From: Candidatus Poribacteria bacterium
Lineage (GTDB): Bacteria > Poribacteria > WGA-4E > WGA-3G
Direction: 5' to 3'
Length of the DNA stretch: 64,000 bases
Assembly: GCA_965215265.1 (NCBI GenBank)
Contig: OZ244048.1
Span: forward strand, 1,792,001 to 1,856,000
Shown: piece after piece, positions 1 through 64,000 of the stretch
Position numbering within the stretch: the stretch's first letter is position 1
How the letters are laid out: every line of letters starts with the position of its first letter
Program-made: the position numbers and the translations under genes
The notes under the pieces: generated by a model
The model's database searches: none
What the model saw: the letters and a program-made list of their open reading frames with translations, nothing else
Told to the model about the DNA's origin: nothing

Positions 1-371
1 CAGAAGAGCAGAGTGCCTGGCCCCGTGCTGCGGGTTTGCAGTGTTGGCGGGAAGGCATTCGTATGCCGTGCTGTCGTGTGTTTTAACTGCCTGTTAAGAC
101 GATTGACCCCTCCCCCTTCACGTGCGTTAACCCTCTTATTAACTCAAGCAGCCTCACCCGTCGTCGCTGCTTTCTCACGCCTGCACGCCTACCGTCTCGG
201 ACGGTGGAAGCCGTTGCAGGCTTTTTTTCTGATGCGTGCGGTGTTCACTTGCGGAGGCCCTGGGCCCCTGCACGCCTGCCCGCCCGCAATCAAACTGATA
301 ACGACTTATAAACCTAACCGATGCGATAATCGCATCGACAACGGACACATCGTCCGAAAGGATATTTTGAA

Positions 372-980
372 ATGAAAGATTGGATGAACGCGAAAAAAGG
401 CATCGTGATTTTATTGGGCGGGCTGGTGTTAGTGTTTGCCTGCTACGGGCTGGTAAGAGCGCAACACGGCTTGAAGCCCGTTCAATCAGAGACGCGGCAC
501 GTCGCCCCGCCGGTTGACGGGCAGGCAGGCATAGCACGTAGCTTGCCTGCAGTCTCCCCCGACTCGGTTTCTCCTGAAACGGTTGCGGAGTGGTTGTCGC
601 TCTTACGCGCCAACAATGACGGCTCCGCGGTTTTTGCACAGGGGATAGCGAACCTTGAGCAGGTGCTGTGGGAGATGCAGCCCGTGGAGCGGCCGCGGCT
701 GTTAGCGAACTATCCGAATCCGTTCAACCCAGAAACGTGGATACCTTATCGGCTGGCAGTGCCAGGGGATGTGGAGATATCCATCTATGCGTTGGACGGG
801 CGGTTAGTCCGGACGTTAGCCTTGGGACATCAAGCGGCGGGCCGTTACGAGAGCAAGGCACGCGCCGCGTATTGGGATGGGCGCAACGCCTCTGGTGAGC
901 GTGTTGCAAGCGGTATCTATTTCTATACGCTGCGTGCCGGCGACTTCTCTGCGACGCAGAAGATGTTGATAAGGAAGTAA
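372..980 (+). CDS. Secreted/membrane-anchored protein consisting mainly of a helical linker plus FlgD-Ig/T9SS-type-A-like C-terminal sorting domain
   Basis: N-terminal hydrophobic stretch GIVILLGGLVLVFACYGLV; C-terminal LLANYPNPFNPETWIPYRL...YWDGRNASGERVASGIYFYTLRAGDFSATQKMLIRK. Confidence 0.85.
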   Translation: MKDWMNAKKGIVILLGGLVLVFACYGLVRAQHGLKPVQSETRHVAPPVDGQAGIARSLPAVSPDSVSPETVAEWLSLLRANNDGSAVFAQGIANLEQVLWEMQPVERPRLLANYPNPFNPETWIPYRLAVPGDVEISIYALDGRLVRTLALGHQAAGRYESKARAAYWDGRNASGERVASGIYFYTLRAGDFSATQKMLIRK

Positions 981-1080
981 AGCGAGAGAGGGATGTAAGG
1001 CGGGGGTGTGTCGTCTCGTGTTCACGAGGCGGTACCCGCCTCCAACCCCTCGTATTTTTAGCCGCGAGTGTTTCGCGGCA

Positions 1081-1197
1081 TTTGGAGGACTGTAATGTAT
1101 GATAAAAACGTGTCAAAGGTTTGGAGCCTTTTGATGTTTGCTAAAAACGATTCAATGATTTGGAGGTCTTTGATGTTTGCTAAAAGTGTGTCAATGA
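1081..1197 (+). repeat. Three tandem 39-bp units, each with a GGAG(G) Shine-Dalgarno-like motif and an in-frame ATG (1095, 1134, 1173)
   Basis: Units start at 1081, 1120 and 1159: tttggaggactgtaatg..., tttggagccttttgatg..., tttggaggtctttgatg... Confidence 0.85.
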
Positions 1198-3965
1198 TGG
1201 CGTGTGTTCTCACGGTTTTGAGTTTGGGCGTTTTGAGCGATGTGTGTGCGCAAGGGGTAAGCCTGCCTGCGGATGTCGGTGTGCTTTCGACTGTGAAAGG
1301 TGATGCGGATGTGAATGGTGATGGCCGTGTGGATATAGTGGATTTGGCACTGGTAGCGGCGCGCCTGGGAACCCGCGGAAACAGTTCGGCAGATGTGAAC
1401 GGGAATAGGGTAGTGGATATAGGGGACGTGGCGTTAGTAGCGGCGGGGTTTAACGGTGCAGCGTCTGCGCCTGCGGCGCCTGCGTCTGCGCCAGCAGGGA
1501 TGGTGCTCATCCCCGCGGGCGAGTTCCAGATGGGCAGCAACGATGCTGAGAATCTTGATGTACGGGAGACCGAGCAGCCTGTGCATACGGTGCATGTGGA
1601 CGCGTTCTATATGGATACGCACGAAGTGACGAACGCTGAGTATAAAAGTTTTGTGCTGGCGAATCCCGAGTGGCAGAAGGGGCGTATTTCGGCTGTCTTC
1701 CACAGAGATAATTACCTAAAACGTTGGAACGGTAATAACTATCCAGAGGGTAAAGGGGACCATCCTGTGACGTTTGTGCCGTGGTATGCGGCGATGGCTT
1801 ATGCTGCGTGGGCAGGGAAGCGTCTTCCAACGGAGGCGGAATGGGAGAAAGCGGCACGTGGTGGGGAGGCAGGTCTGAAGTATCCGTGGGGAGACACGAT
1901 AACGCCGGACGATGCGAACTACGGTTGGAATGTACGCGGTACAACGGCTGTGGGGAGTTATGCTGCGAACGGGTATGGGCTGTTCGACATGGCCGGGAAC
2001 GTGTCGGAGTGGTGTCTTGATGCGTATAATGCGGATTTCTATTCTGCGTCTCCGTCTAGTAATCCGCTGAGTGGTGTGTCTGGTAATACGCTCGCGAATC
2101 TGGATGAGATTGTAGATGACTACACAAGCGTAAGTACGAGCTTAAATCGGGTGTCGCGGGGTGGTAATTGGCGTGGTGATGTGCGTTACCAGCGCGTCGC
2201 CGATCGTTTCAATAAGCCGCCGACGTTCACGAAAAGCTTCGTCGGGTTTCGTTGTGTGAGTGCAGTGCCGGCGGAACCACCCGCACCGGAGCCTGAGCCA
2301 CCCACACCGGAGCCTGAGCCACCCACACCGGAGCCTGAGCCACCCGCACCGGAGCCTGAGCCACCCGCACCGCCGGCACCGGCAGGGATGGTGCTCATCC
2401 CCGCAGGCGACTTCCAGATGGGCAGCAACGGTGCTGATGCGTGGAGTAACGAGCGGCCTGTGCATACAGTGTATGTGGACGCGTTCTATATGGATACGCA
2501 CGAAGTGACGAACGCGGAGTATCAAACTTTTGTGCTGGCAAACCCGCAGTGGCAGAAGACGCGTCTTCCGGATGTCTTCCACAATGGGAATTACCTAAGT
2601 CATTGGGACGGTAATAACTATCCAGTGGGTAAGGGGGACCATCCTGTGACGCATGTGTCGTGGTATGCGGCGATGGCATATTCCGCGTGGGCAGGGAAGC
2701 GTCTGCCAACGGAGGCGGAGTGGGAGAAAGCAGCACGCGGTGGGTTAGTTGGTAAGAAATACCCGTGGGGGGATACGATAACGGAGAACGATGCGAACTA
2801 TCAAACCGGCCGCGGCGATACAACGGCTGTGGGGAGTTATGCTGCGAACGGATATGGGCTGTATGATATGGCAGGGAACGTTCGGGAGTGGTGTCTTGAT
2901 GCGCATAATGCGGCATTTTATTCTGCGTCTCCGTCTAATAATCCGCTGAGCGGTGTGTCTGGCAGTATGCTCGCGAATCTGGATGAGATTGTAGATAACT
3001 ACACAACTGTTACCTCCTCTCGCGTGTTGCGCGGCGGTAGCTGGCACAATTCTGCACGGAACCTGCGTGCCGCTCTTCGCCACGGGAATTCACCTTCGGA
3101 CGCGCGCGGCAACAACGGGTTCCGGTGTGCGAGGGCTGTAACTCCTTCGCCGGAGGACGAGACACCGGCACCGGAACCGCCCGCCCCGGCACCTGCAGGG
3201 ATGGCACTCATCCCCGCAGGCGACTTCCAGATGGGCAGCAACGATGCTGATGCCTGGGATGACGAGGAGCCTGTGCATACGGTGTATGTGGACGCGTTCT
3301 ATATGGACACGCACGAAGTGACGAACGCCGAGTATAAAAGTTTTGTGCTGGCGAATCCCGAGTGGCAGAAGACGCGCATCCCCCGCACGCTCCACAATGG
3401 TCATTACCTAGCCGATTGGGAAGGTAATAACTATCCAGTGGGTAAGGGAGACCATCCTGTGACGCATATGTCGTGGTATGGTGCGATGGCATATGCTGCG
3501 TGGGCAGGGAAGCGTCTGCCGACGGAGGCGGAATGGGAGAAAGCGGCACGCGGTGGTTGGGCCGGGTTAAAGTATCCGTGGGGAAATACGATATCCCCTG
3601 CGAACGCGAACTACGGTAGGAATGTAGGGGACACCCGTCCTGTGGGGAGTTATGCGGCGAACGGATATGGGCTATATGACATGGCAGGGAACGTGTGGGA
3701 GTGGTGTCTTGATGAGTGGGATGCGGATTTCTATTCTGCGTCTCCGTCTAGTAATCCGCTGAGTGGTGTGTCTGACAGTATGCTCGCGAATCTGGATGAG
3801 ATTGTAGATGACTACACAAATGTTACCTCCACTCGCGTGTTGCGCGGCGGTGGCTGGGGCATTAATACACGATACCTGCGCGCCGCTGATCGCTACGGGT
3901 TTACGCCAACGGGCACGAACATCCTCCACTACGGGTTCCGGTGTGCGAGGGCTGTTACTCCTTAA
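1173..3965 (+). CDS. Secreted protein: signal peptide + dockerin-like double EF-hand + three tandem FGE-sulfatase (SUMF1/CLec-fold) domains; probable DGR target
   Basis: ORF track 1068..3965, likely start 1173 (GGAGG, then signal peptide MFAKSVSMMACVLTVLSLGVLSDVCAQ); DVNGDGRVDIVDL and DVNGNRVVDIGDV; 3x MxLIPAGxFQMG...RLPTEAEWEKAARGG...DMAGNVxEW...RGGxW...GFRC. Confidence 0.9.
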   Translation: MFAKSVSMMACVLTVLSLGVLSDVCAQGVSLPADVGVLSTVKGDADVNGDGRVDIVDLALVAARLGTRGNSSADVNGNRVVDIGDVALVAAGFNGAASAPAAPASAPAGMVLIPAGEFQMGSNDAENLDVRETEQPVHTVHVDAFYMDTHEVTNAEYKSFVLANPEWQKGRISAVFHRDNYLKRWNGNNYPEGKGDHPVTFVPWYAAMAYAAWAGKRLPTEAEWEKAARGGEAGLKYPWGDTITPDDANYGWNVRGTTAVGSYAANGYGLFDMAGNVSEWCLDAYNADFYSASPSSNPLSGVSGNTLANLDEIVDDYTSVSTSLNRVSRGGNWRGDVRYQRVADRFNKPPTFTKSFVGFRCVSAVPAEPPAPEPEPPTPEPEPPTPEPEPPAPEPEPPAPPAPAGMVLIPAGDFQMGSNGADAWSNERPVHTVYVDAFYMDTHEVTNAEYQTFVLANPQWQKTRLPDVFHNGNYLSHWDGNNYPVGKGDHPVTHVSWYAAMAYSAWAGKRLPTEAEWEKAARGGLVGKKYPWGDTITENDANYQTGRGDTTAVGSYAANGYGLYDMAGNVREWCLDAHNAAFYSASPSNNPLSGVSGSMLANLDEIVDNYTTVTSSRVLRGGSWHNSARNLRAALRHGNSPSDARGNNGFRCARAVTPSPEDETPAPEPPAPAPAGMALIPAGDFQMGSNDADAWDDEEPVHTVYVDAFYMDTHEVTNAEYKSFVLANPEWQKTRIPRTLHNGHYLADWEGNNYPVGKGDHPVTHMSWYGAMAYAAWAGKRLPTEAEWEKAARGGWAGLKYPWGNTISPANANYGRNVGDTRPVGSYAANGYGLYDMAGNVWEWCLDEWDADFYSASPSSNPLSGVSDSMLANLDEIVDDYTNVTSTRVLRGGGWGINTRYLRAADRYGFTPTGTNILHYGFRCARAVTP
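2277..2372 (+). repeat. 21-bp tandem repeat (4 units plus a partial) encoding a PP[A/T]PEPE linker
   Basis: ccaccc(g/a)caccggagcctgag repeated between lectin domains 1 and 2. Confidence 0.95.
3834..3965 (+). other. Putative DGR variable region (VR) at the gene 3' end; paralogous VR-like segments at 2148-2270 and 3021-3149
   Basis: Differences between copies are concentrated at adenines and at positions 1-2 of NNC/NNT codons between RGGxW and GFRC. Confidence 0.7.
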
Positions 3966-3986
3966 ATCTTTACCCCTTTACCTTCT

Positions 3987-4006
3987 CCGATCTGCGTGCA
4001 GATCGG
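3987..4006 (+). other. Perfect hairpin (8-bp stem, 4-nt loop) about 21 nt after the stop; candidate DGR target-recognition cruciform
   Basis: ccgatctg-cgtg-cagatcgg preceded by pyrimidine tract tctttacccctttaccttct; no poly-T tail. Confidence 0.65.
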
Positions 4007-4020
4007 GTCGGCATAATTTA

Positions 4021-4076
4021 TTAACTAATAGTTAAAAAATCGTTATAAATAGGGTAAAATATTAACTATCTGTTAA
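4021..4076. promoter_or_regulatory. Two palindromic operator-like boxes TTAAC-N5-GTTAA
   Basis: ttaactaatagttaa (4021-4035) and ttaactatctgttaa (4062-4076) in an AT-rich tract. Confidence 0.45.
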
Positions 4077-4323
4077 TTTTCAGTTCATTTTTTGCCCGGT
4101 GCGTGCTGAACCCGGTTCGGTTTTGTGCTGGGCCAAACCGTATCTTGTCCGGCTCGTTTTATGCGCAGCGAAAGATAAAAGCAGAGGTGTGATGGTGAGT
4201 AGGCCGTGTGCCGAATGCTATCACACCTCTTTATTGAATCTTTATGCGATTAACTCCGTTTTTTCCGCTGCAGCAGATGCTCCTGTTTTTCCCAACGTTT
4301 CCCTTTATCCCGTTGCCCGTTAC

Positions 4324-4540
4324 ATGCCTGTTATTGGACTCGCAGATGCGATTTATTGCGTCCAACCAGAAGGAGCCATCTCTCACCTTGAAAAGGCAAA
4401 ACTGCAGGACCCCAGCCTCGCAAATGCCTATTTAGTTTTTGCATACTAAAAGGTCGGGGATTACGACAAAGCGTTAGAACTTCTAAAAGCAAGGCCTGAG
4501 AGAGAGACATTGTTGCACAGGTGCATCTCCGTGCCATTGA
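4324..4540 (+). pseudogene. Degraded TPR-like protein fragment
   Basis: AISHLEKAKLQDPSLANAYLVFAY*KVGDYDKALELLK reads through an internal stop at 4447-4449. Confidence 0.4.
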
Positions 4541-4770
4541 ATCCGGAGAGCCCTACATTCCACCCATTCAGCGAGAGGTTTCGTCCTAGCAGGAACATTC
4601 TGAGGCGGACGGAGCCTTCATGGATATCCCCCTGAATACCGACCCAGGGTTTTCAACGGAGACGGAAACGCCTTAGTGCTCAACTCCCGAAGTATTAACA
4701 GCAGATACCAGCGGTGGGTTGAAGCCCCGCTGATATCGATGCCGTCTTTGAGAAGAGGTAGTTTCATGGG

Positions 4771-4830
4771 TGGCAGAAAAAGGTAATCTTTGTCTCTCCT
4801 TGCAGGAGAGACAAGAATACCGAACCTTCC
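4771..4830. repeat. Family-B hairpin element (TGGCAG...)
   Basis: tggcagaaaaaggtaatctttgtctctccttgcaggagagacaagaataccgaacc, similar to the copies at 21158, 47750 and 57217. Confidence 0.75.
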
Positions 4831-4994
4831 GCCTCAATTTCTGCTCGGTTTGCATTTTCGAGAGAAATATCTGCGAGCAGCACCTTTGCGCCCTCTCGCG
4901 CGAACAGGATTGATGTGGCGTAGCCTGTGCCGTCTACTTCCCCTTTTTTCCCCGCACCTGTAACAATGGCAACTTTTCCGATTAATCGATTCAT
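4831..4994 (-). pseudogene. N-terminal fragment of an SDR-family oxidoreductase, truncated at a hairpin repeat
   Basis: MNRLIGKVAIVTGAG...G.G.ATSILFAREGAKVLLADI Rossmann motif; similarity stops at the family-B element 4771-4830. Confidence 0.8.
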
Positions 4995-5103
4995 AGGATT
5001 CCTTAACTTTTCGGCAATTATTTATTTTTTCTTGTTCGATAAATAGGTTACTCCGCTGGAGCAGGAGAAGGGTACCCTAACAAGTTCTATAAACATGTCG
5101 CTC

Positions 5104-5150
5104 CGCATCGACGCTATGAATGCTTTAGTAGCATTCATAGCGTCGATGCG
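5104..5150. repeat. Perfect 21-bp inverted repeat with 5-nt loop
   Basis: cgcatcgacgctatgaatgct-ttagt-agcattcatagcgtcgatgcg. Confidence 0.9.
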
Positions 5151-5300
5151 TGCCATTAGCATGACCTGGGTCTCAAGCTCCACCGCCGCGCTGGGCTGGA
5201 TGGCATCACGCTCAGAACATCGCTCTCATAATTGAAAAATAAAGGCAGAAGTGGGTTTTGAGTTCAGTGCACATTGAAACCCGACATCGCTCCAATTAGC

Positions 5301-6467
5301 TTAGATTCCCAACTTATCGTTAATTTCTTTCTGATAGCCCTCTAATTCGCAGTTTTCAATTTCTGCGATTGTTACAGGGCGGCCGAACCATCCAGATTCA
5401 TAGACTGCCATGCAGATTGCCTCAGAGCGCATACCTTCGACGGCATCCACTTCGGGCTTTCCGCTGTTCCGAATCGCATCGGCGAAATACTTAAGCTCAA
5501 TGGCGACGGTATCTTCGAGCCCACCGGGGAAATAGTATTCGCGTTCATCGTTACTGAGGCTATCCATGAACTGCTCCATGAGTTCATCGTTGCTGGTTGG
5601 TTCGCCGCTGCGAGGCACCAACCCCCGGTTGAAATCGAGCGCACCTTCACTACCGTAGACGGTGTGTTGGCGGAAGTGATGCCCTGGTGCAGAGCCGACC
5701 CACGTCCACTGTGCCGTAACGCCCTGCTCAAACTTGATGGTGGCGATGGTTGCATCTTCCACGTCAACAGCATAGCCGCCCTCTCTTTCTGCCGGATTGT
5801 CATAGCGGAAGGGTTCGTACGCTTTATTGATGGCATAGACATCAAGGGCTTCCATGCCGAGGATAAAGCGCATGAGGTCCGTGAAATGCACGCCTCCGTC
5901 TAACGCCCATCCGCCCCCGGCATCCATCTTGAAGTTGCGCCAGCCCCATTTGCCTAACCCTTCACTCACTTCAATCCAGAAGAACATACGGGGTTCTCCG
6001 ATGCGTCCCTCAGCAACTGCCCATCGGCGTGTACGTTGGATACGCGCCAATCGATAGTTCTCGGCAACTGAGATAATCTTGTCGTTTCTCTCTGCTGCTT
6101 CCATCATGAGTTTGCATGCACGCATAGTGATACCGAACGGTTTTTCAATGATGACATGCTTTCCTGCATCCAGTGCAGGCACAGCCAGCGTATGATGCGC
6201 GCTGTGTAAAGCACAGATATCCACGCATTCCAATTCTGGATGTTTGGCGAGCATCTCATCGAGTTCGGTGTAGACAGCAGGCTTGGTGCCGCCTTGGAAC
6301 TCGTGTGCTTGACTGGCACGTTCTTCAGCACGTTCGGGGGCAATATCGCACGCCGCAACGATGTCGTAATCCTGAATTCCGTTCTGCCAAAGTTGTTGAT
6401 AGCCGCGCATGTGTGCGCCGGACATACCACCGCACCCGACTAATCCTATTTTAATCTGTTCTGCCAT
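5301..6467 (-). CDS. Gfo/Idh/MocA family oxidoreductase
   Basis: KIGLVGCGGM, HVIIEKP, GGGWALDGGVHFTD; RBS gaggag upstream. Confidence 0.93.
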   Translation of the reverse strand: MAEQIKIGLVGCGGMSGAHMRGYQQLWQNGIQDYDIVAACDIAPERAEERASQAHEFQGGTKPAVYTELDEMLAKHPELECVDICALHSAHHTLAVPALDAGKHVIIEKPFGITMRACKLMMEAAERNDKIISVAENYRLARIQRTRRWAVAEGRIGEPRMFFWIEVSEGLGKWGWRNFKMDAGGGWALDGGVHFTDLMRFILGMEALDVYAINKAYEPFRYDNPAEREGGYAVDVEDATIATIKFEQGVTAQWTWVGSAPGHHFRQHTVYGSEGALDFNRGLVPRSGEPTSNDELMEQFMDSLSNDEREYYFPGGLEDTVAIELKYFADAIRNSGKPEVDAVEGMRSEAICMAVYESGWFGRPVTIAEIENCELEGYQKEINDKLGI

Positions 6468-6654
6468 GTTATTCTCCTCTTAACTGTGGGAACGATGTCT
6501 GCATCGAGACTTCTCCCCAACGGAAGGTTTCCATCCGCGCATCCCGCATTGATTGCACTTGCAGGAGGCATGAAGCGTCTACGTGAGTGCCCCTTCGAGA
6601 CTCCCCGTGGCTATCAAGAAAGATATCTCGCCGGAGAGGTTAAATCCTAACGGA

Positions 6655-6683
6655 ATTGTATCGGATATGCAATGAGATGTCAA
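6655..6683 (-). promoter_or_regulatory. Sigma70-type promoter for the oxidoreductase
   Basis: On the minus strand TTGACA-17 bp-TACAAT. Confidence 0.7.
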
Positions 6684-7007
6684 TGTTTTTTCTGAAAATC
6701 CAATAAAAGAGAGAGACGGTTCGTAAGAGGGCGATTTACACCCTAAATCTATCTATCAGACCATACCCACTTTTTTTCCTACTTGACACGTGACGCTTTC
6801 TGTCGTTCACAGACACTAAACCCGAACTCCCATCTGTAGGGGCAAGGCCGCCTCGTCCGCCGTAGTTTGAAAAAATATTCATTTTTTGTGGGGGATCTTT
6901 GTTAAAATGAGCGTCTATATAATAAATCGCAAACCATCATTCCGCAATTCCGCCCGAATTGCATTTACGGGTTTCTTTTTCAAAAAGAGAAAGGTGAGGA
7001 TAGCAGC

Positions 7008-7490
7008 ATGAATGACGCTGAGATGATTCGGCGATTGATAGCAACCGCGGGCCATGACGCAGCAGCCGGTCGTCGCATTTTTGAAAAGTATTCTGGTGCC
7101 GTTTATCGGACAGTACATAACGTTTTGCAGGATCATTGGGATGCCGAGGACGTTGTCAGTGAAACGTTCCAGCAAGCCTTGCGCAAACTGGATACACTCA
7201 AGGACCCGACGGCGTTGCAGACGTGGATGTGTCGCATCGGCTATCGGTACGCCGTGTCCAGAAAAAGACGCAGTGCGTTAACTGTTGAATCGCTTGACGA
7301 AATATCTCATGAGGGACTGGTGTTGCCTGCGGAGATGGCGGCACTGTGGGCAGACGAGACTGACGGGATTCGAAGATAAAACAGGAGCGTCTTGAGCTGC
7401 TCATCCGCTTGATTCGCTCACTACCCCCGAGAGATAGTCAGGTGATGGAGCTCTACTATTTTGAGGGGCTCAAACAGGCAGAGATTGCGG
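7008..7490 (+). pseudogene. ECF sigma-70 factor, frameshifted near 7375 and truncated in region 4
   Basis: Region 2 DAEDVVSETFQQALRKLDTLKDPTALQTW; region 4 IRSLPPRDSQVMELYYFEGLKQAEIA lies in a different frame, then similarity ends. Confidence 0.8.
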
Positions 7491-7667
7491 TATTTAGATT
7501 CAATACATCCCGTGTCATCAGATCTGCGGGCTCCCACAATCGCTTTGCGGCAATCCTATATAGCCCCACTACAGACGCGACTTGTTATCGGCTAGACACC
7601 ACAACTATTATTTATAAAACGCCTACATGGTAATGTAGGAATAATCCAAAAATCGCAATTCCGACAC

Positions 7668-7696
7668 TTGACTTAAAATCTGCTTTTCGGTAAAAT
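7668..7696 (+). promoter_or_regulatory. Sigma70-type promoter
   Basis: TTGACT-17 bp-TAAAAT upstream of the LamG gene. Confidence 0.7.
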
Positions 7697-7727
7697 AACC
7701 ACAGAATTAAAAAAAGGGGAACTGAAC

Positions 7728-8528
7728 GTGCGATACAGTGATATTATGACACGACGTTTTGGCACCGTGATAGCAATTTTGATTTGCCTACTCCTCGGGG
7801 GCGGAAATGCCCCAGCAGCAGTGGATGAAAACACCGTCGCCGTCTGGCTCTTTGAGGAAGGCGCTGGGAAGACGGTGAAAGATGCTTCCGGCAACGGGCA
7901 CGATGGGGAATTTGAAGGGAGCCTAAAATGGGTCAAAGGGAAATTTGGAACTGGGTTAGAATTTCCCGGTGATGACAGCGGCTATGTTGTCGTGCAATCC
8001 AGCAAAGCCCTGGAATTGGAAACGCTCACGATTGAAGCGTGGGTGAAAGTGAAAAAATCAACAGGCAAATGGCAAGGCATTATCTGTAAACAGCAAGCGG
8101 GTTGTACGAATAGAAACTACGGCATCTGGGTGCATATAGACAAAAGCGTTCTGCACGCGGAAATCGGCGCGAATGCAGCGTGCGGGTTTAGTATTGATGG
8201 CACAACCCTTATTACTGATGACAAATGGCATCACCTCGCCTTCACGTACGATGGTAAGATGGGGAGGACGTATGTCGACGGGGAATTGGAAACGGAAGCA
8301 CCTAACAATGCCACGTTTCAAAGCGGAGACCCGATTACGATTGGCGTGCCGAATCTGAACAACGCCAACGGGTTGATGGGAATTATAGAGGAGGCACGTA
8401 TTTCCAACGTCGCCCGCACCGAAGAAGAGATTCAGGTGGCGATGGATATCGGCTTAGCAGCGGTGCTCAGTGTAGACCCGGGCGGTAAATTGGCGGCGCG
8501 CTGGGGATACCTTAAGAGTATTCGGTAG
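7728..8528 (+). CDS. Secreted LamG-like (concanavalin A jelly-roll) protein
   Basis: Signal peptide; WLFEEGAGKTVKDASGNGHDG, TIEAWVK, WHHLAFTYDG; C-terminal VDPGGKLAARWGYLK. Confidence 0.9.
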   Translation: MRYSDIMTRRFGTVIAILICLLLGGGNAPAAVDENTVAVWLFEEGAGKTVKDASGNGHDGEFEGSLKWVKGKFGTGLEFPGDDSGYVVVQSSKALELETLTIEAWVKVKKSTGKWQGIICKQQAGCTNRNYGIWVHIDKSVLHAEIGANAACGFSIDGTTLITDDKWHHLAFTYDGKMGRTYVDGELETEAPNNATFQSGDPITIGVPNLNNANGLMGIIEEARISNVARTEEEIQVAMDIGLAAVLSVDPGGKLAARWGYLKSIR

Positions 8529-8594
8529 ATTTGAAAGCAGCTGAAATAGGGGCGAGGGGCCTCACCTACTCATTGTAAATAAGGAGAAACAGAT

Positions 8595-9818
8595 TTGAAA
8601 AAAATAGTTTATGTATATTTATTGCTTTTTTGCATGACTACAACGGTATTCGGTCAAGGGCTTCCGAATGCTGTTCCACAGGAAGTCGGACTTTCCGCTG
8701 AACGGTTGCAACGCATCGCCCCTGTCATGCAACGCTACGTTGATAAAGGACAAGTGTCCGGGTTTTTGACAGCCGTGGCAAGGCAGGGAAAACTGGTTCA
8801 TTTTGAAACTGTCGGGATGCGGGATGTAGAGAATAGCAAGCCGGTTGAACCGGATACGATTTTCCGTATCTACTCCATGTCAAAACCAATTACCAGTGTT
8901 GCTGTGATGATGCTCTATGAAGAGGGGCATTTTCAGTTGGGCACACCCGTCTCTAAATTCATTCCTGAGTTTAAGAACATGAAAGTTTACAACGAAGATC
9001 AGACTGAAACTCGGGATGCGAAAAAACCGATAACCGTAAAGCATCTGCTGACACATACCGCGGGGCTTACTTATGGCTGGGGCAAAAGGCCGGTTGATAA
9101 ACTCTACAGTAAGGCGAAAATTTTTGAGCAGGGGAGTACGTTAGCTGATGTAGTCGCAAAATTGAGTGAGATCCCGCTTGTCCACGAACCAGGGGCGGAA
9201 TGGACTTATGGCGTTTCTGTTGACGTGCTTGGGTATTTCGTGGAGGTGGTTTCGGGGATGCCGTTTGAGGAATTTTTGCAGACGCGGCTCTTTGAACCAC
9301 TCGGCATGGTAGACACCGCGTTTTCAGTGCCAATGGAGAAACTTGACAGATTCGCGGCATTGTATACGTATACAAAAACTGATGGACCAAAACTTGTGAA
9401 GAATCCGCCGCTCGAAAATGGCAAACTTAGCTTCTTTCCAGCTGGCGGAAGTGGACTCGTGTCAACAGCATCGGATTATCTGCGGTTTTGCCAAATGTTA
9501 CTGAACGGCGGCGAATTAGACGGGGTGCGCATCTTAGGGCGCAAAACGGTTGAACTGATGCGTCAGCCGCATCATCCATGGGGAAAAGGGGCAGAAAATG
9601 GCGGCTTTGGGCTCGGCTTCGCGGTTGTTAAAGATGTAAGCCAGGCAGATATTCTGGAATCCGTCGGCAATTTCAGTTGGAGCGGTGCTGCCGCAACAAC
9701 TTTCTGGATCGATCCGCAAGAAGAATTGATCTGCGTGCTAATGACGCAGCTCCGCAATAACCCTTACCCTTTCCACAATCAATTCAAAGTGTTAGCGTAT
9801 CAAGCAATTATTGATTAA
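8595..9818 (+). CDS. Serine hydrolase, beta-lactamase class C-like family, with signal peptide
   Basis: FRIYSMSK (SxxK), LLTHTAGL, PGAEWTY; TTG start with aaggag RBS. Confidence 0.9.
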   Translation: MKKIVYVYLLLFCMTTTVFGQGLPNAVPQEVGLSAERLQRIAPVMQRYVDKGQVSGFLTAVARQGKLVHFETVGMRDVENSKPVEPDTIFRIYSMSKPITSVAVMMLYEEGHFQLGTPVSKFIPEFKNMKVYNEDQTETRDAKKPITVKHLLTHTAGLTYGWGKRPVDKLYSKAKIFEQGSTLADVVAKLSEIPLVHEPGAEWTYGVSVDVLGYFVEVVSGMPFEEFLQTRLFEPLGMVDTAFSVPMEKLDRFAALYTYTKTDGPKLVKNPPLENGKLSFFPAGGSGLVSTASDYLRFCQMLLNGGELDGVRILGRKTVELMRQPHHPWGKGAENGGFGLGFAVVKDVSQADILESVGNFSWSGAAATTFWIDPQEELICVLMTQLRNNPYPFHNQFKVLAYQAIID

Positions 9819-9874
9819 AAGCAGAAGCAGGTGCGGCGAACCTGTCTCAATAACAAGAACAAAAGGAGGAATAG

Positions 9875-11047
9875 ATGAAATACTCTCTTCCGTGTGCAGT
9901 CCCCGAAGAGGTCGGAATGTCCGCATCGCGGTTAGAACGCATCGCGCCCGTGATGCAGGGCTACGTCGATGCAGGGAAAATTCCGGGCGCGTTGACTATG
10001 ATTGCCCGTGAGGGCAGACTCGTCCACTTTGAAAAATTCGGCATGCAGGATGTTGCGGAGGCGAAACCGATCGAATTTGATACCATCTTCCGTATTTATT
10101 CCATGACGAAACCGATTACTAGCGTCGCTGTGATGATGCTCTATGAAGAGGGGCATTTTCAACTTAATACACCTATCTCAGAATTTATCCCTGCTTTCAA
10201 GGACATGAAAGTCTATAGTCAGGACTACAGCGACATTATAGATGCAGAACGTGAGATGACGATAAAACATCTGCTGACGCATACGTCCGGGCTCATCTAT
10301 GGCGGTGATGGGAGTAGGCCCATTGATGTAGAGTATGAGAAAGCAAACTTCTACGCCGGAACGTTAGCAGAGATGGCACGCAAATTAGGGGAGATTCCGC
10401 TCTTTCACCAGCCGGGCGCGGCTTGGAATTACGGGATGTCCACGGATGTCTTGGGCTACCTCGTGGAAGTGGTGTCTGGTATACCGTTTGAGGAATTTTT
10501 GAAGACCCGGATTTTTGAACCGTTGGGCATGATGGATACGGCATTTTCTGTACCGGACGCAAAAGCGGACCGGTATGCGACTTTGTATGAACCAGCAGAC
10601 GATGCTGGAATTCAAGTCATTGAGAACGCGCCCGTTTCAACCGGTCCACGCAACTTTCCGCCTTCTGGTGGGGCGGGGCTCCAGTCAACTGCCGCTGATT
10701 ACCTCCGCTTCTGCCAGATGCTGCTCAATGACGGTGAACTTGAGGGTGAACGGCTCCTCGGTCGGAAAACGGTTGAACTGATTCGGTTGAATCATATTGA
10801 AGATACCTGGCAACCGCTTGAGAGAGAAGGGTGCGGATTCGGGCTCGGATTCGCTGTTGTCACAGATGTCGCAGGAACACAAAGCCTTGGTTCCCCAGGA
10901 AGCTACGCTTGGGGTGGTTTGGCGAGTACGACATTCTGGATCGACCCGGTAGAGGAATTGGTAGCAATTTTAATGACACAGCTAATAGGAGATTCGCCTT
11001 TCCACGCACAATTCCGGGTGTTAACCTATCAAGCAATTATTGACTAG
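9875..11047 (+). CDS. Serine hydrolase, beta-lactamase class C-like family (paralog, no signal peptide)
   Basis: FRIYSMTK, LLTHTSGL, PGAAWNY; aggagg RBS. Confidence 0.92.
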   Translation: MKYSLPCAVPEEVGMSASRLERIAPVMQGYVDAGKIPGALTMIAREGRLVHFEKFGMQDVAEAKPIEFDTIFRIYSMTKPITSVAVMMLYEEGHFQLNTPISEFIPAFKDMKVYSQDYSDIIDAEREMTIKHLLTHTSGLIYGGDGSRPIDVEYEKANFYAGTLAEMARKLGEIPLFHQPGAAWNYGMSTDVLGYLVEVVSGIPFEEFLKTRIFEPLGMMDTAFSVPDAKADRYATLYEPADDAGIQVIENAPVSTGPRNFPPSGGAGLQSTAADYLRFCQMLLNDGELEGERLLGRKTVELIRLNHIEDTWQPLEREGCGFGLGFAVVTDVAGTQSLGSPGSYAWGGLASTTFWIDPVEELVAILMTQLIGDSPFHAQFRVLTYQAIID

Positions 11048-11054
11048 GAGATGA

Positions 11055-11978
11055 GTGATGGACCTCGTTCAGCTTGAAAAAGTCCGAAAACAGTTCGGTG
11101 ATTTCACAGCGGTTTCGGATGTTTCCTTCAACATCGAAAAGGGGAGCATCTACGGCTTGCTCGGTCCCAACGGTGCAGGCAAAACCACAACACTCCGGAT
11201 GATAATGGGCATCATCGCACCGGATACTGGCAGCATTACCTTTCGCCAGAATCAGCGGATTCAGGATTTCAGCGAGTGCATCGGCTACCTGCCGGAAGAA
11301 CGCGGACTGTATCGGAAGATGAAAGTCCGAGATGTCATCGTTTTCATGGCAGCGTTGAAAGGGGTTCGCAAGCCGGAGGCACTGCGCGAGGGAGACCGGT
11401 GGCTGGAGAAGCTGCAGATGTCCGACTGGCGAGATAAGCGGATTGAGGAACTCTCAAAGGGCATGACACAGAAGATTCAGTTCATCACAACCGTGTTGCA
11501 TCAGCCCGAATTGATTATTCTTGATGAACCCTTCTCCGGGCTGGACCCGATTAACATGACATTACTCAAAGATTTGATACTTGAACTCCGCGACAACGGG
11601 GCGACGATTATCTTCTCAACCCATGTGATGGAACAAGTTGAAAAGTTGTGCGAATGCATCTGTCTTATCCATCAAGGCAAAGTCTTGCTCGAAGGAGAAC
11701 TCCGCGAGATTAAGCAGACATTCGGCAAAAACTCCGTCGAGATTGATTACGTCGATAGCCTTGAACCGATACGCAATTCTCCCTGGATTGAGAACTATAA
11801 CGATTTTGGGCAATCTGCCGAGGTGAAGCTGAAAACTCCGGAGAGTTATCGGCCCTTTCTCCGCGAGATGGTTGAGGCAGGTGTTGATGTGACGCGGTTT
11901 GAGTTGGTAGAGCCGACGCTTCATGAGATTTTTGTGCAGTGTGTCGGAATCGAAAGCGAGACGGAAAATGTGGCATAA
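11055..11978 (+). CDS. ABC transporter ATP-binding protein (NatA/YhaQ-like)
   Basis: Walker A GPNGAGKTT, signature LSKGM, Walker B IILDEP. Confidence 0.93.
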   Translation: MMDLVQLEKVRKQFGDFTAVSDVSFNIEKGSIYGLLGPNGAGKTTTLRMIMGIIAPDTGSITFRQNQRIQDFSECIGYLPEERGLYRKMKVRDVIVFMAALKGVRKPEALREGDRWLEKLQMSDWRDKRIEELSKGMTQKIQFITTVLHQPELIILDEPFSGLDPINMTLLKDLILELRDNGATIIFSTHVMEQVEKLCECICLIHQGKVLLEGELREIKQTFGKNSVEIDYVDSLEPIRNSPWIENYNDFGQSAEVKLKTPESYRPFLREMVEAGVDVTRFELVEPTLHEIFVQCVGIESETENVA

Positions 11979-13299
11979 AGTCACCGCGGTGATCAAACGT
12001 GAATATACGACGCGAGTCAAGGCGAAGGCTTTCATCGCTTCAGTGTTCCTGATGCCGCTTTTCATGTGCGCGATGGTGCTTTTGCCAAGTTTTCTATTGA
12101 AAACGGGTCAAAAAACAACAGGCATAAGAACGCTCGTGGTGATAGATGAAACAGGCGAAATTTTTGAGAAACTGAGCGAACGTGCTGCAGTGCATCCTAC
12201 TTTTCAGCACAAGGGCAAGATGATTTATCAGTTCCTCGAACGGAACCCACAAGCAGATGATGTTACCACCACAGCACTCCACCAAGAAATTAGAGCCAAT
12301 AAAATCTATGCCGCTGTTGAAATTCCAAAAGATGTTTTTGAGAACGGAAACGTGGACTACTATGCACGTTCAACGCTCAATTTTGAGTTCCAAGGGGCTC
12401 TGAGCCGGATGATCACTGATATTGTCGTCAGCAAGCGATTCGCAGAAAGTCAATATTCGCAGAAAGAAATCAGACGATTAATGCGCGATGTAAAACTCAA
12501 TACCTACGCGCTTACCAGTACCAACAAGAAAGGCAAAAGGAAGGTTGAGCGGAGCGTAGAAACGGGCATACGTCTCGGTTTGGGGTATATCCTCGTTTTC
12601 ACGCTCTACATGTTTACTGCCCTTTATGCAAATGCTGTGATGCGAAGTGTTTTGGAAGAAAAAACAACGCGCATCACCGAAGTGATTGTCTCCTCCATCA
12701 AGCCGGCGCAGCTCCTATTTGGTAAACTCATCGGCGTCTGCTCTGTCTGTTTAACACTATTTGCGATTTGGGTGATATTCGGCGTGGCACTAGTCAGTAA
12801 CATAAAACCGCTGCTTGGCATTTTTGGTATCAGTGTGCCTCCCGCGCTAGTCGGCCAAGTGATTGCAACGCTCAAAGCAAGTAGCACACCGGTGCTTGCC
12901 TACTTTTTCATTTATTTCATCGGCGGCTTCTTCTTGTATTCAACACTTTACGCAGCTGTCGGTGCAATGTGCAATAGCGACGAAGAGGCGCAACAGTTGG
13001 GCGGTTCTATCATAATGTTCCTTGTTCTTCCATTGGTATTAATGTTCCAATTATTCAGAATACCTGATGCCCCCGTTACGATAGTACTTTCACACATTCC
13101 CTTTTTCTCACCGATTCTGATGTTCATGCGAATCAACGTGCTGATGCCACCGTGGTGGGAGATTCTGCTGAATCTTGGGGTGATGGTTGGCACGCTCTTC
13201 CTTGTCACCGGTATCAGCGGGAAAATTTATCAGGTAGGTATTTTAATGTATGGAAAGCGGCCGACATTCAAAGAATTGTGGCGGTGGCTGAGATATTGA
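11968..13299 (+). CDS. ABC-2 type permease (NatB/YhaP-like)
   Basis: KREYTTRVKAKAF, EEKTTRITEVIVSS, several TM helices; start at 11968 overlaps the ATPase end. Confidence 0.9.
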   Translation: MWHKVTAVIKREYTTRVKAKAFIASVFLMPLFMCAMVLLPSFLLKTGQKTTGIRTLVVIDETGEIFEKLSERAAVHPTFQHKGKMIYQFLERNPQADDVTTTALHQEIRANKIYAAVEIPKDVFENGNVDYYARSTLNFEFQGALSRMITDIVVSKRFAESQYSQKEIRRLMRDVKLNTYALTSTNKKGKRKVERSVETGIRLGLGYILVFTLYMFTALYANAVMRSVLEEKTTRITEVIVSSIKPAQLLFGKLIGVCSVCLTLFAIWVIFGVALVSNIKPLLGIFGISVPPALVGQVIATLKASSTPVLAYFFIYFIGGFFLYSTLYAAVGAMCNSDEEAQQLGGSIIMFLVLPLVLMFQLFRIPDAPVTIVLSHIPFFSPILMFMRINVLMPPWWEILLNLGVMVGTLFLVTGISGKIYQVGILMYGKRPTFKELWRWLRY

Positions 13300-13370
13300 G
13301 TGAGACCGAAACAGTCGTGATGCTACATTCCACACGCTGGCACTGAATCTGAGTCGTGCGAAGGATTTTA

Positions 13371-13540
13371 ATTTGTAGACAGGAGCCCAATGCCAGTTGC
13401 TGCTATATTAAATCCCCTACAAATCTCGTCGGAGCCTTCTGATGCTTTGACTTCAAAAGACTATGCCTAAGTAGGCTCTGGCGAGATTTACACACGAGTT
13501 ATTATTACATAAGCGTTGATCGTACGGAGATATACAAAAA
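13371..13540 (+). repeat. Family-A palindromic intergenic element, full-length (~170 bp)
   Basis: caggagccc...aaatctcgtcggagcc...ggctctggcgagattt...ataagcgttgatcgtacggagatatacaaaaa. Confidence 0.85.
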
Positions 13541-13541
13541 G

Positions 13542-14153
13542 ATGAATATCGCAGTTGTTACAGGAGAACACGGTTTTCAGAAAAAAGAATTTGATGCAGT
13601 CTTCCAGAGTATGGACGGCATCCAATTTGTACGTGAAGACTTGGATGTCTTTGTCGATGACCTAAGGCAGGCTGAGTACGATACCGTTGTCTTTTATAAC
13701 TTTCATCGTCCTTATCCGACAGAGGCACAAGCCGAGGCGATTCTCGGTTTAACAGAACGTGGGCAGGGTTTGGCCATCCTGCATCATGCTATCCTCGCGT
13801 TTCCCGAGTGGGATGCATACTCAGAAATCTGTGGAATTCTTGATAGAGATTTCGGGTATCATCCGCGGCAGATGCTCCAAGTGCAGATTGCCGATACAAC
13901 GCATCCGATTACAACTGGGATGACACCATGGGAGATGGGAGACGAGACGTATACCATGGAATCTGCCGAGGAGGGAAGCCAACTGCTTTTGACCGTTGAG
14001 CATCCGAAGAGCATGAACGTTCTGGGATGGGCACGTGAATACGGAAATTCTCGGATTTTCTGTCTACAGAGCGGCCACGACAACGTCACCTTTTCTAACC
14101 CCAACTTCCGAGAGGTCCTTAAGCGAGGCATTCAGTGGGCTGCAAAGCGTTAA
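13542..14153 (+). CDS. ThuA-like (class I glutamine-amidotransferase-like fold) protein
   Basis: GQGLAILHHA, HPIT, DETY, GWAREYGNSRIFCLQSGHD. Confidence 0.85.
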   Translation: MNIAVVTGEHGFQKKEFDAVFQSMDGIQFVREDLDVFVDDLRQAEYDTVVFYNFHRPYPTEAQAEAILGLTERGQGLAILHHAILAFPEWDAYSEICGILDRDFGYHPRQMLQVQIADTTHPITTGMTPWEMGDETYTMESAEEGSQLLLTVEHPKSMNVLGWAREYGNSRIFCLQSGHDNVTFSNPNFREVLKRGIQWAAKR

Positions 14154-14189
14154 CACTTGGAGATGCAGTGCCTTATCTCCAGCTTAGAT

Positions 14190-14355
14190 TCATAGCATAG
14201 AAGGTTTTGGGTGGGCGGGCGACGAGATTTATCTATAGATTGGCAGGTAAAAGGTAGCACTAACGTGTCCTGAAGGACACGTATAGACTACCTATCCTGC
14301 TAACACAGTCATTGACACAACATCAGGCGTTATAGGGCTTAAATATACAAAAAAA
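14190..14355 (+). repeat. Partial family-A element with nested family-B hairpin (14231-14302)
   Basis: gagattt|atctatagat-tggcagg...cctgcta|acacagtc splits the A motif gagatttacacagtc. Confidence 0.8.
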
Positions 14356-14366
14356 CGGAGAAAACG

Positions 14367-15365
14367 ATGGAGCCGACAATGTATTCAGTAAAGAACAGGA
14401 CGGTTGATGGGTTTCAAGTTTATGCGATACAAAACGGTGAAAACGCTGTCGCTGAAATCGTACCGGCGCTTGGAAATAATTGCTATGTATTCAAGGTAAA
14501 GGCTGGCGACGAGTGGCTTGATATTATAGATGCGCCACCGCATCTCGCCACGTTGCAAGCGAGACCGACGGCTTACGGTAATCCGATCCTTTTTCCGTTC
14601 CCGAACCGGATCCGAGAGGGTAGATGGACTTTTGAAGGGAAAACCTATCAGTTTGATAAATCGCGCGATGCACCGACGACAATTCACGGTTTGCTACTGA
14701 ATCGGCCATATCGCATTGAACACCACGGGGCCGATGAAAATGGCGCGACACTCGTGTGTTCGCTCAATTCACTCGATTTTCCTGATATCGGCCGGCAGTA
14801 TCCGTTCCCGTTTGAGATTAAGATTGTGTATACCCTCAAAGACTCTATTTTGACAATGACGGTTGCCATTAAAAATACCGGAGATCGGAACATGCCTGTC
14901 GGATTCGGAATTCATCCGTATTTTCGGGTGAGGCTCACCCCTGCTGCCTCCGCCGCAGAGGCGATGATCACTGTTCCGGCGGCGAAATATTGGGAACTTG
15001 ATGACGTGCTGGTCCCGACCGGGAAACAGCACGTTGTGACAGACACACTTGACCTTCGGCACGGGCAGCCCTTCTCAAAACTGAAACTCGATCATGTCTT
15101 TACAGACGTTCAACTCACGGCGGGTGTGAGCCGGTGTACAATCGAGAATTTGGATACCGGGCACGGCATGCTCATGGAATCAGATGCGCCCTTCAGAGAA
15201 CTTGTTGTGTATACGCCACCGGGCAGAGACGCTATCTGTTTTGAGCCTTATACGTGTCCAACGGATGCCATCAACTTAGAGGCGAGAGGCATACCTGCCG
15301 GCGTTATTGTGCTGCCGCCGGGTGAAACCTTTACCGGCACTGTTCGCATGATGCCAGCGAGGTAG
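14367..15365 (+). CDS. Aldose 1-epimerase family protein
   Basis: GNPILFPFPNRI, IHGL, GFGIHPYF, ICFEPYT. Confidence 0.92.
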   Translation: MEPTMYSVKNRTVDGFQVYAIQNGENAVAEIVPALGNNCYVFKVKAGDEWLDIIDAPPHLATLQARPTAYGNPILFPFPNRIREGRWTFEGKTYQFDKSRDAPTTIHGLLLNRPYRIEHHGADENGATLVCSLNSLDFPDIGRQYPFPFEIKIVYTLKDSILTMTVAIKNTGDRNMPVGFGIHPYFRVRLTPAASAAEAMITVPAAKYWELDDVLVPTGKQHVVTDTLDLRHGQPFSKLKLDHVFTDVQLTAGVSRCTIENLDTGHGMLMESDAPFRELVVYTPPGRDAICFEPYTCPTDAINLEARGIPAGVIVLPPGETFTGTVRMMPAR

Positions 15366-15423
15366 GTAAACGAGAGGACCGTGCCCTTACGGCCCTACCC
15401 CGCGGCTTTCGACAGCCCGTGCC

Positions 15424-15615
15424 ATGTTGTGTAGGCCTTCGTCAAGTTGCCAAAATTGTGAAACAGTTACGAGTTGTTATCCTAGCTGTTGCAGTAGTAC
15501 TTCACCTTGTAATAGTTGTAGTGCACATTGTCAAAATCAAGATAGCGATGAATACATGTGCAATGGTTCTTGCCAACCGACTAAGTGCAAGGTTGCGGTG
15601 GCTTCGATTCCCTGA
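15424..15615 (+). CDS. Small Cys/Ser-rich peptide (63 aa, 12 Cys), possibly a 5'-truncated remnant
   Basis: MLCRPSSSCQNCETVTSCYPSCCSSTSPCNSCSAHCQNQDSDEYMCNGSCQPTKC...; ends just before the WD40 RBS. Confidence 0.55.
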   Translation: MLCRPSSSCQNCETVTSCYPSCCSSTSPCNSCSAHCQNQDSDEYMCNGSCQPTKCKVAVASIP

Positions 15616-15637
15616 GAAAAAAAATAGGAGGTCCAAG

Positions 15638-17623
15638 GTGGAAAATACTCCGTTGCAAAAGGTGAGACAAGACATGGGCATCGACAAAGATGTCATGACA
15701 TGGGCTCTGCCAGAAGGTGCAATTGCCCGATTCGGACGAGGTAGAGTCGCGAAGATGGCGTTTGCGCCGAATGGAAACACACTCGCTGTTGGCAGCTGCC
15801 TTGGTGTCTGGCTCTATGATATATCCACCTTGACTCCCTTATGTTTATTTGATACGGAACGCGGCATGGTTTCAGCACTTGCATATTCCCTCAATGGTGT
15901 TTTTATTGCAACCGGTAATTGGGATGGTGACATCAAGATATGGGACGTGCAAAGCAAACGGTGCATTTCCAAAATGAAGCGGAAAGGTCGGTTTGATATG
16001 GCCTCCCACCTCGTTTTTTCACCGGATGGACAACGTCTCGCCTCTTCTGGTGGACGCTACGATGCTGTTTATGTCTGGTGTCCGGAAACCGGGGCACAAA
16101 TTGCGAAATTTGTCGATGAAGCATCCCTGCAACCGCGTCATCGCCCTGGACGCATTCCACTCTCATTTTCGCCTGATGGGAGATTGCTCGCAGGAGCAAC
16201 CCCTAGAAATACTTTTTCTGTTTGGGATCTGGAAACTTGTGAACGTATTGCTTGCGTCACCAGACATACGGATTCTGTCCGTATGCTTCTCTTTTCACCG
16301 TGTGGGCAATTCCTGACTTCCGCGGACCGGGCAGGTGTTTTTCATGAATGGGATGTGAACAAAATTACTGCAAAGGAACCAAGTCCTTGCTTCTCAGTGA
16401 TACCCACTGCCGCGACATCTGTTCAGGCACTCGCTTATTTAACCGACGGCACATTAGTTGCCGCAGGGAAGAATGAAAACACCGTTAGTGTCTGGGATGT
16501 GAAGCATAGAAACACGTTGCGGATTTTAAGAAGCGAATGGTGCCCCAATCCCAATTCGTTCTGCTTTTCATCCAGCGGTTCGCAATTGGCTTTAGTTTGG
16601 AAAGATCAGATTCAAGTGTGGGATATTGGATTCTCCCGAAAGAATACGATTCGTGAACATACGCCAGTGTATGGTGCCGTGACATTTTCACCGGATGGAA
16701 ACACTTTGGCATCAGGGAGTTGGGGCAACGGCATCCGCCTATGGGATGTTGCGCGGTTAGAACCTCAGAAAGCATTTGGAGAGGAATCCGCAATTCGCTC
16801 ACTTGATTTTTCGGCCTGTGGAAATAAACTCGCTTCTGGCTCCTACGATACTGCTGTGAGGATGTGGGACATTAGGAAAGTAGAGACACCCCTTGTTGAG
16901 TTTGCGGCAGATCAGAAATCGATATGGTGCGTCGCGTTTCCTTCAAAAGGTGACACCTTGTTCTGTGCCAATTCAGCAGGCCATCTGTATATGTGGGATA
17001 GGGAACAAAACCGGACTATGTTCCCTATCAGAACAAAGCACATAAAGTCTTTGTCAGTTTCGCCAGATGAAAAAAAGGTGGTGATTGCTTACTTCAACGG
17101 CCCCGCTGAACTCTGGGATGTTGAAAGCAAGCAGTTGATAACAGAGTTATCCTTAGTAAAAGTCAAAAATCGCTCAAAGTATAAAGGCGATACGCACGCA
17201 ATTCAACAATGTCTCCAATGGCAAGAGAAAGATGCAGAAAGCACCCCTATTCAATTGATAGGTCCGATTGTTTTTTCTCCATGTGGTAGCGTCATCGCAG
17301 GAGGGCTATTTAGAGAGATTCGGTTGTGGAATGCGACAACATATCAAATCTATATGGCGATACGTCTGCCTCAGGGATGTCAGAGGCCGGAGGCATTAAC
17401 ATTTTCACCGTGTGGACGCTATCTCGTTTCCGGTGCGTCATGGCAAGGCACTGATAAAGTGTCGATCCGGTTATGGGAGGTTGCCACGGGTGAGAATGTT
17501 ACGACGTTCTGGAGTCACCCGACGGATGTCCAAGACCTAGCGTTTTCGCCGGATAGCACGTTGTTGGCGAGTGGGAGTTTTGATGGCACCATCCTCTTGT
17601 GGGATATGAAGCCTTATCTATAG
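15638..17623 (+). CDS. WD40-repeat protein (copy 1)
   Basis: GTG start after AGGAGG; WALPEGAIARFGRG N-terminal motif, many xFSPDG..LAS...IxxWD repeats, C-terminal GTILLWDMKPYL. Confidence 0.92.
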   Translation: MENTPLQKVRQDMGIDKDVMTWALPEGAIARFGRGRVAKMAFAPNGNTLAVGSCLGVWLYDISTLTPLCLFDTERGMVSALAYSLNGVFIATGNWDGDIKIWDVQSKRCISKMKRKGRFDMASHLVFSPDGQRLASSGGRYDAVYVWCPETGAQIAKFVDEASLQPRHRPGRIPLSFSPDGRLLAGATPRNTFSVWDLETCERIACVTRHTDSVRMLLFSPCGQFLTSADRAGVFHEWDVNKITAKEPSPCFSVIPTAATSVQALAYLTDGTLVAAGKNENTVSVWDVKHRNTLRILRSEWCPNPNSFCFSSSGSQLALVWKDQIQVWDIGFSRKNTIREHTPVYGAVTFSPDGNTLASGSWGNGIRLWDVARLEPQKAFGEESAIRSLDFSACGNKLASGSYDTAVRMWDIRKVETPLVEFAADQKSIWCVAFPSKGDTLFCANSAGHLYMWDREQNRTMFPIRTKHIKSLSVSPDEKKVVIAYFNGPAELWDVESKQLITELSLVKVKNRSKYKGDTHAIQQCLQWQEKDAESTPIQLIGPIVFSPCGSVIAGGLFREIRLWNATTYQIYMAIRLPQGCQRPEALTFSPCGRYLVSGASWQGTDKVSIRLWEVATGENVTTFWSHPTDVQDLAFSPDSTLLASGSFDGTILLWDMKPYL

Positions 17624-17624
17624 C

Positions 17625-17670
17625 ATGAAACGTCATGACGCGACATCTCATCTGTACATCTGGTTTTCAC
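17625..17670 (+). pseudogene. Truncated start of the Cys-rich peptide gene seen at 23800, cut by a repeat fragment
   Basis: atgaaacgtcatgacgcgacatctcatctgtacatctggttttcac is near-identical to 23800-23845. Confidence 0.65.
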
Positions 17671-17746
17671 GCCCGCCCACCCAATTCCTATCAAAACATA
17701 AATAGTTGTTGTGCTGCAGTAGACGAAAAAAAAGGATTAATGTAAG

Positions 17747-19720
17747 ATGAAACAAAATCAAAGACATTTTCAGTCATTGCCCGGTGACAACGGTTTTACG
17801 ACGTGGGCCCTGCCGGAAGGGGCTACAGGTCTATTTGGACAAGGCGATGTATTGGATATGGCATACTCCCCAGATGGCAAGTATCTCGCTGTAGCGACCT
17901 CTATTGGCTTGTGGTGGTATGAATTATCCACGATGTCTCCCGTGGATCTGTGGAATACGGGACAAAGGGTAATTTCCACTATATCCTTTTCCTCTGACAG
18001 TAAATGGATTGCCACAGGGGCATCTGATGGAAGCATCAAGGTGTGGGATGTTTCAAGCCGCGTCTGCATCACGCAGGTAACACGATGGAAGCAACAGAAA
18101 CAAAATCAACTGTTGCATCAAAATGAGATTTCTTGTATCACCTTCTCATCCGACAATCAACGAATTGCTGTGTCCGGCAAGCGCGATTATATCGTTGACC
18201 TATGGCACCCTGAAACCGGTGAACGATTTGGGGAAATCAACGGCGATTCTCAAATAGAACTACGACAGTACTGTGGACTTACCCGACCTGTTGCTTTTTC
18301 ACCTGACAGTCAACTGCTTGCATGTTTAAGCCCACACGGCACAAATAATCCAACGTCACCCGAAGCCGAATTCATCTCGGTGTGGGCTATTTCTAGCGGT
18401 GAGTGTGTCGCGACGCTTAACAAATATACTCCCGGTTCTATGTGGTATTCCCTCTGTTTTTCGCCTTGTGGCAGTTACCTTATTGCCAGCGGCAATGTAG
18501 AGGATAAAGTGCAGATATGGGATGCAAGCAGTTGGGAACAGATTAGAACGCTTCCAGATTATGGGGCAAATTGGATAATACCTTCTTATTCTCCTAAGAC
18601 GGTTCTGCATGTAGCGGCGATGTTTGATGATACCAATACCATCGACGTGTGGGACGTAGAACACTCTCAGAAACTCTGGACTTGCCAGACCCCTAAGGAA
18701 ATTTCTGATGTCCTATTTTTTAATGGGACACAGTTAGCAGTAAATAGTGGACTTGAATTTAAAGTGTGGGCAGTTAAAAATAACCAACCCCGGACTATAC
18801 ATCATACACACCTCTCCTTAGTTCACTCGCTAGAGTTTTCATCTGATGGGAAAACTCTAGCGTGTGGATATAGGCGTGATGGAATTCTACTATGGAATAT
18901 TGACATTCCTTCACACCCGCAAAGCGTTTTCAAGCCGCCTGGTATAAAACATCATGTTTGCGCGTTCACCAATGAAAAAATCTATACCGCATGTGTTGAC
19001 GAAAACACCATTAAGGTATGGGAAGTTGGAGGTAGTGCACCTTTTGCCCAAATCACACCAGAGAATCCGCCAACGTATTCGGCATTTGCATTCGCACCTG
19101 TAACCAACCTCCTTGCCTCCGGGGATGACGAAGGCACCGTGAGAGTCTGGGATGTAACACGAGGAGTGCTGCTCTATACCTTCACAAAGCACACCACCAC
19201 AATGCTACGTTTAGTGTTTAGCCTTGATGGGAAATTCCTTGCGAGTTTTGCAAACTACGGACCCGATGCCCGACTCTGGAATATTGAAAGTGGACAGGAA
19301 ATTTCCAATTTTCCAGGAGATCGCATTGAAACGATTGCCTTTTCGCCTTGTGGGACCTTGATTGCCGCTGACACAGAAAAAGAAATTCTTGTGTGGGATA
19401 TCACCTCTTCTGAAACCCAACTCACAATCCCTAAACCAGAAGAGTGGATGGATAATGGCCTCTGGCAGCTTGCGTTTGCTTTTTCACCAGACGGTCGATA
19501 CTTGGCTTCAGGTTCGTGCTGCGATTTAGGTATGGTGAAAATACCTGTGCGGTTATGGGACATGGCAACAGGCGAGAATCTTGCTACTTTCTGGGGGCAC
19601 ACAAGGAGTATTTCCGCGCTCTCCTTTTCACCGGATGGGATGCTTTTGGCAAGTGGGAGTGATGACGGCACCATCCTCTTGTGGGATATGAAGCCTTACA
19701 TACAACATGAAACGTCATGA
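17747..19720 (+). CDS. WD40-repeat protein (copy 2)
   Basis: WALPEGATGLFGQG, WD repeats, C-terminal GTILLWDMKPYIQHETS overlapping the permease start. Confidence 0.92.
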   Translation: MKQNQRHFQSLPGDNGFTTWALPEGATGLFGQGDVLDMAYSPDGKYLAVATSIGLWWYELSTMSPVDLWNTGQRVISTISFSSDSKWIATGASDGSIKVWDVSSRVCITQVTRWKQQKQNQLLHQNEISCITFSSDNQRIAVSGKRDYIVDLWHPETGERFGEINGDSQIELRQYCGLTRPVAFSPDSQLLACLSPHGTNNPTSPEAEFISVWAISSGECVATLNKYTPGSMWYSLCFSPCGSYLIASGNVEDKVQIWDASSWEQIRTLPDYGANWIIPSYSPKTVLHVAAMFDDTNTIDVWDVEHSQKLWTCQTPKEISDVLFFNGTQLAVNSGLEFKVWAVKNNQPRTIHHTHLSLVHSLEFSSDGKTLACGYRRDGILLWNIDIPSHPQSVFKPPGIKHHVCAFTNEKIYTACVDENTIKVWEVGGSAPFAQITPENPPTYSAFAFAPVTNLLASGDDEGTVRVWDVTRGVLLYTFTKHTTTMLRLVFSLDGKFLASFANYGPDARLWNIESGQEISNFPGDRIETIAFSPCGTLIAADTEKEILVWDITSSETQLTIPKPEEWMDNGLWQLAFAFSPDGRYLASGSCCDLGMVKIPVRLWDMATGENLATFWGHTRSISALSFSPDGMLLASGSDDGTILLWDMKPYIQHETS

Positions 19721-20969
19721 CGCGATTGCCGCTGGAATTGCACATCTGGCACAAAATCGGTTACGCGCTGGGTTATCTATCCTCGGCATCTTCATCGGGA
19801 TTACGAGTGTACTTTGCATGATAGCCATCGGCAATGGGGCGAAAAAAATCATCGCAGATGGTCTGGAAACGCTTGGCGGTGTAGACCAAGTGCAATTCCG
19901 AAACATTTATAGAACTTACCGAAGAGGCCGCTGGCAGCGAATAACCGAACGCCTCAAATTCGACGATGCACTCGCAATTGAAGCTGAATGTCCAAATATC
20001 CGATTTGTCTTGCCGAAAAATGAACGCTACAGTGTTTTTGTCACCCGGCAAGAAGGCAGCCAAGCTTACCCGATTCTGGAAGGTGTCACAGCAGACTACG
20101 CTCTCGGAATGCACTGGCGTGTCCAAGAAGGCCGATTTCTTTCAGAAAATGATATTATCCAAGCGATGCAAGTCTGTGTTTTGGGTGCCGACGTTGCTAC
20201 GGAGTTGTTTGGAGAAATGAAACCGATTGGGCAAGAGGTGAAGATTCGGTATTATTGGCGGCAAACACCCGTCCGGATGCGTGTTGTGGGGGTGATGAAA
20301 CCTAAGGGCCAAGGGGTTAACTCTACTTGGACACTTGATAATGTCATCTGTGTGCCCTTGACGACGCACCAACAGCGGCTTTCAGGCTATTCTTATGTAG
20401 AACGCATTACGGTTTTCACCCAAAAGTCTGTGGACATGTCTGCGGTTATTGCCTCAGCGCGTGCGGTGATTCGCAAAAGACATCGTAACCGAGACGATTT
20501 TGTCTCCCATTGGGTCCCCACAGGCACAGTGAAAAGGCTAGAACATATCCAAAGGGTGATAAAAATTGCCTTGGGTGGGATAGCAGGTTTCTCGTTGTTT
20601 GTGAGTGGTATCGGTATCATGAACATCTGCCTCGTCTCGGTAGGGGAAAAGACGCGTGAGATAGGGTTGCGAAAGGCGGTTGGGGCGAAACGGATTGATA
20701 TTTTCTGGCAATTCTTAGCTGAGTCGATATGTCTCTGTATGTGTGGTGGCACCCTCGGTATTGCGGGCGGCTGGTTGGCGGCACACGGCATGGCAGAGCT
20801 TGCTGTCCACATTGTGCCGATTGTGCCGGTGTGGCCTGTCGTGCTTTCTTTGCCGTGGCTATTCACGGCTATTCTGTTTTCATTTTTCATGGGTATGAGT
20901 TTTGGTGTCTACCCGGCGATGCGGGCGGCACGACTAGCCCCGATGGACGCACTTCGAACAGAGAACTAG
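19707..20969 (+). CDS. MacB/FtsX-like ABC transporter permease (copy 1)
   Basis: RAGLSILGIFIG, periplasmic core, GIGIMNI..VSVGEKTREIGLRKAVGA, YPAMRAARLAP. Confidence 0.93.
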   Translation: MKRHDAIAAGIAHLAQNRLRAGLSILGIFIGITSVLCMIAIGNGAKKIIADGLETLGGVDQVQFRNIYRTYRRGRWQRITERLKFDDALAIEAECPNIRFVLPKNERYSVFVTRQEGSQAYPILEGVTADYALGMHWRVQEGRFLSENDIIQAMQVCVLGADVATELFGEMKPIGQEVKIRYYWRQTPVRMRVVGVMKPKGQGVNSTWTLDNVICVPLTTHQQRLSGYSYVERITVFTQKSVDMSAVIASARAVIRKRHRNRDDFVSHWVPTGTVKRLEHIQRVIKIALGGIAGFSLFVSGIGIMNICLVSVGEKTREIGLRKAVGAKRIDIFWQFLAESICLCMCGGTLGIAGGWLAAHGMAELAVHIVPIVPVWPVVLSLPWLFTAILFSFFMGMSFGVYPAMRAARLAPMDALRTEN

Positions 20970-21016
20970 GACAGAGTAGTACTCAGGGGTTCGCTCCCCC
21001 TGCAGAGAAACAAGAT

Positions 21017-21352
21017 CTTTTCGTATATCTCCGTACCATCAAGGTTTTTTGTATATTTAAGCCCTATAAACGTTTTTGTTTTGATCGCTCGTGTATAAAT
21101 CTCGTTTTTTTGTATCTCTTGGTACCATCAAGGGTTATGTATTGTTAAATCCGATGTTGGCAGGTTCGGTATTCTTTATCTCTCCGTCAGGAGAGATAAG
21201 ATTACCTTATCCTGCCAATCTATAGATAAATCTCGTCGGAGGTTAACTAGGTAATGTCTTTAAAAATCTAAACATCAGAACCCTCTGGCGAGATTTGTAA
21301 AGGGTTTAACATTGCAGCAGCCTTGTTGCGGGCTGCACTATACGAAAAAAGG
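21017..21352 (-). repeat. Composite family-A cluster with nested family-B hairpin (21158-21227)
   Basis: Three A-end fragments (tttt[c/t]gtat...), tggcagg...cctgcca-atctatagat, then an A core. Confidence 0.85.
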
Positions 21353-21845
21353 CACAACTGCCCTTAGGTTTTATAAGAGTCTGCCTGGTTGTCGTTGTTG
21401 AAAACGCAGATGCTTAGCGATGCATGGGTGTATTGAAGAGATAATAATAGGCTATGACGATAATGGAATCCTTTGGTGATTATTCAGATAAAAAAACAGC
21501 ATTTTGAACCTGAACGGAAAATCTGTCTAATATTTAGATTCATTGCAAAAAAAATTGCATTTCTCATTGTGTTTTCGTATATCTCCGTACCCTCAACGTC
21601 TATGTTTTTGATAGCCTGCAATGGCGATTGTCCAGAATACGAGGATTATTAAAACTGTATCCAAACTGTCACCTAAAGGGTTCTCAGTGTTCTGAAATCG
21701 CTTTGCTCCGTTTTTTCTTTCAAAACCTTGTGATTTCGTGTTATTCTAGTGTCCTAAACTGATCTGGCTGTACAAATCGGGGCAGTTTGGTATAAAGTGG
21801 CAGCTTAGGTAGGCTGTAATTCCCTGAGAAAAGCATCTAACGCAA

Positions 21846-23798
21846 ATGATAAACCGTGCTTCCAATAGCAAAAGTACCAGGTGGGCATTACCGAACGGGG
21901 CAATGGGTCGATTAGGCCGTGGGATTGTGGATGATTTAGCATTCTCACCCGATGGCTGCTATCTTGCTGTTGGTACCTCTGTAGGACTTTGGTTGTATGA
22001 ACTGTCCACACTACTGCCTATTGCTCTCTGGGAAACAGAGCGCGGGTTAGTTTCCGCGCTCGCTTTCTCACAAACTGGAGAATGGATTGCAACAGGAAAT
22101 TGGGATGGTGCGGCTAAGATCTTGGATGCACAAAGTGGTAGATGCGTCACTAAAATCGCTAGAGGTACAAGGCGAGCGGCTATTTCCACCCTCGCCTTCT
22201 CTCCGACTAAACGCTATCTCGCTGCATCTTCAAGACAGGACGATGTAGTTTACGTCTGGCACTCTGAAACGGGTACACAAATTGCGAAGTTTTCACAAGA
22301 ACGGAAAAATAGGGGGCGGATGCCGACTAGAGCCCTGACCTTTTCGCCTGATGGGAATCTGCTCGCATGTGTAAGTGATAAAGAACCTGATGGCATAGGA
22401 GAAAGCATCAAAGTATGGGAATTAGAAACTGGCAAATGCATTGCCTTACTCCTTGGACATGTTTCTTTTGTCTATGCAATCTCTTTTTCACCATGCGGGC
22501 GTTTCCTCGCTTCCGGTGGACGTGACTTGACGGTTAGAATATGGGATGTGACACAAGGACAATTAAAGGAGGTCCATTCTTATTATGGTCTCCATCGCAT
22601 GCTACCAGCCTATTCCCGTGATGGAGTTCTATATGCAGCAGGGGTGGCTGATAACACGATATCAGTGTGGAATTTGACACTTGGTGAAAAACTCACTACC
22701 TTCAAACATCAAGGGACTATCCGTGTTGTCCGTTTTTCGGATAATCGGTTTCGATTGGCTGTATCTGGCAGGTACGATTTTAAAATATGGGATGCGAATA
22801 ATCCTGATGATGTCTCTTCTGTTTCCGGACACGACCGGTCACATATCCCCTATTTTTTGAGGTTTTCCGCCAATGGGAAGATACTTGCAAGTGCTGGGCG
22901 CGGACCTGCTATTTGCTGGAATGTTGTGCAGAAACAACCACAACGAACCTTGCTTCGCCCAAAAGCAGCAATCCAATCTCTCTATATTTCCGCCGATGGA
23001 AACATACACGCGTTGGGTAGTAAAGGAAACATGTGCTACCTATGGGATGTGGTAACTGATGAAACAATGGCTACGCTTATTGTACACGAAAAAGTTGGAT
23101 ACGCAGTAGCAGTAGCACCAATAGGTGAACCTTGGGCGAGTGCGGACATAGGTGGAAAACTGTACGTATGGAACAGTAACGGAAAACAGACAGTGCTTAT
23201 TGGGCATACTGCTACAATAGCTGCCCTTGACTTCGCGCCGGACGGAAAGCAACTCGCGAGTGCCTCAAGGGATAAAACAGCACGGATATGGGATGTCGCG
23301 TCTGGTGAAGAGATTACCTCGCTTGCCTTAACACCGCTGTTAGATACTACCTTGTATAAAGGAGATGTACATCAACTCCAAAAACGGTGTAAATCGTTAG
23401 CCAAAGCTGCATCGTCACAGAACCCAAAGCCTATTGAAGCAATCGCTTTTTCATCGCACGGAGAGCACATCGCCGGTGGACTCTGGCGCGAGATACGCTT
23501 ATGGGATGCAACAACGTATAAACCTTGTATGGCAATCTTGCTACCAGAAGGGTGTCAGCGTCCGTATGCGTTAGCGTTTTCGCCGTGTGGACGCTATCTC
23601 GCCTCTGGTGCTTGGTGGCAAGGCACGGAGAAAGTCTCCATCCGGTTATGGGAAGTGGCCACGGGTGAAAATATCGCCACCTTCTGGGGACACCCGACGG
23701 ATGTCCAAGACTTAGCGTTTTCACCGGATGGCACGTTGTTGGCGAGTGGGAGTTTTGATGGCACCATCCTCTTGTGGGATATGAAGCCTTATCTATAG
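21846..23798 (+). CDS. WD40-repeat protein (copy 3)
   Basis: WALPNGAMGRLGRG, WD repeats, C-terminal GTILLWDMKPYL. Confidence 0.92.
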   Translation: MINRASNSKSTRWALPNGAMGRLGRGIVDDLAFSPDGCYLAVGTSVGLWLYELSTLLPIALWETERGLVSALAFSQTGEWIATGNWDGAAKILDAQSGRCVTKIARGTRRAAISTLAFSPTKRYLAASSRQDDVVYVWHSETGTQIAKFSQERKNRGRMPTRALTFSPDGNLLACVSDKEPDGIGESIKVWELETGKCIALLLGHVSFVYAISFSPCGRFLASGGRDLTVRIWDVTQGQLKEVHSYYGLHRMLPAYSRDGVLYAAGVADNTISVWNLTLGEKLTTFKHQGTIRVVRFSDNRFRLAVSGRYDFKIWDANNPDDVSSVSGHDRSHIPYFLRFSANGKILASAGRGPAICWNVVQKQPQRTLLRPKAAIQSLYISADGNIHALGSKGNMCYLWDVVTDETMATLIVHEKVGYAVAVAPIGEPWASADIGGKLYVWNSNGKQTVLIGHTATIAALDFAPDGKQLASASRDKTARIWDVASGEEITSLALTPLLDTTLYKGDVHQLQKRCKSLAKAASSQNPKPIEAIAFSSHGEHIAGGLWREIRLWDATTYKPCMAILLPEGCQRPYALAFSPCGRYLASGAWWQGTEKVSIRLWEVATGENIATFWGHPTDVQDLAFSPDGTLLASGSFDGTILLWDMKPYL

Positions 23799-23799
23799 T

Positions 23800-24137
23800 A
23801 TGAAACGTCATGACGCGACATCTCATCTGCACATCTGGCTTTCACTGGCGGTGTTATTTTCGCGGGTGCGTTTGATGGGTTTGTTGTAAAAACGGAAGCC
23901 ACGAGCTGCTGTGGTGGAGGAACAGATGTTTCTCTTTCCTTTACCAATGGTTGTGGAAGTTGTGACGCTGACGATTGTTCGTGCAGCTCATCAAGCGGAT
24001 GCAATGGTACTCGCGGATGTACGGATACTAGCAGTCAAGGCTGTCTGGATGCGAATGGAGTAAACCAGTGTGGAGGTAAGTGTTCAAATCAGTGTGGTGC
24101 TACGAGCGACTGCAGCACTACAAGTCCCTATCATTAA
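23800..24137 (+). pseudogene. Cys-rich secreted-type peptide gene with out-of-frame start (not in the ORF track)
   Basis: Stop-free frame 23814-24137: ...AHLAFTGGVIFAGAFDGFVVKTEATSCCGGGTDVSLSFTNGCGSCDADDCSCSSSSGCNGTRGCTDTSSQGCLDANGVNQCGGKCSNQCGATSDCSTTSPYH (13 Cys); ATGs at 23800 and 23810 are in other frames. Confidence 0.7.
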
Positions 24138-24244
24138 TGTGTGTTGCCAGCAGCCTCGCCTAATTTATGATTCAGGCGCGTGAGCAACCTCTCTGACTTA
24201 GCCTAATCCAAGGAAGGTTTTCTATAAGCCTATTCTTACGTTTG

Positions 24245-24430
24245 GTTTTTTGTAGATTTCAGCACGACAAAGGCTGATGTGGCAGGATAGGTATTCTTTT
24301 TCTGTCCATGAGAAAAGATTACCTTTTACCTGCCATCTATAGATTTTGGTAAAACCTTTACAAATCTCGTCTGAGGGTCCCGATGTTTTGATTCAAAACA
24401 TCAAACGGCTCTCACGAAATTTGTGCTGTT
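24245..24430 (+). repeat. Family-A fragments with nested family-B hairpin (24280-24335)
   Basis: tggcaggataggtattc...accttttacctgcca-tctatagat; aaatctcgtctgag. Confidence 0.75.
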
Positions 24431-24495
24431 GAATGGTTATTATAAAATCCGTTTTTGTTGTGCTGGTGTAATTATGAAAAAGGGGAGAGACTTTT

Positions 24496-26521
24496 ATGCA
24501 ATGGAAAAATCTATTCACCTCGGTACAGTTGCCTGAGAGTGCTAGTCATCGGGCCACATTGGCACTCCCAGAGGGAACGATTGCCCGGCTCGGGCAAGGC
24601 ACTGTAGAAGACGTGGTCTTTACGCCGGACGGTACCGCTCTGATAGTTGGTACTAGTATAGGGCTGTGGTGGTATGAACTTGAATCCCAGTCACCCAATG
24701 CCTTGCAAGAAACCGAACAAGGAGGCGTTTATACGCTCTCCATTTCTAGAAATAATCGGTGGATTGCCACCGGGTCCGGAAACAATCGTTTGAAAATGTG
24801 GGATATGCACCGTGGTATGCATGTCGCATGGGAAGATTGCCAGAATAAGTTTCATGCAAGATGCGCTTCTACATTTGCCCCGGATGGACAACGTTTTGCT
24901 GTTTTTGCCAGAGACATTGATACTGTCTATCTCGTGCATCCAGCAACGGGGATGCAATCCGCCGCTTTTGGAAGCAGCAGCCCGATACGTACGCGCCGCC
25001 GGGCTGTGAGCCCGCTAGTTTTTTCAGTTGATAGTCAACTGTTAGCGGTTGTGAGTCCAAGAGATATAGATGCATCTAGCGACATTGTCTCTGTGTGGCA
25101 TGTGGAGAGTGGTGAACGCATCGCTGGCTTCACGAAATATCCTGACTTTGTGTACGGTCTCTGCTTTTCGCCGTGTGGACGGTACCTTGCTGTCGGGTGT
25201 TTCAGTGGAATCTTGAGGGTCTGGGATATCTACACAGGAAAATTGGAGATGGCACGCACCGATTTTGGGCGATATCGAATACTTCCAAACTATTTGCCGG
25301 ATGGACAACTGATTGCTACTGGGCTTTATCAGGCATACAATCAAAAGCCTATAGACGTATGGGCGGTAGAAAAAAGCGAGAAACTGGCGGAACTTGACAT
25401 TCATGGACACGTCAAATTTGCTCGTTTTTTCGGAGGCTGGGACACACTTGGCCGTTGCTAGTGACTCTGGCGACATCAAAATCTGGAAAACCGATAGGCT
25501 GATTACCCCGGTTTCAGCCATTTATCATTACACTGGAGTTGCCAGTTCCTTGGGCTTTACGTCGGATAGCAAAATGTTGGTAGCGGCCTATTGGTATGAT
25601 AGCATACGGATATGGAATCTTGAAAAGCAACAGTCCCAGTATCCGCTTGAAACGAAGGCACTCTCGAAATATAGTTTTTTGCAGGTGTCAACTGGTTCTG
25701 AGCTCTTCTTTATAGGAGTCAGTGAGAATACCATCAAGGTATGGAAGGTTGGAAACAGTAAAGTTCCTGTTGCCAAGTTTTCGACAGATGAAAATGTGTG
25801 GTGGCGAGCCGTAGCGTTATCCCCAAAAACTGACCTGTTAGTAAGCGGGTTCAGAAATGGGCGGCTCCTCGTCTGGGATGTACGAACTGGAGATAAATTA
25901 CAGACGCTTACAACAGATACAATTGGAATTCGGGCAGTAGTGTTTTTAGCAGATGGAAAACGGCTTGCGATGACTTCACGAAATGCAACTCAAATCTGGG
26001 ATATTGAGACAGGAAAACAGAGTAGAATCTTACCAGAATCCCCCGTGTTAGATGGAGATATGTATAAAGGGAAAACTCACGACATTCAAGAGAGACTAAA
26101 AGCACTGTCAAAAGGAAATAAATGTCTCTGTTCTCGCTCTATTCAAACACTCTATTCTTCGCCGTGTGGTAAGTTCATTGGTGGTGGGATGCCAGAAGAA
26201 ATCCTACTGTGGAATACTACAACTTATGAAATATGTATGGTTTTACTCCTACCAGCGGGGCAGAGACATCAGTCTGCGTTGACATTTTCGCGTTGTGGGC
26301 GGTACCTTGCTTTTGACACAACGGATGTAGGAACCGCGGAGGTGTCCATCATGGTATGGGAAGTGGCCACGGGTGAAAATATCGCCACCTTCTGGGGACA
26401 CCCGACGGATGTCCAAGACTTAGCATTTTCACCAGATGGCACGTTGTTGGCAAGTGGGAGTTATGATGGCACCATCCTATTGTGGGATATGAAGCCTTAC
26501 ATACAACATGAAACGTCATGA
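24496..26521 (+). pseudogene. WD40-repeat protein (copy 4), split by one extra T in a T6 run at 25425-25430
   Basis: ORFs 24496..25461 and 25394..26521 join as KFARFSEAGTHLAV if one T is removed; same LPEG N-terminus and DMKPYIQHETS C-terminus as copy 2. Confidence 0.85.
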
Positions 26522-27773
26522 CACGATTGCCACTGGAATTGCACATCTGGCACAAAATAGACTTCGTGCAGGATTGTCTATCCTCGGTATTTTTGTTGGG
26601 ATTGCAAGCGTGCTTTGCATGATAGCAATCGGCGACGGCGCGAAAGAAATCATAGAGAAAGACATTGAAACACTTGGAGGTGCCAACCAAGTACAATTCT
26701 GGACACGAGTCGGTTTTTGGAAACGCGGCCGGCTTATGCGCCGGACCACGGAGCGATACACCCTTGAAGACGTTTATGAGATTGAGGCAGCATGTCCAGA
26801 TGTGTTGTTTGTCTTGCCCAAAATATCTCGATACCGAGGCAGCACCACCAGTCGACACGGTGGGCAAGCACGTCCTTATGTGGAGGGTGTGACAGCAGAC
26901 TACGCCCACGGCATGCAATGGACAGTCCAACAGGGTCGTTTTTTCACGGAAGAAGAGATTGATACGGCCGCACAACTGTGTGTGCTCGGTTCCGAAGTGG
27001 CGGTAGATCTGTTTGGCGACATGCCCGCGTTAGGCCACGAGATAAAAATCAAGCTGCGCTGGCGGCAATCTCCGACCCGCTTGCGTGTTGTCGGTATCAT
27101 GGCACCCAAAGGAAGAAGCCTTCGCTACTATAGGTCCCTGGATGATATTGTCTGTGTGCCCATAACAACGCACCAGCAAAGGCTCTCAGGGCTCCGTTAC
27201 ATTGAGGGGATGAACGTCTTTTTTCAAAAGGATGCGGATGTCTACAAGGTGATTGATTCTGTGCGGCAGGTTCTTCGGACGAGACACCGTGGCACGGATG
27301 ACTTTGTGGGGTATTGGATACCGAAACGGACTGTCAAAAGGCTAGAACACATCCAAAAGGTGATAAAAATCGCTTTGGGTGGCATGGCGGGTTTCTCGTT
27401 GTTTGTGAGTGGTATCGGTATCATGAACATCTGCCTCGTCTCGGTAGGGGAAAAGACGCGTGAGATAGGGTTGCGAAAGGCGGTTGGGGCGAAACGGATT
27501 GATATTTTCTGGCAATTCTTAGCCGAGTCGATATGTCTCTGTGTATGTGGTGGAATCTTCGGTATTGCGGGCGGCTGGTGTGCGGCACACGGCATGGCCC
27601 GACTTGCCTTACGTCTCTTGCCCATTGTAGAGGAGTGGCCGGTGGTTATCTCTTTCCCATGGATACTGACTTCGGTTCTTTTTTCACTCGTGATGGGCGT
27701 AAGTTTTGGTGTCTACCCGGCGATGCGGGCGGCGCGGCTAGCCCCGATGGACGCACTTCGAACAGAGAACTAA
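26508..27773 (+). CDS. MacB/FtsX-like ABC transporter permease (copy 2)
   Basis: Same motifs as copy 1; ends MDALRTEN. Confidence 0.93.
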   Translation: MKRHDTIATGIAHLAQNRLRAGLSILGIFVGIASVLCMIAIGDGAKEIIEKDIETLGGANQVQFWTRVGFWKRGRLMRRTTERYTLEDVYEIEAACPDVLFVLPKISRYRGSTTSRHGGQARPYVEGVTADYAHGMQWTVQQGRFFTEEEIDTAAQLCVLGSEVAVDLFGDMPALGHEIKIKLRWRQSPTRLRVVGIMAPKGRSLRYYRSLDDIVCVPITTHQQRLSGLRYIEGMNVFFQKDADVYKVIDSVRQVLRTRHRGTDDFVGYWIPKRTVKRLEHIQKVIKIALGGMAGFSLFVSGIGIMNICLVSVGEKTREIGLRKAVGAKRIDIFWQFLAESICLCVCGGIFGIAGGWCAAHGMARLALRLLPIVEEWPVVISFPWILTSVLFSLVMGVSFGVYPAMRAARLAPMDALRTEN

Positions 27774-27916
27774 GGAAGCCTCATCCAGTTGAACAAAAAA
27801 AAGAAGATCGGAGATTCGCAGGAATTAGAGTCAATACATCGAATGGCTCAGACGAGATTTTCACAGTCATTGACAATACATAAGGCGTTATCGGGCTGAA
27901 ATATACAAACGAGTGG

Positions 27917-28297
27917 ATGAAGGGCACACTTTCAGACACCGCAGTTGTTGCTGCAAACTGGGACCTTGGCAGTCAACTCAACGTCCTCGGCGGTGTCAAA
28001 ACCGTCATAGATCAAGATCACTACATCCAACATTGGATACATCTCTACAACGAGCATGTCCGTGATGCCACCGATGCACGGGACACGTTAGAATTCCTAA
28101 AAACCCACGGCGCAACACATCTGATGCTAATGCAAAGACAATCTCCTGAGGCATTTCTGCAAGGTGAGCTGAGTGGTGCATTTGTGCCGGTCTACCCAAC
28201 TGAAGACTTCACCGTGGCAGATGTCAAGGTGTGGAAGATTCACTATCCACCTGACATCCAACCCCAGCCGAAATATCTCGCAACAGCACCTGAGTAA
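27917..28297 (+). pseudogene. C-terminal soluble-domain fragment of an STT3/AglB-like oligosaccharyltransferase homolog
   Basis: (EW)MKGTLSDTAVVAANWDLGSQL...KTVID resembles the WWDYG-motif region; no TM part; begins right after a family-A fragment. Confidence 0.55.
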
Positions 28298-28774
28298 AAA
28301 CCAATACGGTCCGGTACGGTAAGGTGGGGAGCTGCTCGTAGGAGATTGCTCCTACGAGCAGGATTTGGGCGGGTGAGAGCACGTGAGGGAAGAGTAGTAC
28401 TCAGGGGTTCGCTCTCCCTGCAGAGAAACAAGATCTTTTTGTATATCTCCGTACCATCAAGGTTTATGTTTTGTGAAGTCCTGCCAATCTATAGACGCGA
28501 TTCAGTTTTTTGACTTAAAGTCTACATCTTGATAAAATATCTCCAATCTGTTATACTCAATGATGTTGAGGTAAGGGCGAGGTTCCTTCGCCTCCTGAAT
28601 GAGCTTTCTACCGGGCTCTACGAGGAGGTCTCGCCTACCGGTGGAAGTTGGTGCCCACCCACCCAAATCCACAGGCAATGCGCTGAGACCATCGCACAGT
28701 GCCTCGTCACTGCGATGGCAATTTTCAAAGGTGGGCGTGGCGAGTTTGTCCCTACGAGTGGACATCAGCGGGAA

Positions 28775-29007
28775 TTCATAGATTTCAGCACAACAAAGAC
28801 TTATTTAATATACACCTTAGCACAAATCTCGCTTTTTCGTCTATAGGCACCCAATGACGCTCTATGTTTTGTAAAAATCTGTGTAAATCTCGTCGGAGCC
28901 GTCTGGTGTTTTGACTTTAAAGACATTACCTAGAGCGTCTCCGACGAGTTTTACACACGAGTACTCATGACATAAGCGTTGATGGTACGGAGATATACAA
29001 AAAAACA
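28775..29007 (+). repeat. Family-A element, near-identical to part of the 52775-53070 cluster
   Basis: ccaatgacgctctatgttttgtaaaa...gagtactcatgacataagcgttgatggtac. Confidence 0.85.
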
Positions 29008-29010
29008 AAA

Positions 29011-29931
29011 ATGAAAAACGTTGCATTCTTACTTTTTTTGTTAGTGCTCATAAGCGCACAACCGAGTAAAGCAATTCGTCAAGGGGCCGCCAATGCTAAC
29101 ATCTTTATCAAAGCCTACGAGCAGAGCGGCGAATTCGGCAAAGTGGCTCTCTGGCATGAAGCAGCCGTGGCGTGTGTAGACGTGATTTCAGTTCCACTGA
29201 ACCAGATTGCCTATACGTACTACACACAGCATGGGTATCTTAAGTGGGCAAGGCGGGCTGAAAAAGAGGCACTAGAAATTCAAGCACAACGCGAGTATCA
29301 TCTGACACAAGCGATGGCAGCCTGGGAAAAATCAGAAGTCAACGGGTGTGTCCGCCCATTGCTGTTTATGTCAGAGCATGCGAAGATTGCGAAGTTCATG
29401 GCGACGTGGGCACGCTACTATCCGGATAGATTTCATGAATTCGGTATCTATCCGACCTTCTTCAAGCCATTGCGGGAGCGTGCCGAACAAAACGCAGATT
29501 ACGTCAAGGCACTGCAGATTGAGGCAGACGCTGCGGAGATGTGCGCGGGGCTTTATGAAAAGATTCCTATCGCTTACGGTTTGAAAGGTTATGAAAAATG
29601 CAGGGACGCGTATCGCCAGCACGCTGCACGGCTCCGAGTACTCGCACAGCAAAATCCGAAAGCCTTACCACCGGAGGCAGACAAAGGCAAAGTGCTTGTG
29701 GATGACTTTCGTGCAAGCCCACCACAAGGCAGGCAAAATCTCATCCGTCGCATTGCAAAATCAGATGAGCGCGTCAAACAAGCATTAACTGGGCTACAAG
29801 GTATTCGAGAATATGCACATTTTCAAGGGTCTGCTTGGACTGTCAGTTTCTATAATCACGGTTGGGGCAACCTTGCTGTCGCAATCGTTGACGACAAAAC
29901 CGGAGTCGTTCTGCACGTGCTAAAGCATTAG
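29011..29931 (+). CDS. Secreted hypothetical protein (helical)
   Basis: 306-aa ORF with signal peptide MKNVAFLLFLLVLISAQPSKA; no family recognised. Confidence 0.75.
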   Translation: MKNVAFLLFLLVLISAQPSKAIRQGAANANIFIKAYEQSGEFGKVALWHEAAVACVDVISVPLNQIAYTYYTQHGYLKWARRAEKEALEIQAQREYHLTQAMAAWEKSEVNGCVRPLLFMSEHAKIAKFMATWARYYPDRFHEFGIYPTFFKPLRERAEQNADYVKALQIEADAAEMCAGLYEKIPIAYGLKGYEKCRDAYRQHAARLRVLAQQNPKALPPEADKGKVLVDDFRASPPQGRQNLIRRIAKSDERVKQALTGLQGIREYAHFQGSAWTVSFYNHGWGNLAVAIVDDKTGVVLHVLKH

Positions 29932-30068
29932 CCAAGACATCTCCACTGCTACGGAATATGTATACAAAACTGAACCGAAGAACATTACCAAAATGACATT
30001 AGCCAAAACGTCTCTGACTAGATGAACATACGTACGTGAACACGAACGAGGTATTATCAATTCTATTC

Positions 30069-33000
30069 ATGAAAAAGTGGATGGTGGTTCTTTTTTTTAG
30101 CGTTTCCGTTCCTGTAGAAGCGGTCCATATCACACCGGGTGAATTGCTCATTCGTTTAACGCCCGAGGCAGCTGCGGATTCGCAACGTTTGCAAGCGGAC
30201 GCGCCGATAGCCGTGCTACACGCTACGCTTATGGTAGAATCCTTGCGTCCCCTTTTTACGTATCTGGCACGCCCTGCCCTTCAGCTTAACCTAACGCGCA
30301 CCTATCTGCTTCGATTCTCGCCGGACGTGCCCTTGAAGACCATTAAAGCTGCTTATGCCGAGAGTCCACTCATCGAGGCGGTAGAATTTAACTACCTACG
30401 TTCAACCTTCGCCTCAAACGAGGTCCCCAATGACCCGAGATATCCCGAACAGTGGAATTTACCCCTCATGAAATTGCCCCAAGCATGGGCGATTGAGAAA
30501 GGTGATAAAAGGGTTATCATCGCGATTATCGACTCCGGAATTGATTATACACACCCCGACTTAGCACCCAAAACCTGGGTAAACCCCCACGAAATCCCCC
30601 ATAACGGGCTTGATGACGACCGGAACGGCTATGTGGATGATATCCACGGCTGGGATTTCACCGATGCACCCACACTCCAAGCAGAAGGCGATTTCACGGA
30701 AGGCGATAACGAACCCATTGACGAATCCGGGCACGGCACCCACGTTGCCGGCATCGCCGGTGCAATGGTAGGTAACGGCATCGGTATCGCCGGCGTTGCA
30801 TGGCATTGTCCGCTGATGCCCATTCGCGCAGGACTTTCACTCGGCGGCAGTGCACGCATGCAAGATGACGACTCGGCTGCAGCCATTGTCTATGCCGTGG
30901 ATAATGGGGCCAGCATTATCAATATGAGTTGGGGCAGTGAACAGAGTTCTTTCATCATCCAAGATGCCATCGATTACGCCCATGCCCGCGGGGCAGTCTT
31001 AGTCGCTGCAGCCGGCAATTCACAGAAAGCCGCCGCGATCTTCCCTGCCGCCTATACCAAAGTCATCGCAGTCGCGTCCACCGAACAGAATCAACTACGG
31101 TTCTATCAATCAAACTTCGGAGCCACCGTAGATATTGCCGCACCCGGAAACGTCATTCTGAGCACACAGATTCAAAACCGGTACCGGTTGCTTACCGGAA
31201 CTTCTATGGCGGCACCGCATGTTGCTGGTGTCGCAGCACTCATCCGCTCAAAACGGCCTGCGTTGACGCATGAAGAGATTCGGCAAATTCTGATTAACAC
31301 CGCTGATCCGGTGCTGAAGGAGGATAGCGATGAGTTAGATGTGAAATTTGTCGGTGCCGGCACTGTCAATGCCGAGCGTGCCTTGTTAGCAAGCAGCGCG
31401 TTACAAGCACGTATCCTCGCACCGGAAACGAATCAGGGCGGCTCGGATAGAATTGTCATTGTGGGAACCGCCGGCGGCTATAAGTTTGAGAGGTGGCAAT
31501 TAAGTTATGGCGCATCTACTGTGCCGAGTCTGTTTACGCCCTTCACGAGCTCGGAATCGGAGCAGAAAATAGCAGAACAGTTGACAATCTGGGAAACAGC
31601 GGCTGTACCCGAAGGCGTTTACACCGTGCGTTTGACTGTCACGGCTACCGATGGTAGGCAAACCCACGACCAGGTCGTTCTCACAGTGGATAGGACACCG
31701 CCCCGGGTGACTGCACTCACCGCCACCGAAACGTTTTTTCGCAACGGGGCCATCGCAGTGTTCACATGGGCAACCGACGATGTGACGCGGAATACTCTTT
31801 ATTATCGACGCAAAAGCCAACTCGCACCCTTCGCACGAATTGAAGGAAGCGAGTTAGGAACATCGCATGTGCTGTCTGCGGAGTTGGCAGCAGGCACTTA
31901 TCAGTTTTTTGTTCTGTCCCAGAATACCGTCGGCTTACAAACCACTGAAGATAACGGCGGAACATATTACCCCCTGGAAATAAAACCTAGCTTCTTCTCC
32001 GCCAATGGGTTTGATGCAGAACCACTCTCTATGAATCAAAGCATAAACGGCTCTGACGAGATATACACAGGAATTCACAACGCATCAGCCTTTAACGGGC
32101 TCCAGTCTACGAAAAAACAGAACACGAGTCTGCACCTCGCAAACGTCACAGCCGATTTTGACGGCGATGGCTTGCCTGAAATTGTCGGCAAACCTATACA
32201 CGATGCACCACACCCACTACTTTCCCTCTATGAGCGGCTCCCCACCGGAACCTATCAACTCGTGCAGCACCTGTCAATTGTAGATAGCACCACACACCTC
32301 AATCAACTTGACGCAGCCACGTTTACACCATGGGATGTATCCGACACAGATAACGACGGTTTGTTAGAGATACTTGCTAGCGACGACAACCGTACGTTTC
32401 TGCTGGAACAAATTAAAGAACTAGAAACGTTCAAGATGCAAGAAATCTGGGAAACGCCGTTTCTTTCTGGGGGTATCATCACGGATTTAGATGGTGACGG
32501 GTTGGCTGAAATTGTCGGGGCAGATAACAATAATGACCGGCTCCTCATATTTGAGAATCGAGGCAATAACCAGTACGAACAGACGGTTTCTCTCCACAAC
32601 GAAACAGAGGGCTCCAATGTGTTTGGGCACCACTTTGCAATTGACGACTTTAATGCTGATGGAAAACTTGAGCTCGTTGCTGGGGATAGTGAAGGTGAAC
32701 TTTTCATCTATACGGCATCTGCAAACGACAACGTCCACCTGCAGTGGCAGACACGACTCAAAATCACGGAGCTTACGCAGTTTGCAGCAGGCGACTTAAC
32801 CGGCAACGGCAAACCAGAATTTGTCGTGGGCGGCACCCTCGTGCCAGAGTCTCTGCCAGCTGCCTTTCCCCTCTGGAAATTCATCGTATGGACGCATACA
32901 GCTCACGGCTACGTGCCGCTCTGGGAGCACGCCATCGCACCCTATCGCCGCTCAGCAAACAGCGTCCGCATCGCAGATGTAGATGGCGACACACAAACAG

Positions 33001-34265
33001 AACTCATCCTCCTCGCGCACCCCAACCTTTATGTCATGAAATGGAACGGCACAACCTTTCAGCCACTCTGGCACCGGGAGGTATCAGAAACACCTGCCCT
33101 CTTCACAGCAGACCTGAATCAGAATGGCTTTGACGAGCTGTACCTCAATATTAATGATGCCTTACATCGCATTGAATCGACCTTCGCGCGCGATAAAGAC
33201 TCTCCCGCCCCCCTCACACCGTGGAACGTTTCTGCCACACCCTTAACAGCCAAAGCCGTACAAGTCACCTGGACAGTACCACCCTTAGAAAATGCCTCGG
33301 ATTGGCGTGTATATCGCGCACATGGGCAAAAAAGCACAGCGCCTCCAGACACCGAGTTTGAAACAGTTGCTCAGAACCTGACCGTTAACCGATTTTTGGA
33401 TAGGAGCGTCGCCACAGACACAACGTACTGGTATGCCATCACCGCAATCGATAGCACCGGTAGGGAAACCGCACGAACCGAGCCCGTTTATGCAACACCC
33501 CGCAAACCACCAAAACTCATCCGCGCCGTCTATGACACCCAGACTCTTAACCCCGAAATATACAAAAACATAAACGGCTCCCATCGCATTTATACAGGTA
33601 TAAACAAAACATCAGGCGTTAATGGTACTGAAATATACAAAAATATGAAAATCTGGGTAATTGTCACCTTTAACCGGCAGATGGGCGACTCAATTAGCGA
33701 CAGCAGCAAATACCTCCTCCGTCTACCGCAGCGGATTGAAGGCACGCGCCCGCTCTCTGTTATCCGAGACAGAATGGGAACACGCGCACGCCTAGCCTTT
33801 GATGCTGCCAACCTTTTCCGACTTCATTCTCAACCTAATATCGAAAATGCAATCACCGACCGGCACATAACCCATTCGATTTACGAAATCACAGTATCCA
33901 ACGTCCGCGATATTGACAACAACCTACTGCGAGCAGCCGCACAAACGCTACAGATCCCGTTCAACATCGCGAACCCAACCTTAACCGATTTCACACACGT
34001 TCGCGTTTATCCCAACCCCGTTTATCCAAACCTCTCTGACAGAGGTACCATTACATTTGATGGTGTACCCGTCGGAACACGCATTCAAATCTTCAACGTT
34101 AACGCGCACCTCTTAGAAGAAATGAACGTCACCGAAAGCGATAATCATCGCAAGCAGTGGCACCTCACCAGCAACCGTACTGCAGACATCGCAACCGGTA
34201 TCTATATCTATGTGCTTGAATTCAAGAATGAAAAAAAAATCGGAAAAATTGCCATTATAAAATAA
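30069..34265 (+). CDS. S8 (subtilisin-like) serine peptidase with FG-GAP/VCBS repeats, FN3/Ig-like domains and C-terminal sorting-like domain
   Basis: Triad motifs IIDSG, HGTHVAG, GTSMAAPHVAG; DFDGDGLPEI-type repeats; VYPNP...GIYIYVL...GKIAIIK. ORF track start 30036, ATG 30069 preferred. Confidence 0.92.
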   Translation: MKKWMVVLFFSVSVPVEAVHITPGELLIRLTPEAAADSQRLQADAPIAVLHATLMVESLRPLFTYLARPALQLNLTRTYLLRFSPDVPLKTIKAAYAESPLIEAVEFNYLRSTFASNEVPNDPRYPEQWNLPLMKLPQAWAIEKGDKRVIIAIIDSGIDYTHPDLAPKTWVNPHEIPHNGLDDDRNGYVDDIHGWDFTDAPTLQAEGDFTEGDNEPIDESGHGTHVAGIAGAMVGNGIGIAGVAWHCPLMPIRAGLSLGGSARMQDDDSAAAIVYAVDNGASIINMSWGSEQSSFIIQDAIDYAHARGAVLVAAAGNSQKAAAIFPAAYTKVIAVASTEQNQLRFYQSNFGATVDIAAPGNVILSTQIQNRYRLLTGTSMAAPHVAGVAALIRSKRPALTHEEIRQILINTADPVLKEDSDELDVKFVGAGTVNAERALLASSALQARILAPETNQGGSDRIVIVGTAGGYKFERWQLSYGASTVPSLFTPFTSSESEQKIAEQLTIWETAAVPEGVYTVRLTVTATDGRQTHDQVVLTVDRTPPRVTALTATETFFRNGAIAVFTWATDDVTRNTLYYRRKSQLAPFARIEGSELGTSHVLSAELAAGTYQFFVLSQNTVGLQTTEDNGGTYYPLEIKPSFFSANGFDAEPLSMNQSINGSDEIYTGIHNASAFNGLQSTKKQNTSLHLANVTADFDGDGLPEIVGKPIHDAPHPLLSLYERLPTGTYQLVQHLSIVDSTTHLNQLDAATFTPWDVSDTDNDGLLEILASDDNRTFLLEQIKELETFKMQEIWETPFLSGGIITDLDGDGLAEIVGADNNNDRLLIFENRGNNQYEQTVSLHNETEGSNVFGHHFAIDDFNADGKLELVAGDSEGELFIYTASANDNVHLQWQTRLKITELTQFAAGDLTGNGKPEFVVGGTLVPESLPAAFPLWKFIVWTHTAHGYVPLWEHAIAPYRRSANSVRIADVDGDTQTELILLAHPNLYVMKWNGTTFQPLWHREVSETPALFTADLNQNGFDELYLNINDALHRIESTFARDKDSPAPLTPWNVSATPLTAKAVQVTWTVPPLENASDWRVYRAHGQKSTAPPDTEFETVAQNLTVNRFLDRSVATDTTYWYAITAIDSTGRETARTEPVYATPRKPPKLIRAVYDTQTLNPEIYKNINGSHRIYTGINKTSGVNGTEIYKNMKIWVIVTFNRQMGDSISDSSKYLLRLPQRIEGTRPLSVIRDRMGTRARLAFDAANLFRLHSQPNIENAITDRHITHSIYEITVSNVRDIDNNLLRAAAQTLQIPFNIANPTLTDFTHVRVYPNPVYPNLSDRGTITFDGVPVGTRIQIFNVNAHLLEEMNVTESDNHRKQWHLTSNRTADIATGIYIYVLEFKNEKKIGKIAIIK
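32031..32117 (+). repeat. Family-A half-element inserted in frame in the S8 peptidase (29 codons)
   Basis: Aligns along its length with intergenic 36019-36106. Confidence 0.8.
33546..33644 (+). repeat. Second family-A derived in-frame insertion in the S8 peptidase (~33 codons)
   Basis: gaaatatacaaaaacataaacggctc...acatcaggcgttaatggtactgaaatatacaaaaa matches A-element ends. Confidence 0.78.
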
Positions 34266-34266
34266 T

Positions 34267-34651
34267 ATTTTCGTCTATAGGAGCCTGTAACAAGGCTGCT
34301 GCAATGTTAAAACCTGTGAAAATCTCGCCAGAGCCGTCCGGTATTATGAATCTATACATCAGAAAACTCCGAGCTATAGATGGCAAGGATAAGGTTATCT
34401 TGTCTCAGTGGGTGGAAGCCTTTTACGGACTGCAGTATACAAAAAAAAGACTATACCTAAGCAGTCTCCGACGAGATTTTTAGTATACGGTAGCACAACA
34501 AAGACTGATTTTATGAACAACCTCGCACAAACCTCGTTCTTTCGTCTACAGGAGCCCGATGCCAGTTGCTGCAATGTTAACCCATTTACAAATCTCGCCA
34601 GAGATTTTCACAGTCATTGACACAACCTAAGGCGTTACAGGGCTGAAATAT
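34267..34651 (+). repeat. Composite family-A cluster with a partial family-B
   Basis: ttttcgtctataggagcctgtaacaaggctgc..., ctccgacgagattt, ttacagggctgaaatat. Confidence 0.85.
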
Positions 34652-35536
34652 ATGAAAAATGAATTTATTCTGATAGTAAACCCGATTTCTGGTGCCGGTA
34701 AAGCGAAAGCCGTAGCAGAACAAGCTTACGCGACACTCACCGCAGCAGGTCAGCACGGAAGTTTACACTTAACAACAGGACGCGGCCACGCAAAACACAT
34801 CGCAGAGGATGCAGTCCGAGCCGGCATAAAAACCGTAATCGCCTGCGGCGGAGATGGCACACTCCACGAAGTCGTTAACGGAATCGTCAACGTGCCCGAA
34901 ACCATATTAGGCATACTACCATGCGGACGCGGCAACGACTTCGCCGCCGCCATCGGTGTGCAACGCCAACCACAAGCCGCCATTCAAACACTCTTAACAG
35001 GCAAAACAATACGCGTAGATTACGGTAGAAGCCGCGCACACTGTTTCATCACCATTGCCACATGCGGTTATGATTCTGAAGTGAGCCGACGCGGCGCACA
35101 ACGCAAACCGCCATTTAAAGGAACTGCAGCCTATCTTACCGCCGCTATTGCCACACTCTTTGATTACGAGCACCCATACGCAAAAATTGAAGGCGATTTT
35201 GGATGCTATGAAGGCCATCTGCTCCTCGCAGCCACCGGAATTACAACCCGATATGGCGGCGGATTTCGCATCCTTCCTCAGGCATCTTACAATGACGGCG
35301 TTTTCGATGTCTGCATCATACGGCCCGTCCCAAAAATCACCATCCTTCGACTTTTGGTAACACTCTTCTGGGGAGGGCATATCTCACATCCAGCCGTAGA
35401 AATGCACCAGACCCGGACATTAAAAATTGAAACCGAACCTACCATGCACCTTTACGCCGACGGCGAACCATTGTCTACCACCCCCGCCATACTTGAAATC
35501 GTCCCACAAGGCCTCACCGTCCTCGCACCCCCCTAA
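34652..35536 (+). CDS. Diacylglycerol/lipid kinase family protein (YegS/BmrU-like)
   Basis: IVNPISGAG, GGDGTLHEVVNG, GRGNDFA, YGGG, ADGE. Confidence 0.92.
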   Translation: MKNEFILIVNPISGAGKAKAVAEQAYATLTAAGQHGSLHLTTGRGHAKHIAEDAVRAGIKTVIACGGDGTLHEVVNGIVNVPETILGILPCGRGNDFAAAIGVQRQPQAAIQTLLTGKTIRVDYGRSRAHCFITIATCGYDSEVSRRGAQRKPPFKGTAAYLTAAIATLFDYEHPYAKIEGDFGCYEGHLLLAATGITTRYGGGFRILPQASYNDGVFDVCIIRPVPKITILRLLVTLFWGGHISHPAVEMHQTRTLKIETEPTMHLYADGEPLSTTPAILEIVPQGLTVLAPP

Positions 35537-35537
35537 C

Positions 35538-36106
35538 TTTTTTGTATATTTAAGCCCGATAACGCCTTATGTATTGTCAATGACTGTGTAAATCTCGTCG
35601 GAGATTCCTTAGGTTTTGATTTTAAAGACAATACCTAAGTCGGCTCAGACGAGTTTTATGTTTTTGTATATTTCAGCCCTATAATGCTCTATGTTATGTT
35701 AATTACCGTGTAAATCTCGTCGCCCGCCCACCCAAATCCTTTGATGTTATGAATGTATACATCGAACGGCTCTGGTTGGCAGGTTCGGTTGACGGGTCAG
35801 GTATTGCCTCAGGTCAATACCCAATGGGTGGCAGGTAAAAGATAGAGACATCGTATCCTTTAGGATACGATGTCTCTATCTATCCCTCAACCTATCTCTC
35901 AACCTTATCCTGCCAATCTATAGACGAGATTTATGCTAAGGTTAACATTGCAGCAGGCTCTATTGGGCTCCTGTAGACGAAAAACCTAAGGCGTTACGGG
36001 GGATCCAGTATACAAAAAATGAATCTAAACATAAACGGCTCTGGCGAGATGTACATCGGATTTAACAAAACAAACGCCTTGTTGCGGGCTGCACTATACT
36101 AAAAAA
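35538..36106 (-). repeat. Composite family-A cluster with nested family-B (35829-35915) containing a long perfect inverted repeat (35840-35881)
   Basis: agatagagacatcgtatcct-tt-aggatacgatgtctctatct; 35538-35720 is an inverted near-copy of 47825-48002. Confidence 0.88.
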
Positions 36107-37821
36107 CGGCCGTAGCGTTCTATAATCACATTTCGTTTTAGTTTCAGCGTCGGAGTCACCTCATTCTTTTCCGGCGTGAACGCTTGTTCGAGGAGTGCGA
36201 ACCTTCGGACCTGTTCAAAATCCGCAAAATCTCTTAAGCGCCCCCGGAGCTCACCCTGAAAGAGCTGCTGCACCTCCCGCCCCGACATATCAGAGAGTTC
36301 AACCTCGTTTTCGGCACCCCATACCTTCAACGCATCAAAATTCGGGACAATCAACGCAGCCAAACTCTTCTCTTCACTCCCCATTACCATGACCTGGTCG
36401 ATATACGGACTTCGCGCCAGCTCGTTCTCTATCGGCTGCGGTGCCACATTCTTCCCATTGGAAAGCACAATAATATTCTTTTTCCGATCCGTAATTTTAA
36501 GAAACCCATCCGAGTCAATCATACCGATGTCCCCTGTATGAAACCAACCCTCCGCATCGATCACCTCCGCCGTTGCATCCGGATTGTTAAAATATCCCTT
36601 CATAACATGCGGACCGCGCGTCAGAATCTCGCCATCCTCAGCGATATGCACCTCGATACCAGGCACAGGCTGTCCAACAGTCCCGAATTTCCAATGCCCC
36701 GGATGGTTCAGGCTAATCACCGGTGATGTCTCTGTCAATCCGTATCCTTCGAGAATCAGAATCCCCGCAGCATGGAAAAATTCAGCAGTGGCTTGGGGTA
36801 ATGCCGCACCCCCAGAGATGAAAAATCGCAGCCTCCCTCCTGTCGCAGCCTTCAACTTTCCGAAAACGAGTTTGTCAGCAATCCCTCCTTTCAATCGCAA
36901 TAACGGAGAAGGATTCTTGCCATGTTGTATCGCGGTACTCACCGCCGTGCCGACACCAACGCCCCAATGAAAGATTTTCTGTTTGAGAGGTGAACCTGCC
37001 CGCACAGTCCGTAAAATTCGGTCGTGCATCGTTTCATAAAGACGCGGCACCGCCAACATCACCGTCGGCGAAACCTCCTTCATATTATTTGCCACAGTCG
37101 CGATACTTTCCGCATACGCCACCTTCGCACCGGAGAATAACGGCACATAATGCCCACCCAACCGCTCAAACACGTGTGATAGCGGGAGAAACGATAACAA
37201 TACATCCGATTCACGCACATCGACAAGCGATTTACATGCCTCCAAGTTTGAAATAAAATTGGCGTGTGTGAGCATCACGCCCTTCGGTTCGCCTGTTGTT
37301 CCGGACGTATAGATAATTGTTGCAGTGTCATCTTCATCCACCGTAGGACACGGTAGCTCTGCCTCCAATTCACAGACTGCTTCAAAACCTATAACGTTAG
37401 GCGGCAGCTCAACTTCCGCCGGATGGAAGCGGATTATCTTCTCAAGAACATCCGATTGAATCTCCAACGCCTTCTGCATCTGTCGCTCTGTAGAGACGCA
37501 GAGAATCTTTGAACCTGAATCTTTTAGAATATAACCGACTTGTGCCGCCGTCAACGTGGAAAATAGTGGGACGGTGATAGCACCTGCTGCAAGAATGCCA
37601 AAGTCGGCGATAGCCCATTCAGGACGATTCTCCGACAAAATCGCCACCCGATCGCCTTTCTGAATACCTAACGCGAGGAGCCCATTACGAAATGCAGTGA
37701 TGGATGTACCGAGTGCCGTGTACGAGATATCCTGATAGTTTTCCCCTTTAGGTTTGTATGCCAACGCAGCTTTTTCGCCGTATTGCTGAATTGAATGCTC
37801 TAATAGAGAGGTTAATGTCAT
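36094..37821 (-). CDS. Long-chain fatty acid-CoA ligase (AMP-dependent synthetase)
   Basis: IIYTSGTTGEPKG, EGYGLTE, WFHTGDIG, ITDRKK, TPTLKLKR. Confidence 0.93.
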   Translation of the reverse strand: MTLTSLLEHSIQQYGEKAALAYKPKGENYQDISYTALGTSITAFRNGLLALGIQKGDRVAILSENRPEWAIADFGILAAGAITVPLFSTLTAAQVGYILKDSGSKILCVSTERQMQKALEIQSDVLEKIIRFHPAEVELPPNVIGFEAVCELEAELPCPTVDEDDTATIIYTSGTTGEPKGVMLTHANFISNLEACKSLVDVRESDVLLSFLPLSHVFERLGGHYVPLFSGAKVAYAESIATVANNMKEVSPTVMLAVPRLYETMHDRILRTVRAGSPLKQKIFHWGVGVGTAVSTAIQHGKNPSPLLRLKGGIADKLVFGKLKAATGGRLRFFISGGAALPQATAEFFHAAGILILEGYGLTETSPVISLNHPGHWKFGTVGQPVPGIEVHIAEDGEILTRGPHVMKGYFNNPDATAEVIDAEGWFHTGDIGMIDSDGFLKITDRKKNIIVLSNGKNVAPQPIENELARSPYIDQVMVMGSEEKSLAALIVPNFDALKVWGAENEVELSDMSGREVQQLFQGELRGRLRDFADFEQVRRFALLEQAFTPEKNEVTPTLKLKRNVIIERYGRFLV

Positions 37822-37850
37822 AGCGTATTTCTCCTGCTTGATTTGTTTCT

Positions 37851-37879
37851 ATAGTAGCATATTGTCCAATGTAAGTCAA
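37851..37879 (-). promoter_or_regulatory. Sigma70-type promoter for the acyl-CoA ligase
   Basis: On the minus strand TTGACT-17 bp-TACTAT. Confidence 0.65.
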
Positions 37880-38391
37880 ATCTCGTGAATTTTGTTTCCC
37901 ACCGTCACTCCGGCCTGATAAGGGGCGGGCGGTTACCTCCGAAATAGAAGAAAGCTTAGGATTTTATCTCCTGTGGGTCTGTACCTTCGTCCCGACACGC
38001 CATCTCGCATCCCTCGCCTATCGGAGTGGATACGGCTTCGCAGAACATCTCTTTGCTTTTATGCTCATGCCACCGGTGATACTAGTGGGCACCCATGCCT
38101 CAGGGACCTACTCATCACAAAAACACCTTTGGCAGGCAAACTTCGTCCACACACCCGCACCATATCCCTTCGATGAACGCAGGCAAGTCTTGCAGACAAT
38201 AAGGATCTTTTTCTGGTTTCATATTAATAGGCTCTCTGGCAAAAGTCTCCGAAGGCTTCCAGTGTCAATCCAACAGCATGTTCTACAAAAGAGTCAAAGG
38301 GATTCCTGATTTCTTCATTTACGAAATTATAGAGAGAATCGGAAAATCACCGTTTTTTTATTGCATCTGTCTTATATCCTGTGTTAAACTA

Positions 38392-38872
38392 ACGTGAGTT
38401 GTATCAAAGATAAGCGTGTTTGGTATAATCGGGTTAGAAAACTGAACCCAAAGGAGTTGTCCCTGAACATTATATCTCTTTTCTGAGTCCAAAACTCACT
38501 GAAGCGTGATTCGGCAAACGGTTTGCCGACAAAGCGGAAACTCTCTCAAGAGGGGTTTGATCCGTTATTGAAGGACGAGTTGCTGTGAGTGACATAGATT
38601 CGCAAGCACCTGAAAAACGCGTTCAGGTACGTTACTGAGAAACGCAGCCTAAAAAAATCGTGTAACTTGAGCATGTGAAAATGCCTTTAAAGAGTCTCTG
38701 TCTGTTGGAACGCAGGCGGCATCGGAATATAACAAACTTTTTGATGAACATCGCGGCTGCGTGGAGTGCGTCACCGTATCAAGAGAAGAAACCTTCTCTG
38801 AATATACGCCTCTCTCAGAAAATCCGAAATATGCCAGGGGACGCTTTCTAAATTTTTAAACCGAACTCATGT
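38392..38872 (+). mobile_element. Internally deleted, degenerate IS982-family element
   Basis: Imperfect terminal IRs acgtgagtt / aactcatgt; flanking direct repeats taaacta / caaacta; broken frames give PKLTEA*FGKRFADK, IRKHLKN and RHRNITNFLMNIAAA...YQEKKPSLNI, resembling IS982 transposase C-termini. Confidence 0.7.
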
Positions 38873-39127
38873 CAAACTAATACAAGTTGCGACAAGCGCC
38901 CTAGTTTTCGTATTTTTGTAAACGCATTGCAATCTGTGCCGTATAAGTTTTTTAAATTGCAGAGTGGCGTTGATGTCAATTGCCTTACATCAAGGCTATT
39001 GTGTTGCAAATCGGGTGCTGTTGTGCTCTAGAAAAACCCGAAATAAAATAATCATTTGCAAAAATTGTCTAAACTGTGGTAAACTCTATGTTAAAGTCAT
39101 TCCGTTCTGCCTGAGGAGACGTTCCTA

Positions 39128-40969
39128 ATGTACGGGAAAAAAAATCCAAAAGCTTCTGGCGTGAATCGCCAGAAGCCGGACCTGATTTTAGATGATGACG
39201 AAGAGCTGGAAGAATTGGATGAGGAGCTTTTTGAGCCCGCGGGAGACGCTCCGAGTTCTGGATATTCGTTGCAATTAATTCACCATATCCTGACAGAGAC
39301 ACCGGACGCAGACCGTCGTCACCGTTGGCTTCTTGAGCTCCGTCGTTCCATTCTCAGAGATGAAGGCGAATTTCAGGAGCGGGTGCACGCCATCCAGGAG
39401 GAGGCACTCCGCATACACGCGGAGATGGAAGAGCAGATAGAACAACTGACCGCCCCTGCGAACCGCATCGGCACGCTGCTCGGTTTGCCCAAAGAAGATA
39501 TCGCACGCGTGATTGTCGGAGGCTCCGAATACTACGCAAACGTTGCACCTGAACTCAGCAAGAATGTACTGAAAAAAGGCATCAGCGTGCTGTTGAACGA
39601 TGCATTTGTTGTTGTCGGTGAATTGGGATATAACGATTCGGGACCGATTGCGAAAATTGTAGAGGTGATGGGGGATGGCCGCCTTCGCGTTGGCCAAGAA
39701 CCGAACGTTCAAGGTATTCTCTTGGAACGTTCCGCCGACTTAGTTGATGTACCGCTGAAGGCAGGGGATGAAGTTCGTATAGACGCACACTACCGTGTTG
39801 CACTGGAACATATCGCTGCGAAGGAATCAGATGCCTATGCACTGGAAGCGGTGCCGGACATACCGTGGTCAAAGGTTGGTGGTCTTGATGAAACGATTCA
39901 GTTGATTAAAGATACGATTGAACTCCCCATCCTACATCCAGAGTTATTCGAAAAGTTTCAGTATAGCGCACCGAAAGGGTTCCTTCTACACGGTCCGCCA
40001 GGGTGTGGCAAGACGCTCATTGGTAAAGCCACGGCACATAATTTGACAGCACGGCTCCGGGCGGAAACGGGTAGCGATGTTGAGGGATGCTTTCTTCACA
40101 TCAAGGGCCCTGAGATTCTCAACATGTGGTTGGGTGAATCGGAGCGAAAAGTACGCGAAATCTTTCAGATTGCGCGCGAAAAGCGCCAAGATGGCAAGTT
40201 GGCGTTTGTGTTTATTGATGAGGCCGAATCCATCTTAGGTACCCGGCGTGCATTGCGTTCGCACAGCATCTCAAATACGCTCGTTCCGATGTTCTGCGCC
40301 GAGATGGACGGTATTGAATCATTACAAGATGTTGTCCTTATCCTTGCAACGAACCGGCCAGACTTGATAGATCCGGCGATACTACGCCCAGGCCGGATCG
40401 ACAGGAAAATTAAGGTGACGCGTCCGAACGAGGTTGCCGCAAAAGAGATCTTCCGGATTTATCTGACACCGGAACTACCGCTTGCGCCTGAATTGCTACA
40501 CGCTGAAGAAGAGGATGCTGCAGAGAGCAGCTCCGACGAAGGTGACCAGTCCCAAAGGAAGCGGATAGAAGCATGTATAACTGAGTTAATTACACACGTC
40601 GTTGAAGAGATGTTCCATGAAGATGAGAATAACCGGTTTTTGGAAGTCTCGCTCCGTAGTGGCCGGCGCGATATCCTATACCGGGGCCATCTTTGCAGCG
40701 GCGCAATCATCGAGTCTATTGTGCAGCGCGCCAAAGAATATGCACTGAAGCGCGCAATCCGCGAGCCGGAGCGTGAGACAGGCATCTCACGGGCAGATTT
40801 GCTTGAGGCACTCAGTGCCGAATATAGTGAAAGTGAGATTTTTCCACCGACTGAGGCAACTGAAGACTGGCTTAAGTTGCTGGATTATGACCCGGCCAAC
40901 GTCGTTAAGGTAACACCGATTAAACCTGAAAAGCAGGAACGGCGCAAAGTCTCTACACGCGTAATTTAA
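39128..40969 (+). CDS. arc: Proteasome-associated AAA ATPase (ARC/Mpa-like)
   Basis: Coiled coil and OB-like region, GPPGCGKT, IKGPEILNMWLGESER, FIDEAE, DPAILRPGRIDRKI; proteasome gene context. Confidence 0.9.
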   Translation: MYGKKNPKASGVNRQKPDLILDDDEELEELDEELFEPAGDAPSSGYSLQLIHHILTETPDADRRHRWLLELRRSILRDEGEFQERVHAIQEEALRIHAEMEEQIEQLTAPANRIGTLLGLPKEDIARVIVGGSEYYANVAPELSKNVLKKGISVLLNDAFVVVGELGYNDSGPIAKIVEVMGDGRLRVGQEPNVQGILLERSADLVDVPLKAGDEVRIDAHYRVALEHIAAKESDAYALEAVPDIPWSKVGGLDETIQLIKDTIELPILHPELFEKFQYSAPKGFLLHGPPGCGKTLIGKATAHNLTARLRAETGSDVEGCFLHIKGPEILNMWLGESERKVREIFQIAREKRQDGKLAFVFIDEAESILGTRRALRSHSISNTLVPMFCAEMDGIESLQDVVLILATNRPDLIDPAILRPGRIDRKIKVTRPNEVAAKEIFRIYLTPELPLAPELLHAEEEDAAESSSDEGDQSQRKRIEACITELITHVVEEMFHEDENNRFLEVSLRSGRRDILYRGHLCSGAIIESIVQRAKEYALKRAIREPERETGISRADLLEALSAEYSESEIFPPTEATEDWLKLLDYDPANVVKVTPIKPEKQERRKVSTRVI

Positions 40970-41340
40970 AAAATTTGTCTACTGCAGCACAATACCAATT
41001 GCTGCAATGTAAACCTTAGCACAAATCTCGTTCTTTTGTATAGTGCAGCACCACAACACCGATGGCTGTAATGAATACCCTCGCACAAATCTCGCTTTTT
41101 CGTCTACAGGCACCCGTAACAAGGCTGCTGCTTTTGATAAGTCCTTTACAAATCTCGTCTGAGCCTCCTGATGTTATGATTTTAAAGGCTATACCTAGAG
41201 CGGCTCCGACGAGATTTACACACGAGCCATCAAAAGCATAAGCGGTGATGGTACGGAGATATACGAAAAAACGAGATTTACACACGACTCATCAAAAGCA
41301 TAAGCGTTGATGGTACCAAGATATACAAAAACAAGAAAAC
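40970..41340 (+). repeat. Composite family-A cluster between arc and dop
   Basis: Repeated A left-arm and right-arm modules around one core. Confidence 0.85.
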
Positions 41341-41344
41341 AAAA

Positions 41345-42880
41345 ATGCAAAGGCTTTTTGGCATTGAAACTGAATACGGCATTACCGTCGAAAATGAGAA
41401 GCACATCGATGCCGTCAATCAATCGATTGAACTGATTAAAAGTTACCGGCGAGAGTGGGAATCTGTTCCGGCTCGTGATGCTGTCAAACCCATCTGGGAC
41501 TATGGGGGCGAAGACCCATTTCGCGACGAACGCGGGTTTCGGGCGGAAACGTTGTCTAACCATCCAGATGAAAAGATGGAAGAAGCACGCGATCGTCAGA
41601 AAAACCTCTCTTTCGTTGAGATTAAGAGCGACCGGATTTTGGTGAATGGGGCACGACTTTATAATGACCACGCGCATCCTGAATATTCGACACCAGAATG
41701 CACGCGCCTGTTTGACTTAGTCGCGCATGATAAAGCCGGTGAGCAGATTCTACAGCGGTGTGCAACAGCACGCAGTGAGAACCTTGGAAAACGCGTGCTC
41801 TTATACAAAAATAATACCGATTTCCATGGGCATAGTTACGGCTGCCATGACAATTACCTCATGGCACGAGAAGTACCTTTCGAATACCTTAAACAGAGCA
41901 TTCTGCCATTCTTTGTAACCCGTCAGATCTTCGCAGGGGCTGGCAAACTGGGCGTTGAAACTGAAGCAGGACTCGCAACACCCGGCCTATATCAGCTGTC
42001 ACAACGTTCCGATTTCTTTCACGTTGAAGCGAGCGTAGATACGATGCACAAACGTCCAATCGTCAATACGCGGGACGAACCGCACGCAGATGCCACGAAA
42101 TACCGGCGGTTACATGGCATTGTTGGAGACGCGAATATGTCAGAGTATGCAACGGCACTGAAAGTTGGTACCACAGCGCTCGTCATCTCTCTGATAGAAC
42201 AGCAGCGCATCCCGGAAAGACTTGGGCTCGCGAATCCGATTGATACTCTTAAAACGGTGTCCCATGACCAGACGTACCGGTGGAACGTTATGACTGTGGA
42301 CGGAAAAACGATGTCTGCCGTTGAGCATCAACGTGAATACCTGGCCCTGGCACAAAAATATTCAACAGACATGGACTCGGATACACTTGAGTCAGACTGG
42401 GTTCTTGCCGAATGGGAAGCAACACTAGATGCACTGGAGAGAGAGCCGATGAGGTTGACCGACCGGCTTGACTGGGTGGCGAAGAAGTGGTTACTAGAAA
42501 CTTTCGCAGCAGAAGAACGACTTGATTGGGAAGATCCGTGGTTGCAAAGCCTTGATTTAGAATATCATAACATTCATCCAGATGAAGGTTTGTTCTATGG
42601 ACTACCTATGCGCCGTGTTGTGACCGAGGAGCAGATTGATAACGCAACCCGCACACCACCCATGGGCACACGTGCCTATTTCCGTGGGACTGCTGTGCAG
42701 CGGTTTTCGGAAGCGATAACGGCTATTCAGTGGGATAGCATGACTTTCACTGTAAACGGCCGCTCAATCCCTGTAAATCTCAATGGGCTTGCTGCACCTG
42801 AAGTTGCAGCCCGCTATAACCAAACACTTGACGAATCACCGAATGTTGAAACGCTAATAAAAAAGTTAGGTCTTTTGTAA
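41345..42880 (+). CDS. dop: Dop-like deamidase/depupylase
   Basis: GIETEYG, NGARLYNDHAHPEYSTPEC, YKNNTD, NTRDEPHAD, RRLH. Confidence 0.88.
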   Translation: MQRLFGIETEYGITVENEKHIDAVNQSIELIKSYRREWESVPARDAVKPIWDYGGEDPFRDERGFRAETLSNHPDEKMEEARDRQKNLSFVEIKSDRILVNGARLYNDHAHPEYSTPECTRLFDLVAHDKAGEQILQRCATARSENLGKRVLLYKNNTDFHGHSYGCHDNYLMAREVPFEYLKQSILPFFVTRQIFAGAGKLGVETEAGLATPGLYQLSQRSDFFHVEASVDTMHKRPIVNTRDEPHADATKYRRLHGIVGDANMSEYATALKVGTTALVISLIEQQRIPERLGLANPIDTLKTVSHDQTYRWNVMTVDGKTMSAVEHQREYLALAQKYSTDMDSDTLESDWVLAEWEATLDALEREPMRLTDRLDWVAKKWLLETFAAEERLDWEDPWLQSLDLEYHNIHPDEGLFYGLPMRRVVTEEQIDNATRTPPMGTRAYFRGTAVQRFSEAITAIQWDSMTFTVNGRSIPVNLNGLAAPEVAARYNQTLDESPNVETLIKKLGLL

Positions 42881-42922
42881 ATGAGCGTCACCACAAGGTG
42901 GTGCCAATCAAAGGAGAGAGAC

Positions 42923-43120
42923 ATGGCACGCATGATAATCGCTGAACTTGAACGCAAGCAGAGAGATGTCAAACCCATCGGCCCCGATGGTGGCGATGGT
43001 AACGACGACGGTCCAAAACGCCAAGATGTGAAGCGACCGGATACGCAAGAACTCCTGAAACGGATGCGCCGGGTTGACAAAGACCAGTCGCGTCGCTATC
43101 GGCAAAGAACCGGACAGTAA
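42923..43120 (+). CDS. ubact: Ubiquitin-like/Pup-analogous modifier UBact
   Basis: Small charged protein ending RRYRQRTGQ (R[T/S]G[E/Q] signature); RBS aaggag before ATG 42923; lies between dop and prcB. Confidence 0.9.
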   Translation: MARMIIAELERKQRDVKPIGPDGGDGNDDGPKRQDVKRPDTQELLKRMRRVDKDQSRRYRQRTGQ

Positions 43121-43136
43121 GGCATCTGTCATCGGT

Positions 43137-43304
43137 TGGCGGGGTTCTGTTTTCTTGCCATGAGACAAAGAAAACCTATCCTGCCACTCGTCTGAGCCAT
43201 TTTAGGTTTTGATTTTAAAAGACTATACCTAAGGAGCCTCCGACGAGATTTACACACGATTAAACAATACATAAGCGGTGATGGTACGGAGATATACGAA
43301 AAAA
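43137..43304 (+). repeat. Family-B hairpin (43137-43186) inserted in a family-A element
   Basis: tggcgggg...cctgcca then ctcgtctgagcc...ggagatatacgaaaaaa. Confidence 0.8.
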
Positions 43305-43305
43305 C

Positions 43306-44151
43306 ATGAACCACGTTGACTGGCTGGAATTGGGCAGCAGAGAGGAGCGTTCCGTAACGAACCACAACGGAGACTTTCTGAGGCTCCTCAAACACGTCAA
43401 AGCACCCCTGCAGCTCGGGATGCCTACGTCCACGACTCAACATAGCACCGTTGCTGAAGTCGCAGAAGCACATAGCACGACTGTTATCGCGGTGCATTAC
43501 CGGGACGGTGTGATGGTTGCAGGGGACCGGCGCGCAACTGCTGGTACTTCGGTTATCTACGATAGAGCAGATAAAGTGCTGCAGGTTGATAACACTTCTG
43601 TACTCGCTATTTCCGGTTCACCTGCTATCGCGTACGAGATAGCTAGAATTTTGGAGCATTCGTTCCAATACTTTCGTCGGAGCCAACTCCAAGAACTGAG
43701 CCTGGAAGGTAAACTCCGGATGTTATCTCGATTGATACGGGAGAATCTGACGATGGCACTTCAGGGCATCGGAGCGGTTATCCCTATCTTTGCCGTATAC
43801 GATACTACTACGGAAGAGGCGCAGAAGGCGAAGATTTTCTTCTACGACGCACTAGGTGCGCACTTTGAGAATGTAGATTTCGCAACCACCGGTTCCGGCT
43901 CTATCTGGATTCGGGGCGTCCTCCGTTATCTAAACCGATGGGGCGAAACGTCCCTGCAATCCATGGATGAACGTCAGGCAACCTGCACCGTTTTGAGACT
44001 TTTGGACACCGCGAGTGAGTACGATGCCGCCACAAGTGGGTACAACGCCGCCGCACAGATTTTCCCGACTATAAAAACCGTCACAGCTGCCGGGGTTCAA
44101 ACGCTTACCGACGGATTCTTGGCTGCATGCTACGCTGAAGCGGTTTCATAG
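43306..44151 (+). CDS. prcB: 20S proteasome beta subunit
   Basis: Propeptide then HSTTVIAV...AGDRRAT, ADKV, TGSGS (Ntn hydrolase). Confidence 0.9.
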   Translation: MNHVDWLELGSREERSVTNHNGDFLRLLKHVKAPLQLGMPTSTTQHSTVAEVAEAHSTTVIAVHYRDGVMVAGDRRATAGTSVIYDRADKVLQVDNTSVLAISGSPAIAYEIARILEHSFQYFRRSQLQELSLEGKLRMLSRLIRENLTMALQGIGAVIPIFAVYDTTTEEAQKAKIFFYDALGAHFENVDFATTGSGSIWIRGVLRYLNRWGETSLQSMDERQATCTVLRLLDTASEYDAATSGYNAAAQIFPTIKTVTAAGVQTLTDGFLAACYAEAVS

Positions 44152-44154
44152 ATG

Positions 44155-44342
44155 TATTAAATCATAGCATCAAAGGATTTGGGCCCTAATCCAAAGACGA
44201 GATGTATCTATAGATAAATCTCGTCGGAGGTTAACTAGGTAATGTCTTTAAAATCGTAGACATAAACGGCTCAGACGAGATTTTCACAGGTTTTTACATT
44301 ACAGCCGCCTTGTTACGGGCTCCTGTAGACGAAAGAACGAAA
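44155..44342 (-). repeat. Family-A element
   Basis: atctatagataaatctcgtcggaggttaactaggtaatgtctttaaaa is identical to the stretch starting at 21218. Confidence 0.85.
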
Positions 44343-44344
44343 AT

Positions 44345-45139
44345 ATGCGAGATGAACCGTACCGCTGGATTGAAGCGATTCAAGACCGGCGAGATTATAT
44401 TGAAGATCAGTTAAGGCTTGGCAGTCCTGTTGTTGGGCTCGGCTATAACGACGGCATGGTGCTTGTGACACTCAGCCGCGGACAGCGTAAAATCTTTGAG
44501 GTGCATGACAGAATAGCTCTCTCCGCTATTGGGCACCCAGCGGATATTGAACAGCTCCGGATGCTGGTAACGGATACGGCGAGTGTGCAAGGTTTTCAAA
44601 ACGCAACCGCTGATGTGAATCTCCATCGCTTAACCCACTTTGTCTTAGCACACACCTTTAAACAAGCATTTGAATCGATTGTTGGTGAGGCATATATTAT
44701 CAAGATGTTGCTGGCAGAACTCGGTAGCACCGCCTCAGAGAATCGGTGGACGCTCATTAACTACGACGGCAACGTTCAAACAGATGTCACTGCTTCAGTT
44801 ATGGGCGGCACTGATGCAATTGAAGCACGGATGAAAACGTATCTCATGGAAACTGCAAATTTAGAGACGTTGTCCTCACCGCATCAGGATAGGCCGTTAG
44901 CAGCCGCTTTGCAAGTTTGCCTCAAGACCTGGGCTGTCGGAAGGGACTTAAGTCTTCGGGAAGGAGATACCGAAATAGATGCAGACACGGTTTCCGATGC
45001 GCAGCTGCGTGATGTAATTAACGAGGCACTTGACACAGGCGAGATTGAGGCAGGGGTTTTGGAAAAAACGCAATCCGGCCCGAGCAAATTTCGACGGCTG
45101 GGCACCAATGAAATTGAGCCGGCATTAGACGAATGGTAG
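44345..45139 (+). CDS. prcA: 20S proteasome alpha subunit
   Basis: DRRDYIEDQLRLGSPVV, RKIFEVHDRIAL; follows prcB. Confidence 0.87.
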   Translation: MRDEPYRWIEAIQDRRDYIEDQLRLGSPVVGLGYNDGMVLVTLSRGQRKIFEVHDRIALSAIGHPADIEQLRMLVTDTASVQGFQNATADVNLHRLTHFVLAHTFKQAFESIVGEAYIIKMLLAELGSTASENRWTLINYDGNVQTDVTASVMGGTDAIEARMKTYLMETANLETLSSPHQDRPLAAALQVCLKTWAVGRDLSLREGDTEIDADTVSDAQLRDVINEALDTGEIEAGVLEKTQSGPSKFRRLGTNEIEPALDEW

Positions 45140-45145
45140 CCGAAA

Positions 45146-46594
45146 ATGAAGCACCGCATTTTTGGAATTGAAACAGAATTTGGCTGCATGTCACAGAACG
45201 AGCAGCGGCGCGGTTCCGCGGAAGGCATCGCTGCACGCGTCCGTGACTACGTCTTCAACTACCTGGAACTCGGGATACGCGATATCCACTATCGCGATTG
45301 GGGTGAACCACCAGGCAACGGGGGGTTCTTGTTTAACGGCGGGCGCCTCTACATTGATATGGGGCACCTTGAGTATGCAACAGCAGAGTGCTGCTCACTG
45401 TTTGAACTCGTCGCACACGATAAAGCGATCGAACGCGTCATTTGCCAGATATTAGATGAGACCGGATTGCCCACCGCCTTTTTCAAAAATAATATAGATC
45501 ATTTCACAGGTGCCACTTTCGGATGCCATGAAAACTTTCAGATTCGCAGGCACGTGCCTTTTTGGCGAATCGTTATTCCGACACTCCTTCCGTTTTTTGT
45601 GACAAGACAGATTTATGCCGGCGCAGGGCGCGTCGGGGCATACAATGAAATGAGCGAATTCCCTGATTTTCAGGAGAAGCAGGAGACGCTCCCAGACTAC
45701 CAAATCTCGCAGCGTGCAGACCATATTGTCACCGAGATATACGAATGGATCCAGTTTAGCCGCGCCATTATTAACACGCGAGATGAACCCCTGAGCGACT
45801 ACACCAAATACCGGCGGCTCCATCTCCTAGTCGGGGATTCCAATATGTCAGAATTCGCTACCGCCCTTAAAGTCGGTAGCACCGCGTTGCTACTCTCTGC
45901 AGTAGAGCGATTTTACGATGGACACGGTGAACAACTGCCGCTTCCCGGCTTTGCCCTAGCCGATCCGGTGGCTGCCATTCAAAGAATCTCGCGAGATCAA
46001 ACTTTTGTCTGGCCCGTTGAATTGAAGTCTGGGAAAACGGTCACCGCTGTGGATATCCAGCGCGCTTATCTCCACTTCACTCGGCTTTACACAACTGAAG
46101 AAGACCAAGAGAGTGAGTGGGTGTTTACGGAATGGGAAACTGTTCTCAACGACCTCGAAGCGGATTGGCAGCGCGTTACTACCCGCGTCGACTGGGCAGC
46201 AAAAAAAATGTTGCTGGAGGCTTTTGCTGCCGAAGAAGGGCTCCCCTGGAATGACCCCTGGATGAAAAGCCAAGATCTGGAGTACCACAATATTCATCCA
46301 GACAGCGGACTTTACTATGCCCTGGAAGCACAAGGACACATGACGCGCGTTGTAACTGATGCACAGATTGAAGATGCAATTTATAACGCACCTCAACAGA
46401 CGCGCGCAAAAATTCGAGCATTCCTCATGCATAACCTTTCCGAAAGCCGGATGCCTTGTATCGTAGATTGGCATCACGTTTACGCCGGACAGACCGAGTG
46501 CTTTGAGTTAAACGAACCGTTTGAGACAGACCTGGTGGAAGCACGGAGATGGCTTCGAAGACTCCGAACTAAACGTAATAAAGACTATACCTAA
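45146..46594 (+). CDS. pafA: PafA-like ligase (Pup/UBact-protein ligase)
   Basis: GIETEFG, NGGRLYIDMGHLEYATAEC, FKNNID, GCHENF, INTRDEP. Confidence 0.88.
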   Translation: MKHRIFGIETEFGCMSQNEQRRGSAEGIAARVRDYVFNYLELGIRDIHYRDWGEPPGNGGFLFNGGRLYIDMGHLEYATAECCSLFELVAHDKAIERVICQILDETGLPTAFFKNNIDHFTGATFGCHENFQIRRHVPFWRIVIPTLLPFFVTRQIYAGAGRVGAYNEMSEFPDFQEKQETLPDYQISQRADHIVTEIYEWIQFSRAIINTRDEPLSDYTKYRRLHLLVGDSNMSEFATALKVGSTALLLSAVERFYDGHGEQLPLPGFALADPVAAIQRISRDQTFVWPVELKSGKTVTAVDIQRAYLHFTRLYTTEEDQESEWVFTEWETVLNDLEADWQRVTTRVDWAAKKMLLEAFAAEEGLPWNDPWMKSQDLEYHNIHPDSGLYYALEAQGHMTRVVTDAQIEDAIYNAPQQTRAKIRAFLMHNLSESRMPCIVDWHHVYAGQTECFELNEPFETDLVEARRWLRRLRTKRNKDYT

Positions 46595-46761
46595 GCAGGC
46601 TCCGCCGAGATTTACACGGTAACTAACAAAAACATAAATCTTTATAGTACGGAGATATACAAAAACCTGAAAACAATTTATACCACGTCTAGGCAGGAAC
46701 TCATCAAAGCACAGCCGCACATAACAAAAAGTGTATTCGAATATTTGGAGAAGACAGCACG

Positions 46762-47688
46762 ATGAATATCACTACCCAACGTCTCCTTAAAGACAACTTG
46801 CTGGAGATTAAGCAAATTACAGAGGAAACGCTTGGAGAAGGCACAATCATTGAAGGCGACACGCTCAACGTTCTTGGTCAGATCGATGATGATGTCGTCA
46901 AAGTGGGCATTACTTCACCACCCTATAACAAACAAGAAAAACAAAAAGGCTGGCTTGTAAAAAATGTGGTCTATGATGCCCACAAAGATGCTATGCCCGA
47001 ACTCGAGTATCAGCAGAACCAAGTCAATGTGCTGGATGAGATTTACCGTATAACCGCGCCAGGGGGTTCGTTTTTCTACAATCACAAAGTACGATGGGAT
47101 AGAGGTAACATGTACCATCCTATCGACTGGTTGCGTAAAACAAAGTGGACGGTAAAGCAGGAAATCATTTGGGACAGGGTTATCGCGGCAAATATACGAG
47201 GCTGGCGGTTTTGGCAAGTAGAGGAGCGCATTTATTGGTTATATAAGCCTATAGGCAATCACTTAATTGGCAAGGAATTGAAATCTTGCGATGCGAAGTT
47301 AACATCTATATGGCGCGGTGTGCCTGAAAATGGCAAAAAGAATCCGCATCCTGCACCGTTTCCGCTCTGGTTGCCAGCCCGCGTGATTATATCAATCCTG
47401 GGTCCAGAGACACAAGGTATTGTACTAGATCCCTACATTGGCAGCGGCACGACTGCTGTTGCCGCAAAACTTTTAGGGCATAAATATATAGGCATTGACA
47501 GAAGCGAGGCATATATAAAAATGACGCTCGACAGATTGGATAATGCTCCCAGTGAAATGACTAAAATCCGAGAGGAGCTCGCCTTGCATACTGTGCAGAC
47601 AACCTTTAAAAAACGGAAAGCAGAAGGGAAGAATGTAGGTAAATATCGAGGCGATAGGTTGTCAAGCCAATCCTCTATTAATGAATGA
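46762..47688 (+). CDS. Site-specific DNA methyltransferase (N4-C/N6-A, beta class), orphan
   Basis: TSPPY precedes HPAPFP and DPYIGSGTT; no restriction endonuclease ORF adjacent. Confidence 0.9.
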   Translation: MNITTQRLLKDNLLEIKQITEETLGEGTIIEGDTLNVLGQIDDDVVKVGITSPPYNKQEKQKGWLVKNVVYDAHKDAMPELEYQQNQVNVLDEIYRITAPGGSFFYNHKVRWDRGNMYHPIDWLRKTKWTVKQEIIWDRVIAANIRGWRFWQVEERIYWLYKPIGNHLIGKELKSCDAKLTSIWRGVPENGKKNPHPAPFPLWLPARVIISILGPETQGIVLDPYIGSGTTAVAAKLLGHKYIGIDRSEAYIKMTLDRLDNAPSEMTKIREELALHTVQTTFKKRKAEGKNVGKYRGDRLSSQSSINE

Positions 47689-47689
47689 T

Positions 47690-48135
47690 AGCATCAGAAC
47701 CCTCCGAGCTATAGATGGCAGGTATAAGGTTATCCCAATGGGTGGCGAGTGGCGGGGTTCGGTTTTCTTATCTCTCCTTTCAGAAGAGACAAAGAATTCC
47801 TTACCCTGCCATACCTAACCTGGCACGAGATTTACACGGTAATTAACATAACATAGAGCATTATAGGGCTGAAATATACAAAAACATAAAACTCGTCTGA
47901 GCCGACTTAGGTATTGTCTTTAAAGTCAAAACCTAAGGAATCTCCGACGAGATTTACACAGTCATTGACAATACATAGTTATCGGGCTGAAATATACAAA
48001 AATGATTCCGTGCTCGCGTCGCTCGACTGCATCATTTTTTTAGAATGCCTTAAGTATTTTATGGAAGTATATCTTGGTACCATCAACGTTTATGTTTTGT
48101 TTTCTTGTATATCTCCGTTGCTGCAGTTTATAAAA
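47690..48135. repeat. Composite family-A/B cluster
   Basis: B at 47716-47811; A composite 47825-48002; A ends at about 48066-48120. Confidence 0.85.
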
Positions 48136-48200
48136 AGCTGCAAAATAGCTTAGCAACTTTAGTTTTTTTGAAACTACGCTCGATAAAAAAAGGAGATTGA

Positions 48201-51200
48201 ATGTCAGGATATTACAGCGCGCCAACCATTTGTGGTGAGACGATTGTTTTTGTGTGTGAAGATGATTTATGGACAGTTCCTGTGAGTGGTGGCATTGCCC
48301 GGCGGCTGACCTCCAATCTCGCCGCGGCGAATTCTCCGTGTTTATCGCCAGATGGTGAATCCCTAGCATTTGCCGGACGCGAAGAGGGGCCGGCGGAAGT
48401 TTACGTCATGCCGGCACTGGGTGGCGAGACGAAACGGCTCACCTATCAGGGCAGCAGCGTAACTATCGCCGGCTGGTCAGCCGATGCGCGCCAAATCCAG
48501 TATGCAAGTCGCGCCGGTGTGGCGTTTGATGCTTGGATATGGCAGGTTCCAGCACTCGGGGGTGAACCGGAACGTCTCGCTTACGGGCCCGCGAACCACA
48601 TTGCTTTCAGCCCAAGGAAAGGAACCCTCCTTGGCCGTTTAACCCGTGATCCAGCACGTTGGAAACGTTACCGTGGCGGTACCGCCGGACAACTTTGGAT
48701 TGATACCGAAGACACGCGCGAGTTTCAACGTCTTCTGCCGGCTGATGGGAATTTCACAAGCCCGATGTGGATAGGTGAGCGCATCTATTTCATTTCTGAC
48801 CACGAAGGAGTTGGAAATATTTACTCCTGCCTCCCAACCGGCGAAGTCCTCCAACGCCACACCCATCACGAGGAATACTACTGCCGTGCGGCACGGACGG
48901 ATGAAAACGCATCGTCTATCACGCCGGGGCGGAGCTGTTCGTTTACGATGCTGAGGAAGCTGTCAGCACCCACGTCAACGTTGAATTCCGGAGCCCCCGT
49001 ATACAGCGACAACGGAAATTCGTTAATACCGGACGGTATCTGCAAGAGTATGCACCAACACCTGACGGCCACGCTCTTGCCCTGACGGTACGAGGCAAAC
49101 CGTTTACCATGGCGAATTGGGAAGGGGCCGTCCTCCAGCACGGTATCCGCGATGGAGTCCGCTATCGTTTTACGCAGTGGCTTAACGATGGGAAACGTAT
49201 CGTCACCCTCTCCGATGCAGGTGGCGAAGAAGCACTAGAAATCCATACCTGCAACGGTGGCGATGAAAGCACTGAACAGGTACGCCTCGAAAATCTGGAT
49301 ATTGGACATGTGAGAGCACTTTCCGTTTCCCCGAAGAAAGATCGTGTTTGTGTCGTTAACCACCGGCTTGAGTTGCTGCTGGTTGATTTGGAGACAGCAT
49401 CACTTCACGTGCTCGATAAAAGCATTTATGGGCGCATCAGTGGGGCTTCCTGGTCACCTGATGGCAATTGCATCGCCTATAGTTGCCCTACCACCGAGAC
49501 AACTCGCTCCATTAAACTCTGCCAGGTGGAAACCGGTGAGAACTGGCTTATCACACCTCCAGAATTTACTGATGTTGCCCCAGCGTGGGACCCGGATGGA
49601 AAGTATCTCTATTTTCTCTCGTTTCGGGAATTCAATCCGGTCTACGATCAGCTTCACTTTGACCTCGGCTTTCCACAAGCGATGCGCCCGATGCTTATCA
49701 CCTTACAGAAAGAAGGAATGAATCCGTTCATTCCACAACCACATCCCCTTGAAGAAGAGAACGAAAATAGCGAAAAGGATGCTAACGAGAAGGAAGATAG
49801 CCAAGAAGAAGAAAAGAAGGCAGCCGAAGAGAAAATAGTTGCCATTGATATTGACGGCATTGAACACCGGATTATCGCTTTTCCGTATCCTCAAGGGAAT
49901 TATCGCCAGATTGCGGGTATTGAACGGAAAGCAATTTTCACCTCATATCCGATGCAACCGACCCTGCGCACACCCGGTGCTGACGACAGTGGCGGGCCTA
50001 AAGGCATCCTCCACGTCTACGATTTCAAAGAACAGAAAAAGGATACCCTCGTTACAGGTATCAGTGACTTTGAACTCTCACGCGATAATAAGACCCTCGT
50101 GTATTCTACAGGCAATAGGTTGCGCGTGCTCAAAGCCGGCAAGAAGGCAGAAGATGACGCAAAATCTGATAACAGAGGTAGTACCAACCGGCAGAGCGGC
50201 TGGATTGACCTTAACCGTGTCAAAGCGTCTGTCGTCCCGTCAGCAGAATGGACACAGATGTATCGAGAAGCATGGCGACTCCAGCGCGATTACTTCTGGA
50301 CCGAGGATATGTCCGGTGTCGATTGGGAACAGGTCTACCTACGTTATCTGTCCTTACTAGAACGCGTTGCCACCCGTGCTGAATTTTCTGACCTGATGTG
50401 GGAGATGCAAGGTGAACTCGGTACATCACACGCCTACGAATTCGGAGGCGATTATCGCAGATCACCGAATTACGCACAGGGGTTCCTCGGCGCGGATTTC
50501 ACCTACGATGCCGAACACAACGGATACCGTGTTACGCATATCCCGCACGGCGATGCATGGGACTCTACTAAGGAATCGCCGCTCAATGCCCCGGGGATTA
50601 ATATCAACGAAGGGGATATCCTACTCTCAATTGGTGGAGAACGTCTCAGTCGCGATATCTCGCCCGGTCAACTCTTGGTCAATCTCGCCGGGCAAGAAGT
50701 TCAAGCCACATTCCAGAAGGCAGAAGCCGGCGAAAAACGGACGCTAGCGCTTAAAGTACTTCGGAGCGAAAACGAATTACGGTATAGAGAATGGGTCAGC
50801 CAAAATCGGCGGTACGTCCACGAAAAAACAGACGGCAAGGTCGGGTATGTACACATTCCTGACATGGGCGGACGCGGGTATGCAGAATTCCATCGCGGCT
50901 TCCTCGCAGAAGTCAGCCATCCTGCCCTCATCGTTGATGTACGTTATAATGGCGGCGGACATGTTTCCCAACTCATCTTAGAGAAGCTTTCACGTCGCCG
51001 GATCGGCTATGATTTGCCGCGCTGGGGGACACCGCACCCATATCCGGATGCGTCCGTACTGGGTCCGATGGTCGCCGTTACAAACGAGAATGCAGGTTCA
51101 GACGGCGATATTTTCTCACACTGCTTTAAATTGATGAAGCTCGGGACTCTGATAGGCAAGCGCACGTGGGGCGGTGTCATCGGGATTTCGCCGCATCAAG

Positions 51201-51463
51201 GATTTGTCGACGGTGGCGGCACCACACAGCCTGAATACTCGTTCTGGTTCGTGGATGTCGGATGGCGCGTGGAAAACTACGGCACCGATCCAGACATTGA
51301 AGTAGACTACCGTCCGCAAGATTATGCTACGGACAGCGATCCGCAGCTGGACCGGGCGATTTCGGAGCTCCTGCAGCAGATGGAAGAAAAACCACCACAA
51401 CTGCCCGATTTTGGGGAACGTCCGCGTTTGACGCTGCCGACGCTGCCCAAGGAGTCATCGTGA
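48201..51463 (+). pseudogene. Tricorn protease (S41), split by a single-base frameshift near 48903
   Basis: IVFVCEDDLW, WKRYRGG, PDZ region, VGYVHIPDM, DVRYNGGG, GSDGD, GKRTWGG; adding one G restores TDGKRIVYHAGAELFVYD. Confidence 0.87.
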
Positions 51464-51566
51464 TTGGGAGCTCATTCCCATAGTGGCACAACACACGAGC
51501 TATCATTACATAGACGTTGATGGTACGAAGATATACGAAAATCATGGAGACAGTAGGAACTTCCCT

Positions 51567-52769
51567 ATGCGCATCCTCTGTGCGAACGTAGGCAGCACCT
51601 CGTTCAAGTACCAGATTATAGATATGGAAACCGGTGCCTCCCTTGTGAAGGGCGGTATAGAACGGATCGGACATTCGCTGTCGGCTTACACGCACGCGGT
51701 ACCGGGAAAGCCATCTCGTGAAGGGGATATCCATGCGCCGACGCATACCGATGCGATTGCGCACGCGATGCGCCTCATTACCGATATAGAAGTGGGCTGC
51801 CTCGCAGAGCTCGGTGAGTTGGACGGTGTTGGGTTCAAAACCATTCTTGCCAAAGGGTATTGGCGTTCCGCACGGATTACGGAAGATGTCATCGCAGCAT
51901 TAGAAACGTCTACGCCACTGGCTCCGATGCACAATCCTGCATATATTGCAGCGATTCGCGCCTTTCAAGAGTTGCTTCCAGAGATGCCGCTGGTTGCTGT
52001 ATTTGAGACGTGGTTCCATCAAACCGTCCCTGATTATGCCGCTGAATTCGGTGTACCGCGTTTCTGGGTAGAAAAACACGATGTCCGTCGATATGGCTAC
52101 CACGGGGCTTCACACCGATATATCTCCGAACGGGTGCCTGCAATGCTGGGACGTGAGTCGGGCAAAGGGCTTCGGATTATCTCATGCCACCTCGGAGGCA
52201 GTTCTTCTCTCTGTGCAATCAGAGACGGGGAATCCATTGACACCTCAATGGGCATGTCGACGCAATACGGTATGATTCAATCGACACGTTGCGGGGAGTT
52301 GGACGCGTTTGCAGTACTCTATGTGATGGACAAAGCCGGGTTTTCTACGGATGAGATTCGTCGCCAGTTAATAGAAGACTCTGGGATGAAAGGCATCTCT
52401 GGGACGAGTGGAGACATGCGTGATGTGGAAGAGGCAATCAAAGCCGGAGATGACAACGCACGCTTGGCTTTAGAAACCTACATTTATGGTGTGAAAAAGT
52501 ACATCGGTGCGTACATCGCTGTGCTGAAGGGTATTGATGTCATTGCGTTCGCAGGGGGCATCGGTGAGAAGAGTGCATTGACACGCGCAAAAATCTGCGA
52601 AGGACTTGAGTGGTGTGGCATTCACATTGATGCCGCCAAAAATCAGCGGACACTGGGTGAGGCGCATATTTCTGCAAGAGATAGCCGCACCAAAATCCTT
52701 GTTGTCTCCACCAATGAAGAGATTATCGTTGCGCGTGAGACTGCACGAGTGATAATAGCAGATCTATAG
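51567..52769 (+). CDS. ackA: Acetate/propionate kinase
   Basis: NVGSTSFKY, APMHNP, RRYGYHGASH, CHLGGSSS, DTSMG, TNEE; ORF-track 5' extension is repeat DNA. Confidence 0.88.
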   Translation: MRILCANVGSTSFKYQIIDMETGASLVKGGIERIGHSLSAYTHAVPGKPSREGDIHAPTHTDAIAHAMRLITDIEVGCLAELGELDGVGFKTILAKGYWRSARITEDVIAALETSTPLAPMHNPAYIAAIRAFQELLPEMPLVAVFETWFHQTVPDYAAEFGVPRFWVEKHDVRRYGYHGASHRYISERVPAMLGRESGKGLRIISCHLGGSSSLCAIRDGESIDTSMGMSTQYGMIQSTRCGELDAFAVLYVMDKAGFSTDEIRRQLIEDSGMKGISGTSGDMRDVEEAIKAGDDNARLALETYIYGVKKYIGAYIAVLKGIDVIAFAGGIGEKSALTRAKICEGLEWCGIHIDAAKNQRTLGEAHISARDSRTKILVVSTNEEIIVARETARVIIADL

Positions 52770-52774
52770 ATTGG

Positions 52775-53070
52775 TTTTTCGGCTATAGGAGCCCGTAACA
52801 AGGTTTATGTAATGCTAAGTCCTTTACAAATCTCGTTCTTTCGTCTACAGGAGCCCAATGACGCTCTATGTTTTGTAAAATCTGTGAAAATCTCGTCTGA
52901 GCCGTCTGGGGTTTTGACTTTAAAGACATTACCTAGTGCGTCTCCGACGAGTTTTACACACGAGTACTCATGACATAAGCGTTGATGGTACCAAGATATA
53001 CAAAAAAACGAGATTTACATCGGATTAACCACAACCTAAACCTTTACGGTACGGATATATACAAAAAAAC
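52775..53070 (+). repeat. Composite family-A cluster
   Basis: Contains a near-identical copy of 28851-29007. Confidence 0.85.
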
Positions 53071-53083
53071 GATAACTACATTA

Positions 53084-53878
53084 TTACATAAGATATTCGC
53101 GTTCCCGGAAAGTGCGAATGGCGAGCCATAGAAATCCAGCTGTCATCAGGCAGAGGACACCAAATGCTATCCACGCAGAGGGTGGTGCATCCCCGAGCAT
53201 CCCGTTGAGCATGTCCGGTTGTAATCTGTAAGTCGGAAATAAACTCAAAAGGTAATGCTTCACGGATAGCCGTTTGATGCTGGTTTGCAGAATCGGTGCT
53301 AGCGTAAGTTGTTCCCATCCTAAGACGAATAGGAGACCCCATAGTACTGGGTGTTTAAACCGTGCTGCTAAAACCGCTGCCAGTGTACCGTAGGTTAGCA
53401 GCGTCAATGCCAATGATGCACTGTAACGTAAACTCATCCCAAAATGAAACAAAACCCCTTTTTCCAACTTTGGATGTGTCACGACGATAGCAGTCAGAAT
53501 CAAGTGTGATACAGTAATCAGGACTACCGTTCCTACCAGATAAGCAGTGAATTTGCTGAGTAGAATGACGGATTTGCGGAGGGGCCGCATCTGGAGGTAC
53601 GTCAAACCTTTGCCATCTACCTCGTCGGATATAATTGCTGTACCGTAAAAAATCGCACAGAGGGACGTTAAAAGTCCATAGAGGCTCAACGTTATATACG
53701 GAATGAAACTGTTCACGTCCCCCATCCTTTCCGAGACAAACCGAAATACGATGGTGATAACAAGTGAGAACAAGCATCCGAGTAGGATGAGAACCGTCTT
53801 GCGGCTCCAAAACATCTGACGCAGTGTGACTTTGAAGAGAGCGGTATACGGAGAAAAGGAACCTGTGTTAGTAGCCAC
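53084..53878 (-). CDS. ABC-2 type transporter permease
   Basis: About 6 TM helices, ISDEVDGKGLTYLQMRPLRKSVILLSKF. Confidence 0.82.
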   Translation of the reverse strand: MATNTGSFSPYTALFKVTLRQMFWSRKTVLILLGCLFSLVITIVFRFVSERMGDVNSFIPYITLSLYGLLTSLCAIFYGTAIISDEVDGKGLTYLQMRPLRKSVILLSKFTAYLVGTVVLITVSHLILTAIVVTHPKLEKGVLFHFGMSLRYSASLALTLLTYGTLAAVLAARFKHPVLWGLLFVLGWEQLTLAPILQTSIKRLSVKHYLLSLFPTYRLQPDMLNGMLGDAPPSAWIAFGVLCLMTAGFLWLAIRTFREREYLM

Positions 53879-53921
53879 CTACAGTTTGCCTCTCATTGAA
53901 TTCGAATCTTTTCTGCAATAT

Positions 53922-53950
53922 ATAGTAGCATGAAGTTGTGGATTTAGCAA
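53922..53950 (-). promoter_or_regulatory. Sigma70-type promoter (divergent pair, left)
   Basis: On the minus strand TTGCTA-17 bp-TACTAT. Confidence 0.5.
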
Positions 53951-54131
53951 GTGTTTTTAGACCGGAACTACGGCGATTCTGTTTTTACGACAGTTGCAGC
54001 TTTCGTTGTAAGTCCATCGATATCTTTTCCAGACTTGCACAACTTGTGGATAATAGGAAATTGATGGGATGCATCCAGAAACTGGCACACCACATTTGCC
54101 TTATCCGTTCCGAGGATAAAAACAGGAAAAT

Positions 54132-54161
54132 TTGCATCTTTATTTAAGTGTGTGCTATAAT
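54132..54161 (+). promoter_or_regulatory. Sigma70-type promoter (divergent pair, right)
   Basis: TTGCAT-18 bp-TATAAT with extended TGn. Confidence 0.6.
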
Positions 54162-54289
54162 AATTTAGAACCAAAAATTACTATTTTTGCATGGCTGATG
54201 TGATGCTGCCATGCGTTTGGACTCCGTAATATAGGGCTTTGAGTTTGTCCCTATATTCTCGGGGGTTATTAACATAAGGAGGTTTACTT

Positions 54290-54991
54290 ATGCGCGTTAT
54301 GATGCTGATGGCAATTTTTAGTTTCACTGTTTTTCCAGCATTTGCTCAGAAATATGTCAGCTGGGAAGCAGAGGACTTTGATGCTATAAATGGCGACAAA
54401 TTTGAAGTCTTTGAAGTGCCTTCCGACCAGCCGGGAAACGCCGAAGAGGGTGTAGAGGATTACACCGTTGCTGAAGCATCCGGTGGGGCTTTTATCGGTT
54501 CCCCGAATGGTGTGAGCAATGATGGAGATGCCTGGGTCAAATATACATTCTCAGTGGAAGCAGACGATTGGCATTTCTGGGGCCGTGTCATCGCACCTTC
54601 AGTTGCTGATAATTCGATGTATTGGGCATTTGATATTGCCGATGGCGATGCTGTTTCTAATAACAATGATACGATAAATATCTGGGATTTCTTTGAGGCG
54701 GAGTCACTTCGGGTTAACTATACCACAGAGTGGGTCTGGTTTCGATTGAACACGCGTGATGGTCCCTTTGAAGGCACGGAGCTCGTCCAACACGGCGACG
54801 ACCCGGTACCGGTGAATTTGACAGATGGAGAGCATACGTTACATCTGGTGCATCGCGAAGACGGAACGTACGTTGACCAAATTTTCGCCACAACGGATGT
54901 TGCCTTTAATCCGAATGAGACGCATCCGCAAACTCCCGTTGAACCGCAAAACAAGTTGGCGATAACTTGGGGAACACTCAAACTGAGATAA
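54290..54991 (+). CDS. Secreted acidic beta-sandwich (CBM-like) protein
   Basis: Signal peptide ...PAFAQ; WEAEDF, GEHTLHLVHREDG; C-terminal VEPQNKLAITWGTLK; aggagg RBS. Confidence 0.85.
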   Translation: MRVMMLMAIFSFTVFPAFAQKYVSWEAEDFDAINGDKFEVFEVPSDQPGNAEEGVEDYTVAEASGGAFIGSPNGVSNDGDAWVKYTFSVEADDWHFWGRVIAPSVADNSMYWAFDIADGDAVSNNNDTINIWDFFEAESLRVNYTTEWVWFRLNTRDGPFEGTELVQHGDDPVPVNLTDGEHTLHLVHREDGTYVDQIFATTDVAFNPNETHPQTPVEPQNKLAITWGTLKLR

Positions 54992-55113
54992 GTGAATGGA
55001 AATGGCCAAATCCATTCAGCCTTTGGGCGGGTGACTTTGAATAATGAAAAAGGCCTCGCTTTTTTCATTGTTTCGCCCAGGGGCTGGCGTAGTGAAAAAC
55101 TAACTGCAGTCAG

Positions 55114-56010
55114 ATGGACAATATATTTTTGCGATGGTGGGGATGTGGTGCTTTTGATGCCCGTTTCGGGGATGTGAACATTGCATTCGACCCGTATCTA
55201 TTCAACAAGAATCTGGCGGATGCCGAACCGATATACGATTACATCTTCATTTCGCATGAACACTTCGACCACTGTCACCCGGATTCATTGCGAAAATTAT
55301 GTCGCGGGCCTCGGTTTAAAAAGTTATTTGTGAACCCCGGCTGCATCACGCCTGCCGAACCGATATCGGAAAAATATGGGGATGCGGCTTTTGAACGCGA
55401 CTTACCGATTACGAAACACGTCCCCGCGGATAAGGTTGAGGTTCTCTATCCGCAACATTTGAATGAACATCATGGTCTTTCACGCGCCTTTCCGCCGGGG
55501 CGTACCTCGGCGACGCTCGGTCAACTTCAGGTTGAAACGATTGAGAGCGGCGAGAATCAAGGACCACTTCTGCCGACAAACGGTTATTTAATAACCCATA
55601 CCTCAAAAAATGTTTCCATTCTACACACCGGAGATTTGCACGAACCTTATCCAGCGTTGGCAAACCTTCGCGGTAGGGTAGATTTTCTCATTCACATGAA
55701 ACTTGGGCTCGGCGTGGGCCTTCACGAGCGGCTGATAGAATTGGTGGAGTCCATCCAACCACGTTTCATGATACCGACACACTACCGAACAGATCGGAAA
55801 TCAGATCCGGTGCCGGAGGGGCACTGGCCGCCAAATGTCACCGATGAGATGGCGTTTATAGAGGCAATACGCGCTATAGTAGACGATAGGACGCGAATCC
55901 TCCCTTTCACGGCCGGGATAGAATATGAGATACAGATGCCGATGAAGCAGGTTATTTGGAAATGGGAGTGGTTCAACACCTGGGATATCCCACCGTGGCG
56001 AGAAAGTTAA
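55114..56010 (+). CDS. MBL-fold metallo-hydrolase (UlaG-like)
   Basis: FDPYL, ISHEHFDH, HTGD, IPTHY. Confidence 0.87.
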   Translation: MDNIFLRWWGCGAFDARFGDVNIAFDPYLFNKNLADAEPIYDYIFISHEHFDHCHPDSLRKLCRGPRFKKLFVNPGCITPAEPISEKYGDAAFERDLPITKHVPADKVEVLYPQHLNEHHGLSRAFPPGRTSATLGQLQVETIESGENQGPLLPTNGYLITHTSKNVSILHTGDLHEPYPALANLRGRVDFLIHMKLGLGVGLHERLIELVESIQPRFMIPTHYRTDRKSDPVPEGHWPPNVTDEMAFIEAIRAIVDDRTRILPFTAGIEYEIQMPMKQVIWKWEWFNTWDIPPWRES

Positions 56011-56038
56011 ACAGCAGCGGCGGCGTATTAGGAGAATT

Positions 56039-57067
56039 TTGACAGTGTCAACAACTTCACGTTTACGTGTTGCCATTTATGGATGCGGAAATTTTGCGAA
56101 CCGGACCCGGATACCGAATTTGCTGCAACTGGATTCAGTTGACATCGTCGCTATATCCGATAGCAACCTGCAAGTAGGACGGGAAACTGCGAAAAACTTT
56201 AACCTTCCACGTGTTTATCAGAATGCCCACGAAATGCTTGATACCGAATCAATTGACATCTTATATTCAATTGTACCTGCGTACGTGCGAACTGATGTTG
56301 AGGTCCGGGCAGCAGAGAGTGGAATCCATCTTTTCAGTGAAAAACCACAAGCTTTGACTATGCAGGTTGCCCGGCGAATTGACAGCGCGGTTCGCAAATC
56401 AGGTGTTATCAGCACTGTCGGTTTTCGTGAGCGGTATCGCCCACTCTTTCAAGAGGCACGCAAGTATTTAGCAGAGAAGGAGATTGTCCACGTTCGGTTT
56501 CAAAGTTTTGGCGGGCTACCCCCAAGTACGCAAACAGAAGAGGCGCAAACATGGTGGGCAGAGATGGACAAATCCGGCGGCCGCGCCTTGGATTGGGGTG
56601 TTCATGCAACTGACTATAGCCGGTTTATGACAGGTTTAAACGTTGTCCGTGCGCAGGCGTTTTATTGTGAACGTTCAATGTATGCAACGGCGTTATCGTC
56701 GAGTTTCAATTACTCCTTTGACAATGGCGCGACGATGACACTCAACTTTGTCTCAGCCGGACCGAGTCCGAACGAGGAACCGTGGTTTACCGTTTTCTAT
56801 GAAGGCGGATGCCTCACAATTTATAAGTATGAACGGATTGAAGTCAATAACCAGGCCGTCTATCGCGCAGACGAATTCGATCCGTGGCTAGAACAGGATA
56901 CAACGTTTATCCGCGCCGTTCAGAATGCCGAGCCAAGCCTGCTGCTTAACGATTACCACGATGGACTCTTCTCTTTAGCTCCCGTCTTAGCGGGGTGGGA
57001 GTCCAGCCATCGACATGGAGAATGTATCGATGTACAGGCTTTCATGGCTCCTGAAGCAGGAGAATAG
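56039..57067 (+). CDS. Gfo/Idh/MocA family oxidoreductase
   Basis: VAIYGCGNFA, HLFSEKP, SGGRALDWGVH. Confidence 0.9.
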   Translation: MTVSTTSRLRVAIYGCGNFANRTRIPNLLQLDSVDIVAISDSNLQVGRETAKNFNLPRVYQNAHEMLDTESIDILYSIVPAYVRTDVEVRAAESGIHLFSEKPQALTMQVARRIDSAVRKSGVISTVGFRERYRPLFQEARKYLAEKEIVHVRFQSFGGLPPSTQTEEAQTWWAEMDKSGGRALDWGVHATDYSRFMTGLNVVRAQAFYCERSMYATALSSSFNYSFDNGATMTLNFVSAGPSPNEEPWFTVFYEGGCLTIYKYERIEVNNQAVYRADEFDPWLEQDTTFIRAVQNAEPSLLLNDYHDGLFSLAPVLAGWESSHRHGECIDVQAFMAPEAGE

Positions 57068-57116
57068 GAACGCTTAGCCTTTCCGTTCATGCATATTGAT
57101 AGGTAGGGGTTTAACC

Positions 57117-57345
57117 TTTCGTATAGTGCAGCACAACACCGATGGATTTAATGAACCACCTAGCACAAATCTTGTTCTTTCGTCTACAGGAGCCCGTAAC
57201 AAGACTGCCCAGTGGGTGGCAGGTAAAAGGTAATCTTTTTTCATGGACAGAAAAAGAATACCTATCCTGCCACTGCAATGTTAAAACCTGTGAAACGGTA
57301 ATTAACATAACCAATAGCGTTATAGGGCTGACATAGACAAAAACG
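57117..57345 (+). repeat. Family-A composite with nested family-B (57208-57272)
   Basis: aagactg|cccagtggg-tggcagg...cctgcca|ctgcaatg. Confidence 0.85.
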
Positions 57346-57376
57346 GAAATATACCAAAAAAGGAGAACGATAAAAA

Positions 57377-57592
57377 ATGGATGCGAAATTGAAAAAGATT
57401 CAGATTACCCCGATGAAATATGACAAAGATGGCGAAGTGCAGAAAGAAGAATTCGCGACGCTCACGATTGAAGTGCCGATGGATAGCGTCAGCCAACGCG
57501 CTGCAATTATGGAGCTCTGTGAACTGCTCAGCCAAGAATGGGTTGTCGTTGAGGTTGAGGGCAAAACAGTCGTGGCTGTAGGAACAGCTTGA
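57377..57592 (+). CDS. Small hypothetical protein (71 aa)
   Basis: aggag RBS, protein-like composition, abuts the next gene. Confidence 0.7.
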   Translation: MDAKLKKIQITPMKYDKDGEVQKEEFATLTIEVPMDSVSQRAAIMELCELLSQEWVVVEVEGKTVVAVGTA

Positions 57593-57597
57593 TAATA

Positions 57598-58740
57598 ATG
57601 AAAAAAAGTTTTCTCTTTACGCCCGGTCCTACGCCAATCCCGCCTGAGGCGTTGTTGGCGATGGCACAGCCCATTGACTACCACCGGAGCGATGCTTCGA
57701 CACTCTTAATTAAAGACGTTTTGGCAAAACTCAAAATTGTCTTTCAAACCGAGAACGACGTTCTCTTTTTGACAACATCCGGTACGGGCGCAATGGAGGG
57801 TGCGGTTGCGAATCTGTTGTGTAGCGGGGACCGGGTGCTTGTGATTCGGAGTGGTAAATTTGGTGAACGGTGGGGGGAAATCTGTGAGGCGTACGGGGTT
57901 GAAATCATTCCGATTGATGTAACGTGGGGTGATTCTGTTGAACCGCAGGTCGTGGAATCGCATTTGGCTGCATCGCCTGATGTCAAAGCGGTTTTTGCGA
58001 CACTGTGTGAAACGTCGACAGGTGCCTTGCATGACATTGAGGCACTAGCAGGTTTGACGCAAACGGGCTCAGCCTTGTTGGTTGTTGATGCCGTGAGCGC
58101 ACTCAGTGCCGATGATTTACAAATGGACAATTGGGGGGTTGATGTCGTAGTCTCCTGTTCACAAAAAGGGTTGATGACACCACCGGGGCTTGCGTTCGCT
58201 GCGCTTAATGATCGAGCATGGGATGCAGTTGTGCGTTCTGATTTGCCGAAGTACTACCTAGACTTCCGCAAGGCACGGGACACCGGTTTGGACGGCTCTG
58301 CGCCCTATACGCCGGCAGTAACCCTCCTGAGTGCACTGCAAGCCGCGTTAAATCGTGTTTGTGCTGAGGGGGTTCGTACTGTCATCAGCCGCCATGCTCG
58401 GTTGGCACTTGCAGCACGACGTGCAGTCAAGGCAATTGGGTTAGAGCTCTTCGCGACGCATCCTGCTAATATGTTAACCTCCATTCGTTTGCCCGAGTCA
58501 GTTGATGGGAAGGCATTTATCAAGTTAATGCGAGACAGATACGGTATTACATACGCGGGCGGGCAGGCACAATTAAGTGGTAAAATTGCACGAATTGCAC
58601 ACCTCGGTTGGATGAATGAAAACGATGTCATCGTAGCAATAGCAGCCTTTGAGAGAGGCCTGGTGGAGCTCGGTTGCGATATTCCGCTCGGGGCTGGTGT
58701 CCATGCAGCGCAAGAGGTTTTTGCATCCATTGGAAACTGA
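57598..58740 (+). CDS. Class V PLP-dependent aminotransferase (alanine/serine-glyoxylate type)
   Basis: LFTPGPTP, SGTGAME, VDAVS, SQKGLMTPPG, RIAHLG. Confidence 0.92.
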   Translation: MKKSFLFTPGPTPIPPEALLAMAQPIDYHRSDASTLLIKDVLAKLKIVFQTENDVLFLTTSGTGAMEGAVANLLCSGDRVLVIRSGKFGERWGEICEAYGVEIIPIDVTWGDSVEPQVVESHLAASPDVKAVFATLCETSTGALHDIEALAGLTQTGSALLVVDAVSALSADDLQMDNWGVDVVVSCSQKGLMTPPGLAFAALNDRAWDAVVRSDLPKYYLDFRKARDTGLDGSAPYTPAVTLLSALQAALNRVCAEGVRTVISRHARLALAARRAVKAIGLELFATHPANMLTSIRLPESVDGKAFIKLMRDRYGITYAGGQAQLSGKIARIAHLGWMNENDVIVAIAAFERGLVELGCDIPLGAGVHAAQEVFASIGN

Positions 58741-60028
58741 TACGCAAAATACGCTTTTTGATGACTCTTATGAACGGCGCAAAAAACCGCTGCTGTTGCA
58801 GACATTGGAGCGACTCCGTCCCATCTATAGTCAGGCAGAACTGAATGTCTTACGTATAGATAGTACGAGTCGTGAGGTTTTGTCGCAACGTTCCGGCCGT
58901 GGGTTTGTCAATCGTGATATTCTTGAAACGGTGCTTGGCAATTTGTTAGAGTGTGTGGCACCGGGTTCGCATAACGCACCGCATCTGCATCACGAAAAGC
59001 AGGGATTTGCGGCAGCGATTGAAGAAGTAGCCGATCAGTTGTACGCCATGGTCGCGCAATCGTTTTTGGCAGTAGCAGATGAAACGCGACTTGATGAGGC
59101 ACTTGAGACAGCGTTTGCCTTACTGTGGGAATTGCCGCGTCTAAAGAACCGTGCACTTTGGAATCGTTTTGCCTCGCTCAAAGATCCGGCTGTTTGGGAT
59201 GCATATCTGCTCCATACGGGCATTTCTCGGGAAAAACTGGCTGCACTTGATTTTCGTTCACAAGTCGACCTGGCGATTCAGGAGCGGACATTTGAACCTT
59301 ATCAAGATTATCTTGCGACACTGAACCTTGCTTCGGTTTTGGACTATCAATTACAGCTGGTTATTAGTACCTACCCCGGTTGGCGCGTGCTGTTTTATCA
59401 CGATGTCGCACATGCTTTGACACGAAGCGGTCCGGCTACTGACAATGCCGACTCTTCTGGGGAAACTATCCAGCGTGTGCCTGTGCCACTACTACCGCGT
59501 GCCATTTCAGAACTCGGTGGACGTTACTATCAAGCAGACCTTCATCCTGAAACACAAATAGGCGATGCAAATCTGCTTGAACATCCGCACCGCGGTGTGA
59601 CAACCGGGCAAACCGGCATTATTGGTTCCGGATGTGTTATCTATCCTTGCACTCTAGGCGGATTGAGCGTCAAAGTTAAGCAGCGACATCCTGCCATCGG
59701 TGATTTCGTTGAAATTGGAACGGACACCAGCCTGCTCGGCCCAGTTCAGATCGGCGAACGCTGCACGGTCGGTACTAACACCGAGATCTATGGGTTTGTT
59801 GAAATTGAGCAGCACTGCCGGATTGGTTCGTCTGTTGTTATTGGTACTATTCGCGGTGCCGCAGAAACCCCCGGTAAAATTTATATCGGAGAAAGGGTTC
59901 GTATAGGTGATGGAACGATCATTGAGAATACCTCAGAAATGGATCTGATTATACCGAACCGGTCGCAGATCCCCGCACGGAGTCACGTGGCGAACGACGG
60001 TTTTGGGTTCCCTCAATATATTAGATAG
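58730..60028 (+). CDS. Hexapeptide-repeat (serine O-acetyltransferase-like) protein with long N-terminal extension
   Basis: ADLHPETQIG...EHPHRG...TLGG...RHPAIGDFVEIG; probable TTG start overlapping the upstream stop (ORF track 58649). Confidence 0.72.
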   Translation: METDTQNTLFDDSYERRKKPLLLQTLERLRPIYSQAELNVLRIDSTSREVLSQRSGRGFVNRDILETVLGNLLECVAPGSHNAPHLHHEKQGFAAAIEEVADQLYAMVAQSFLAVADETRLDEALETAFALLWELPRLKNRALWNRFASLKDPAVWDAYLLHTGISREKLAALDFRSQVDLAIQERTFEPYQDYLATLNLASVLDYQLQLVISTYPGWRVLFYHDVAHALTRSGPATDNADSSGETIQRVPVPLLPRAISELGGRYYQADLHPETQIGDANLLEHPHRGVTTGQTGIIGSGCVIYPCTLGGLSVKVKQRHPAIGDFVEIGTDTSLLGPVQIGERCTVGTNTEIYGFVEIEQHCRIGSSVVIGTIRGAAETPGKIYIGERVRIGDGTIIENTSEMDLIIPNRSQIPARSHVANDGFGFPQYIR

Positions 60029-60079
60029 TTCCACGGCAGCTTAAACAAAAACTTATGATGTAGAACCTTACAAAAAAAA

Positions 60080-61651
60080 ATGAAAAAGATTCAACGTGCT
60101 TTAATCAGTGTCTATGACAAGACCAGTCTCTTAGAAATAGCGAGGGCACTCGCACAACGTGGTGTTGAAATTCTTTCCACGGGCGGGACAGCTCAACATC
60201 TACGTGGTGGTGGGATTGATATCGTTGATGTCTCGGACTACACGGGTTTCCCGGAATTGTTGTCCGGTCGCGTCAAGACACTCCATCCGAAAATTCACGG
60301 TGGGCTCCTAGCGGAATGGGATAATCCGGAGCACCGCACGCAAACCGAGGCAAACGCCATACAACCGATTGAACTCGTGATATGCAATCTATACCCATTT
60401 GAAGAGACGGTTGCCAAACCGGATGTCACACGTGCAGAGGCGATTGAGAATATTGATATCGGTGGACCGACAATGATTCGCGCCGCTGCGAAGAACTACC
60501 GTCACATCGGGGTACTGACAGACGTAAGCGACTACCCCCGGATTATATCCGAACTTGCCGCCAATAACGGCTGCCTTTCAGAGCAGACCCGGTTTGAACT
60601 AGCAAAAACCGCGTTTGCGCAGACTGCGCGTTACGACAGCGCGATTGCAACTTATTTCGCTGGCCCAGCCTCGGATGCAGAAAGTGACGCATTTGGAGAT
60701 GTGCTGACGCTGCGTTTTAAAAAGGCGAGTTCACTCCGGTATGGGGAAAACCCGCATCAACACGCTGCGTTCTATCGGACTGAAAGTGCACCGGGGCCCT
60801 GTGCTGCATGGGCAAATCAACTGAGTGGTCAGCCGTTGTCGTTCAATAATCTGCTTGATTTAGAAGCCGCTCTGGAAATTGTGAGGGATTTTAGACAACC
60901 GGCCTGCGCCATCATCAAACATAATAACCCGTGTGGACTTGCGGTTGCTGAGACACCACGTGAGGCGTTCACCAATGCCCTGGAATGCGACAGGGTTTCC
61001 GCTTTCGGTTCGGTGGTAGGTTTCAACCGTAAGGTCACAATTCAGACTGCGAATACACTGCGCGATGCAGCGAAGAGTGGTGTTAAAATTGATGCAATTA
61101 TTGCCCCGAACTACACTGAAAAAGCGCTGCAGGCACTCTCTCGCGTCAAACGTCGTCCAATTTTAGAGACAGGTTCGCTACACGGGACGGAACCGGGCTT
61201 TCAAGTTCGGAACCTCAATGGCGGCGTGCTTCTTCAAGAACCTGATCTACACGAGATGCAGGCTGACGCACTGACAGTCGTCACCACACGCGAGCCTACG
61301 GACGTGGAAGTTGAATCACTGCTTTTTGCGTGGCAGGCATGTAAGCACGTCAAATCCAACTGCATCCTACTTGCACAAGGCACGCAAACCGTAGGTATCG
61401 GTGCAGGACAGATGAGTCGTGTTGATTCTGCTATCATTGCTGTCCGGAAGGCCGGTGAGAAGGTGAAGGGTGCTGTATTGGCATCGGATGCGTATTTCCC
61501 ATTTCCGGACGGCATCGCCATAGCCGGTGACGCAGGCATCCGTGCTATCATCCAACCCGGCGGTTCCGTGAACGATGAAACTGTGATTGAGACTGCGGAT
61601 GCTTACGGGATGGCCATGGTTTTCACCGGAGTCAGGCATTTCCGGCACTAA
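60080..61651 (+). CDS. purH: Bifunctional AICAR transformylase/IMP cyclohydrolase
   Basis: RALISVYDKT, GRVKTLHP, IDIGGP, LRYGENPHQ, KHNNPCG, GQMSRVD, RHFRH. Confidence 0.97.
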   Translation: MKKIQRALISVYDKTSLLEIARALAQRGVEILSTGGTAQHLRGGGIDIVDVSDYTGFPELLSGRVKTLHPKIHGGLLAEWDNPEHRTQTEANAIQPIELVICNLYPFEETVAKPDVTRAEAIENIDIGGPTMIRAAAKNYRHIGVLTDVSDYPRIISELAANNGCLSEQTRFELAKTAFAQTARYDSAIATYFAGPASDAESDAFGDVLTLRFKKASSLRYGENPHQHAAFYRTESAPGPCAAWANQLSGQPLSFNNLLDLEAALEIVRDFRQPACAIIKHNNPCGLAVAETPREAFTNALECDRVSAFGSVVGFNRKVTIQTANTLRDAAKSGVKIDAIIAPNYTEKALQALSRVKRRPILETGSLHGTEPGFQVRNLNGGVLLQEPDLHEMQADALTVVTTREPTDVEVESLLFAWQACKHVKSNCILLAQGTQTVGIGAGQMSRVDSAIIAVRKAGEKVKGAVLASDAYFPFPDGIAIAGDAGIRAIIQPGGSVNDETVIETADAYGMAMVFTGVRHFRH

Positions 61652-61992
61652 GATTGGTGTTATACCAAATGAATTGAACGAGTCCCGGACCTCTCCGCTA
61701 GCGGAGAAGAGGGGAAACGTAGGCGCGTACTATAAACGGATTGCTCCGCCCAGTGGGTGACGAGTAAAAGGTAATCTTGCCATGAGACAAAGAATACCTA
61801 TCTCGCCGCTGGCGCGGCGAAGAATCACGAATTACAACATGGGCGGTTGCTTTCGCGGGCTGCCCGTATTTTGTTATGTATCTAAAGAGGTTCTCTAGAC
61901 CTAAGACGGCTCTGGCGAGATTTGTGCTAGGGTGTTAGCTACATACGGCGTTATTATGCTACTGTAGACGAATAATAGACAAAAAGAAATAC

Positions 61993-62021
61993 TTGACAAT
62001 TCCGTGCAAATTCCTTAAAAT
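61993..62021 (+). promoter_or_regulatory. Sigma70-type promoter upstream of ggt
   Basis: TTGACA-17 bp-TAAAAT. Confidence 0.7.
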
Positions 62022-62081
62022 TCCTGAAATTATACTAAATTAACCGGAGTAGCGTTGTTTTGAGGCGTGCTCAGGGGCTGA

Positions 62082-62320
62082 TTTTTCGTATATCTCCGTA
62101 CCATCACCGCTTATGCTTTTGATGGTTCGTGTGTAAATCTCGTCGGAGATGACTTAGGGAATGTCTTTAAAAATCAAAACATCAAAAGGCTCCCAGTAGA
62201 TGGCAGGTAAAAGGTATTCTTTTTTTGTCCATGAGAAAAGATAACCTATCCTGCCACTGACGAGATTTGTAAAGTTATTAACCTAGCAGCAGCCTTGTAT
62301 CGGGCTCCTGTAGACGAAAG
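62082..62320 (-). repeat. Full family-A element with nested family-B (62201-62256), in the probable ggt leader
   Basis: tttttcgtatatctccgtacc...aaatctcgtcggag...[tggcagg...cctgcca]ctgacgagattt...gggctcctgtagacgaaa. Confidence 0.88.
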
Positions 62321-62378
62321 AACGAAAAATGGACTCATTACCGTCATTTGGTGTGAGTTTTGTTGAAAGGAATCCACT

Positions 62379-63977
62379 ATGAATTGGACGCAAAGAGACT
62401 ACGGTACTGTCGTCGGACCGCATCCTCGGACTGCAAAGGCGGGGATGGAGATGCTGCTTGCCGGTGGAAACGCCGTGGATGCCGCCGTCGCTGCCGGATT
62501 TGCCGAAGGGGTTGTTGAGCCTTCACACAACGGTATCGCCGGGTATGGTGGGTGTATGCTCATCTACCGTAAGAAGACACAAGATGTCGTGGCGTTAGAC
62601 TACAATACAGCAGCCCCCGCGGCGGCTTCAGCAGACATGTTTCCGATTCAAGATGCCGACGTGCCTGCCGGATATCGAGTACCAGGCCGCATAAACGTCC
62701 ACGGACCTCTGTCCATCGGGGTCCCGGGGGTTGTTGCAGGGTTGTGTTTAGCATTGGAAAAGTTTGGAACGATGCCTCTGATGGATGTCATTCGTCCAGC
62801 TATTAATTCAGCACGTTATGGCTACGCGCCTAACAGTGCGAATCGCGGGGGCATGGCAGGAAATGCCGAACGGTGGAAGCGAGAATTCCTTTCCACCGCA
62901 CGCGTTTTTTTGAAAAATGGTAGAGCCCCGAAAAAAGGGGAAACCCTGACTAATCCTGAACTCGCGACAACTTTAGATGCTATTGCAGAAGGCGGAGCCC
63001 CTGCATTCTATGAAGGAGAAATCGCAGAAACGATTGCGAACTATATTCAGGAGATAGGCGGCTGCTTAACCGTCGCGGATCTGAAGGCTTATCGTCCATT
63101 TATTACGGAACCTTATCAAATCGCTTATCGGGGTTATACGGTGTATACTGCTCCGCTTGGGGCAGGTGGACTGACAACCTTACAGATGCTCCGTTTGGTC
63201 GAGCATTTTGATGTGGCACGGATGCCCCTATCGGAACGGTTCCACCTATTCGCCGAAGCGATGAAGGTTTGTTGGCCAGAACGACTTCGGCGATTCGGCG
63301 ATCCAGATTTTGTTGATATAGACATCACCGCGGCACTCTCGGATAGTTTCACTGCCGGGCTTCGCGAAAAGTTGAAGACTGGCCTTGCTTCGCCACAGCG
63401 CGGTGAGGTTGTCTACCATGAACCTATGAATTGCACCAGTCATATCTCTACAGCGGATGCAGAAGGAAATATGGTATCGTTGACGCAGACGCACGGTGGT
63501 GGATTCGGTTCAATGGTGACGGTGCCGGGTACAGGGTTGCTGTTTGGGCATGGTGTTGGCCGGTTTGAACCGCGCCCGGGCTACGCTAACTCAATCGCCG
63601 CCGGTAAACGTCCGCTTCACAATATGGGTCCGTGCCTCGCACTGAAAGATGGAGCACCTTTCGCTACCTATGGCATCCCCGGAGGACGCACGATTCCGAA
63701 TAACCAATTGAATCTTAGCGTTAGCCTAATTGACTTAGGGACAACGATTCAGGAGGCGTTAGCTGCGCCACGTCTGCATACCGATGGGGCAGAACCGATT
63801 CAGGTGGAATCTCGTGCCGGTGAACAGACACTCAATGCACTGCGTGGGCTCGGGCATGAAGTCACGGAAAGCGCGGGTATCGGAGGTCCAGGGCACGGCA
63901 TTGTTGTTTCGGAAGATGGAACATGCCACGCCGGCGGGACAGATCCGCGCGGTGAAGGCCGCGTGATGGCGCGTTAA
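62379..63977 (+). CDS. ggt: Gamma-glutamyltransferase family protein
   Basis: GGNAVDAAVA, GVPG, TSHIS (Ntn nucleophile Thr), SLTQT, GKRP, PRLH, DPRGEG. Confidence 0.9.
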   Translation: MNWTQRDYGTVVGPHPRTAKAGMEMLLAGGNAVDAAVAAGFAEGVVEPSHNGIAGYGGCMLIYRKKTQDVVALDYNTAAPAAASADMFPIQDADVPAGYRVPGRINVHGPLSIGVPGVVAGLCLALEKFGTMPLMDVIRPAINSARYGYAPNSANRGGMAGNAERWKREFLSTARVFLKNGRAPKKGETLTNPELATTLDAIAEGGAPAFYEGEIAETIANYIQEIGGCLTVADLKAYRPFITEPYQIAYRGYTVYTAPLGAGGLTTLQMLRLVEHFDVARMPLSERFHLFAEAMKVCWPERLRRFGDPDFVDIDITAALSDSFTAGLREKLKTGLASPQRGEVVYHEPMNCTSHISTADAEGNMVSLTQTHGGGFGSMVTVPGTGLLFGHGVGRFEPRPGYANSIAAGKRPLHNMGPCLALKDGAPFATYGIPGGRTIPNNQLNLSVSLIDLGTTIQEALAAPRLHTDGAEPIQVESRAGEQTLNALRGLGHEVTESAGIGGPGHGIVVSEDGTCHAGGTDPRGEGRVMAR

Positions 63978-64000
63978 TTCATGAAGTTATATCAATGGCG

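Follow-up and report, generated by a model that had tools for sequence, protein, structure and literature searches.

The target gene and its surroundings

The window, the whole 64,000-nucleotide stretch of DNA that was analysed, belongs to a 4.83-Mb genome labelled as Poribacteria and contains a long gene with a multidomain product (Table 1). The longest open reading frame opens with GTG and contains a likelier ATG start further in; the alignment with P0001, an orthologue from another assembly, begins around this ATG and runs onward. From the N- to the C-terminus, a signal-like peptide is followed by a dockerin and three FGE-sulfatase/C-type-lectin (CLec) domains, with proline-rich linkers between the domains. 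The Pfam FGE-sulfatase profile matches the frame in three stretches (E 7.5e-186), and Dockerin_1 reaches 29.5 bits against a cut-off of 22.9. Among sequences of solved structures, domain 3 matches formylglycine-generating enzymes (E 1.4e-38) and the Treponema denticola variable protein 1 (2y3c, E 9e-14). From these Pfam and PDB matches, the variable repeats described below probably occupy the C-terminal part of the C-type-lectin/FGE-sulfatase fold, and the product is interpreted as a secreted protein that combines a dockerin with three lectin-fold pockets. Its putative secretion is judged from the signal-like peptide, recognised by eye, together with the dockerin match. The genome holds eight cohesin profile matches above cut-off; a complex prediction for target residues 30-92 with one cohesin, taken from a 928-aa protein with signal peptide, cohesin and sorting domain, scored 0.06 against a mark of 0.34 without controls and so speaks neither for nor against docking.

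The product of the gene upstream of the target matches Pfam FlgD_ig (33.7 bits) and NCBIfam Por_Secre_tail (32.6 bits, cut-off 23). Six other full-length copies of this gene occur in the genome (seven with the window's own) at 88-94% amino-acid identity, each about 670-710 bp ahead of a target-family gene; it is a conserved upstream neighbour of multi-domain targets. A consensus scan of positions 900-4500 gave no promoter-like or terminator-like sites above the level of shuffled sequence. The hairpin repeat beyond the target is present in 23 genomic copies, and its RNA fold reaches -36.8 kcal/mol (z = -3.9).

Table 1. Positions of the target gene, its domains and the associated elements in the window.
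Feature	Position	Strand	Remarks
Upstream gene	372..980	+	202 aa; signal-like N-terminus; FlgD_ig / T9SS type A sorting-like C-terminal domain
DGR target gene, longest ORF	1068..3965	+	965 aa; dockerin and three FGE-sulfatase/CLec domains
Start of target gene	1068 (GTG); 1194 (ATG)	+	GTG in longest ORF; ATG the likely start
Dockerin type I repeats	1308..1442	+	two DxNxDxxxD-type segments; Pfam Dockerin_1, residues 81-125 of the 965-aa ORF
CLec/FGE-sulfatase domain 1	1494..2255	+	
VR1 (VR-equivalent stretch of domain 1)	2151-2259	+	not a copy of the present TR
CLec/FGE-sulfatase domain 2	2382..3128	+	
VR2	3024..3132	+	internal variable repeat; length equal to TR
VR-type (IMH-like) sequence after VR2	3133..3147	+	within coding sequence, continues into linker; no hairpin
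CLec/FGE-sulfatase domain 3	3195..3944	+	best Pfam stretch, residues 710-961
VR3	3837..3948	+	C-terminal variable repeat; one codon longer than TR, in (AAC)4 tract
VR-specific IMH-like sequence, stop and pyrimidine-rich spacer	3949..3986	+	two CTTTACC heptamers in spacer
Stop codon of target gene	3963-3965	+	TAA
3' flank	3966..4095	+	homologous to spacer between cognate target and avd
Target hairpin/cruciform	3987..4006	+	8-bp stem, 4-nt loop CGTG
73-nt hairpin repeat	4160..4232	+	also downstream of TR and of other targets

A single DGR cassette elsewhere in the genome

In the DGR model, adenines of a template repeat (TR) are mutated into the C-terminal variable repeat (VR) of proteins with a CLec/FGE fold. 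A first-pass annotation of the window had recognised such a signature in this gene, with neither reverse transcriptase (RT) nor template nearby, and had proposed that the gene is served by a DGR elsewhere in the genome. The genome search agrees: the single RVT_1 match (85.2 bits, C1:1420096-1420737) lies outside the window, and the only TR-like matches inside it are VR2 and VR3. The RT forms part of a complete cassette at C1:1.419-1.421 Mb, in the order target, hairpin, avd, RT and TR. This cassette is situated 374.7 kb upstream of VR3 in the same genome, and the gene in the window is therefore a remote (trans) target.

The RT frame encodes 354 aa and contains IGNLTSQ and a YVDD box; IGxxxSQ is a mark of DGR RTs. 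Its best match among solved structures, which we take to be the Bordetella phage RT, has an E of 9.6e-63, and the best group II RT follows at 1.2e-20. At E <= 1e-20 the RT matches 105 phage records, five of them from Bordetella phage, and none of the NCBIfam RT models reached its cut-off on this protein. The adjoining frame encodes Avd (Pfam bAvd 83 bits, cut-off 40; NCBIfam DivGenRetAVD 120.2, cut-off 80), and both frames are intact. Beyond them, 89 nt past the RT stop codon, lies the non-coding, adenine-rich copy that a genome search had been expected to reveal beside RT and Avd genes; its codons run almost exactly as in the AAC/AAT-rich template deduced earlier from two VRs. Adenine mutagenesis of the TR codons cannot produce a stop codon, and the encoded sequence space comprises about 4e17 peptides. 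A second TR, considered as a source of VR1 or of the extra codon in VR3, was rejected, there being no other adenine-rich copy among 39-40 TR-like matches and a single RT. An Rfam search of the DGR locus returned nothing at gathering score and one chance-level match (E 0.84).

Adenine-specific differences between the template and two variable repeats

The three FGE-sulfatase domains resemble one another closely, as first noted, and their bodies share 86.0-86.5% DNA identity. Re-alignment of 3021-3149 with 3834-3965 reproduces the 30 substitutions and one 3-base gap reported for this pair, three of the substitutions falling 3' of the TR-homologous stretch. Most substitutions do have an A in one copy, at 23 of 30 positions and not at the 25 originally counted. 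Comparison with the TR is more direct. VR3 differs from it, as predicted, only at adenines (16/35, against 0/74 other bases; Fisher p = 6.8e-10), and VR2 differs at 18/35 adenines and 1/74 other bases (p = 4.3e-10), the one exception being a synonymous CGC>CGT change. In both repeats all 20 adenine-containing codons are reachable from the TR and all 16 adenine-free codons are unchanged. The VR of the cognate target within the cassette behaves in the same way (16/35 adenines, 0/74 other bases) and, like VR3, is one codon longer than the present TR, which indicates either that the TR has changed in length since the last writing or that the process makes indels. VR1 departs from this pattern. It mismatches the TR at 22/35 adenines and also at 18/71 non-adenine positions, so it is not a current TR copy, and nine of its 36 codons specify residues beyond the reach of adenine mutagenesis of the TR. 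Sequences of the VR1 class are 84-90% identical among six paralogues. The proposal of three variable sites is thus reduced to two, since the DGR signature is confined to VR2 and VR3.

The boundaries of similarity bear on when the repeats were written. Over the 600 nt 5' of the VRs, domain 2, domain 3 and the cognate target are 77.5-84.7% identical, and 67-78% at third codon positions. Within the VRs, identity extends to 73-74 of 74 non-adenine sites, among them 31-32 of 32 third positions (P about 1e-6 to 1e-7). The domain bodies are only 77-85% identical, so the writing of VR2 and VR3 from the TR is later than the divergence of the domains. Adenine sites agree between VRs at just 9-14 of 35 positions, which argues that each was written independently; VR2 and VR3 differ from one another at 26/35 TR-adenine positions and 1/74 others.

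The putative 3' recognition module

The TR and the VRs both contain GGGTTCCGGTGTGCGA and then part, the VRs continuing with GGGCTGT... and the TR with AGACCC.... The 3' end of the VRs is a putative IMH, unlike the TR's own continuation (IMH*). The pyrimidine tract and the 8-bp-stem/4-nt-loop hairpin described after the stop codon are both present. The 21-nt spacer (3966-3986) is pyrimidine at 18 of 21 positions, and this spacer recurs behind most terminal VRs of the genome and also in the relative G004. The hairpin folds as DNA at -7.7 kcal/mol (z = -1.96; 5/200 shuffles fold as well) and is identical to that of the cognate target, with which the 3' module is shared. Fully paired T:A and G:C variants of the hairpin occur among paralogues, and in G024 the stem sequence is different with pairing retained. 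Across 21 terminal VRs, which are related copies and not independent ones, hairpin pairing falls with non-adenine divergence (Spearman rho -0.69). The 3' flank is 85% identical over 130 nt to C1:1419197-1419326, and its identity to the flanks of two other near-perfect VRs is 93-94%.

Of the three VRs, only VR3 has the full module of IMH, spacer and hairpin. The 15 nt after VR2 are one base off those after VR3 and unlike the TR's own continuation. Folding found no 8-bp/4-nt hairpin after VR2 or VR1, and the fold of 3133-3209 is no better than that of shuffled sequences (z = +0.28).

The target family and comparison between strains

The 39-40 TR-like matches in the genome include seven near-perfect VRs in six genes, with 0-1 non-adenine mismatch, a count that follows the criterion of Wu et al. 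2018 (only A-to-N differences, minor exceptions allowed; PMC5758913). About 30 further copies are decayed and form a graded series from 2 to 19 non-adenine mismatches, which indicates that targets do go silent. In the DGRs of G004 and G024 the TR departs from the present one at non-adenine sites, and each cognate VR agrees with the TR of its own DGR. One internal VR examined in G004 is decayed (13/77).

For P0001 the protein sequence was available, and its VRs were judged by codon reachability. Its domain 2 body is identical to that of the window at 198 of 204 residues (97%) and its domain 3 body at 180 of 206 (87%); the window's domain 1 has no clear orthologue in P0001. Domain 3 of P0001 is probably orthologous to that of the window, the next paralogue reaching 82.5%. 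The VR3 regions differ by 13 substitutions and 3 gap columns, and all 20 adenine codons in P0001 are reachable from the TR and all 16 fixed codons unchanged. Judged from this one other strain, VR3 appears to have been fully re-diversified in a TR-compatible manner. VR2 shows three changes, two of them at TR-adenine positions and one unreachable from the TR.

Contigs or reads from four of seven listed sequencing runs were also compared with the locus. Logan contigs, about 100-260 nt long at this paralogue-rich locus, reveal the alleles present and not minor variants, as rare variants are dropped. Contigs of run X1 contain the same three VR2 changes as P0001. One of them agrees with the window as far as 3850 and from 3932 on, the intervening letters being different; contig joints with sides of 24-45 nt may stem from paralogues, and this one was relied on because it agrees with P0001. 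In runs X3 and X4, both from one study, VR2 and VR3 are exactly those of the window, with 0 differences over 160-168 nt; these runs may represent the same population as the assembly. Heterogeneity within a sample was not seen in the contigs. Run X7 yielded 22 raw reads, each of 90-95% similarity, and 86% of the aligned material continued into unlike sequence; this run does not cover the locus. Exact patterns for the VR2/linker junction and for the terminal IMH-spacer each gave 0 stretches in the JGI metagenome collection.

Interpretation and alternative explanations

The gene at 1068-3965 is best explained, with a probability of about 0.88, as a remote target of the genome's single DGR, in which VR3 has been rewritten recently, VR2 was overwritten once the domains had diverged and VR1 is fixed. 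By the established DGR model, an RT-Avd complex would reverse-transcribe a TR-containing RNA, misincorporating opposite template adenines, and the cDNA would take the place of a VR whose end carries the matching GC-rich IMH. At the C-terminal end of the third lectin-fold domain lies VR3, which would be recognised through its IMH, pyrimidine spacer and 8-bp/4-nt hairpin; its rewriting would be recent enough for the repeat to be completely different in two closely related strains. The internal VR2 would likewise have received the TR sequence after divergence of the three domains; as it lacks a hairpin and is little changed between strains, it may be a low-efficiency or now-quiescent site. VR1 would be an ordinary, fixed pocket, and the two written pockets would draw on the space of about 4e17 peptides.

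It is improbable that the gene is a fossil target, written by the DGR in the past and now carrying effectively fixed alleles in both repeats. Identical VR2 and VR3 in the X3 and X4 contigs, the codon by which VR3 and the cognate VR exceed the present TR, the genome's graded decayed VRs (2 to 19 non-adenine mismatches) and the just three strain changes in VR2 would all fit such a history. They have to be set against a VR3 that matches the TR at all 74 non-adenine positions and whose intact module is the same as that of the cognate target, a completely different yet TR-compatible VR3 in P0001, and intact frames for avd and the RT (354 aa, YVDD box); moreover, X3 and X4 belong to a single study and could sample the assembly's own population. 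A narrower alternative, possible although at under even odds, concerns VR2: homologous recombination between paralogues could have brought an already diversified terminal VR into domain 2, internal sites not being DGR substrates. The crossovers are proposed to lie in the conserved RGGxW and GFRC/IMH segments. The family is a mosaic (P0001 domain 2 at 97%, domain 3 at 87%, domain 1 without clear orthologue), VR2 is followed by a terminal-type IMH continuation of 15 nt with one change and by no hairpin, it is nearly unchanged between strains, and the internal VR examined in G004 is decayed (13/77). However, no donor is present in the genome, where the best match of VR2 to any other VR is about 80%, and two of its three strain changes are at TR-adenine positions. 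Published internal VRs also appear mutagenised (PMC5758913), and in one described target three VRs are unequally active (10.1101/2023.09.22.558884).

Two further explanations are scarcely credible. Ordinary diversifying selection on binding-pocket codons, combined with gene conversion among paralogues and without a retroelement, could draw on the many paralogues (39-40 TR-like matches) and the clear recombination among them, but each varying position is an adenine in one non-coding copy beside RT and avd, the non-adenine third positions match the TR at 31-32/32 where flanking third positions reach 67-78%, no stop codon can arise from the TR codons, and G004 and G024 have an equivalent arrangement in which the TR sequence is different. 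The Pfam name points to a formylglycine-generating enzyme that matures sulfatases, a reading just as hard to accept. Such enzymes are the best PDB sequence matches (E 1.4e-38), yet the two cysteines of 6s07_A between the GG and GFRC motifs, presumably the catalytic pair, align to a TR-adenine-coded residue and a gap, and neither VR2 nor VR3 has a cysteine before GFRC.

Under the preferred reading of a remote DGR target, the locus has several implications. A DGR target could be recognised from the target gene alone, with its template rebuilt from two paralogous VRs and confirmed by genome search, and an apparently functional DGR with remote, multi-pocket targets is placed in a lineage labelled Poribacteria. 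The many 'FGE-sulfatase' genes of these genomes are accordingly to be read as variable lectin-fold binders and not as sulfatase-maturing enzymes. One protein offers a natural comparison between a fully equipped site (VR3), one with an IMH and no hairpin (VR2) and a fixed pocket (VR1), which makes the minimal needs of a DGR target directly testable. A broader picture, rather doubtful as a whole, is that in this probable poribacterial genome one DGR serves at least seven dispersed pockets that are, or recently were, writable, one of them internal and without a hairpin. About 34-40 lectin-fold modules seeded by the DGR would then be silenced singly as the IMH or hairpin decays, frozen 'germline' specificities would stand beside a few live ones, display at the surface would proceed through dockerin and cohesin, and indels in adenine tracts would cost frameshifted copies.

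Comparison with known systems

The Treponema denticola protein TvpA (PDB 2y3c) is a DGR target of the FGE-sulfatase-type CLec class, and its match with domain 3 covers residues 103-251, the VR included. TvpA is a single-domain protein described as a lipoprotein, whereas the protein in the window has three domains and a dockerin. The Bordetella phage BPP-1 DGR (mtd VR, TR, avd, brt, IMH and hairpin/cruciform), as described by Guo et al. 2011 (PMC3240598), resembles the present system in several respects: TR and VR differ specifically at adenines, the VR makes up the C-terminal portion of a C-type-lectin fold and ends in a GC-rich IMH, an inverted repeat (8 bp, 4-nt loop) follows it downstream, and the RT is paired with Avd. 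Here, however, the target is chromosomal and 375 kb from the RT instead of residing in a phage, the gene order is target-avd-RT-TR, and the target combines three lectin domains with two VRs. The loop CGTG departs from the GRNA consensus given for phage DGRs, and the hairpin starts 38 nt past the TR homology, compared with 4-34 bp in phage DGRs (PMC3240598).

Closer in architecture are the DGR loci of Thiohalocapsa PB-PSB1 (10.1101/2023.09.22.558884), which include a single target with three VR-containing CLec domains and unequal diversification of the VRs within one target. That bacterium is described with many DGR loci, in contrast to the single RT here; in the present target one domain out of three does not contain a TR copy, and there is a dockerin, a word that does not appear in the main text of the preprint. 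Diversification in Thiohalocapsa was measured in metagenomes; in the present case it is deduced from one orthologue. No description of a DGR in Poribacteria was found in the literature searched; the supplementary tables of DGR surveys may list poribacterial or dockerin-bearing targets. Wu et al. 2018 (PMC5758913), surveying 372 DGRs, report remote targets at distances above 100 kb for 10 DGRs (29 such genes), the maximum being seven non-adjacent targets in Treponema. The same survey describes one CLec1 target in which two of three VRs are internal, and points out that an internal IMH has to be coded inside the protein. Remote targets and targets with several VRs have thus already been published, and they are seen here in a new lineage.

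The target gene and its domains

The DGR target gene lies in a window (G000:C1:1792001-1856000) that forms part of a single 4.83-Mb contig. The likely start of its open reading frame is ATG 1194, the point at which the alignment with P0001, an orthologous protein from another assembly, begins and from which a hydrophobic signal-like peptide can be read by eye. The three FGE-sulfatase domains start at 1494, 2382 and 3195, each ends in GFRC, and they are joined by Pro-rich linkers, the first of which is made up of 21-nt tandem units. Their bodies are 86.0-86.5% identical on re-alignment. This re-alignment also reproduced the 30 substitutions and one 3-base gap counted by hand in the first-pass annotation between 3021-3149 and 3834-3965, although the substitutions with an A in one copy came to 23 of the 30, and not 25 as had been stated. 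The stop, pyrimidine tract and 8-bp/4-nt hairpin described there for the 3' side of the third variable repeat (VR3) were all found, the TAA stop occupying 3963-3965 and being followed by a 21-nt spacer with 18 pyrimidines.

Features of the target gene, its variable repeats (VR1-VR3) and the distant DGR locus (L001, with cognate target, Avd, reverse transcriptase and template repeat)
Feature	Location	Strand	Description	Score or statistic
Target ORF, 965 aa	1068..3965	+	three FGE-sulfatase stretches	E 7.5e-186
Dockerin_1	within target ORF 1068..3965	+	N-terminal to FGE-sulfatase stretches	29.5 bits (cut-off 22.9)
VR1	2151-2259		adenine mismatches 22/35, other 18/71	Fisher p 2.2e-4
VR2	3024-3132		adenine mismatches 18/35, other 1/74; synonymous CGC>CGT	Fisher p 4.3e-10
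VR3	3837-3948		adenine mismatches 16/35, other 0/74; one extra codon	Fisher p 6.8e-10
Tract in VR3	3918-3932		five codons	
VR3 hairpin	3987-4006		8-bp stem, 4-nt loop	-7.7 kcal/mol; 5/200 shuffles fold as well
Cognate VR	outside window		adenine mismatches 16/35, other 0/74; same extra codon	Fisher p 6.8e-10
Tract in cognate VR	L001 565-579		five codons	
Avd ORF, 118 aa	L001		bAvd (Pfam); DivGenRetAVD (NCBIfam)	83 bits (cut-off 40); 120.2 (cut-off 80)
RT, 354 aa	L001		best solved-structure match; best group II intron RT	E 9.6e-63; 1.2e-20
TR	C1:1421038-1421146		non-coding, adenine-rich; 89 nt after RT	
Tract in TR	L001 2521-2535		four AAC	

The best PDB sequence matches of the target protein are formylglycine-generating enzymes. 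This identity was rejected: the matched enzyme has two cysteines, presumably its catalytic pair, between its GG motif and GFRC, and these align to a variable residue and a gap; none of the VRs has a cysteine before GFRC.

Upstream of the target lies a 202-aa gene (372-980) with a T9SS-type sorting-like tail, the C-terminal domain of which also terminates many large proteins of this genome (38 tblastn hits). Six further full-length copies (88-94% aa identity) are present, and each copy stands about 670-710 bp upstream of another family target gene (five multi-domain, one single-domain), so that the two genes constitute a repeated pair. Comparison of window 1-4800 with the same-genus genome G001 (C1:3045107 onward) showed the genes from window 4852 onward kept in order. 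Neither the target gene nor its upstream partner had a match at this syntenic site, and the pair was therefore gained in G000 or lost in G001.

A single remote retroelement

Across the whole genome the Pfam model RVT_1 has exactly one match (C1:1420096-1420737). The DGR locus comprises, in order, the 3' end of an FGE-sulfatase gene, its stop, spacer and hairpin, the Avd ORF, the RT and the template repeat (TR); the pyrimidine spacer and 20-nt hairpin of this cognate target are the same as those of the window gene. The RT matches 105 phage records at E <= 1e-20, including five from Bordetella phage, and no NCBIfam RT model reached its cut-off against it. The adenine-rich non-coding copy beside an RT and Avd gene, for which the first-pass annotation had proposed a genome search, is thus present as the TR, and the template deduced there is almost the same as the actual codon string. 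Read in the VR frame, the TR consists of runs of AAC/AAT, ACA/ACG, AGC and AGG codons between fixed codons. It can give rise to about 3e20 variants at the DNA level and 4e17 at the peptide level, and no stop codon can be reached from its codons by adenine change. Its distance is 374,691 bases to VR3 and 373,878 to VR2.

A stretch of about 100 nt after the TR (L001 about 2560-2690, and the same place in the sister loci L003 and L004) is highly conserved across three genera, unlike the variable stretch right after IMH*, the TR counterpart of the VR 3'-end sequence (IMH). No Rfam family matched this downstream element, a candidate structured segment of the DGR RNA from which cDNA synthesis would be primed.

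Adenine-restricted change in two of the three repeats

In VR2, VR3 and the cognate VR, all 20 adenine-containing codons are reachable from the TR via adenine changes alone, and all 16 adenine-free codons are unchanged. VR1 violates TR reachability at nine codons, and together with its 18/71 non-adenine mismatches this indicates that it is not a copy of the present TR; the earlier proposal of three variable sites fails at this domain.

The 600 nt upstream of the VRs in domain 2, domain 3 and the cognate target show 77.5-84.7% pairwise identity, and their third codon positions are 67-78% identical. Within the VRs, 73-74 of the 74 non-adenine positions are identical, including 31-32 of 32 non-adenine third positions; the probability of such identity under the flanking divergence is about 1e-6 for VR3 and 1e-7 for VR2. 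At adenine sites, the VRs agree at just 9-14 of 35 positions. Identity above that of the flanks, combined with disagreement at adenine sites, argues that VR2 and VR3 were each overwritten from the TR or a TR copy, after the domains had diverged and independently of one another.

For VR2, the route of this overwriting can be read in two ways. The family is visibly mosaic, and VR2 may therefore be a terminal VR imported by recombination. On the other side, the three-domain layout is common to four other genes, about 83% identical over their full length, and so predates the last writing of VR2, which favours writing into the internal site.

Probable turnover between strains

P0001, obtained from a search of a large protein collection, has 901 aa and shares 90% identity across residues 395-923; P0121 differs from it solely in having a longer start. 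Its domain 2 body matches that of the window at 198 of 204 residues and its domain 3 body at 180 of 206 (next best paralogue 82.5%), and no clear orthologue was found for its domain 1. VR2 of P0001 differs at 3 of 36 residues; two of these differences fall on TR-adenine codons, and the third (A to V) is unreachable from the TR. Its VR3 shows 13 substitutions and 3 alignment columns with gaps, yet remains compatible with the TR at 20/20 adenine-containing and 16/16 adenine-free codons. The three VR2 changes recur in contigs from sequencing run X1 (3039, 3103 and 3111), and one X1 contig matches up to 3850 and resumes at 3932, with other letters between, precisely across the VR3 variable core. 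By contrast, contigs from X3 and X4, two runs of one study, reproduce the window's VR2 and VR3 without any difference. Variation within a sample did not show up in these contigs, which drop rare variants, and the raw reads of X7 do not cover the locus. We read these sequences as probable turnover of VR3 between close strains, with no such turnover of VR2.

Repeat ends, hairpins and indels

The TR and the VRs have GGGTTCCGGTGTGCGA in common and then part, the VRs continuing with GGGCTGT(T/A)ACTCCTT and the TR with AGACCC... Downstream of VR3 this is followed by the stop codon, then by the spacer, which contains two CTTTACC heptamers, and then by the hairpin; downstream of VR2 the same 15 nt run directly into the linker. 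The stretches downstream of VR2 and VR1 fold no better than shuffles (z = +0.28 and +0.35). Among the 21 terminal VRs of the genome, all four with 0/74 mismatches share one and the same fully paired hairpin; another form, likewise fully paired, carries a T:A to G:C exchange, and hybrids of the two keep 7/8 pairs. Pairing declines with rising non-adenine divergence (Spearman rho -0.69, nominal p = 5e-4, which overstates the evidence because the VR copies are related). The stem in the relative G024 has a different sequence with pairing kept, and G004 has the same stem with a GTAA loop. In each genus the stop-to-hairpin spacer (window 3966-3986; cognate targets of L003 and L004) contains a short direct repeat in tandem: two CTTTACC copies in G000 and in G004, and two copies of a 14-nt unit in G024.

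The (AAC)4 tract is one codon longer in VR3 and the cognate VR than in the TR. Four codons are likewise present in the sister TRs of G004 and G024, whose cognate VRs equal them in length. In P0001 the VR3 tract has the TR length (four codons), and two codons are added close to the 5' end of that VR3. Some other VRs contain in-frame insertions at other places, and two VRs are frameshifted. These two (C1:4795108-4795218 and C1:4150258-4150361) have 0/74 non-adenine mismatches and intact hairpins, and the frameshift in their adenine-rich 3' tract places GFRC out of frame. The VR indels reflect either indel-prone rewriting at adenine tracts or the assembly consensus of a heterogeneous population.

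The repeat family in this genome and its relatives

A TR search of G000 returned 39 other TR-like stretches, distributed over 27 open frames, with 0 to 19 non-adenine mismatches. Seven VRs in six genes have 0-1 mismatch. Three of them are VR2 and VR3 of the window gene together with the cognate VR; of the other four, two are frameshifted within the adenine tract and one has a repeat element in place of IMH and hairpin.

Related DGRs occur in 2 of 40 relatives searched (RT 83% and 79% identical), and the same-genus genome G001 has no RT match. G004 has 26 TR-like stretches, of which the cognate VR and another, at a distance of 184 kb, show 0/82 non-adenine mismatches; the sole internal VR seen there is decayed (13/77). 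The closest named relative of the RT lies in a record titled uncultured Poribacteria MAG, and the next, at 54-68% identity, are mostly cyanobacterial. A degenerate VR-end pattern has 34 copies in G000 and 30 in G004, is absent from 31 of 41 genomes searched, and has 10, 8 and 7 copies in three genomes without a close RT by protein query. These VR-type gene ends, in G002, G006 and G007, may be orphaned former targets, or the RT may have been missed.

A 73-nt repeat (4160-4232) folds into a long hairpin with a T-rich run after it (-36.8 kcal/mol, z = -3.9). It has 23 genome copies, including C1:1421281-1421345 downstream of the TR and several after DGR targets, and such repeats flank units of about 1.4 kb, each with a Transposase_31 (YhgA-like) gene. 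This gene has 25 tblastn hits, 15 at >=88% identity (one a 54-residue fragment), and several adjoin targets. Cohesin domains above the Pfam cut-off number eight in G000:C1 (loci L134-L141); five are in large proteins that also have dockerin-like repeats and a sorting-like tail, and one lies inside a decayed DGR target, placing cohesin, dockerin and CLec (C-type-lectin fold) domain in one protein.

Comparison with known systems

The 3' divergence of TR and VRs corresponds to the IMH/IMH* arrangement described for Bordetella phage. Guo et al. (PMC3240598) report GC-rich stems of 7-10 bp, 4-nt loops with a GRNA consensus and distances of 4-34 bp, with both stem structure and loop affecting homing efficiency; compared with these hairpins, the window loop is CGTG and its stem begins 38 nt past the end of TR homology. 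Among the papers searched, two mention both Poribacteria and DGRs, one of which concerns cold-seep viruses, and a single unrelated paper mentions both dockerins and DGRs; survey supplementary tables may hold similar cases. Wu et al. 2018 (PMC5758913) count 29 targets at distances above 100 kb, belonging to 10 DGRs, and describe a CLec1 target in which two of the three VRs are internal. In the Thiohalocapsa preprint (10.1101/2023.09.22.558884), VRs match a TR located elsewhere at all non-adenine sites, and one target has three VR-bearing CLec domains with unequal diversification. Since remote and multi-VR targets are already in print, the window gene belongs among them and is of a known kind. 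What is particular here is the lineage, the dockerin, and a single protein that combines a full site with a site lacking the hairpin and a fixed pocket.

Follow-up and report, generated by a model that had tools for sequence, protein, structure and literature searches.

Do the WD40 genes, MacB-type permeases, cysteine-rich peptide remnants and the STT3-like fragment that stand side by side in a Candidatus Poribacteria genome belong to one system, and if so, of which kind? The window, i.e. the whole analysed stretch of 64,000 nucleotides (contig OZ244048.1, positions 1,792,001 to 1,856,000), holds at 15424-28465 four WD40 double-propeller genes, one of them frameshifted, and two MacB/FtsX permeases, all on the + strand according to Pfam matches and ORF calls. 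Besides these, the region contains two permease 5′ stubs, a pair of Cys-rich peptide remnants without a start and a C-terminal STT3 fragment of 126 aa (Table 1). In our preferred reading, to which we give about an even chance, the region is a tandemly duplicated and partly decayed copy of a cassette for peptide secretion and modification that is specific to this lineage.

Table 1. Features of the duplicated region (positions in the window).
Feature	Position	Strand	Basis
Cys-rich peptide remnant, tail only, leader absent	15424..15615	+	Translation
WD40-1, double propeller	15638..17623	+	Pfam WD40 and propeller families
Permease 5′ stub 1 (MKRHDATSHL...)	17625..17705	+	DNA alignment with true permease starts; reading frames
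WD40-2, two seven-bladed propellers (predicted)	17747..19720	+	Pfam; AlphaFold2; Foldseek
MacB-type permease 1, without nucleotide-binding domain	19707..20969	+	MacB_PCD, FtsX
Unit-end block, copy 1	20968..21047		Repeat D10
Genome-wide intergenic repeat copies	21018..21617		Repeat D8; read depth; 14-mer count
WD40-3, double propeller	21846..23798	+	Pfam
Permease 5′ stub 2	23800..23889	+	Reading frames; DNA alignment with permease starts
Cys-rich peptide gene, start-less	23814..24137	+	Stop-to-stop frame; family alignment
WD40-4, frameshift-split	24496..26521	+	Two overlapping ORFs, 24496-25461 and 25394-26521
MacB-type permease 2	26508..27773	+	Pfam
STT3-like, C-terminal 126 aa	27917..28297	+	80% identical to residues 548-673 of L054 STT3
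Unit-end block, copy 2	28386..28465		Repeat D10

An earlier note, made from the sequence alone, had described two parallel units. Four WD40 ORFs and two permeases agree with this layout. However, the STT3-like fragment that it placed after each unit is present after unit 2 alone (a tblastn search for it behind unit 1 was negative), and the "peptide stubs" downstream of WD40-1 and WD40-3 had to be rejected, as DNA alignment showed each of them to be a permease gene cut off after its first ~13 codons. Other details of the description were confirmed: the WD40 and permease genes share 14 nt in both units (19707-19720, 26508-26521), both units end in the same 80-nt block (repeat D10, 95% identical, its core occurring just twice genome-wide), and the motif attccctgagaaaa (repeat D13) precedes WD40-1 and WD40-3 and has exactly two occurrences in the 4.83-Mb genome. 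A further, intergenic repeat covers much of 21018-21617, 24350-24398 and 27827-28481; it is genome-wide and not cassette-specific. In four runs the read depth of its D8 region at 21018-21617 is 20-40 times that of the surroundings, and the 14-mer GTACGGAGATATAC from there occurs 185 times in the genome. A copy of this repeat (D7, D12) lies in front of the STT3 fragment.

Judged from their sequences, the window copies appear to be decayed and to form no working system, the intact operon residing in other Poribacteria. The remnant at 15424-15615 was rejected as a complete peptide, since it consists of the tail portion alone; this tail resembles the C-terminal part of intact peptides from two other loci (L123 and L124), and blastp found no paralog of it in its own genome. 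In unit 2, permease stub 2 is fused, in a different reading frame, to a peptide gene; the latter has neither its first ~18 codons nor an ATG, GTG or TTG start, and its product aligns to the family from leader position 19 (E 1e-31). In unit 1 the peptide gene following stub 1 is further deleted and almost entirely lost. WD40-4 is frameshifted at 25394-25461, where runs X6 and X8 (contigs of two other studies) have one base fewer at 25425 and runs X1 and X5 (two studies, one possibly the source sample) match the window. A longer WD40-1 ORF from 15419 was discarded as an over-extension; the likely GTG start lies 7 nt downstream of AGGAGG. The STT3 fragment is homologous to a 714-aa and a 911-aa STT3 paralog of the same genome; the Pfam membrane domain is missing from it, as the last 126 residues alone remain. 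Deletions may first have joined permease starts to the next peptide gene, a tandem duplication of the fused unit would have followed, and further decay would have brought the frameshift in one WD40 gene and the trimming of STT3 to its last 126 codons. Three WD40 genes of the window have stayed intact, as have its two permeases, yet the genome contains just one intact peptide gene (L016:11118-11516), so that these proteins may act without a peptide encoded nearby, which speaks against the preferred reading.

In related Candidatus Poribacteria (L054, L066, L068, L105-L120) the intact cassette reads regulator, peptide, WD40 or a ~250-aa protein, permease, STT3-like enzyme and CDP-alcohol phosphatidyltransferase. 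The latter is small and often present; the GT-C member is usually an STT3 paralog and sometimes a PMT_2 enzyme located before the permease. Co-occurrence was counted for 51 peptide genes at 40 loci chosen by peptide match alone. The next gene is a WD40 in 42 cases, the 250-aa protein in five and neither in three, one contig ending there. With at least 7.5 kb available downstream (39 peptide genes), a permease is found in 25, a GT-C enzyme in 22, and WD40, permease and GT-C together in 16 cases. Peptide, permease and STT3 stand in one same-strand row in at least seven genomes (G171, G131, G150, G151, G145, G139, G161). The earlier note had made its cassette depend on the four gene types co-occurring at other loci or in other genomes; they do so, in a recurrent same-strand and often overlapping arrangement, and the proposal withstands this test. 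Within the phylum set, 55 of 176 genomes carry the peptide family, all from one family (f1; 0 of 64 in other families), and 72 of 176, exclusively from f1, carry the permease subfamily; all these genomes are kin and thus non-independent samples. Among the genomes searched, the operon is restricted to this one family of Candidatus Poribacteria.

The peptides were expected to be variable, secreted and disulfide-rich or metal-binding. They do form a genuine family, variable and Cys-rich, whose leader is of the secretion type; however, an all-disulfide fold is not implied, as the Cys count is odd in 39 of 92 peptides and even in 53. The conserved, Sec-like leader is of the N-in/C-out type, with a positive N-end, ~20 hydrophobic residues and A-G-A before F-D-G-F. 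A CCGG motif comes next, and then a hypervariable tail, ~85 residues long, in which Cys, Ser, Gly and Asp abound (17% Cys, 15% Ser, 14% Gly). Runs of the CxC, CC and CxxC kind are numerous in the tails, whereas aromatic residues are scarce. The motif [FYM][DN]GF occurs in 97 of 151 members, and these 97 show a hydrophobic stretch (97), a net-positive N-end (96), an acidic stretch after the hydrophobic one (94) and small residues at -3/-1 (81). Pairwise identity is ~45-53% for leaders versus ~30% for tails, as in a leader-plus-core design. At least 158 peptide clusters were found among 5.8 billion proteins; the 120 listed clusters had no Pfam match, and the sole name among those listed was 'hypothetical protein' of Candidatus Poribacteria.

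The WD40 proteins match Pfam WD40 with E values of 1e-55 to 3e-73 and belong to the tandem beta-propeller class, with two seven-bladed propellers as predicted for WD40-2 by an AlphaFold2 model (pLDDT 84.3, pTM 0.85, 56 strands), which Foldseek matched to the tandem-propeller proteins 2ymu, 1nr0 and UTP-type double propellers. The proposal of cytoplasmic double propellers is supported in that a signal peptide is absent; these WD40s are divergent ones. WD40-3 is 45.6% identical to WD40-1, which in turn shares 57-58% identity with WD40s next to peptide genes at L112 and L118. The proposed pairing of WD40s with dedicated permeases is not supported, as the primary tie is to the peptide, which is seen from tandem peptide-WD40 arrays without a permease (L134, L137, L139, L143, L144). 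Peptide-tail and adjacent-WD40 similarity correlate weakly (Spearman 0.15, 630 pairs), the signal coming from near-orthologous modules. The ~250-aa protein that fills the WD40 slot in a minority of cassettes is unrelated to WD40. At this point we note that the arrays, which are also devoid of STT3, and the permease-selected loci, 12 of 24 of which hold the permease with none of the other cassette genes, speak against the cassette.

Both permeases carry the MacB/FtsX domains (MacB_PCD E 3e-37 and 1e-34; FtsX E 4e-17 and 6e-19) and are 68% identical to each other; by phmmer, permease 1 aligns over residues 7-418 to residues ~257-663 of MacB (E 1e-46). Neither a fused or adjacent cognate nucleotide-binding domain nor a periplasmic adaptor or outer-membrane duct was found in the cassettes of the window and of relatives, as the earlier note had observed for ATPase and adaptor. 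The single ATPase in the vicinity (11055-11978) is of the DrrA type and lies beside an ABC-2 permease, and seven stand-alone LolD-like ATPases elsewhere in the genome score 216-288 bits, below the cut-off of 307.75. An HlyD-type protein adjoins three other permease paralogs at 176 kb. Absence of an ATPase does not set the cassette apart, because other MacB-like permeases of this genome also have no neighbouring ATPase. That adaptor, outer-membrane channel and ATPase are all absent from the cassette speaks against the preferred reading.

Full-length cassette STT3s of relatives match PF02516 with 53.6, 60.1 and 64.1 bits (gathering threshold 24.5). D40, D154-R-D156 and E337 are invariant across 14 paralogs; their naming as acidic DXD-type motifs (D40, D154/D156) and TIXE/SVSE Glu (E337) follows the accessible part of PMC8342417 and general background rather than a structural superposition. 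The same part of that source describes WWDYG as the Ser/Thr pocket for the sequon. At this position none of eight cassette-type STT3s has the Asp (EWSFG, GWSSG, RWGFG, RWSFG, GWSYG, RWGFG, EWGFG and RWGFG; pattern x-W-[S/G]-[F/Y/S]-G); the window fragment reads NWDLG, and the 911-aa paralog is the only one with WWDYG. N-X-S/T sequons are not enriched in the peptides (54 of 92 versus 57.9 +/- 4.1 in shuffles). Glycosylation had been considered possible, and a GT-C glycosyltransferase does belong to the intact cassette, but classical N-glycosylation of the peptides seems doubtful, because sequons are not enriched and the Ser/Thr-pocket motif is degenerate.

In the preferred reading of a peptide-secreting and -modifying cassette, the peptide would cross to the periplasm via Sec, where the GT-C enzyme would modify it, though not at the classical sequon. 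The permease would take it up on its periplasmic face and be powered by an ATPase whose gene lies elsewhere, comparable to MacAB-TolC with enterotoxin STII. The WD40 protein may be a partner matched to the peptide type, as chaperone, regulator or immunity protein, which is the least certain step. A bolder version, which we consider unlikely, is a conotoxin-like arsenal of dozens of rapidly diversifying Cys-rich peptides, where each is inherited as a module with its own cytoplasmic WD40 double propeller or other beta-rich partner as specificity subunit. This partner would recognise the peptide type and dock the peptide or its regulator to a constant ATPase-less MacB permease and an STT3 with an acceptor pocket re-specified for glycosylation at a non-sequon site.

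The peptides might instead be retained as surface or periplasmic proteins, glycosylated or metal-binding like metallothioneins, with the permease as a LolCDE-like extractor or loosely linked. This we hold to be rather improbable. In its favour, a cleaved signal peptide would usually have a shorter hydrophobic stretch, the Cys-rich tails with few aromatics and the frequent odd Cys counts would suit it, and lipoprotein extractors are among the MacB relatives (PMC12646458, accessible part). However, an A-x-A-like site directly follows the hydrophobic stretch in 81 of 97 peptides, no lipobox was found beside this stretch in the peptide alignment, and hypervariability is unusual in a metal buffer. 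Some loci have upstream a sigma-70-type factor or a sigma-54 activator without a sensor domain. The latter, 326 aa long with an AAA+ domain from residue 16 and an HTH as its only domains, has the architecture of PspF, and a sigma-54 promoter (TGGCAC-N5-TTGC) lies 149-269 nt upstream of the peptide gene at 8 of 24 loci. With a peptide of single-pass membrane type and a 250-aa alternative that begins with a coiled coil, this would fit a Psp-like signalling or envelope-stress module, in which the cytoplasmic WD40 or 250-aa protein restrains the activator, the membrane peptide acts as sensor, and permease and GT-C enzyme remodel the envelope. We give it a small chance only, as neither the 250-aa protein nor the WD40 has a Pfam match to the anti-activator PspA/IM30 (E up to 0.01), neither activator nor sigma-54 promoter was found in the window, other cassettes have the sigma-70-type factor instead, and a hypervariable 85-residue Cys-rich tail and tandem arrays are not expected of a sensor.

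That the genes form no functional unit, and that expanded 'eukaryote-like' WD40s, orphan permeases and STT3 paralogs merely accumulate in recombination-prone islands, is scarcely probable. The genome holds ~30 WD40 paralogs and ~20 permease matches, relatives have many STT3 paralogs per genome, stubs, fragments and repeats occur throughout the window, and half of the permease loci are solitary; against this, order, strand and stop/start overlaps are constant across genera, a WD40 follows most peptides, a common promoter lies upstream, and STT3s of a separate subfamily (at least 71% identity) occur almost exclusively beside the permease. It is likewise very improbable that the window copies still function, the start-less peptide being made from an uncommon start codon or by a frameshift out of the MKRHD stub, which has its ATG in a different frame 14 nt upstream, and the STT3 piece from a repeat-borne leader, the D12 repeat ahead of 27917 also preceding an intact gene at 14367. 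The large genes are mostly intact, yet the peptide has lost the leader's positive N-end, the STT3 piece all transmembrane and catalytic parts, and unit 1 nearly its entire peptide.

A literature search found no description of such a cassette, in line with the earlier note. MacB takes Sec-exported, disulfide-bonded STII in the periplasm, as stated in the accessible part of PMC5985334. MacAB-TolC with this heat-stable enterotoxin (type VII ABC, mechanotransmission) shares with the cassette a small Sec-type Cys peptide and a MacB-fold permease with a large periplasmic domain. The cassette differs by lacking a fused or adjacent ATPase, a MacA adaptor and a TolC gene; its peptide gene is hypervariable and lies in the same operon, and WD40 and GT-C have no counterpart there. 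Glycocins such as sublancin and glycocin F are encoded in RiPP/bacteriocin clusters, which likewise combine, within a single operon, a conserved leader and variable Cys-rich core with a glycosyltransferase for tailoring and an ABC-type component. In contrast, the cassette leader is Sec-signal-like and not of the double-glycine type, a C39 peptidase transporter is absent, and instead of a cytoplasmic GT-A enzyme there is a membrane GT-C with periplasmic active site, for which peptide modification is putative. With the bacterial and archaeal single-subunit oligosaccharyltransferases PglB and AglB, the cassette STT3s have the Pfam STT3 domain, the two acidic motifs and the TIXE-like Glu in common. 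They differ by the missing Asp at the WWDYG position, a presumed substrate without sequon enrichment and the expansion to many paralogs per genome. Cone-snail conotoxin precursors have a conserved signal/leader, a hypervariable Cys framework and many paralogs; the likeness concerns the pattern of evolution only, in a different kingdom and without homology.

Among the uncultured symbionts of sponges, Poribacteria are one of the dominant groups. An abundance of WD40 genes and Por-type sorting domains have been reported for them (PMC3909097), and a tie of these eukaryote-like WD40s to a peptide, permease or STT3 is not mentioned in the accessible part of that report. Their many WD40 proteins hitherto had no genomic context hinting at a function, and the cassette gives part of them such a context, namely a fixed partnership with a hypervariable and unannotated peptide family. 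STT3 paralogs that seem to keep the catalytic motifs and lack the sequon pocket would be a natural experiment in oligosaccharyltransferase acceptor specificity, and permease and glycosyltransferase are testable in a heterologous host. If true, the conotoxin-like reading would mean a new class of system for secreting and modifying peptides, its specificity subunit being a bacterial WD40. If the peptides reach host or competitors, they would be candidates for symbiont-host or symbiont-symbiont signalling or antagonism.

The intact cassette is exemplified by two loci. At L054 the gene order is a sigma-70-type factor, a 107-aa peptide, a 249-aa protein (no Pfam family), the permease, STT3 (PF02516, 53.6 bits), a CDP-alcohol phosphatidyltransferase and a GNAT acetyltransferase. 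At L066 a 326-aa sigma-54 activator, in which the sensor domain is absent, precedes a 119-aa peptide, a 645-aa WD40 protein, the permease, STT3 (PF02516, 60.1 bits) and a CDP-alcohol phosphatidyltransferase. A further 40 loci were picked by peptide match alone. They contain 51 peptide genes, and the next gene is a WD40 gene in 42 cases, the gene of the approximately 250-aa protein in five and neither in three, while one peptide gene lies at a contig end. For the 39 peptide genes with at least 7.5 kb of downstream sequence, a permease was detected in 25 cases and an STT3 or PMT_2 gene in 22. The earlier note had named co-occurrence of the gene types at other loci as its check, and WD40, permease and STT3/PMT_2 are indeed all present for 16 of these 39. 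These locus counts are descriptive, since related genomes are not independent. Two observations count against an obligate unit: the permease stands alone in 12 of 24 loci selected by permease, and genomes of one genus (g3) carry tandem peptide-WD40 arrays without a permease (L134, L137, L139, L143 and L144).

A profile built from four peptides detected the peptide family in 55 of the 176 genomes in the phylum set, each a member of one family (f1), and in none of the 64 genomes outside it. The permease subfamily, delimited by E <= 1e-140, is likewise confined to f1 (72/176 genomes), and every close relative of permease 1 is titled Candidatus Poribacteria or 'uncultured bacterium' MAG. STT3 relatives (E <= 1e-60) occur in 95 of the 176 genomes with many paralogs each, and nearly all of the 17 best matches (at least 71% identity) adjoin a permease. 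Among 5.8 billion proteins the peptide family forms 158 clusters; the 120 listed include no Pfam family, and the sole name that any of them carries is 'hypothetical protein' of Candidatus Poribacteria.

The peptides share a leader with the consensus M-x-K/R-N-F-x-x-x-P-N-x-x-G-x-L-M-I-x-L-L-F-x-G-G-x-V-F-A-G-A-F-D-G-F-V-V-E-T-E-A. S-C-C-G-G comes next, and many members then have a second CC pair. The motif [FYM][DN]GF was found in 97 of 151 distinct members. All 97 have a hydrophobic stretch of 17 residues upstream of it, 96 a net-positive N-end, 94 an acidic stretch downstream and 81 small residues at -3 and -1. Judged from these features, the leader would be a Sec signal of N-in/C-out orientation that carries a site for signal peptidase I. 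Beyond the CC motifs no conserved framework is present in the tail. Its median length is 84.5 residues, and its composition includes 17% Cys, 15% Ser, 14% Gly and 8% Asp; of 92 peptides, 53 have an even and 39 an odd number of cysteines. The ribosome sites of the peptide genes are good matches to AAGGAG. At ten loci (L107, L108, L110-L112, L114-L117, L120) a conserved 5'-UTR hairpin (GAGACGTG ... CACGTCTC) lies directly 5' of this site. The canonical sigma-54 element TGGCAC-N5-TTGC was detected 149-269 nt 5' of the peptide gene in 8 of 24 loci. Within the window only matches with one mismatch were found, those of the cassette inside coding sequence and none in the intergenic stretches.

For the WD40 proteins the earlier note had proposed double beta-propellers, and structure prediction agrees: the AlphaFold2 model of WD40-2 (pLDDT 84.3, pTM 0.85) has 56 strands, in keeping with two propellers of seven blades each, and its Foldseek matches are tandem-propeller proteins, 2ymu and 1nr0 among them. 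No signal sequence was found at the WD40 N-ends in the window. The family is best conserved in the N-terminal ~150 and the C-terminal ~135 residues around a variable middle, and its paralogs are 25-50% identical, whereas the permeases reach ~65%. Co-evolution of peptide tail and adjacent WD40 was considered and rejected as a claim, as the weak correlation of their similarities (rho 0.15, 36 modules) is driven by near-orthologs. On inspection, peptides located 5' of the 250-aa protein all seem to have one short, basic type of tail despite differing leaders. The 250-aa protein itself gave an unusable model (pLDDT 46, from a 6-row alignment), chance-level coiled-coil matches only among PDB sequences, and unnamed clusters only (0.90-0.91) in the ESM Atlas.

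The window permeases match MacB over its membrane and periplasmic regions (E 1e-46), and the nucleotide-binding domain is absent. In line with the earlier note, neither an ABC ATPase of that type nor an adaptor is encoded nearby. The missing ATPase is not peculiar to the cassette, because other MacB-like permeases of the genome also have no adjoining ATPase; seven stand-alone LolD-like ATPases are encoded elsewhere in the genome. MacB takes the Sec-exported, disulfide-bonded enterotoxin STII from the periplasm, and expulsion proceeds via MacA-TolC (PMC5985334). This export is the closest working model for the cassette permease.

The 14 Poribacteria STT3 paralogs that were aligned all keep D40, D154-R-D156 and E337 (in T/I-x-E-L). 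These residues appear to be the counterparts of the two DXD motifs and the TIXE motif of AglB and PglB (PMC8342417). The Ser/Thr-pocket motif reads WWDYG solely in a 911-aa paralog among the 14. At this position all eight cassette-type STT3s have x-W-[S/G]-[F/Y/S]-G; NWDLG stands there in the window fragment. The position was placed by a marginal phmmer match of the cassette STT3 to the C-terminal domain of yeast Stt3 among PDB sequences (E 0.6), which was used solely for this purpose. With the acidic motifs kept and the pocket motif altered, catalysis is probably retained and the choice of acceptor changed. In agreement with the changed pocket, the tails show no excess of N-X-S/T sequons (present in 54 of 92, versus 57.9 +/- 4.1 in shuffles). 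In a variant of the cassette, at L141 and at 3.93 Mb of the own genome, a PMT_2 enzyme is encoded between WD40 and permease. The peptides of this variant have Pro/Thr-rich linkers, a pairing that is suggestive in the few cases available. The STT3-like genes of f1 have expanded to numerous paralogs per genome, reaching 35 first-look candidates in genome G014, and include subfamilies of ~675 and ~800 aa with NWDYG, HWAYG or Asp-less motifs.

Features of the window, with strand where assigned
Feature	Position	Strand	Remark
FGE-sulfatase protein	1068-3965		965 aa; three FGE-sulfatase stretches, weak dockerin match
STT3 piece	4168-4344		weakly = L054 residues 59-116; otherwise unrelated place
Intergenic repeat	13409-13549, 21018-21617, 24350-24398, 27827-27920, 28436-28481, 28873-29012		genome-wide repeat
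Cys-rich peptide remnant	15424-15615	+	tail alone; similar to tails of loci L123, L124
A-run	15617		just 5' of WD40-1 ribosome site; length polymorphic, one base shorter in runs X6, X8
WD40-1	15638-17623	+	WD40 gene, unit 1
WD40-2	17747-19720	+	WD40 gene, unit 1
Permease 1	19707-20969	+	MacB_PCD+FtsX, unit 1
WD40-3	21846-23798	+	WD40 gene, unit 2
WD40-4	24496-26521	+	broken into two overlapping ORFs
Permease 2	26508-27773	+	MacB_PCD+FtsX, unit 2
STT3 fragment	27917-28297	+	residues 548-673 of a relative's full-length STT3, 80% identity
Subtilase	30036-34265		1409 aa; FG-GAP repeats, weak type IX secretion C-terminal sorting domain
STT3 piece	37926-38194		L054 residues 217-306; otherwise unrelated place
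Pup-proteasome set	39128-46594		proteasomal AAA ATPase with OB domains, two Pup-ligase family genes, two proteasome subunits

In the window the two tandem copies, which span 15424-28465 on the + strand, are damaged in several ways. The gene overlap and the two motifs reported in the earlier note are real: in both units the permease starts 14 nt upstream of the stop of the preceding WD40, and each motif has exactly two copies in the 4.83-Mb genome. What had been taken for stubs of Cys-peptide genes after WD40-1 and WD40-3 is actually the permease start. DNA alignment revealed that ~125 bases, from the WD40 3' end into the permease start, are nearly identical across the four copies, and that just ~13 permease codons are left downstream of these two genes. 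In unit 2 this stub is joined, in a different frame, to a Cys-rich peptide gene without its first ~18 codons, in which ATG, GTG and TTG are all absent; in unit 1 the peptide gene between WD40-1 and WD40-2 is deleted almost entirely. As both stubs are nearly identical, the permease start appears to have been joined by deletion to the peptide gene of the next cassette before the unit was duplicated. The STT3-like fragment is present after unit 2, but none was found in a search after unit 1. The WD40-4 frameshift is present in contigs of the runs X1 (possibly the source sample) and X5, and one base at 25425 is missing in those of X6 and X8, making it a strain-level lesion. Permease 5' stubs immediately 3' of a WD40 gene also occur elsewhere in Poribacteria (L067 4526-4687, L069 4529-4690, L058 11985-12428), indicating that the WD40/permease junction breaks recurrently.

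Two 14-mers of the intergenic repeat are frequent in the 4.83 Mb, GTACGGAGATATAC with 185 copies and AAATCTCGTCGGAG with 209; 25 of the GTACGGAGATATAC copies sit 19-40 nt 5' of an ORF start, and in four runs the repeat has 20-40x the depth of neighbouring DNA. It may be a MITE/REP-like element with a ribosome site.

The own genome is a single 4.83-Mb contig. The search detected just one peptide gene in it that is intact (L016:11118-11516); a WD40 gene, PMT_2 and a piece of a permease gene come after it, and peptide remnants precede three other WD40s. Given this single gene and the remnants, the window copies read as a system in decay, of which sister lineages retain the intact form. WD40 domains are abundant in Poribacteria (PMC3909097, whose Table S9 may list these WD40 genes). 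The earlier note knew of no system of this composition, and literature searches on Poribacteria WD40, oligosaccharyltransferase and cysteine-rich proteins yielded no description of the cassette: the oligosaccharyltransferase match is unrelated, and the cysteine-rich ones deal with different subjects, judged by titles and abstract openings. For a WD40-FtsX operon no literature was found either. The cassette is classed here with systems that combine a leader-core peptide, a tailoring enzyme and an ABC component, and has parts without precedent.
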